Origin: Coprobacillus cateniformis
GTDB taxonomy: Bacteria > Bacillota_I > Bacilli_A > Erysipelotrichales > Coprobacillaceae
Direction: 5' to 3'
NCBI RefSeq assembly: GCF_009767585.1
Contig: NZ_WSNW01000001.1
Location: forward strand, 708,342 to 732,341
DNA length: 24,000 bases
Under the pieces are notes generated by a model, which saw nothing but the letters and a program-made list of their open reading frames with translations, was not told the origin of the DNA and ran no database searches. This document shows, in pieces, positions 1-24,000 of the stretch (its first letter is position 1; the number at the start of each line of letters is the position of its first letter). A program made the position numbers and the translations under genes.

Positions 1-1575
1 ATGAGAGAATCCAGCAATACCAGTTGCGAATGTACGTCTTACTTCAGTATCAATTAAAGCCATTTCAGCTGCTTCATAATAATATTTATCATGCATATAT
101 TGAATTAAGTTTAATGTATTTACATAGATGTCAGCTAACCATTCCATCATTTGGTCATAAGCTTCCATAACTTCATCATAATCTAAGTATTCAGATGTAA
201 TTGGACGGTATTTAGGAGCAACTTGATCTTTAGATTTTTCATCAATACCACCATTAATAGCATATAACAAGCATTTTGCTAAGTTAGCACGTGCACCAAA
301 GAATTGCATTTCTTTACCAGTTTGAGTTGCAGATACACAACAACAAATTGAGTAGTCATCTCCCCATACAGGTCTCATAACATCATCATTTTCATATTGA
401 ATTGAACTTGTATCAACAGAAATCTTAGCAGCATAATCCTTGAAAGGTTTTGGTAATGCAGCTGTGTATAATACAGTTAAGTTTGGTTCAGGAGAAGGTC
501 CCATGTTTTCTAATGTGTGTAAGAAACGGAAATCGTTTTTAGTAACCATTGAACGACCATCAGTTCCAAGTCCTGCGACTTCTAATGTAGCCCATACTGG
601 GTCACCAGAGAATAATTGATTATAAGAAGGAATTCTTGCAAATTTTACCATTCTACATTTCATAACGAAATGGTCAATTAATTCTTGTGCAAGTTCTTCT
701 GTAATTGTTCCATTATCTAAGTCTCTTTGAATATAGATATCTAAGAATGTAGAAACACGTCCTACTGACATAGCAGCACCATTTTGAGTTTTAATTGCAG
801 CTAAATATCCAAAGTATAACCATTGAACAGCTTCTTTTGCATCTTTAGCAGGTTGAGAAATATCAAATCCATAAGCTTCTGCCATTTTTTTCATACCAGC
901 TAATGCTTTGTACTGTTCAGCAATTTCTTCACGTTTACGGATAATGTCTTCTTTCATTGATCCACTTCCGCAGTTATTGAAATCTTTTAATTTTTCTTCC
1001 ATTAAGAAGTCAATTCCGTATAAAGCAACACGACGATAATCACCTACGATACGTCCACGTCCATAAGTATCAGGAAGTCCTGTAATGACTTTATTACGAC
1101 GAGCTTTTCTAATTTCTGGTGTATAAACATCAAAAACACCTTGGTTATGAGTTTTATGGTATTCAGTAAAGATTTTGTGTAATTGAGGATCTGGTGTATA
1201 TCCATAAGTTTCACAAGCTTGTTCAGCCATTTTAATACCACCATAAGGCATAAATGCTCTTTTTAATGGTTTATCAGTTTGAAGACCTACAACTGCTTCT
1301 AAATCTTTCATACTTTCATCAATGTATCCAGCACCATAAGCAGTTAATCCTGATACGATATGAGTTTCCATATCAAGAACTCCACCTTTAGCACGTTCTT
1401 CTTTTTGAAGTTCTTGTAATTTTCCCCATAATTTATTAGTAGCTTCTGTTGGTTCAGCTAAGAATGATGCATCACCATCATAAGGTTTGTAGTTTTGTTG
1501 GATGAAATCACGAGTATTAACTTCTTCTTTCCAAATTCTCCCCTTGAAGCCTTTCCATTGTTCTTTTTCTAACAT
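1..1575 (-). CDS. pflB: Formate C-acetyltransferase (pyruvate formate-lyase), N-terminal 525 codons; the 3' end runs off the left window edge
   Basis: The minus-strand frame is open from the ATG at 1575-1573 to position 1, with no stop in the window, which explains its absence from the ORF track. Translation begins [35 protein letters not shown]... It contains PFL-typical blocks ([30 protein letters not shown]) and the active-site Cys pair context [25 protein letters not shown] lies about 11 nt upstream. Confidence 0.93.
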
Positions 1576-1612
1576 GTTTTCTGTTTCCTCCTTGAAATTA
1601 AATTCCTCACCC

Positions 1613-1641
1613 ATTATAGCACTCTTAATACACCTACACAA
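1613..1641 (-). promoter_or_regulatory. Candidate sigmaA-type promoter of pflB
   Basis: On the minus strand: -35 TTGTGT (1641-1636), a 17-nt spacer, then extended -10 TGcTATAAT (hexamer 1618-1613). It lies about 38 nt upstream of the pflB ATG. Confidence 0.5.
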
Positions 1642-1782
1642 TGAAAAAAATTACTTTTTTTGATGATTTTTTCATGTTTGAGAATCCTTAAATTAGGTTC
1701 GGTTCATGTGACACCCTCACTATAACAAATATCATTTCATTCGTCTATCTATTTGCTCTATAATTTTTTCACAAGATAAATT

Positions 1783-1811
1783 AAAAAGAAAAAGCAGATT
1801 CAAATCTGCTT
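1783..1811 (-). terminator. Rho-independent terminator after the EIIB-like gene
   Basis: Perfect 8-bp stem AAGCAGAT (1792-1799) / ATCTGCTT (1804-1811) with a 4-nt loop. On the minus strand it is followed by a T-rich run (the plus-strand A-run at 1783-1791). It overlaps the stop codon at 1810-1812. Confidence 0.7.
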
Positions 1812-2154
1812 ATAAATATCTCTTTAAATCCTCGGCAATAAGTGATGATTGTTTTCCAAAAATCATAGATAGATTCTCTTTGCCTTCTACAATTCCACTT
1901 GCACCTAATTTTTGAATATCTTCTACTTTTACTAAGTCATGATTTTTTAAAGCAACAGTTAACTTTGATGGAGAACTTTTCACATCAGTTAGGTTATCTC
2001 TTCCACCTAATGCTGTGAGCAAAGCATTTATATCTATTGTAGACATAACTTTATTATTCAATTCTTTATTTTTGATTAATCGTGTAAAGCCAAAATAAAG
2101 TAATAGAAGTGCTAAAATGACTCCAATAAATATTAAAACATATTCAATTTCCAT
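1810..2154 (-). CDS. Small membrane-anchored protein with a degenerate PTS EIIB (glucose-family)-like domain
   Basis: The 114-aa ORF has an N-terminal hydrophobic helix (VLIFIGVILALLLLYFGF). The remainder resembles the EIIB-Glc fold signature (ALLTALGGRDNLTDV..S.SKLTVALKN....LGASGIVEG....IFG). The phospho-Cys position of the N-[LIV]-x5-C-x-T-R-L motif reads S-P-S-K-L. Confidence 0.55.
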   Translation of the reverse strand: MEIEYVLIFIGVILALLLLYFGFTRLIKNKELNNKVMSTIDINALLTALGGRDNLTDVKSSPSKLTVALKNHDLVKVEDIQKLGASGIVEGKENLSMIFGKQSSLIAEDLKRYL

Positions 2155-2234
2155 ATATTCACATCCTTTTTTGATTGAAGTATTTGTTTTTTATAGTATA
2201 CTATAATAAGAAAAAAAAAGAAAGGAGCATCTTA

Positions 2235-3437
2235 ATGGAAAGGCTAAAAAAATTATGTCTGCAGCAACCTCTTATCCCCATTGTTTTTATCTTGGCCTGT
2301 ATTAGTTGTTTTGCAATCTTTAATGCAACTCCTTTAATCTCCAAAGTAAGTAGTCCTGAAACACTTTGGTTAAAACAAGGACTCTTCTATCTTATTTCAG
2401 CAATTATTATCTTTATTATCTATAAAGTAGGAAATGAACAAATTTATGATAAGATATGGATTATATATGGTATTTTAATGGTTCTACTAGCAGGTCTTGC
2501 TATTGACCATATTGTTTATACAAGATTCTTAGGAAAACATATCGTTCCTTTAGCATCTTATGTAAATGGTGCAACTTCCTGGTATAATATTCCTGGATTT
2601 AGTTTACAGCCTTCAGAATTTATGAAGATAGCTATTGTTATTGCTTTAGCGAAAATAACTAAGGATTATAATGATTATTACTTGGTGAGAACTTTTGAAA
2701 CTGAAGTGAAATACATAATCAAGTGTATGGCTGTTGTGATTCCACCAGCATTTCTTGTTTATTTGCAAAATGATACAGGTGTTGTATTGATTATCTTAGT
2801 TGGTGTTCTCTTTGTTCTTTTCTCCAGTGGCTTAAGGGGACAATGGTTTACAGTAGGTATTATCGTTATTGCACTGGTTGTTGGTATAGGCGCTTATCTC
2901 TTTATTTATCAACCAGATATTTTCTCTAAAATTATCAGTGGACATAAATTAGACCGTTTCTATGGTTGGGTGGATCCTGAGGGGACTGTTGGAAAAGAGG
3001 GATATCAATTATTTTATTCGTTATTATCTTATGGAACAGCAGGCTGGTTTGGACATGGGATACAAGCTGTTATTAAAGTTTTTCCTGAAGCTCAAACTGA
3101 TTTTATATTCGCTGTTATTGTGACTGATTTTGGATATATTGGTGGATTAATTACAATTGCAGCAATTGTTGCATTAGATGTTGTCATTTTAAAAATCGGT
3201 TTTGATTCAACCAATGATAGAGATAAATACTTTACTATGGGTATTATTGGGATGTTAATATTCCAGCAGGTTTGGAATATTGGCATGATTCTGGGATTAC
3301 TTCCTATCACTGGTATTACCTTGCCATTTATATCCAATGGTGGTTCTTCTTTATTGTCTTATATGATTGCCATTGGTATGCTTGTTGATATGAATAGTCA
3401 AAATAATATATTGAAAAATCGATTAACATCATTTTAA
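2235..3437 (+). CDS. SEDS-family peptidoglycan glycosyltransferase (FtsW/RodA/SpoVE family)
   Basis: Polytopic membrane protein with SEDS motifs: QPSEFMKIAIVIALA, PEAQTDFIFAVI, LLPITGITLPFISNGGSSLL. I chose the start at ATG 2235 (MERLKKL...) because SD AAAGGAG lies 7 nt upstream. The ORF-track start at 2175 has no SD and overlaps the putative promoter. Confidence 0.85.
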   Translation: MERLKKLCLQQPLIPIVFILACISCFAIFNATPLISKVSSPETLWLKQGLFYLISAIIIFIIYKVGNEQIYDKIWIIYGILMVLLAGLAIDHIVYTRFLGKHIVPLASYVNGATSWYNIPGFSLQPSEFMKIAIVIALAKITKDYNDYYLVRTFETEVKYIIKCMAVVIPPAFLVYLQNDTGVVLIILVGVLFVLFSSGLRGQWFTVGIIVIALVVGIGAYLFIYQPDIFSKIISGHKLDRFYGWVDPEGTVGKEGYQLFYSLLSYGTAGWFGHGIQAVIKVFPEAQTDFIFAVIVTDFGYIGGLITIAAIVALDVVILKIGFDSTNDRDKYFTMGIIGMLIFQQVWNIGMILGLLPITGITLPFISNGGSSLLSYMIAIGMLVDMNSQNNILKNRLTSF

Positions 3438-3438
3438 A

Positions 3439-3468
3439 AACATGAGCTCAAACTCATGTTTTCTTTTA
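3439..3468. terminator. Rho-independent terminator, apparently bidirectional
   Basis: Stem AACATGAG (3439-3446) / CTCATGTT (3453-3460) with a 6-nt loop. It is followed by TTTTCTTTT on the plus strand and preceded by AAAAA, which gives a T-run on the minus strand. It sits between convergent genes. Confidence 0.75.
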
Positions 3469-3500
3469 TTTAAAATTATTTTGATATCTTATGATTTAAG

Positions 3501-3884
3501 TCATGTCAGTAGATCATTGTATTCATCATAGATATTTCTATCGAAAGTTCTGCTGAACTGTTTCAGTATTGTTAGACACATCCCCTGTTCAATTCCTTCC
3601 CATACTGCTTTCTTTCTAAAGTTATCAATTGATTCACATATATTGATTTGATCCTGTTCTTCCTTCTTGACTATCTTTAATAATTCTTCTCCCTTATCTA
3701 CCAATGATGCTAGAACATTTGCTGTTTCTCTTGACATCTTTTTTTCCTTTAAGCTTCTTATATCTCTCTTCTCCTTATAAAACATCTGTAGACCTACTAT
3801 TCTCGATTATCCTTATCTGTTAATAAACTTGCATTCAATTCTTTGATGCCTATAATATAAGTATTTTGGTCATTTACTTTCCTT
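3501..3884 (-). pseudogene. 5'-truncated, frameshifted copy of the C-terminal region of the adjacent Rpn-family gene; includes the 94-aa ORF at 3501-3785
   Basis: DNA at 3501-3884 aligns by eye with 4040-4400 of the full-length gene. An example block is ctcgattatccttatctgttaa[t/c]aaacttgcat[t/c]caattc. The 94-aa ORF (KEKKMSRETANVLASLVDKGEELLKIVKKEE...ICESIDNFRKKAVWEGIEQGMCL) parallels residues ~205-290 of the 328-aa protein. A 4-nt deletion near 3800 breaks the frame upstream, and the N-terminal nuclease domain is absent. Confidence 0.6.
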
Positions 3885-3894
3885 GATAAAAATC

Positions 3895-4881
3895 TTATGA
3901 CATAAGCAATGCTAATATATCATTCTCATCTTTAATTGATACAATTTCAACTGCTAGTTTTTCTAGCTGCTCCCTTGAACTGTTCTCTATCATAGTAACG
4001 ACTTCTGATGATAAATATCCTAACTTTTTCTTTAATTGCTTCATTATGACTAGACATATTCCCTGTTCTATTCCTTGAGTAATACCTCGTTCAATTCCTT
4101 GAGTAATTCCTTCCTGTACTGCCTTCTTTCTAAAGTTATCAATTGATTCGCACATATCAATTTCCTCCTTCTCTTCTTTCCTGATTATTTTCAATAACTC
4201 TTCTCCCTTATCTACCAGTGATGCCAATACAATCGCTGTATCTCTTGACATCTTTCTTTCCTTAAAAAACTCTAGATCTCCTTGCCACTTATAAAACATC
4301 TGTAACCCCTCTATGAGATCTCGATTATCCTTATCTGTTAACAAACTTGCATCCAATTCCTTGACGTCTATAATATGAGTATTCCAGTCATTCATTATTC
4401 CTTTCATTTCTTCTGGTAATTCCATCATATCCAGCAATGTCCTTGGCCCACTCCATTTTCTTTCTCCATAATAGAGAACAACTGTAATAATGGGAATAAG
4501 TTTCAACTTAGCTTCTTTATTCCACTTCTTTTCATCTAGATAATCTTGATATTGTTTCTTATAGCTGCTCGCATCATAGACAAATGTTCTGACTGGAATA
4601 TGATAGTCAATAGCCTTCTGATTTTCAATCGCAATGAGGGCATAGATACCACCAACACTCACTTTCACAAGAGTATCCCGATAAGCATTGAAGCTGATTG
4701 GATGCTCATCAAAATCAAAAACAGTAGACATATCTGTATCCTCATTAGACAGTGAGTTTCTTGAAAGGATAGGCTGACCATCAAAGCAGACAAGATTGAT
4801 GATATCAGCAAAGCGACTCTTGTAGTGAAAGAAATTCTTTAAGGTTGCATCAGGCTTTAAGAGAGGTGTAGCAAGACGCAT
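3895..4881 (-). CDS. Rpn-family recombination-promoting nuclease / putative transposase (PD-(D/E)XK, YhgA-like)
   Basis: The 328-aa ORF has the family-typical N-terminal core (FADIINLVCFDG...YRDTLVKV...YALIAIENQKAIDYHIPVRTFVYDASSYKKQ...LIPIITVVLYYGERKWSGPRTLLDMM). The C-terminal region is helical and repeat-rich (CESIDNFRKKAVQEGITQGIERGITQGIEQG). SD GGAGG lies 9 nt upstream of the ATG. An extended -10 TGcTATAAT is present (hexamer 4925-4920). Confidence 0.8.
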   Translation of the reverse strand: MRLATPLLKPDATLKNFFHYKSRFADIINLVCFDGQPILSRNSLSNEDTDMSTVFDFDEHPISFNAYRDTLVKVSVGGIYALIAIENQKAIDYHIPVRTFVYDASSYKKQYQDYLDEKKWNKEAKLKLIPIITVVLYYGERKWSGPRTLLDMMELPEEMKGIMNDWNTHIIDVKELDASLLTDKDNRDLIEGLQMFYKWQGDLEFFKERKMSRDTAIVLASLVDKGEELLKIIRKEEKEEIDMCESIDNFRKKAVQEGITQGIERGITQGIEQGICLVIMKQLKKKLGYLSSEVVTMIENSSREQLEKLAVEIVSIKDENDILALLMS

Positions 4882-5050
4882 AATATAAGACCTCCATTTC
4901 TATAGGAGTTCATAGAAACATTATAGCACATTATTTGCTTAATGAAAACATATGAACAATAAAAAAACATTCCTATACTTATATATTCACTAGAAAGGAT
5001 TGAATTTTCTTCAAAGAAATGAAATATGTGAATAACTTTTGATTTTGAGA

Positions 5051-5086
5051 AAAATGAGATTCTCTATTTACAAGATAATCTCATTT
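5051..5086 (-). terminator. Possible terminator of the nadK-rlu operon
   Basis: 9-bp stem AAATGAGAT (5051-5059) / ATCTCATTT (5078-5086) with an 18-nt loop that spans the stop codon at 5064-5066. On the minus strand it runs into TTTTTCTC. The long loop lowers my confidence. Confidence 0.4.
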
Positions 5087-5897
5087 TCTTTATAACCTTT
5101 ATTTGTTTTGTTATGGGATGCACAAAAGCAATCATTATACTTTCTAAATCAAAAGTCCCAGGTTTTCCACCATATAAAAGATCTCCAATTAAGGGATGAC
5201 CAATAGCAGCCATATGTACTCTAATCTGATGAGTACGCCCTGTCTCTAAAATACATTCTACTCTTGAAATCCCATCAGAATATTCTAAACAACGATAATA
5301 AGTCCGTGAATCTTTCCCATTTTCATCAATAATTCTACGCATATTTTGACCATCTTTATGAATAGGTAAATCAATGACACCCTGTTCAACCTGACCCTCA
5401 ACATGTGCCTGATAACGGCGATAAATATGCTGAATATTTTGACACATCATATCATGAATTTCTCGATATTTAGCAATCATCATCAATCCAGCAGTATCTT
5501 TATCTAAACGATTCACAAAATGAACAGTAGAATCTAATTCAATTGAATGGTAATAATAACTTAGTGCATTGGCTAAAGTTTGACAAGGATGTGATCGGGT
5601 TGGAAAACATGCCATCCCTTTTGGTTTATCAACGATCAATAAAAAATCATCTTCATAAACAATATATAAAGGTACATTCTCTGGAATAATCTGATTATCT
5701 TCTGGTGGATATATGAAGACAACATAATCACCTTCATTTAATACATATCGTACAGTTTGATGTTCCCCGTTTACAAGAATATCTCCACATTGTTTAATAA
5801 CCTTCAAAGCTTTTCTACTTATATGATGCTGATATGCAAAATCATCAATACGTAATTGATGATTTTCCTTAGTCACTATCAACTCTCTTTTATACAT
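5064..5897 (-). CDS. RluA-family RNA pseudouridine synthase (RluD/YjbO-like)
   Basis: 277 aa with an S4-like N-terminus and the catalytic-core motifs HFVNRLDKDTAGLMMIAK and GRTHQIRVHMAAIGHPLIGDLLYG. Its start overlaps the nadK stop by 8 nt. Confidence 0.85.
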   Translation of the reverse strand: MYKRELIVTKENHQLRIDDFAYQHHISRKALKVIKQCGDILVNGEHQTVRYVLNEGDYVVFIYPPEDNQIIPENVPLYIVYEDDFLLIVDKPKGMACFPTRSHPCQTLANALSYYYHSIELDSTVHFVNRLDKDTAGLMMIAKYREIHDMMCQNIQHIYRRYQAHVEGQVEQGVIDLPIHKDGQNMRRIIDENGKDSRTYYRCLEYSDGISRVECILETGRTHQIRVHMAAIGHPLIGDLLYGGKPGTFDLESIMIAFVHPITKQIKVIKKMRLSCK

Positions 5898-6666
5898 CTA
5901 AGAAAGCCCTTTTTAATCTTTCCATCAGACTTACACGTTTAAATTGTGCAAATCTTGCGTATTGTGCAGCAATCTTCACATCTACATACTCAACATCTCT
6001 TAAGTCAAAAACAAGATGATCAATACCTAATACAGCATTTTGGAAATTCTGAGATTCAAAATGAATTGTATCATTTTTATCCAGAATTAATGATGAACCA
6101 AGAGAACGATAAGCATTATGATGAATTCCAGCAATTTCACTTAACTGCATAATCCCAGCACCAGAACAGACAACAGCCCCACCTAAAGATTTATTATATG
6201 CAGTTGATCCAGAAGCTGTTGAAACACATAAACCATTTCCTCTAAAGGTTTCTAAAAACTCATCATTGATATATACATCAAGAACTTGAGAACGCATATT
6301 ATTCTCTAATCGCAATTCATTTAATGCAATATAAGTATCTTTATTTGTCATTACATCTAAAAGATGACGATTATAAATATGATAATCACCCATTTTTATA
6401 TCAGCTATTAAATCTAAATACTCTTCTTTTTGATAATCTGTTAAAAATCCTAATGTTCCAGTATGAATACCTACAAATGCAACTGTATCAAGTTGATGTC
6501 GATATTGATGGACACTGTGCAACACTGTTCCATCACCTCCAACTGTAATCACAAGTTCAGGATTTTTTTCATCATAACTCATAAATTCATTTAAATGGCT
6601 TTTTAAAGACTCTGCTAAATTTTCAGATAATATATCCTGTTTATTTATAATTGCATATTTATGCAT
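5890..6666 (-). CDS. nadK: NAD kinase
   Basis: Contains the NAD kinase motifs ELVITVGGDGTVLH, GTLGFLT and STASGSTAYNKSLGG. The ORF-track start at 6675 is a GTG. I prefer the ATG at 6666 (MHKYAIINK...), with GGGTGA upstream as SD. Confidence 0.9.
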   Translation of the reverse strand: MHKYAIINKQDILSENLAESLKSHLNEFMSYDEKNPELVITVGGDGTVLHSVHQYRHQLDTVAFVGIHTGTLGFLTDYQKEEYLDLIADIKMGDYHIYNRHLLDVMTNKDTYIALNELRLENNMRSQVLDVYINDEFLETFRGNGLCVSTASGSTAYNKSLGGAVVCSGAGIMQLSEIAGIHHNAYRSLGSSLILDKNDTIHFESQNFQNAVLGIDHLVFDLRDVEYVDVKIAAQYARFAQFKRVSLMERLKRAFLDV

Positions 6667-6699
6667 AATAATCACCCACTTTTCTTTATTATATATTAA

Positions 6700-6728
6700 T
6701 TGAAATTTTAATCAATAAAAGATACAAT
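6700..6728 (+). promoter_or_regulatory. Candidate sigmaA promoter of the CYTH gene
   Basis: -35 TTGAAA (6700-6705), a 17-nt spacer, then -10 TACAAT (6723-6728). The -10 overlaps the ORF-track ATG at 6727, which argues for the downstream start at 6745. Confidence 0.6.
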
Positions 6729-6744
6729 GAGTCTGGTGATAAAT

Positions 6745-7317
6745 ATGAAAGAACATATAGAAATAGAATACAAAGTGTTACTTGATCAAAAAACATTTCA
6801 AACATTGCTTAATCATTATCCTCATTACCATGAGTATATCCAAACAAACTATTATTTTACACATCCGCTCTTAAAACAAAAGAAATATATGTTAAGAATT
6901 AGAGAAAAAAATAATAACTATGAAATGACTCTCAAAAGACCTCTTGATAGACATCACTTAGAAAGCAATATTAAATTATCTGAAAAAGAAAAAGATGCTT
7001 TTTTCAATCAACACTATCTTGATAATGAAGTAATAAATATTTTAAGAAAAGAAGGCATAGATCCATCTACATTACAACAACAATTTTCACTGACAACCCA
7101 TCGCTATGATATCGAATTAAAAGAAGGGATGTTATCATTAGATGAAAACACATATCTACAGCAAATTGACTATGAATTAGAATTTGAAGTTCATGATCAA
7201 AGAGAAGGTTATGCAAAGTTTTTAGATATCATTAAACCATTTGGAATCGAATACACATCAAACTGTCCTAGTAAAATACAAAGAGTTTATATGCAATTAG
7301 AAAAGTTGAAGCTTTAA
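6745..7317 (+). CDS. CYTH-domain protein (triphosphate tunnel metalloenzyme family, YjbK-like)
   Basis: The N-terminal ExExK signature is present (HIEIEYKVLL), and size and composition are typical of CYTH. I chose the start at ATG 6745 (SD GGTGA 5 nt upstream) rather than 6727. Confidence 0.75.
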   Translation: MKEHIEIEYKVLLDQKTFQTLLNHYPHYHEYIQTNYYFTHPLLKQKKYMLRIREKNNNYEMTLKRPLDRHHLESNIKLSEKEKDAFFNQHYLDNEVINILRKEGIDPSTLQQQFSLTTHRYDIELKEGMLSLDENTYLQQIDYELEFEVHDQREGYAKFLDIIKPFGIEYTSNCPSKIQRVYMQLEKLKL

Positions 7318-7332
7318 GACTTCAACTTTTTT
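7301..7332. terminator. Bidirectional rho-independent terminator; left boundary of the PTS/peptidase locus
   Basis: Perfect 11-bp stem AAAAGTTGAAG (7301-7311) / CTTCAACTTTT (7320-7330) with A/T runs on both sides. It overlaps the stop codons of the convergent CYTH (7315-7317) and YitT (7331-7333) genes. Confidence 0.75.
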
Positions 7333-8206
7333 AATCTATAGGCGCTTGGTAAAAACCTCCAAAGAAATTCTCTGTTTTTAAAACATTAACAATGACTTTA
7401 GGATCAACTTCTCGCATCAGATCAATAATATCCTGAACTTCATAACTAGATACTACTGTATGTAAAAGATTCATTGGTTTTTGACTATATCCCCCCATTG
7501 CATCAACACATGAAATACCATGACGATACTGTTGTACATAAGCATTAATAACTTTTTGAGCATGCGTTGTTGTGACTTGTAAAGTAACACGTTCATAACG
7601 ATGATAGAATGAATCAATTGTACGTGTAGAAATAAACTGAAAAAGAATTGAATATCCCGCATGTTCCCATCCAAACATAAAACCAAAAATAATTAAAATA
7701 ACTGTATTAAATAAGAAAACATATTCCCAAATTGCTTTTCCTTTCTTATTAGAAACATACAAAGCAATAAAATCAGTTCCTCCAGTTGAAGCATTTCCTC
7801 TTAAAGCAACGACTGTCAATAAACCATATGCAAAACCACCAAAAGCAATATTTAGCAAAACATCATCAAAGATGGGAGAAAAATGAATAACTCTTAAAAA
7901 GAAACTCGCTAAGAATACTTCTAATAAAGAAAAGAATGTAAATTTTGGGCTAATACTTTTATAACAAATCATTGCTACTGGGACATTTAACAAAATCATT
8001 CCTAAAGAAGTTGAAAAAGAGAACCCTAAATATGTAGATGTAATTTTTTCAATTAATAAAGCAACACCAGTAAATCCACTTGAAAGAAGATCAGCTGGTT
8101 GAATAAAAACTTGAATAACATATGCTTGTAAAAAAGCAGCAACAATAACACAAACAAATGTAATTAATAATTTTATTCGTTTATTTTTTCTTAGATTTCT
8201 TATCAT
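7331..8206 (-). CDS. YitT-family membrane protein (DUF2179 C-terminal domain)
   Basis: 291 aa and polytopic, with the YitT-type block GNASTGGTDFIALYVSNKKG and a soluble C-terminal domain. The start and stop overlap as ATGA with the upstream cutC-like gene (8203-8206), indicating translational coupling. Confidence 0.8.
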   Translation of the reverse strand: MIRNLRKNKRIKLLITFVCVIVAAFLQAYVIQVFIQPADLLSSGFTGVALLIEKITSTYLGFSFSTSLGMILLNVPVAMICYKSISPKFTFFSLLEVFLASFFLRVIHFSPIFDDVLLNIAFGGFAYGLLTVVALRGNASTGGTDFIALYVSNKKGKAIWEYVFLFNTVILIIFGFMFGWEHAGYSILFQFISTRTIDSFYHRYERVTLQVTTTHAQKVINAYVQQYRHGISCVDAMGGYSQKPMNLLHTVVSSYEVQDIIDLMREVDPKVIVNVLKTENFFGGFYQAPID

Positions 8207-8943
8207 AAACTATTCACAATCTTCTCCACTAATTCTTGACTAACCACATCATAATCCATTTCATGAGGCTCATCAGCATATCCAAAAGTAACATCATAAC
8301 ATTGAGTTGTAGGATCATTGACCCAATCTTTACAAGAACTATGAACTTGTGTAATTCCAGTATAATTCATCAACTCTAATGCATTACAAGCATTGATTCC
8401 ACTTCCTGCCAAGATTTCAATTTGATCACCATATTTCATTTGTAAATCTTTAATCAATTCTTTGCCTTCCATTGCTTTTGGTTTTAAACCACTTGTTAAA
8501 ATACGTTGAACTCCCATATCAATTAATTTCTCAATAGTTTGATAAGGATCCTTAACGCAATCAAAAGCACGATGAAAAACAACTTCACCATCAAATTCTT
8601 TAATGATATTAATAATTTGCTGAGTCTGTTTAACATTAACATGACCATTTTCATCTAAACAGCCAAACGCAATGCCATCAGCCCCATGTTCCATCATTAA
8701 GACTGCATCATTCTTCATGACCTCAAATTCATCATCTGTATAATGAAATCCAGCACCTCTTGGTCGTAACATTGTAATAACCTTTAACTCAGTATTCTTC
8801 TTAGTTAAAATAAGAGTTCCTAAACTTGGTGTTAAACCACCTAAATAAAGACCACTATTGAGTTCAATCCGTGATGCTCCGCCACGATATGCATTTAATG
8901 CATCTTCATAACTACCACAACAAATTTCAATCATTCTTTCCAT
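8203..8943 (-). CDS. cutC: CutC-family TIM-barrel protein (annotated 'copper homeostasis protein CutC' by family; true function unclear)
   Basis: 246 aa. The N-terminus MIEICCGSYEDALNAYRGGASRIELNSGLYLGGLTPS and the later block VFHRAFD...ILTSG match the CutC family pattern. SD AGGAGG lies 7 nt upstream. Confidence 0.8.
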   Translation of the reverse strand: MERMIEICCGSYEDALNAYRGGASRIELNSGLYLGGLTPSLGTLILTKKNTELKVITMLRPRGAGFHYTDDEFEVMKNDAVLMMEHGADGIAFGCLDENGHVNVKQTQQIINIIKEFDGEVVFHRAFDCVKDPYQTIEKLIDMGVQRILTSGLKPKAMEGKELIKDLQMKYGDQIEILAGSGINACNALELMNYTGITQVHSSCKDWVNDPTTQCYDVTFGYADEPHEMDYDVVSQELVEKIVNSL

Positions 8944-8954
8944 GTCTTGACCTC

Positions 8955-10061
8955 CTATATGTTTGCAAGATAATAGATACCAAGAGCGTATATTTTTGCA
9001 TTTGTTATAATATCCTCAACTCTCATCCATTCATTTGGTTGATGACCAATTCCTTTTTGGCCAGGAAAACTAGGTCCAAAGGGAACAATATGAGGCATTA
9101 ATTTTGCATAAGTTCCGCCTGTTGTTGTCACAGGAGTCCCATCTTCATTGGTTATTCTTTCATATGCTTGTTGTAAACATTTCACCATTGGGCATTCTTT
9201 ATCAAAACGAACTGGTTGATAATGATGAACACAAGTCACTTGAAAATCTTTGGCTTTGTTTTGAATGGTTTGAATCATCTCTGTAAGAGAAACACTTGCT
9301 GGATAAGAAAAAGTCACTGAAAATATCATTTGATGATTTTCATGTTTCAATTGATAATTACGCATCTCATTCATTCCAAATTCCTCATCTTGGTAATCCA
9401 CACCTAATCTTTCACCATTAGGTTTTGCATTCATAAAATAAGTATTCACAAAAGCTAAGAATTCATCCAAATTCTTTTCATCAGTTGCAATTTCAATAAC
9501 TGCTCTCCCACGTTCGCCATAAACAACAGGATATTTACAATCAGGTGTCCATCCCATAACAGGTGGTTTTTCATAATGAAGATAGTATTCTAAATCCTCA
9601 AATCCTGATTCTTCGTCACAACCAAAAATAATACGAACTGGTTTCTTTAATTCTATCTGTAATAATTTTAACGCATATAAAGCATATAAACAACTTAATA
9701 TTGGTCCTTTATTATCTAAAATACCTCTTGAATATATAATGCCATTTTCTTCATAGCCACTAAAAGGTGGATGTTTCCATCCTTCACCCTCCTCAACAAC
9801 ATCTAAATGACCAATAACTCCTATATAATCTTCACCTTCGCCATACTGAGCCCAGCCAATATAATGATTTAAGTTTTTTGTTTGAAACCCTAATCTTTCA
9901 GCCAACTTCAAAGTCTCTTCTAAAGTTATAGCAATATCTTTCCCAAATGGTGCATCCTTTGAAGCTAAAGACTTTACACTTGGATAACGTACAATTGTTT
10001 TAATATCTTCAATCATCGCTAAAGAGATATCTTCAACCTGTTTAATAATTTTCTCTTCCAT
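8955..10061 (-). CDS. M20-family dipeptidase, PepV/Sapep-like with a shortened lid domain
   Basis: 368 aa with M20 metal-ligand and catalytic blocks: VIGHLDVVEEGEGWKHPPF, SRGILDNKGP, GCDEESGFEDLEYY, TGGTYA. The N-terminal half is collinear with PepV. There is no signal peptide. Confidence 0.85.
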   Translation of the reverse strand: MEEKIIKQVEDISLAMIEDIKTIVRYPSVKSLASKDAPFGKDIAITLEETLKLAERLGFQTKNLNHYIGWAQYGEGEDYIGVIGHLDVVEEGEGWKHPPFSGYEENGIIYSRGILDNKGPILSCLYALYALKLLQIELKKPVRIIFGCDEESGFEDLEYYLHYEKPPVMGWTPDCKYPVVYGERGRAVIEIATDEKNLDEFLAFVNTYFMNAKPNGERLGVDYQDEEFGMNEMRNYQLKHENHQMIFSVTFSYPASVSLTEMIQTIQNKAKDFQVTCVHHYQPVRFDKECPMVKCLQQAYERITNEDGTPVTTTGGTYAKLMPHIVPFGPSFPGQKGIGHQPNEWMRVEDIITNAKIYALGIYYLANI

Positions 10062-10062
10062 A

Positions 10063-11019
10063 TTATTTTTCTTCTAAGGGAGCCATTCTTGTTTTCATAT
10101 AGTTGTCTAACCATTCTTGACTTGCTTCTTCATGCTGGCATTTCCCATCAACACGCTTTGTTAAATAAACAATAGGTTTTTGTAAAGCTGTTGCGACTGC
10201 AAAAGAAAAGCCTTCAATATTGGTAGCAACGCCCCACTCTCCTTTATTATTCATAGCAATTAATGAAAGATCTCCAGCACTCCCTCTTCTTTCTATTAAT
10301 GTTTTTTCTAAATCATTAACTGCTTTTTCACAAGCTGCTTGGGGATGCATTCCTTCTTTCATTAAACGAACAATTTCATAAGAAATACACCCCTTCATTA
10401 AGTCTTCACCTAATCCTGTTGCACTTGCTCCACCAACATGAGAATCTACATAAAATCCAGAGCCAACAATTGGAGAATCTCCAACACGCCCTTTTTTCTT
10501 CATAAATAATCCACTTGTAGATGTTGCTGATGTCATCTTTCCATTCATATCTAAACAAACCATACCAACTGTATCATGTCCTGCATAAGGCTTAATTGTT
10601 TGATTTTGAACTTCTTTAACACGATTTTTATAATGAATCTTTGCACGTTTTGTAAGCATATTCTTTCTTTCAAAACCTTCTTGATGAGCAAATTTTTCTG
10701 CTCCTTCACCAACCAATAAACAATTCACTTTTTCTTTTGATAATCGTTTTGCAATAGAAACTGGATTAGCAAAGTCCTTAATAGCAGCAACTGCTCCAAT
10801 ATCAAAAGTATCTCCATCCATAAAAGCAGCATCTAATTCCACTTCCATATTTTCATTAGGAAGTCCACCATAACCTACTGACTTATAATATTCAAAATCC
10901 TCTACTGCCCTAATTGCAGTTTCAATTGCTGCTCCAGCATCACCATGATTTTCTAAAAGTTCACTTGCTTCACTAATACCTTCTACAGCCATACGCCAAG
11001 TTGCGATAATACCCCACAT
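10063..11019 (-). CDS. Ntn-hydrolase of the asparaginase_2 family, most similar to glycosylasparaginase (N4-(beta-N-acetylglucosaminyl)-L-asparaginase); isoaspartyl peptidase is the alternative
   Basis: The autoprocessing and nucleophile context GHDTVGMVCLD resembles the AGA-type HDTIGM motif. Also present are the N-terminal IATWRMA block and the C-terminal GDSPIVGSGFYVD and GASATGLGEDLM blocks. I chose the start at ATG 11019 (MWGIIATW...), with SD AAGGAGG 8 nt upstream; the ORF-track start at 11040 is TTG. There is no signal peptide. Confidence 0.75.
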   Translation of the reverse strand: MWGIIATWRMAVEGISEASELLENHGDAGAAIETAIRAVEDFEYYKSVGYGGLPNENMEVELDAAFMDGDTFDIGAVAAIKDFANPVSIAKRLSKEKVNCLLVGEGAEKFAHQEGFERKNMLTKRAKIHYKNRVKEVQNQTIKPYAGHDTVGMVCLDMNGKMTSATSTSGLFMKKKGRVGDSPIVGSGFYVDSHVGGASATGLGEDLMKGCISYEIVRLMKEGMHPQAACEKAVNDLEKTLIERRGSAGDLSLIAMNNKGEWGVATNIEGFSFAVATALQKPIVYLTKRVDGKCQHEEASQEWLDNYMKTRMAPLEEK

Positions 11020-11063
11020 GTTTTTAACCTCCTTTAACAAACAAAACTGAGAATATCCCAGTT

Positions 11064-11387
11064 TTATTTTTTTGCTTTCTTCATTTCTCTAATTGCTGTT
11101 TTTAATACTTTTTCACCATCCATCAAACCATAATCACTTGAATCAATGACTGTAATAGGTTTTCCGTTTTGACCATAACGATCAACTGTATCTTGTAATA
11201 AATATTTTACTTGAGGTCCCAATAAAATGCAATCAGGATTTTTTGATTCAATAATTTCTCCTAATGTTCCAATTGGAAAAGCCTTCACTTCAAATGGTAA
11301 ATTATGTGCATTAGCAACATCTTGCATATTTTGTGCCAACAAACTTGTTGACATCCCATTACTACAAAATAAATAAATTTTTTTCAT
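11064..11387 (-). CDS. PTS EIIB component, lactose/cellobiose family (paralogue 1)
   Basis: 107 aa. MKKIYLFCSNGMSTSLLA carries the phospho-Cys at residue 8, and LLGPQVKY is present. Size is typical. Confidence 0.9.
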   Translation of the reverse strand: MKKIYLFCSNGMSTSLLAQNMQDVANAHNLPFEVKAFPIGTLGEIIESKNPDCILLGPQVKYLLQDTVDRYGQNGKPITVIDSSDYGLMDGEKVLKTAIREMKKAKK

Positions 11388-11400
11388 TTCATTATTCCTC

Positions 11401-11730
11401 CTATAATATCTTTTTTTCTAGATCAAATATTCTCTGATAACAAACATTCATCTCTTGAGCAAAAACCTTAACCTGCTCTACTGACATGACTTGATCTTGT
11501 GCATGAATAAGTAAAAGATGATAATCATTTAAAATCCCATTCACTTCTTCTTGAGTCAATTGATTTTGAATACTATAAATTTGTGAAAACATATCATCAC
11601 CTTGACAAATCAACTCTTTTGCCTTTTCAAAATCATTATGTCTTGCTTCTTTAATCGACTTCATATAACTTGCTTTCGCTTCTCCAACAATTGAAATCAT
11701 TAAGAAACATTTCTTTACTGATTCATCCAT
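11401..11730 (-). CDS. PTS EIIA component, lactose/cellobiose family
   Basis: Helical EIIA-Lac pattern (ISIVGEAKASYMKSIKEARHNDFEKAKELI...) with the phospho-His context LLLIHAQDQVMS. I chose the start at ATG 11730 (MDESVKK); the GTG at 11739 lies too close to the predicted transcription start and has no SD. Confidence 0.85.
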   Translation of the reverse strand: MDESVKKCFLMISIVGEAKASYMKSIKEARHNDFEKAKELICQGDDMFSQIYSIQNQLTQEEVNGILNDYHLLLIHAQDQVMSVEQVKVFAQEMNVCYQRIFDLEKKIL

Positions 11731-11798
11731 TCCTTTCACCCCTTATCAAATCCATACTTATTGTACACTTGTTTACTGATTTCTTCTTTTAACTGTTT

Positions 11799-11815
11799 TT
11801 CCTAGCACTTAGGAA
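11799..11815. promoter_or_regulatory. Operator site A (TTCCTAGCACTTAGGAA) plus activator-dependent promoter of the EIIA-EIIB-amidase-M20-cutC-yitT operon
   Basis: 17-bp inverted repeat TTCCTA-N5-TAGGAA. Exactly 33 nt further on the minus strand is -10 TACAAT (11765-11760). There is no -35 match at the 17-nt position (AAGAAG). Confidence 0.7.
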
Positions 11816-11832
11816 AAATATACTTATGTTAT

Positions 11833-11849
11833 TTCCTAATGATTAGGAA
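11833..11849. promoter_or_regulatory. Operator site B (TTCCTAATGATTAGGAA) plus activator-dependent promoter of the M3-M19 operon
   Basis: 17-bp inverted repeat. 32 nt downstream on the plus strand is -10 TATACT (11882-11887), with no -35 match. The centre lies 34 bp from the centre of site A in the divergent intergenic region. Confidence 0.7.
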
Positions 11850-11911
11850 GAAGATTTCAATAATATAAATATCTTTTGATTTATACTTATATTTGCAAAG
11901 GAGGAATATCT

Positions 11912-13654
11912 ATGAATTATAAATGGTCATTAGATGCATTATATAAAGATTACCAAGATATCTCATATAGAAATGATTTTGCTATATATAAAAAATTACA
12001 TTCTGATATGTCTAATTATATACAAACAATGAGTACTAGTGAGTTATCAGTCAAAACAGGTTTACAACTATTAGAAAAAGAATATGACTATGGATATCGT
12101 TTAAAAATCTATTCCCAACTCATACAAGCAATAGATTCACAAAACAAAAAAGCTATATCTGAATTACAAAAAATCTCAACATTACAATCATCAAATATAC
12201 AACTCATAGAAACCATTCAAAGACATCTTGGTTCTCTCACAATTGATTCTAATGATGAAATGATTTTAGATTATCAATATTATTTACATAGATTAAGTGA
12301 AAAACAGAAATATACATTAGAAAATTCACAACAAGAAATTCTTTCAAGTCTTTATCCTTATACACTTAAATCTATGAGTGATATGTATTATCATTTAACA
12401 TCAACAGCACATCATACATGTTTAGGTAAAGATATGACATTAACACAAATTAAAAATCTCTGCCATCATCCAAAACAAAGCACAAGGAAAGAAGCATTTC
12501 TAAATGAATTAGCTTGTTATAAAACAATTGAACAGCCACTCTCATTTGCTCTTAACAATATCAAACAACAACAATTATATATATCAAAACAAGAAGGCTA
12601 CAAAGATCCTTTAGATAAAATGTTAAAAGAAAGTGATATGCAAATAGAAACATTGGAGGCTATGATGTCATCTGTTGAAGAGTATTTGCCAATTTTTCAA
12701 GAGTTTCTTTATACCAAAGCTAAGAAATTAGGTCATCACAATGGTATGCCATGGTATGATATTTATGCAACTATTGGTGAATGTCATTATTCCTTCACGA
12801 TTGAAGAATGTGAAAATATCATTTTACAATACTTTAAAGAAGTCGATAATTCTTTATATCAAATGACATTGCAGGCATTCGCAGAGAAATGGATTGACTA
12901 TCCAAGTACTAAAGGTAAACAAGGAGGAGCTTTTTGTGAAAATTTAGCTTGGATAAAACAAAGTCGACTAATGACTAATTACAATTCAACATTAAGTGAT
13001 GTTGTAACAGTGGCACATGAATTAGGTCATGCTTATCATGGTCATATGATTGAAAATCAACGCCCATTAAATCGTAAATACTGCATGCCACTTGCTGAAA
13101 CAGCTTCAATGTTTAATGAAAATATTATTTATAATTCATTCTATCAAAAAGCTGATCAAAATAACAAACCAATCATATTAGATATTCAACTTTCTGCATT
13201 ATGCCAAGTCATTTGTGATATTTATGCAAGATATACTTTTGAAAAATCAGTATTTAAGAATATTGAAAAAGGATTTTTATTTGCTGAAGATCTGAATCAA
13301 TTAATGCTGCAGGCTTTAAAAAAAGCTTTAGGTAAAGGTCTTGATGAGAAATACCTCCATCCTTATCGCTGGATTACAAAAGTGCATTATTATATTCCAG
13401 ATATAGCTTATTATAATTTTCCATATACATTTGGTGCCTTATTTTCAAGAGGTCTTTATACTATGTATCAAACAGATCAAACATTCTTTACAAATTATCA
13501 AAATCTTCTACGTGCATCAACAACACATAGTGTTGAAGAAACTGCTGCAATAGCTGGAATTGATTTAACAAAGAAAGATTTCTGGCAACAATCACTAGCC
13601 TCTATTCAACAACAAATGCAACAATTTTTAGATTTATTGGAGGAAACAAAATGA
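11912..13654 (+). CDS. M3B-family oligoendopeptidase (PepF-like)
   Basis: Zinc motif HELGHAYH with a downstream E (AETASMFNE), and the typical N-terminus WSLDALYKDY. I chose the start at ATG 11912 with SD AAAGGAGGA 7 nt upstream. The ORF-track TTG at 11876 lies upstream of the predicted -10. Confidence 0.85.
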   Translation: MNYKWSLDALYKDYQDISYRNDFAIYKKLHSDMSNYIQTMSTSELSVKTGLQLLEKEYDYGYRLKIYSQLIQAIDSQNKKAISELQKISTLQSSNIQLIETIQRHLGSLTIDSNDEMILDYQYYLHRLSEKQKYTLENSQQEILSSLYPYTLKSMSDMYYHLTSTAHHTCLGKDMTLTQIKNLCHHPKQSTRKEAFLNELACYKTIEQPLSFALNNIKQQQLYISKQEGYKDPLDKMLKESDMQIETLEAMMSSVEEYLPIFQEFLYTKAKKLGHHNGMPWYDIYATIGECHYSFTIEECENIILQYFKEVDNSLYQMTLQAFAEKWIDYPSTKGKQGGAFCENLAWIKQSRLMTNYNSTLSDVVTVAHELGHAYHGHMIENQRPLNRKYCMPLAETASMFNENIIYNSFYQKADQNNKPIILDIQLSALCQVICDIYARYTFEKSVFKNIEKGFLFAEDLNQLMLQALKKALGKGLDEKYLHPYRWITKVHYYIPDIAYYNFPYTFGALFSRGLYTMYQTDQTFFTNYQNLLRASTTHSVEETAAIAGIDLTKKDFWQQSLASIQQQMQQFLDLLEETK

Positions 13655-14559
13655 AAATCTGCAATCTCCATGATGATATTGGAACTGATATTTATGAGCA
13701 TCGATATGATGATCCTCAACGTTTAGATAATTATCATTATCCTAAAATGAAAGCTGGAGAAATAAAAATGACAGCTCTTGTTTGTTGTTTTACAGGACAA
13801 CAAACATATAAAGAAATGCAAGCACAAGTTCTTTATCTTGAACAACAAATTGAACAAAGTCTTTATTTTTCATATGATAATTCTAAAGATATACAATGTT
13901 TTATCGCATTAGAAGGCTTATGCGGTATCCAAAGTGATGTGACAAGGAAGATTCAATGGTTATATCAGCATCATGTAAGACTAGCTGCTTTATGTTGGAA
14001 TGATGATAATGCATTAGCATGCGGAGCAAAAGCTGGAAATAAACCTTTAACCGATTTAGGTAAAGAATGTATTATAGCAATGAATGATATCAATATGGCA
14101 ATTGATGTTTCACACTGCTGTGAATGGAACTTTTATGATATTGCCAGAATTTCTAACAAACCTATTGTTGCAACTCATAGTAATGTGAAAGGTCTTTTCA
14201 ATCATTATCGCCATTTAAGTGATCCTTGTTTAGAAGTCTTGTATTCTCAAAATGGGCTCATCGGGGCTATTCCAGTTCGCTGGTTTGTTACAAGAGATGA
14301 AACGAAACAAACTCTAGATGAATTCATAAATATCATCGATTATCTTAAAAACAAAGTAGGTATTAGACATATTGCTTTAGGATTTGATTTTATGGATTAT
14401 ATAGATGATGCTCCTTGTATGGTTGAAGGTTTAGAAAGTATTGCCAATGCACAAAATGTTGTCAAAAAATTATACGATAGAGGTTACAGTGAAAACGAGG
14501 TCAAAGCCATCTGCTTTGATAATGCTTATCACTATATATTACCTTATTTGAAATATTGA
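13651..14559 (+). CDS. M19-family (renal-type) dipeptidase
   Basis: 302 aa. The N-terminal metal-binding H-x-D (CNLHDDIG) and the block IDVSHCCEWNFYDIARISNKPIVATHSNVKGLFNHYRHLSD are collinear with the M19 DxSH...SHSN...H.RN..D pattern. ATGA overlap with the M3 gene stop (13651-13654). Confidence 0.85.
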   Translation: MKICNLHDDIGTDIYEHRYDDPQRLDNYHYPKMKAGEIKMTALVCCFTGQQTYKEMQAQVLYLEQQIEQSLYFSYDNSKDIQCFIALEGLCGIQSDVTRKIQWLYQHHVRLAALCWNDDNALACGAKAGNKPLTDLGKECIIAMNDINMAIDVSHCCEWNFYDIARISNKPIVATHSNVKGLFNHYRHLSDPCLEVLYSQNGLIGAIPVRWFVTRDETKQTLDEFINIIDYLKNKVGIRHIALGFDFMDYIDDAPCMVEGLESIANAQNVVKKLYDRGYSENEVKAICFDNAYHYILPYLKY

Positions 14560-14590
14560 AATGAGAACCTCCCTTTCTCATATAAAAAAG

Positions 14591-14655
14591 ACTGTCATGT
14601 GTTTATTATTTGAACATACAAATAATAAAGTTCACTTTAATGACAGTTTTTTTTA
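14591..14655 (+). terminator. Rho-independent terminator of the M3-M19 operon (long two-tier hairpin)
   Basis: Outer stem ACTGTCAT (14591-14598) / ATGACAGT (14640-14647). Inner perfect 11-bp stem TTTATTATTTG (14602-14612) / CAAATAATAAA (14619-14629). A run of 9 T follows (14647-14655). Confidence 0.6.
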
Positions 14656-15160
14656 TTAAAAATTTGGATGTGTCAGAAAATAGTTTCATTATACTTGCTT
14701 AAAACTAACAACACATAAGATCATAAATCATCATGAAACAAAAGAAGAGTTATAGTTGAAAACAGTGCGACTTACAAACAATAGAAATTATCTGGTAGAC
14801 AGATTGATAAAGATTTTAACATTATTTAAAGATTGAGACTATTGAAAGACTGAAGGAAATTTTAGTTTTAAAAGAGGAAGAAATGTTAAAGGAGATGATC
14901 GCTAACAGATTGCTTGAATGACATGAAGAAATAAAAAACACATTTATCAAGTTGCTGAAATGATTTATGCTAATGAAACACTATGAGCAACATATGCAAT
15001 ACAAAGATTTCAAGATGCTTTAAGAAAACTGTTTATAAATTGGCACATAAGCTCAATAAAAACAATGTGATAAACTCTTACTGCTTAGAACTTACTATTG
15101 CTTTTTAACAACTATCATTTTTATTCCATTCTATTATTTTTAACTAAGAATATTGCATGA

Positions 15161-15213
15161 AAACAAAAAAGTCATATAACTATTATGTTCAATAGTCTTA
15201 TGACTTCCTTTTT
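15161..15213 (-). terminator. Rho-independent terminator of the M42 operon (symmetrical, could act in both directions)
   Basis: Stem AAGTCATA (15169-15176) / TATGACTT (15199-15206) with an imperfect inner extension. It is flanked by an A-run at 15161-15170 (T-run on the minus strand) and by TTTTT at 15209-15213. Confidence 0.65.
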
Positions 15214-15241
15214 AATTATTATTTTACTCTTAACATTTAAT

Positions 15242-16333
15242 TTATCTAAATTGTTGATCCAACGCTCTATATTTATCCCAATCTAATCTGCGACACAATT
15301 CTGCAATGGCTTCAACAGTTTGAACATAATCTTTACGATGAATAATTAAACGATGAGAATGCATATAACGAGTTGGTATACTCAATGTCATACAAATGAT
15401 CCCATCATACGCTTTATGGATATTATCAGCATCTGTACCACCTACTGTCATCATATCATAATTGATATCTAAGTTTAAATCATGACAAATTGCTTCCATT
15501 TCTTTTAATAATGCTTTATGTCCAATAATTCCAGCATCCATAATGCTTAAAACAACACCTTTTCCAAGCTGAATTGTTCCTTGATCAGCTGGTGTATCCA
15601 TTGCAGTTGTGACATCTAATGCAATTGCAATATCAGGATGAATCAAATTGGCGGCTGTCCTCGCACCTCTTAAACCCACTTCTTCTTGTACTGTTCCTAC
15701 AGCATAGACGTCTGCTGTAATATCATCATTTTGAATACGTTCTAAAACTTCAATAGCAGCTGCTGCACATAAACGATCATCCCAAGCTTTTCCCATTAAA
15801 TAATTTGGATTATTCATCACTTCAAATTGTGTATCAGGAGTTATCATATCACCTATTTGAATACCTAAATCTAATACTTCTTGACGATTATCCACACCTA
15901 AATCAAGAAATAAATCAATTGGTTTCATAACCTTTTCTTTGACTTCCTTTGGTAAACCATGTGGAGCACTGCTCCCTACAACTCCATGATATCTCTTTCC
16001 AGTTGCTGTTGTCACATAAAGGGTTTGAGCAGGCAAAACATGACCCCACCAGCCTCCAACTGGCAACATATGTATAAATCCATTCTCATCAATATCTCTA
16101 ACCAAAAAACCAACTTCGTCCATATGACCTGCAATCATAATCTTTGGACCCAAATGTCCTTTCTTAAGACCAATAATCGAACCCAAATGATCATATGTAA
16201 TTTCATCACATATTGGTGCCATATATTTTTTCATAACTCGACTAACTTCTTTTTCACATCCTGATATGCCATGAGCTTCGCTCATTTCCCTAATTAAATC
16301 TAAATTGATATTTCCATAAGGTTCTTTAGCCAT
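15242..16333 (-). CDS. M42-family aminopeptidase (FrvX/CelM/YsdC-like), paralogue 2
   Basis: Motifs IAGHMDEVGFLV, KAWDDRLC and VQEEVGLRGARTAA. I chose the start at ATG 16333 (MAKEPYGNINLD...), with SD GAGG 8 nt upstream and lying 10 nt after the stop of the upstream gene. The ORF-track start at 16423 would create an 80-nt overlap. Confidence 0.85.
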   Translation of the reverse strand: MAKEPYGNINLDLIREMSEAHGISGCEKEVSRVMKKYMAPICDEITYDHLGSIIGLKKGHLGPKIMIAGHMDEVGFLVRDIDENGFIHMLPVGGWWGHVLPAQTLYVTTATGKRYHGVVGSSAPHGLPKEVKEKVMKPIDLFLDLGVDNRQEVLDLGIQIGDMITPDTQFEVMNNPNYLMGKAWDDRLCAAAAIEVLERIQNDDITADVYAVGTVQEEVGLRGARTAANLIHPDIAIALDVTTAMDTPADQGTIQLGKGVVLSIMDAGIIGHKALLKEMEAICHDLNLDINYDMMTVGGTDADNIHKAYDGIICMTLSIPTRYMHSHRLIIHRKDYVQTVEAIAELCRRLDWDKYRALDQQFR

Positions 16334-16343
16334 ATATTTACCT

Positions 16344-17396
16344 CTATCTATTTTCTTCTTTAAACATTTGAATTTTTGACTCATCAAGAGAAGTGAGAAT
16401 ATGAATGATTGCCTTTTTCGCATTCATATAGTCCCTTAAATCTATCATTGACTGACTTGTGTGACCACCTCTTGCACAAATACATGCACTTAGTGTTGGG
16501 CAACCAGAAAACAATTTATGTATCCATGCCGAATCGGTTTGACCCATATTATAGAAATATTGATAAGGAATATTATTTTTTTGACAAGTTTCTACAAGTT
16601 CATTTAAAAGAGCACGATTAGGCATCATTCCTTTATCATAATAACGAATCAATATACCTGCACCTAGTTTACCAATTTCATTATCTTTTCCCTGATAATC
16701 ATCTGCAAATGAACAATCCATAACAATACCCATATCTGGACGAATCAAGCCAGTTGCTGTTGTCGCTCCACGCATTCCCACTTCTTCTTGAACAGTGGCA
16801 CCTATATATAAATCATAATCCAATTCAACATCTTTTAAAGCTTCTAAAACCTCAACAGCCATAACACATCCATAACGATTATCCCATGCCTTAGAAAGAA
16901 TACGATTTTGGTTCAAAACTGTAAAAGGACCATCTAATACTGCACTATCACCAATACTCACCCCCATTGCTTCAACATCTTGTTTTGAAGTCGCTCCAAC
17001 ATCAATAAACATCTTTTTATCATCACACACTTCTACATCTTTTAATGAACAACCAATTGTTCCTGGCACTTCTTGTCCATCTTGTTTTAAAACACGAACA
17101 CGATGTGAGAGAAGAACTTGATTATCAATGCTCCCAATTTTTATAAATTTTAATAGGCCATTTGTAGTGACTTCAGTAATCATTAAACCCACTTCATCCA
17201 TATGGCCACATACCATGACCTTTTTTGCATTTTCTTTTTGACTTTTTTTAATTGCAAATAAACTTCCTAAATGATCATAAATCAGTTCATCACAATAGGG
17301 TTGTAAATATGATTTTAATAATTCAGAGACATATCTTTCATCTCCAGCAATTCCAATGACTTGTGTTAATTCTTCCATTAATTTTAAAGTATCCAT
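16344..17396 (-). CDS. M42-family aminopeptidase (FrvX/CelM/YsdC-like), paralogue 1
   Basis: Motifs VCGHMDEVGLMI, KAWDNRYGC and VQEEVGMRGATTAT. I chose the start at ATG 17396 (MDTLKLMEEL...), because the ATG at 17414 would fall at or upstream of the predicted transcription start of the promoter at 17419-17424. Confidence 0.85.
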   Translation of the reverse strand: MDTLKLMEELTQVIGIAGDERYVSELLKSYLQPYCDELIYDHLGSLFAIKKSQKENAKKVMVCGHMDEVGLMITEVTTNGLLKFIKIGSIDNQVLLSHRVRVLKQDGQEVPGTIGCSLKDVEVCDDKKMFIDVGATSKQDVEAMGVSIGDSAVLDGPFTVLNQNRILSKAWDNRYGCVMAVEVLEALKDVELDYDLYIGATVQEEVGMRGATTATGLIRPDMGIVMDCSFADDYQGKDNEIGKLGAGILIRYYDKGMMPNRALLNELVETCQKNNIPYQYFYNMGQTDSAWIHKLFSGCPTLSACICARGGHTSQSMIDLRDYMNAKKAIIHILTSLDESKIQMFKEENR

Positions 17397-17457
17397 AACA
17401 TACCTACCTTTCATTATTATTATAATTCTTAACAGACAATAACTTATGTAAGTTTCT

Positions 17458-17473
17458 TTCCTATTAAACGGAA
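17458..17473. promoter_or_regulatory. Operator site F (degenerate: TTCC-N8-GGAA, TTCCTATTAAACGGAA) plus promoter of the M42 pair
   Basis: One half-site is perfect (TTCCTA) and the other is weakened (ACGGAA). Exactly 33 nt downstream on the minus strand is TATAAT (17424-17419), the same geometry as the five strong sites. There is no -35 match. Confidence 0.5.
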
Positions 17474-17504
17474 AAAAAGAACATGCCTTTAATAAACATG
17501 TTCT
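17471..17504 (-). terminator. Possible (attenuating) terminator between the GrdB-like gene and the M42 genes
   Basis: Stem AGAACATG (17478-17485) / CATGTTCT (17497-17504) with an 11-nt loop. On the minus strand it is followed by TTTTTTT (17477-17471). The 5' arm lies inside the end of the upstream CDS. Confidence 0.5.
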
Positions 17505-18010
17505 TTAACAAACGCCATTACATCTTCTTTATTGACTAACATTTTTGTAAATGTAATCATATTTGCTAATGCTTGATTTAAACCTGTCCCACCTTTTTTA
17601 GGCATCTTAAGAATATAGACTTTATCTTTATAATCAGAAATAGCTTTTTCACATTCTTTTGACATCATAGCAAATACTGGTATATCTGTATGTTCATGAA
17701 TCGTTAAAGCTGTTTTTGCTGCCATGACTCCATATTCAGCATAATTAAAACATGGTCCACAAATGACTACATCTGGCTGAATTTTCTTAGCCATAGCTGC
17801 AAACTTTTTAGAAACAGTTTCTGGGTCTTTCATAAATGTTCCATTTCCACAATATAAAGTTCCAACAATCTTACCACCAGCATCCTTTAACTGTTTTTCA
17901 AACATATTGCATGAACCAATTGGCATCATCTTTCCACCTAATGCTAAATCAGCACTCTCTTTTCCTCCTAACCCAGACTGTGTTTGATCAAATATCATCA
18001 ATACTTTCAT
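17489..18010 (-). CDS. Stand-alone protein resembling the N-terminal domain of GrdB-family (glycine/sarcosine/betaine reductase component B) proteins; function unknown
   Basis: 173-aa ORF with a strong SD (AAGGAG, 7 nt upstream). MKVLMIFDQTQSGLGGKESAD... and ...YCGNGTF....IQPDVVICGPCFNYAEYGV are collinear, from my memory of GrdB N-termini, with VVHY.NQFF.GIGGEEKAD ... ICGD.YF ... PD..IAGPAFNAGRYG. It lacks the selenocysteine-containing C-terminal two-thirds. The CDS call is solid; the family call is tentative. Confidence 0.5.
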   Translation of the reverse strand: MKVLMIFDQTQSGLGGKESADLALGGKMMPIGSCNMFEKQLKDAGGKIVGTLYCGNGTFMKDPETVSKKFAAMAKKIQPDVVICGPCFNYAEYGVMAAKTALTIHEHTDIPVFAMMSKECEKAISDYKDKVYILKMPKKGGTGLNQALANMITFTKMLVNKEDVMAFVKEHVY

Positions 18011-18341
18011 TTTTCTTCTCCTTATTTTCCTGCATTGCCAGAAGTGCTTTCTTTAAGACTTTGTCACTGTTTAACATTCCATAATCTTCTTGTGAAATCA
18101 TTATAATAGGAATATTTAAATGACTGAATCTTTGTCTTGTTTCTTCTAACAAATACTTAACTTGAGGTCCTAGAAGAATAGCATCTGGTAGTGCCCATTT
18201 TTCAATAACACTTGGTAATTTACCATGAGGATAAGCCACAATTTCAACTGGTAATTTGTGTTTATTGGCACAATCCTGCATCATACTTGCCAATATACTT
18301 GTGGACATTCCCTGACTACATAACAAATATATCTTCTTCAT
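17988..18341 (-). CDS. PTS EIIB component, lactose/cellobiose family (paralogue 2, with a charged C-terminal extension)
   Basis: 117 aa. MKKIYLLCSQGMSTSILA carries the phospho-Cys at residue 8, and LLGPQVKYLL is present. By eye it is roughly half identical to paralogue 1. Its last 23 nt overlap the start of the GrdB-like gene. Confidence 0.9.
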   Translation of the reverse strand: MKKIYLLCSQGMSTSILASMMQDCANKHKLPVEIVAYPHGKLPSVIEKWALPDAILLGPQVKYLLEETRQRFSHLNIPIIMISQEDYGMLNSDKVLKKALLAMQENKEKKNESIDDI

Positions 18342-18397
18342 AGTTCCTTGTTCTCCTTTATTATAGTTAAAATATTATTTTTATCTTTCAAATTCTT

Positions 18398-18413
18398 TTC
18401 CTAATATTAGGAA
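18398..18413. promoter_or_regulatory. Operator site C (TTCCTAATATTAGGAA, perfect 16-bp palindrome) plus promoter of the EIIB2/GrdB-like operon
   Basis: Inverted repeat TTCCTA-N4-TAGGAA. 32 nt downstream on the minus strand is TATAAT (18365-18360). There is no -35 at the 17-nt spacing. Caveat: the predicted leader is only about 11 nt. Confidence 0.65.
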
Positions 18414-18558
18414 AAAATTCTTAATTGTTTCTTACTCATATTAACATAGACACAGCTACCCATTGGAAGAGTCACCATTGGTATCGTATATCTAAAACCC
18501 ATATTACATATAACCTTACTCCTTTTTTAATCATTATAACATAATTTATTATCAGAAG

Positions 18559-18588
18559 ACCAAAAAGCTATAGCCAAACTATAGCTTT
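18559..18588 (-). terminator. Rho-independent terminator of the EIIC gene
   Basis: Perfect 10-bp stem AAAGCTATAG (18564-18573) / CTATAGCTTT (18579-18588) with a 5-nt loop. On the minus strand it is followed by TTTTTGG. It lies 6 nt after the EIIC stop. Confidence 0.7.
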
Positions 18589-18593
18589 CATTT

Positions 18594-19958
18594 TTATAAA
18601 TCCGAAAGATCTAAATCATCAAATGAGATATCTTCTTCAACATCATCTTCGGCTTCTAATTCTTCTTTGAGATATTGTTTATCTAGAGCTTTAATAAATG
18701 GGAAATATACAACACACCCTAAAGCCAATAACAAGAATTGCCATAATGCTGCAATTGGATCTCCTGTTGATAGCCATCCAGAAAAACCAATTGGTGTTGT
18801 CCATGGTAAATTAACTCCAGTTGTTTTTGGTATAATATGCCAAAGTGTTGCACAGTAAGATAATATTAAGTTCATCATTGGTACTAAAATAAATGGAATG
18901 GCAATAATTGGATTTAATACAACTGGTAATCCAAAGATAATTGGTTCATTAATTCCAAAAATACCTGGAACAATACTTAATCTTCCTAATTGTTTAATAC
19001 GTTGAGATTTACAGAACCCTAACATAACAATGACTAATGATAAAGTTGAACCACCACCACCAAAATTGCAGAAGAAATTAGAGAAAGGATTTGTAAAAAT
19101 ATGAGGCAATGCCTGTCCTGCTTCAAATGCAACCTGCTGCTCAATAGTTAAAACATTTCCAATAAAGTATACAGAGTTAGCAACTGCTGGTCCATTAATT
19201 CCAAAGAACCATAAGAAAGTACATGCAAATGAGTAAATAGCATTTGCTGCTAAAGTATCTCCCATACCTTTCAATGGTGTTTGTAAAATCTCTAACACAA
19301 ATTGATGAGCTGTACCAAATGAAGTCATTCCAAATAGAATACGTACCAAGAAGAAGATTGTCATAACGAATGCACTTGGTACTAATGCTGCAAATGAATC
19401 ACAGACAGCTGGTGGTACACCTTTAGGCATCTTAATTGTCCAACCCTTTTTATAAACCCATGTAAAGATTAAAACTGAACTAAGAGCACACACAAGTCCC
19501 ATAAAGATACCATCTGCTCCGATATATCTAAATGCTAAACCATTAATACCATTTTCAGCAGCATCACTGCCTTCTAGTAAACTAACACCTGGAATAGATG
19601 CTATACTTGTGTTTGTTAGAATAACAAAAGCAACCAATGACACGACTGCCCCCTGAATTTTATCACCTTTTAATTCTCTAGCGAATGCATAACCAGTACC
19701 TACACAAGTCAGTAGCCCAGTCATATTAAAAGTTGCCCTTGATACATTTGTGAACCATGTTCCCCAGTTTTCCCCAAATACACTTGCCATCATTTCATCC
19801 CAGCCTGGTATTGGGAAGTTAGCGATTAACAAGAAGATTGACCCAACAATCAATAATGGAGTTGTGATTAAGAATCCATCACGGATAGCGATTAATACTC
19901 TATTTTTACCAAGTTTATCAGCAATTGGCATTAATACGCTTTCTAGTTTGTTAAACAT
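18594..19958 (-). CDS. PTS EIIC component, lactose/cellobiose (Lac) family
   Basis: 454-aa polytopic membrane protein with the EIIC-Lac pattern (MPIADKLGKNRVLIAIRDGF..., FGINGP, INEPIIFGLPVVLNP). SD AAAGGAGGA is present. It has an unusual acidic C-terminal tail. Confidence 0.9.
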   Translation of the reverse strand: MFNKLESVLMPIADKLGKNRVLIAIRDGFLITTPLLIVGSIFLLIANFPIPGWDEMMASVFGENWGTWFTNVSRATFNMTGLLTCVGTGYAFARELKGDKIQGAVVSLVAFVILTNTSIASIPGVSLLEGSDAAENGINGLAFRYIGADGIFMGLVCALSSVLIFTWVYKKGWTIKMPKGVPPAVCDSFAALVPSAFVMTIFFLVRILFGMTSFGTAHQFVLEILQTPLKGMGDTLAANAIYSFACTFLWFFGINGPAVANSVYFIGNVLTIEQQVAFEAGQALPHIFTNPFSNFFCNFGGGGSTLSLVIVMLGFCKSQRIKQLGRLSIVPGIFGINEPIIFGLPVVLNPIIAIPFILVPMMNLILSYCATLWHIIPKTTGVNLPWTTPIGFSGWLSTGDPIAALWQFLLLALGCVVYFPFIKALDKQYLKEELEAEDDVEEDISFDDLDLSDL

Positions 19959-20026
19959 AAATTTTCCTCCTTTTAAAATCTATCTCCATTATAGCAACTA
20001 AATTTATCTAATTTTTCTAAAAAATC

Positions 20027-20043
20027 TTCCTAGTATATAGGAA
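20027..20043. promoter_or_regulatory. Operator site D (TTCCTAGTATATAGGAA) plus promoter of the EIIC gene
   Basis: 17-bp inverted repeat. 33 nt downstream on the minus strand is extended -10 TGcTATAAT (hexamer 19993-19988), with no -35 match. It lies 4 nt after the RDD gene stop, with no terminator in between. Confidence 0.7.
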
Positions 20044-20047
20044 ATAT

Positions 20048-20650
20048 TTAATCTTCTACAACAATTGATAATTTTGTTCCTGCAATATAATCATGGAACA
20101 TTTTACGTTTTGGTGAAGCACAAGCCCAAAGCATTGATAGGGCTGTTATGATACCAAAAACATAAACATATATATCATTTAAGTCTTTCCCTATGAAAAT
20201 ATTAATCATTTGATGAAAATAACTTGAACTTGCTGCAATATATCCTTCAACTATCATGACACCAATTGCCTCACGTTTCAAAAGAGTTATAAAATCAACA
20301 TAACTATCATCCTCTTTCACAACTTGAATGTTCATAATCTTTTTAGCAAAAGTTTGACCAGGATAAATTTTTAAAGGTACAAAAATAAAATAAGCCAAAT
20401 AGATAATAATTGCCATAATTCCTGCTAATATGCTATATGGATAAGGAAGTTCTGTAATATTTTGTGTAATTTCTAGGTCTTGAAAAAAGATAGAATATAT
20501 TAGCACAACTGGAATACCAGCCAACATACTGGCAGCATACCAATCAATAATATATGCAAACAGTCTTTTAAAGTTATTTACAGTGGTTGGTTGAGATTGA
20601 ATCATTTTTTTATTCTGGAAAGCAGCATAATTGATTTTTGGTTTTTTCAT
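20048..20650 (-). CDS. RDD-family integral membrane protein
   Basis: 200 aa with the RDD-domain N-terminal pattern (FKRLFAYIIDWYAASMLAGIPVVL) and 3-4 predicted TM helices. Its ATG overlaps the regulator stop (TAATG at 20648-20652). Confidence 0.75.
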   Translation of the reverse strand: MKKPKINYAAFQNKKMIQSQPTTVNNFKRLFAYIIDWYAASMLAGIPVVLIYSIFFQDLEITQNITELPYPYSILAGIMAIIIYLAYFIFVPLKIYPGQTFAKKIMNIQVVKEDDSYVDFITLLKREAIGVMIVEGYIAASSSYFHQMINIFIGKDLNDIYVYVFGIITALSMLWACASPKRKMFHDYIAGTKLSIVVED

Positions 20651-22566
20651 TATTTTTTCTCCTTTGTGATTTTACAAATAAACTCATTATAGTCTCTAGA
20701 TTCTAGTAAATCAGAAAAATGACCAGCCTCTCCAATCGCCTGACTTAACCAATCAAAAAACATCTTTAAAACTTCATGATCACCTTCATTGATAGCTAAT
20801 AAGATAACCAATTTAACTTTAAATGAACCCCAATCAATCGGATTCTTTAACAGTGCTACTGATACTGTAGGTGTATTGACATAATCTCCAAAAGAATGTG
20901 GTGTAGCAAATGAATAAGCAAAAGATGTGGGTGACATTTCTTCTCTTTTTAAAACACCTTTTTTAAAGAATTTATTCACAACACCTCCGCTATACAATTC
21001 ATCACATAAATATTCAATAACTTCTTGTGAACTTCGTTTATCTAAATCAACATAGAAGTATTGTGGATTGATAAGTTGTGATATTTTTTGATTAAAGACT
21101 ATTTGAAATCTTTTCTTCTCTAATTTAGACAAAGCTTGGAAGATGATTGATTCGTCCTCATTGTTAATAAACATACTCACTTGAATAGTGAGAATATCTA
21201 ATTCATGTGAAAGTGGTGTCATAGTAATTAATAAATCTGGATTTAAAGCAAGAACTTTTGCCTCTTCAAACAATGGTAATGTCTCAACAATTTCTAATCG
21301 CTCACTAAAAGTTGATTCTACTTTTTTTTGCCCTAATGTTGAAAAATTTTGATCATAAGGAATGATCATCACAACCTTAAATTTACTATTTCTATTTAGT
21401 CGTTCATAAGCAGCACCAAAATGCAAAGCAATGAAACCCATTTCTGATTCATTAATATGAATATTCAAACACTCTTCTAAAGCATTTCCAACTGATACCC
21501 CCATTTCAAAAACAAGAGGATAATTCCTTTTAATATCATGAATAAAGAGATTATCAGCATTTATATTTTGTTGATATCTCTCAATCAATCCTTGTAAATG
21601 CATTTTTAATCCTGCCATAAAATCTTCATCTTCATGAAATTGAACATGCAATTTCTTTTCAATTGGTGTAACAACATTTTGTAGTAATTCATCTATATCA
21701 ATATGATTCTCATCAATAAAAAGATGTTTAGGTTGATATTGTCCACTCTTATTAGAAAATAATAATGCCAATAAACATATTTCATCTTCATGTATCTCAA
21801 TAGGAATGAATTCCATAAGTCTTTCAAAATACTCACTTGCAATTTTATATTCAATACTTTGTAACAAAGCCTGATTTTTTCTTTCTGTTGTATAAAACTG
21901 ACAGTTTAACATTCTTTCGATACTTATACCAACATGTAATATTAACATTGGAAACATTGTTTCTTTAATAACATATTGATGATTTTTAAGTACATTTACA
22001 AGAATATCCGTTGCTTTAACTAAATCAAAGTCTTTATAAAACATTGCCAATTTATTTAAGTTTAAAAAATTCCCTTGTGTTTCATTTGATAGCAGTTCTT
22101 TATATAATTTTCTCTTCTCTATTTCATCGCCCTTTAAATATATATAATTCTTAGAACGAACTAATTTCAGATGAGAATATTTTTCCAATGTTTTACGTAC
22201 TTTCTTGATATCATTTTCAATTGAATACCCACTTACATATATATCTTCTTGTAAGAAAGTGAGATTAATACCTTCTTCATGAATTAATAACTGTTGAATT
22301 AAATATGTACATCTTTGAGCTGGAGTTTGAGGAATATCTTTTGGTGTTTCAATATATATCTGATTATATTTATCTATATTTAAGAAGTAGCCCATACGAA
22401 TATTCGATTGAATGAGTTCCTCTTGGAAATTTTTATTTATTGCATCAATATCTGAACGAATTGTACGATCTGAGACTCCTAGCAGTCTAGCAAGTTCTTT
22501 ACCTGTAATCCATTCTTTATTTTCATAAAATATAGAGATAATCCTCTCTTGTCTTTTATTGAGCAT
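20650..22566 (-). CDS. PRD-domain transcriptional activator of the MtlR/LicR/ManR type (HTH - Mga-like HTH - PRD1 - PRD2 - EIIB-like - EIIA(Mtl/Fru)-like)
   Basis: N-terminal wHTH (ITGKELARLLGVSDRTIRSDIDAIN). PRD His contexts: LILHVGISIERM, LKMHLQGLIERY, FIALHFGAAYER. C-terminal EIIA-2-type His context FATPHSFG. There is no AAA+/Walker motif, so it is not sigma-54 or LevR-type. I chose the start at ATG 22566 (MLNKRQERI...), with SD GAGAGGGA. The ORF-track TTG at 22590 abuts the -10 hexamer. Confidence 0.85.
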   Translation of the reverse strand: MLNKRQERIISIFYENKEWITGKELARLLGVSDRTIRSDIDAINKNFQEELIQSNIRMGYFLNIDKYNQIYIETPKDIPQTPAQRCTYLIQQLLIHEEGINLTFLQEDIYVSGYSIENDIKKVRKTLEKYSHLKLVRSKNYIYLKGDEIEKRKLYKELLSNETQGNFLNLNKLAMFYKDFDLVKATDILVNVLKNHQYVIKETMFPMLILHVGISIERMLNCQFYTTERKNQALLQSIEYKIASEYFERLMEFIPIEIHEDEICLLALLFSNKSGQYQPKHLFIDENHIDIDELLQNVVTPIEKKLHVQFHEDEDFMAGLKMHLQGLIERYQQNINADNLFIHDIKRNYPLVFEMGVSVGNALEECLNIHINESEMGFIALHFGAAYERLNRNSKFKVVMIIPYDQNFSTLGQKKVESTFSERLEIVETLPLFEEAKVLALNPDLLITMTPLSHELDILTIQVSMFINNEDESIIFQALSKLEKKRFQIVFNQKISQLINPQYFYVDLDKRSSQEVIEYLCDELYSGGVVNKFFKKGVLKREEMSPTSFAYSFATPHSFGDYVNTPTVSVALLKNPIDWGSFKVKLVILLAINEGDHEVLKMFFDWLSQAIGEAGHFSDLLESRDYNEFICKITKEKK

Positions 22567-22629
22567 ACAATATCCCTCTCTTTCTTGCAAATTATAACAT
22601 TATTTTTTCTGATACTCTTATATCTTTAT

Positions 22630-22646
22630 TTCCTAAGTATTAGGAA
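22630..22646. promoter_or_regulatory. Operator site E (TTCCTAAGTATTAGGAA) plus promoter of the regulator-RDD operon (autoregulation)
   Basis: 17-bp inverted repeat. 33 nt downstream on the minus strand is extended -10 TGtTATAAT (hexamer 22596-22591), with no -35 match. Confidence 0.7.
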
Positions 22647-22680
22647 GTGATTAACACTTTCATCATTTCATTTCCTAAAT

Positions 22681-22706
22681 AAAAAACAGGCAGAGTATAC
22701 TCCGCC
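22681..22706 (-). terminator. Rho-independent terminator of spx; right boundary of the accessory locus
   Basis: On the minus strand, GGCGGAG-TATA-CTCTGCC (one G-U pair; plus-strand coordinates 22689-22706) is followed by TGTTTTTT. It begins 4 nt after the spx stop. Confidence 0.65.
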
Positions 22707-22709
22707 CAG

Positions 22710-23171
22710 TTATTCGCATCTTTCAGGACAGTCTGCCTGTTGATTTTTATAATATTCAGTTTTGATATCTGTAAATTGTGGACAGAAATCACTATTGTCA
22801 CACTCTTGCAACCTTCTTAATTCTCGTGGAATAAATGCTCTTATTTCTTCGGCATTATACCCAACTTGGAAACGTCTTTCATCAATGATGATTGGTCGTT
22901 TCAATATTGACGGATTCTCTTGAATAAAATGAATCAATTGGTTGACTGACATATCATCTAAATCAACTTGATTTTCTTTTATAATTTTAGATCTTTTAGA
23001 AATAATATCATCTGTACCATTCTCACTTCTTTCTAAAAGTTCTCTTAATTCTGTTTCTCTTAAAAGGGTTGAAAAGATGTTTTTTTCTACATAAGGGATT
23101 TGGTGTTCTTTTAACCAAGCCTTTACTTTACGACATGATGCACAACTTGGTGCTGTATATATTCTAATCAT
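22710..23171 (-). CDS. spx: Spx-family (ArsC-fold) global redox-responsive transcriptional regulator with a Cys-rich C-terminal extension
   Basis: MIRIYTAPSCASCRKVKAWLKEHQIPYVEKNIF... carries the N-terminal CxxC, plus RPIIIDERRFQVGYNAEEIRAFIPR, and is collinear with B. subtilis Spx. I chose the start at ATG 23171 (SD AAGGAG 8 nt upstream) rather than 23189. About 22 extra C-terminal residues contain 4 Cys. Confidence 0.85.
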   Translation of the reverse strand: MIRIYTAPSCASCRKVKAWLKEHQIPYVEKNIFSTLLRETELRELLERSENGTDDIISKRSKIIKENQVDLDDMSVNQLIHFIQENPSILKRPIIIDERRFQVGYNAEEIRAFIPRELRRLQECDNSDFCPQFTDIKTEYYKNQQADCPERCE

Positions 23172-23241
23172 AGTATCAACTCCTTGCATTTCATATTATA
23201 CATCATTTTGTTTATTTATGAAATTCTTTTTTGATAATCTC

Positions 23242-23270
23242 TTGATTTTTAATTCAAAGACTTCTATAAT
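23242..23270 (+). promoter_or_regulatory. SigmaA-type promoter of the T-box leader and trpS
   Basis: -35 TTGATT (23242-23247), a 17-nt spacer, then -10 TATAAT (23265-23270). Confidence 0.65.
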
Positions 23271-23276
23271 GACAAT

Positions 23277-23491
23277 AAAGACAAAGAAGGAATGGAGTAA
23301 TTTATGTAACATGTTGAAAGAGAACTTGTGGTTGGTGCAAACAAGTCATGAACATAAATGAATTGGGATTCTGGAGTTATAGATGGCATCAGTCATTTAT
23401 CGTTAATCGCGTTAAGATGAAAGTGCATATCAAATGATATGAATAAAGGTGGTACCGCGTTCAAACGTCCTTTTTGTAAGGATGTTTTTTT
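23277..23491 (+). promoter_or_regulatory. T-box riboswitch leader (tRNA-Trp-responsive transcription attenuator)
   Basis: Stem I elements are present: the AGAGA (GA/K-turn) motif at ~23319-23323 and GGTGCAA at 23334-23340. The canonical T-box sequence AAAGGTGGTACCGCG lies at 23445-23459. It is followed by the terminator hairpin ACGTCCTT/AAGGATGT plus TTTTTTT (23464-23491). Candidate UGG specifier triplets are at 23364-23366 and at 23372-23374; the latter is followed by A. The downstream gene is trpS. Confidence 0.8.
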
Positions 23492-23512
23492 ATGTTAAGG
23501 AGGAACTAAATA

Positions 23513-24000
23513 ATGAAAAGAATGTTAAGTGGAATTAAACCAACAGGTCGTGTGACTTTAGGAAATTATATTGGTGCTATAAAACCATTTGTTTCTTATC
23601 AAGACGAGTATGAGATGTTTATCTTTATTGCAAATTTACACTCTATGACAATTTATCAAGAACCAAAGGAACTCAGACAAAATACAAAAGATTTGATTGC
23701 TCTTTATATTGCAGCAGGGTTAGATCCAGAAAAAGTGACTCTCTTTTTGCAATCAGATGTTTTAGAACATGCACAACTTGGTTGGTATTTAGGATGCATG
23801 GTATCTATGGGAGAATTATCTCGGATGACACAATATAAGGATAAAGCATCTAAAAACGAAGTTATTGGTGCAGGTATTTTCAATTATCCTTCACTTATGA
23901 ATGCAGATATCCTGATGTATGACCCTGATTATGTGCCAGTTGGGGAAGATCAAAAACAACACGTAGAACTATGTAGAGATGTTGCTGAGAAATTCAATTC
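23513..24000 (+). CDS. trpS: Tryptophan--tRNA ligase, N-terminal ~162 codons; the 3' end runs off the right window edge
   Basis: The open frame starts at the ATG at 23513 (SD AAGGAGGA). Translation begins MKRMLSGIKPTGRVTLGNYIGAIKPFV...FIFIANLHSMT...GELSRMTQYKDK...YPSLMNADILMYDPDYVPVGEDQKQHVELCRDVAEKFN. This is the typical class I TrpRS pattern, and a Trp-type T-box lies upstream. Confidence 0.93.
   Translation, partial: MKRMLSGIKPTGRVTLGNYIGAIKPFVSYQDEYEMFIFIANLHSMTIYQEPKELRQNTKDLIALYIAAGLDPEKVTLFLQSDVLEHAQLGWYLGCMVSMGELSRMTQYKDKASKNEVIGAGIFNYPSLMNADILMYDPDYVPVGEDQKQHVELCRDVAEKFN

Follow-up and report, generated by a model that had tools for sequence, protein, structure and literature searches.

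The 24,000-nt stretch of the Coprobacillus cateniformis genome analysed here (the window) carries PTS genes, peptidase genes and the gene of a 638-aa PRD regulator, and one palindromic sequence recurs in front of their transcription units. This locus raises the questions of which protein recognises the palindrome, in which direction it acts on transcription, and what the controlled genes utilise. Our main reading, to which we assign a probability of roughly 0.8, is that the palindrome is the DNA site of this locus-encoded LicR/MtlR-type PRD activator, with binding and activation predicted from sequence.

Genes of the locus and their palindromic boxes

The locus encodes EIIA, EIIB and EIIC components of lactose/cellobiose-family type, each located downstream of a box. 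The genes and terminators are as follows.

20650–22566, minus strand: regulator gene, 638 aa (Pfam HTH_11, Mga, two PRD and EIIA_2)
20048–20650, minus strand: RDD-family membrane protein (Pfam), co-transcribed with the regulator, a gene pair found in this order in most loci
18594–19958, minus strand: PTS EIIC, lactose/cellobiose family (Pfam PTS_EIIC; NCBIfam lacE subfamily)
18564–18588, no strand: hairpin terminator 3' of EIIC, separating the P_D and P_C units
17988–18341, minus strand: EIIB (Pfam), in a unit with the GrdB-like gene (17489–18341)
17489–18010, minus strand: GrdB-like protein without selenocysteine (Pfam; NCBIfam GrdB_like_no_Se, score above the cut-off)
17476–17506, minus strand: terminator 3' of the GrdB-like gene, its T-tail extending into box F
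15242–17396, minus strand: two M42 aminopeptidase genes (16344–17396 and 15242–16333; Pfam)
11912–13654, plus strand: M3-family oligoendopeptidase (NCBIfam M3_fam_3, E 1e-133), in a unit with M19 (11912–14559)
13651–14559, plus strand: M19 dipeptidase (Pfam Peptidase_M19)
11401–11730, minus strand: EIIA (Pfam), first gene of the 7331–11730 operon
11064–11387, minus strand: EIIB of the EIIA operon (Pfam)
10063–11040, minus strand: glycosylasparaginase-like Ntn hydrolase (Pfam; best PDB matches are glycosylasparaginase, E 9e-61)
8955–10061, minus strand: M20 PepV-like dipeptidase (Pfam)
8203–8943, minus strand: CutC (Pfam)
7331–8206, minus strand: YitT (Pfam), last gene of the 7331–11730 operon

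The M42 genes likely start inside longer ORFs, as judged from loci L002 and L012, and the gene string from EIIA through EIIB, glycosylasparaginase, M20 and CutC to YitT recurs in many loci.

The initial annotation had described six copies of a palindrome of 16–17 bp, and these are confirmed at the same coordinates: a pattern search of the window recovered exactly five perfect copies of TTCCTA-N4/5-TAGGAA, each intergenic, to which the degenerate copy F is added. The chance expectation for perfect boxes is 0.02, and none of 100 dinucleotide-preserving shuffles reached five.

11799–11815, no strand: box A, TTCCTAGCACTTAGGAA, serving the minus-strand EIIA operon
11833–11849, no strand: box B, TTCCTAATGATTAGGAA, serving the plus-strand M3/M19 promoter
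18398–18413, no strand: box C, TTCCTAATATTAGGAA, with an N4 spacer, serving the EIIB promoter (comparison with L001 and L002)
20027–20043, no strand: box D, TTCCTAGTATATAGGAA, serving the EIIC promoter (comparison with L001 and L002)
22630–22646, no strand: box E, TTCCTAAGTATTAGGAA, serving the regulator's own minus-strand promoter and kept together with its -10 in L001 and L002
17458–17473, no strand: box F (degenerate), TTCCTATTAAACGGAA, two mismatches, reading TTCCGTTTAATAGGAA toward the gene

Boxes A and B form a divergent pair, 17 nt apart, which is also present in L001. Box F, whose promoter-proximal half is perfect, is the sole additional intergenic TTCC-N8/9-GGAA in the window and would not be significant by itself; in its favour are the exact geometry, the fact that both of the closest genomes retain the site (unchanged in L001, TTCCTACTATAAGGAA in L002) and the perfect boxes that precede orthologous M42 peptidase genes elsewhere. 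A search for intergenic copies with up to two mismatches found none elsewhere in the window. The earlier statement that no full copy lies outside the cluster stands, although the sequence outside 11.8–22.6 kb amounts to about 13 kb and not to about 9 kb as had been given.

Promoter architecture

Each box is followed at a fixed distance by a -10 element, and most are also followed by a -35-like hexamer.

11760–11765, minus strand: -10 of P_A, TACAAT, 33 nt from box A
11787–11792, minus strand: -35-like TTAAAA of P_A, 21-nt spacer
11882–11887, plus strand: -10 of P_B, TATACT, 32 nt from box B
11856–11861, plus strand: -35-like TTCAAT of P_B, 20-nt spacer
18360–18365, minus strand: -10 of P_C, TATAAT, 32 nt from box C
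18386–18391, minus strand: -35-like TTGAAA of P_C, 20-nt spacer, TTTGAAA conserved in L001 and L002
19988–19993, minus strand: -10 of P_D, TATAAT with TGC (extended), 33 nt from box D
20015–20020, minus strand: -35-like TTAGAA of P_D, 6 nt past the box, 21-nt spacer, cTTTTTAGAAAAAT conserved in L001 and L002
22591–22596, minus strand: -10 of P_E, TATAAT preceded by TGT (extended), 33 nt from box E, TGTTATAAT identical in L001 and L002
17419–17424, minus strand: -10 of P_F, TATAAT, 33 nt from box F
17446–17451, minus strand: -35-like TTACAT of P_F, 21-nt spacer (promoter sequence and comparison with L001 and L002)

Both the gaps (33, 32, 32, 33, 33 and 33 nt for boxes A to F) and the -10 hexamers (TACAAT, TATACT and four times TATAAT) agree, when re-measured, with those first reported. 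The accompanying claim that the promoters lack a -35 box has to be divided: it holds at the canonical position, which is occupied by AAGAAG, AATAAT, AAAGAT, AAAAAT, AAGAGT and ATAAGT, but fails at a longer spacing, since in every promoter except P_E a TTNNNN hexamer occupies offsets 7–12 after the box, which leaves a spacer of 20–21 nt. This TTN(A) element follows the box after 6 nt; it is a conserved feature of the family and mostly absent from the regulator's own promoter. From its sequence it reads as a -35-like hexamer mis-spaced by 3–4 bp, and it could be a contact of sigma region 4, a second contact of the regulator, or something else. In a sigma-70 consensus scan that required a -35 at 16–18 nt, the six box promoters were absent from the best 60 of 90 matches. 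The resulting promoter template consists of the box, 6 nt, TTN(A)NN, 20–21 nt and TATAAT. The dyad centre, at about -53, precedes the -10 hexamer (counted to its first base) by 40–41.5 bp. This differs from both classical activator positions, class I (-61.5) and class II (-41.5).

The -10 hexamers are near consensus at all six promoters and extended (TGn) at D and E, and TGn also tends to occur at the EIIC promoters of the family; some activator-independent transcription is therefore likely. The same features would be expected if the promoters could fire unaided and the PRD regulator bound the box as a repressor or roadblock. We regard this alternative as very unlikely, since the whole box is situated upstream of the core-promoter region, in every case clear of the -10 and the start site, its strict helical phasing with the -10 (40–41.5 bp in about 160 promoters) is typical of activation, and the characterised DNA-binding PRD regulators of the same architecture, MtlR, LicR, ManR and CelR, are activators (PMC3217849, PMC4157138, PMC10864463).

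The database annotation of the regulator as a "BglG family transcription antiterminator" would instead make the palindrome an RNA-level, RAT-like target. This explanation is already contradicted by the anatomy of the locus, and we consider it next to impossible. The box is located upstream of the -10 and so is not transcribed from these promoters; the transcription units are parted by terminators, none of which lies between a promoter and its start codon, and the leaders of about 15–35 nt leave no space for an antiterminator RNA element; the arms of the palindrome are invariant and do not covary; and an Rfam scan at the boxes finds nothing. Assignment of the protein to the BglG/LicT-type antiterminators was rejected on the same leaders and on its length (638 versus about 280 aa) and domains (HTH_11 and Mga present, the CAT RNA-binding domain absent).

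The regulator and its link to the box

The regulator is identical to a 638-aa protein (P0001) and 88% identical to a protein of Ca. Stoquefichus massiliensis. It comprises HTH_11 (residues 13–68), HTH_Mga, Mga (92–166), PRD in two stretches and PTS_EIIA_2 (506–638); the segment of about 100 residues before EIIA_2 is EIIB-like in size, but has no Pfam match and no conserved Cys. Only four histidines are invariant in 18 homologues, namely 212 (PRD1), 324 and 383 (PRD2) and 558 (EIIA_2). The second conserved His of PRD1 is absent, and the phosphorylation logic may thus differ from that of MtlR and CelR. Two other classes were rejected: a LevR-type sigma-54-dependent activator, by the absence of an AAA+ domain and by -10 hexamers of TATAAT instead of -24/-12 elements, and the Mga/AtxA/MafR family, whose members have about 480–530 aa and no EIIA domain and on whose model (NF053736) the protein scores 80 bits, below the cut-off of 130.

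To follow the box beyond the window, we used 80 genomes in which the HTH-Mga-PRD-PRD-EIIA regulator has a relative at 88–40% identity. The box is present in 77 of them, down to 40% identity, in Erysipelotrichales, Clostridium, Lachnospiraceae (up to 58% GC), Butyricicoccus, Peribacillus, Sporosarcina and a Streptococcus; of the other three, one contains a copy with two mismatches, one a copy with an N6 spacer, and one is represented only by a 3-kb contig. The window and these genomes together have 169 perfect boxes, and a -10-like hexamer stands 32 or 33 nt away at 163 box sides, versus about five at any other gap; most of 14 inspected boxes without a strong -10 show TGn and a weak -10 at the same place. 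A correctly spaced -10 occurs on both sides of 13 boxes, some of the pairs preceding divergent genes (regulator/YitT, L015, L017), which fits a symmetric dimer. The spacing of 32–33 nt without a conserved -35 at 17 nt thus extends to about 160 promoters in about 80 species, in line with the activator dependence originally proposed for the six. Positive autoregulation, also suggested there, gains from the box and correctly spaced -10 found before the regulator gene in 36 box promoters of the 80 loci and in 20 metagenome matches. The metagenome scan itself, a regulator-blind search for box-N32/33-TATAAT, gave 93 matches, 71 of which have a gene of a regulon family as the first downstream gene, whereas 14 lack an ORF or run off the contig end and 8 precede other genes.

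Comparison with L001 and L002 shows footprints over the box, the TTN element, the -10 and the ribosome-binding site, which are conserved between diverged flanks. The locus contains some duplication (two EIIB and two M42 paralogues), and the boxes might on that account be relics of duplicated promoter segments or of a small repeat family with no regulatory role. This is highly improbable given that the six regions resemble one another only in the box, the TTN element and the -10, that the spacer within the palindrome varies freely, and that the combination of the three elements recurs in unrelated genomes before non-homologous genes.

The initial annotation had named the PRD regulator as the candidate binder. 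Neither its HTH segment VSDRTIRSD nor the TTCC/GGAA core of the box varies among the homologues, so no covariation ties the protein to the DNA and co-occurrence is their sole link. A different transcription factor encoded elsewhere might therefore bind the box, with the PRD regulator acting otherwise. We judge this unlikely: the regulator is the only DNA-binding protein encoded in the locus; the box tracks its gene through distant lineages and gene orders, usually at the regulator's own promoter; and a homologue occurs in 39 of 80 loci of the regulator-blind scan, most of which are short. The PRD regulator thus probably remains the binder.

A dimer of the PRD regulator would bind the dyad at about -53 and help RNA polymerase with the housekeeping sigma factor at promoters that combine a good -10 with a mis-spaced TTN(A)NN. 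Six units would be co-switched in this way: regulator-RDD (by positive autoregulation); EIIC; EIIB-GrdB-like; M42-M42; M3-M19; and EIIA-EIIB-glycosylasparaginase-M20-CutC-YitT. If the protein works as MtlR, LicR and CelR do, its activity would depend on phosphorylation by the PTS of histidines in the PRDs and the EIIA-like domain, with HPr activating the regulator and the cognate EII components inactivating it when substrate is absent. The transcription starts, phosphorylation control, direction of activation and substrate given here are those that we infer.

Such a switch is of a known kind. MtlR of Bacillus subtilis and Geobacillus binds a palindrome-containing operator just upstream of the -35, activates and autoregulates (PMC3217849). 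It resembles the present case in its architecture (HTH, Mga-like, two PRD and EIIA-like, with an EIIB-like domain that in the window protein is matched by a segment of similar size) and in an operator directly upstream of a housekeeping-sigma promoter (PmtlA, PmtlR), operator function, sigma use, activation and autoregulation being predicted here. However, its operator, TTGTCACAGTCATGTGCCAA in the oligonucleotides of PMC3217849, has the form TTGTCACA-N4-TGTGCCAA, and the motif described here is indeed distinct from it, as first noted. The centre of the MtlR palindrome lies about 51 bp from the start of the -10, versus about 41 bp here, one helical turn closer; its -35 (TTGTAT) is normally spaced, whereas the -35-like element here is mis-spaced by 3–4 bp; and it controls a mannitol/fructose-family PTS instead of a lactose/cellobiose-family one. 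In position and over-long spacer, the present case is matched by MafR of Enterococcus faecalis, a member of the Mga family, which protects -70 to -34 of P10478 and needs -64 to -58; the spacer of this promoter is 22 nt long, and it has a TG motif and a near-consensus -10 (PMC10773906). MafR likewise has PRD-like domains behind two HTH motifs at its N-terminus, but its sites are of low sequence identity and its binding is largely not sequence-specific, in contrast to the invariant 12-nt core found here; the window protein also differs in its C-terminal EIIA domain and low score on the AcpB/EbpR/MafR model. The box promoters would offer a clean system for how LicR/MtlR/Mga-type activators work from about -53 with over-long spacers.

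Regulon content and possible substrate

The gene set controlled is unusual and is the more novel part. LicR of B. subtilis and the LicR-type CelR of Streptococcus mutans and S. pneumoniae share the domain plan seen here and are PRD proteins that activate PTS operons of the lactose/cellobiose family (PMC4157138, PMC10864463). They are controlled by histidine phosphorylation (PMC4157138, PMC3585215), and homologues of the window regulator are annotated as "lichenan operon transcriptional antiterminator". Their regulons include phospho-beta-glucosidases (licH, celA). When operons were traced in the window and the 80 loci, by contrast, no 6-phospho-beta-glucosidase (GH1 or GH4) was found among 518 genes, 38 of which are unclassified and fall outside the family scan, and a cellobiose/lichenan (lic/cel) regulon was rejected on this ground. 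The regulon instead has RDD, GrdB-like, glycosylasparaginase, M20, CutC and YitT genes and, variably, a MupG-like enzyme.

The box appears to link up to seven peptidases with the PTS, those of the window being M20, two M42, M3 and M19. The combination of a lactose/cellobiose-type PTS, glycosylasparaginase and peptidases without beta-glucosidase points to a host-glycoprotein-derived substrate. We tentatively propose, as a possibility that we consider less probable than its opposite, that the box marks a regulon widespread among gut Firmicutes and serving an undescribed route in which glyco-amino acids or short glycopeptides of the N-glycan core, such as GlcNAc-Asn or chitobiosyl-Asn(-peptide), would be taken up and phosphorylated by the PTS; the cytoplasmic glycosylasparaginase would split the sugar-Asn bond and the co-induced M42, M3, M19 and M20 peptidases would free asparagine.

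Two characterised systems each contain part of this gene set. In alf-2 of Lactobacillus casei, a cytoplasmic glycosylasparaginase (asnA2) is linked to the M20 PepV-like pepV, with GlcNAc-Asn-type substrates (PMC6960285), and in chb of L. paracasei, a cellobiose-type PTS together with a MupG-family hydrolase (GH170/MupG-like ChbE) handles N,N'-diacetylchitobiose (PMC12791066). The present regulon combines both sets, and a MupG/GH170-like 6-phospho-glycosidase is also present in many genomes. The two systems differ in using an MFS permease, or GntR-type repressors with sites overlapping the -10, and both lack a PRD activator, peptidases of the M42, M3 and M19 families, and the TTCCTA box.

The pairing of a PTS with an M42 peptidase is also known from frvABXR of Escherichia coli (FrvX), which resembles the present locus in the N-terminus of its regulator, MLN(K/E)RQ...GVS.RTI (NCBIfam match). 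Its PTS is, however, of the fructose type, the regulators are only distantly related, and TTCCTA-N-TAGGAA does not occur upstream of frvA. If true, the proposed route would give a physiological reason for this long-noted and unexplained pairing, and the pathway would be linked to promoters that share a fixed activator position and a 20–21-nt spacer. The gene content makes a testable hypothesis of the PTS-plus-peptidase puzzle and may matter more than the operator. The invariant 12-nt operator core and rigid promoter template are usable for annotating the regulon in hundreds of gut Firmicutes genomes.

Boxes and promoters in the window

A pattern search of the window returned five perfect copies of the palindromic box TTCCTA-N4/5-TAGGAA (sites A to E), the same five at the same coordinates as in the initial annotation, where 0.02 copies are expected by chance; none of 100 dinucleotide-preserving shuffles contained five. 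The sole intergenic addition from relaxed scans of the window is site F, which carries two mismatches, and the remaining near-matches are intragenic. The distances from box to -10, read toward the downstream gene, and the -10 hexamers proposed initially were reproduced at all six sites. The corresponding promoters (P_A to P_F) head six transcription units, with terminators between units where genes are consecutive.

Boxes of the window: site coordinates; gap to the -10; -10 hexamer; genes of the unit behind the promoter
A, 11799-11815; 33 nt; TACAAT; P_A: EIIA, EIIB, Asparaginase_2-family protein, M20 PepV-like dipeptidase, CutC, YitT
B, 11833-11849; 32 nt; TATACT; P_B: M3 oligoendopeptidase and M19 dipeptidase
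C, 18398-18413; 32 nt; TATAAT; P_C: EIIB and GrdB-like protein
D, 20027-20043; 33 nt; TATAAT; P_D: EIIC of the lactose/cellobiose family
E, 22630-22646; 33 nt; TATAAT; P_E: regulator of 638 aa (20650-22566, minus strand; HTH_11, Mga, two PRD and EIIA_2 domains) and RDD membrane protein
F, 17458-17473; 33 nt; TATAAT; P_F: two M42 aminopeptidases

None of the six promoters is among the best 60 of 90 matches in a sigma-70 consensus scan that required a -35 at 16-18 nt, and no cre (CcpA) site is present in any of them. The initial claim that they lack a -35 holds for the hexamers at 17-nt spacing, which are poor matches, but it is incomplete, as a -35-like hexamer, the TTN element, lies at a spacer of 20-21 nt. 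When boxes of the (17-mer, 33-nt) class from the genomic loci were aligned on their -10, the canonical -35 position showed no conservation, whereas a T-T-A was strongly conserved from -39 to -37 (frequencies 0.84, 0.88, and 0.70); in the remaining classes, the TTN element remains 6-7 nt downstream of the box. Its copies in the window are TTAAAA at A, TTCAAT at B, TTGAAA at C, TTAGAA at D, and TTACAT at F, and the regulator's promoter P_E has ATATAA at this position, which is no match. Judged by their sequence, the TTN elements are -35-like hexamers with 20-21-nt spacers. In the two most closely related genomes, the orthologous promoters retain them within diverged flanks. Among structural-gene promoters the element is found for EIIA (35/42), the MupG-like enzyme (19/22), and M42 (10/10), and it is mostly missing from regulator promoters across the family. 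An extended -10 was considered as a general family trait of the regulator's own promoter and rejected (only 3 of 36 cases); it is recurrent across the family in EIIC promoters. The reading of the boxes as repeat relics was rejected on their anatomy.

Conservation of the box and its specificity

An alignment of 18 regulator homologues was used in a search that fetched 80 genomic loci, whose homologues are 88-40% identical to the regulator. Its nearest named relatives belong to Candidatus Stoquefichus massiliensis (88% identity) and Thomasclavelia spiroformis (66%), which places the window in a gut bacterium of the Erysipelotrichales. A box with at most one mismatch occurs in 77 of the 80 loci; of the other three, one has a copy with two mismatches, one has a copy whose spacer is N6, and one is a contig of only 3 kb. 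The box-bearing loci include genomes of 50-58% GC, in which the AT-rich palindrome is not expected from composition. For 169 perfect boxes, 163 box sides have a -10-like hexamer 32 or 33 nt away, compared with about 5 for any other distance in the range of 10-59 nt; thus, the dyad centre is held at 40-41.5 bp from the first -10 base, or about -53, in four length/gap classes. Most of the 14 inspected perfect boxes without a strong -10 precede EIIC genes and have, at an unchanged distance, a weak -10 accompanied by TGn.

Correctly spaced -10 hexamers flank 13 boxes of the 80 loci on both sides. In two of these loci (L015, box at 9893; L017, box at 9895), the regulator and YitT genes diverge from a single box, which apparently serves both; other divergent promoters have two boxes 17-19 nt apart, as do A and B of the window. 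A TTCCTA half-site (22672-22677) is located 25 nt past box E, on the side opposite to the regulator gene and immediately past the upstream gene's terminator. Its sequence ATTAGGAAA is kept at the matching place in the two closest genomes, where the flanks diverge; the half-site may serve as an auxiliary site or be what is left of a second box, belonging to a divergent YitT promoter like those of other genomes.

Because these 80 loci had been picked through the regulator, metagenome contigs were scanned for box-N32/33-TATAAT without using the regulator, and 93 matches in 80 loci were examined. The first downstream ORF is a homologue of a regulon protein for 71 of the 93 matches: EIIA (22), regulator (20), YitT (6), glycosylasparaginase-like protein (6), M3 (5), M42 (5), EIIB (3), EIIC (2), and MupG-like enzyme (2). 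No downstream ORF, or a contig end, follows 14 matches, and other genes follow 8. Therefore, the box with its spaced -10 is a composite element specific to the regulon gene set. On three freshwater/environmental contigs (L111, L112, and L147), composite matches precede a 155-156-aa protein unlike the regulon panel; these could be chance matches or mark an unrecognised regulon member.

Proposed mode of regulation

Most likely, the cis-encoded LicR/MtlR-type PRD regulator would bind the box dyad as a dimer, activate the downstream promoters, and switch on its own gene, with binding, sign, start sites, and phosphorylation logic all predicted. This model draws on the co-occurrence of box and regulator, the presence of boxes on the regulator's own promoter (36 box-promoters across the genomic loci), the 13 boxes with a two-sided -10, some of them between divergent genes, and the invariance of both the HTH segment VSDRTIRSD and the box core TTCC/GGAA. 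Since both are invariant, they provide no covariation evidence between protein and DNA. The initial annotation had named the PRD regulator as candidate binder and proposed positive autoregulation; the former agrees with the co-occurrence and with the regulator being the sole DNA-binding protein of the cluster, and the latter, still a prediction, with the 36 box-promoters and the MtlR precedent. A search of solved structures gave no close relative with DNA. In the alignment of 18 homologues, the only invariant histidines are His212, His324, His383, and His558, and no cysteine is conserved in the EIIB-like segment. The second phosphorylatable histidine of PRD1 (residues ~262-275), conserved in CelR and MtlR, is apparently missing.

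Two other mechanisms were rejected. Antitermination conflicts with the position of the box upstream of the -10, with leaders of 15-35 nt without terminators, and with a protein that has no CAT domain, and a sigma-54 mechanism conflicts with the absence of an AAA+ domain from the regulator and with the TATAAT hexamers.

Among the precedents for the activator model, MtlR is an autoregulated activator with a palindromic operator just upstream of the -35 (PMC3217849), and CelR and LicR are activators as well (PMC4157138, PMC10864463). As initially noted, the box differs from the B. subtilis MtlR site: the MtlR operator, TTGTCACAGTCATGTGCCAA, is unlike it in sequence and is centred farther from the -10, by about one turn of the helix. 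A published parallel to the long-spacer promoters is that of MafR, an activator of the Mga family that protects -70 to -34 at a promoter with a 22-nt spacer and a TG motif (PMC10773906). The switch is of a known kind, the operator of a LicR/MtlR-type PRD activator with autoregulation, for which binding is predicted. Beyond the ordinary are the 12-nt box core, which shows no variation among Firmicutes orders, the rigid position at about -53 with a mis-spaced -35-like element, and the particular gene set tied together by the box.

With the Peribacillus homologue as query, the best 120 matches of a protein search are all of clostridial/erysipelotrichal type and do not include B. subtilis LicR. 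In the cryptic frv operon of E. coli K-12 (frvABXR, 4088107-4092823), a PTS and an M42 peptidase are encoded together with a regulator whose N-terminal HTH is similar; this regulator is only a distant relative, and no TTCCTA box was found upstream of frvA.

Regulon content and candidate substrate

The regulon revealed by the box is of more interest than the operator itself. Operon tracing in the 80 loci gave a recurrent core of regulator-RDD, EIIA-EIIB-EIIC, GrdB-like, Asparaginase_2-family, M20, CutC, and YitT proteins, which is often joined by a MupG/DUF871-like (MupG/GH170-like) enzyme; Erysipelotrichaceae have extra M42-M42 and M3-M19 units, each with its own box. The tracing turned up no GH1 or GH4 phospho-beta-glucosidase in the 80 loci. 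The Asparaginase_2 protein of the window matches solved glycosylasparaginases with an E-value of 9e-61, versus ~1e-33 for isoaspartyl peptidases. For the catabolism of an N-glycan-core glyco-asparagine, Lactobacillus casei has a cytoplasmic glycosylasparaginase in genetic linkage with a PepV-type M20 peptidase (PMC6960285), and in L. paracasei N,N'-diacetylchitobiose is handled by a cellobiose-type PTS with a GH170/MupG-like hydrolase (PMC12791066). The glycosylasparaginase match and these two clusters suggest compounds such as GlcNAc-Asn, chitobiosyl-Asn, or short N-glycopeptides as candidate regulon substrates; muropeptides are possibly an alternative. The gene set (7331-20650 in the window, and the 80 loci) is unlike a cellobiose/lichenan system, and, since its content suggests a glyco-asparagine or glycopeptide substrate, the 'lichenan/cellobiose' label on these regulators is probably wrong for this group.

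Three further features of the window were observed. The 680 bp between the convergent M3-M19 and M42 operons (14560-15241) have no ORF longer than 42 aa, and hairpins at either end resemble the terminators of the two operons; the middle could be a decayed gene or encode an RNA. At the right-hand end, a T-box leader (23275-23475, plus strand; Rfam RF00230, 121.8 bits) precedes a gene reaching close to or past the end of the window. Two minus-strand reading frames (3501-3785 and 3895-4881) are a YhgA/Transposase_31-like (Rpn-type) gene and, after it, a 94-aa ORF in which the C-terminal part of the gene's protein recurs (KKMSRETANVLASLVDKGEELLKI...); from its sequence, this ORF looks like a partial duplication of the gene.
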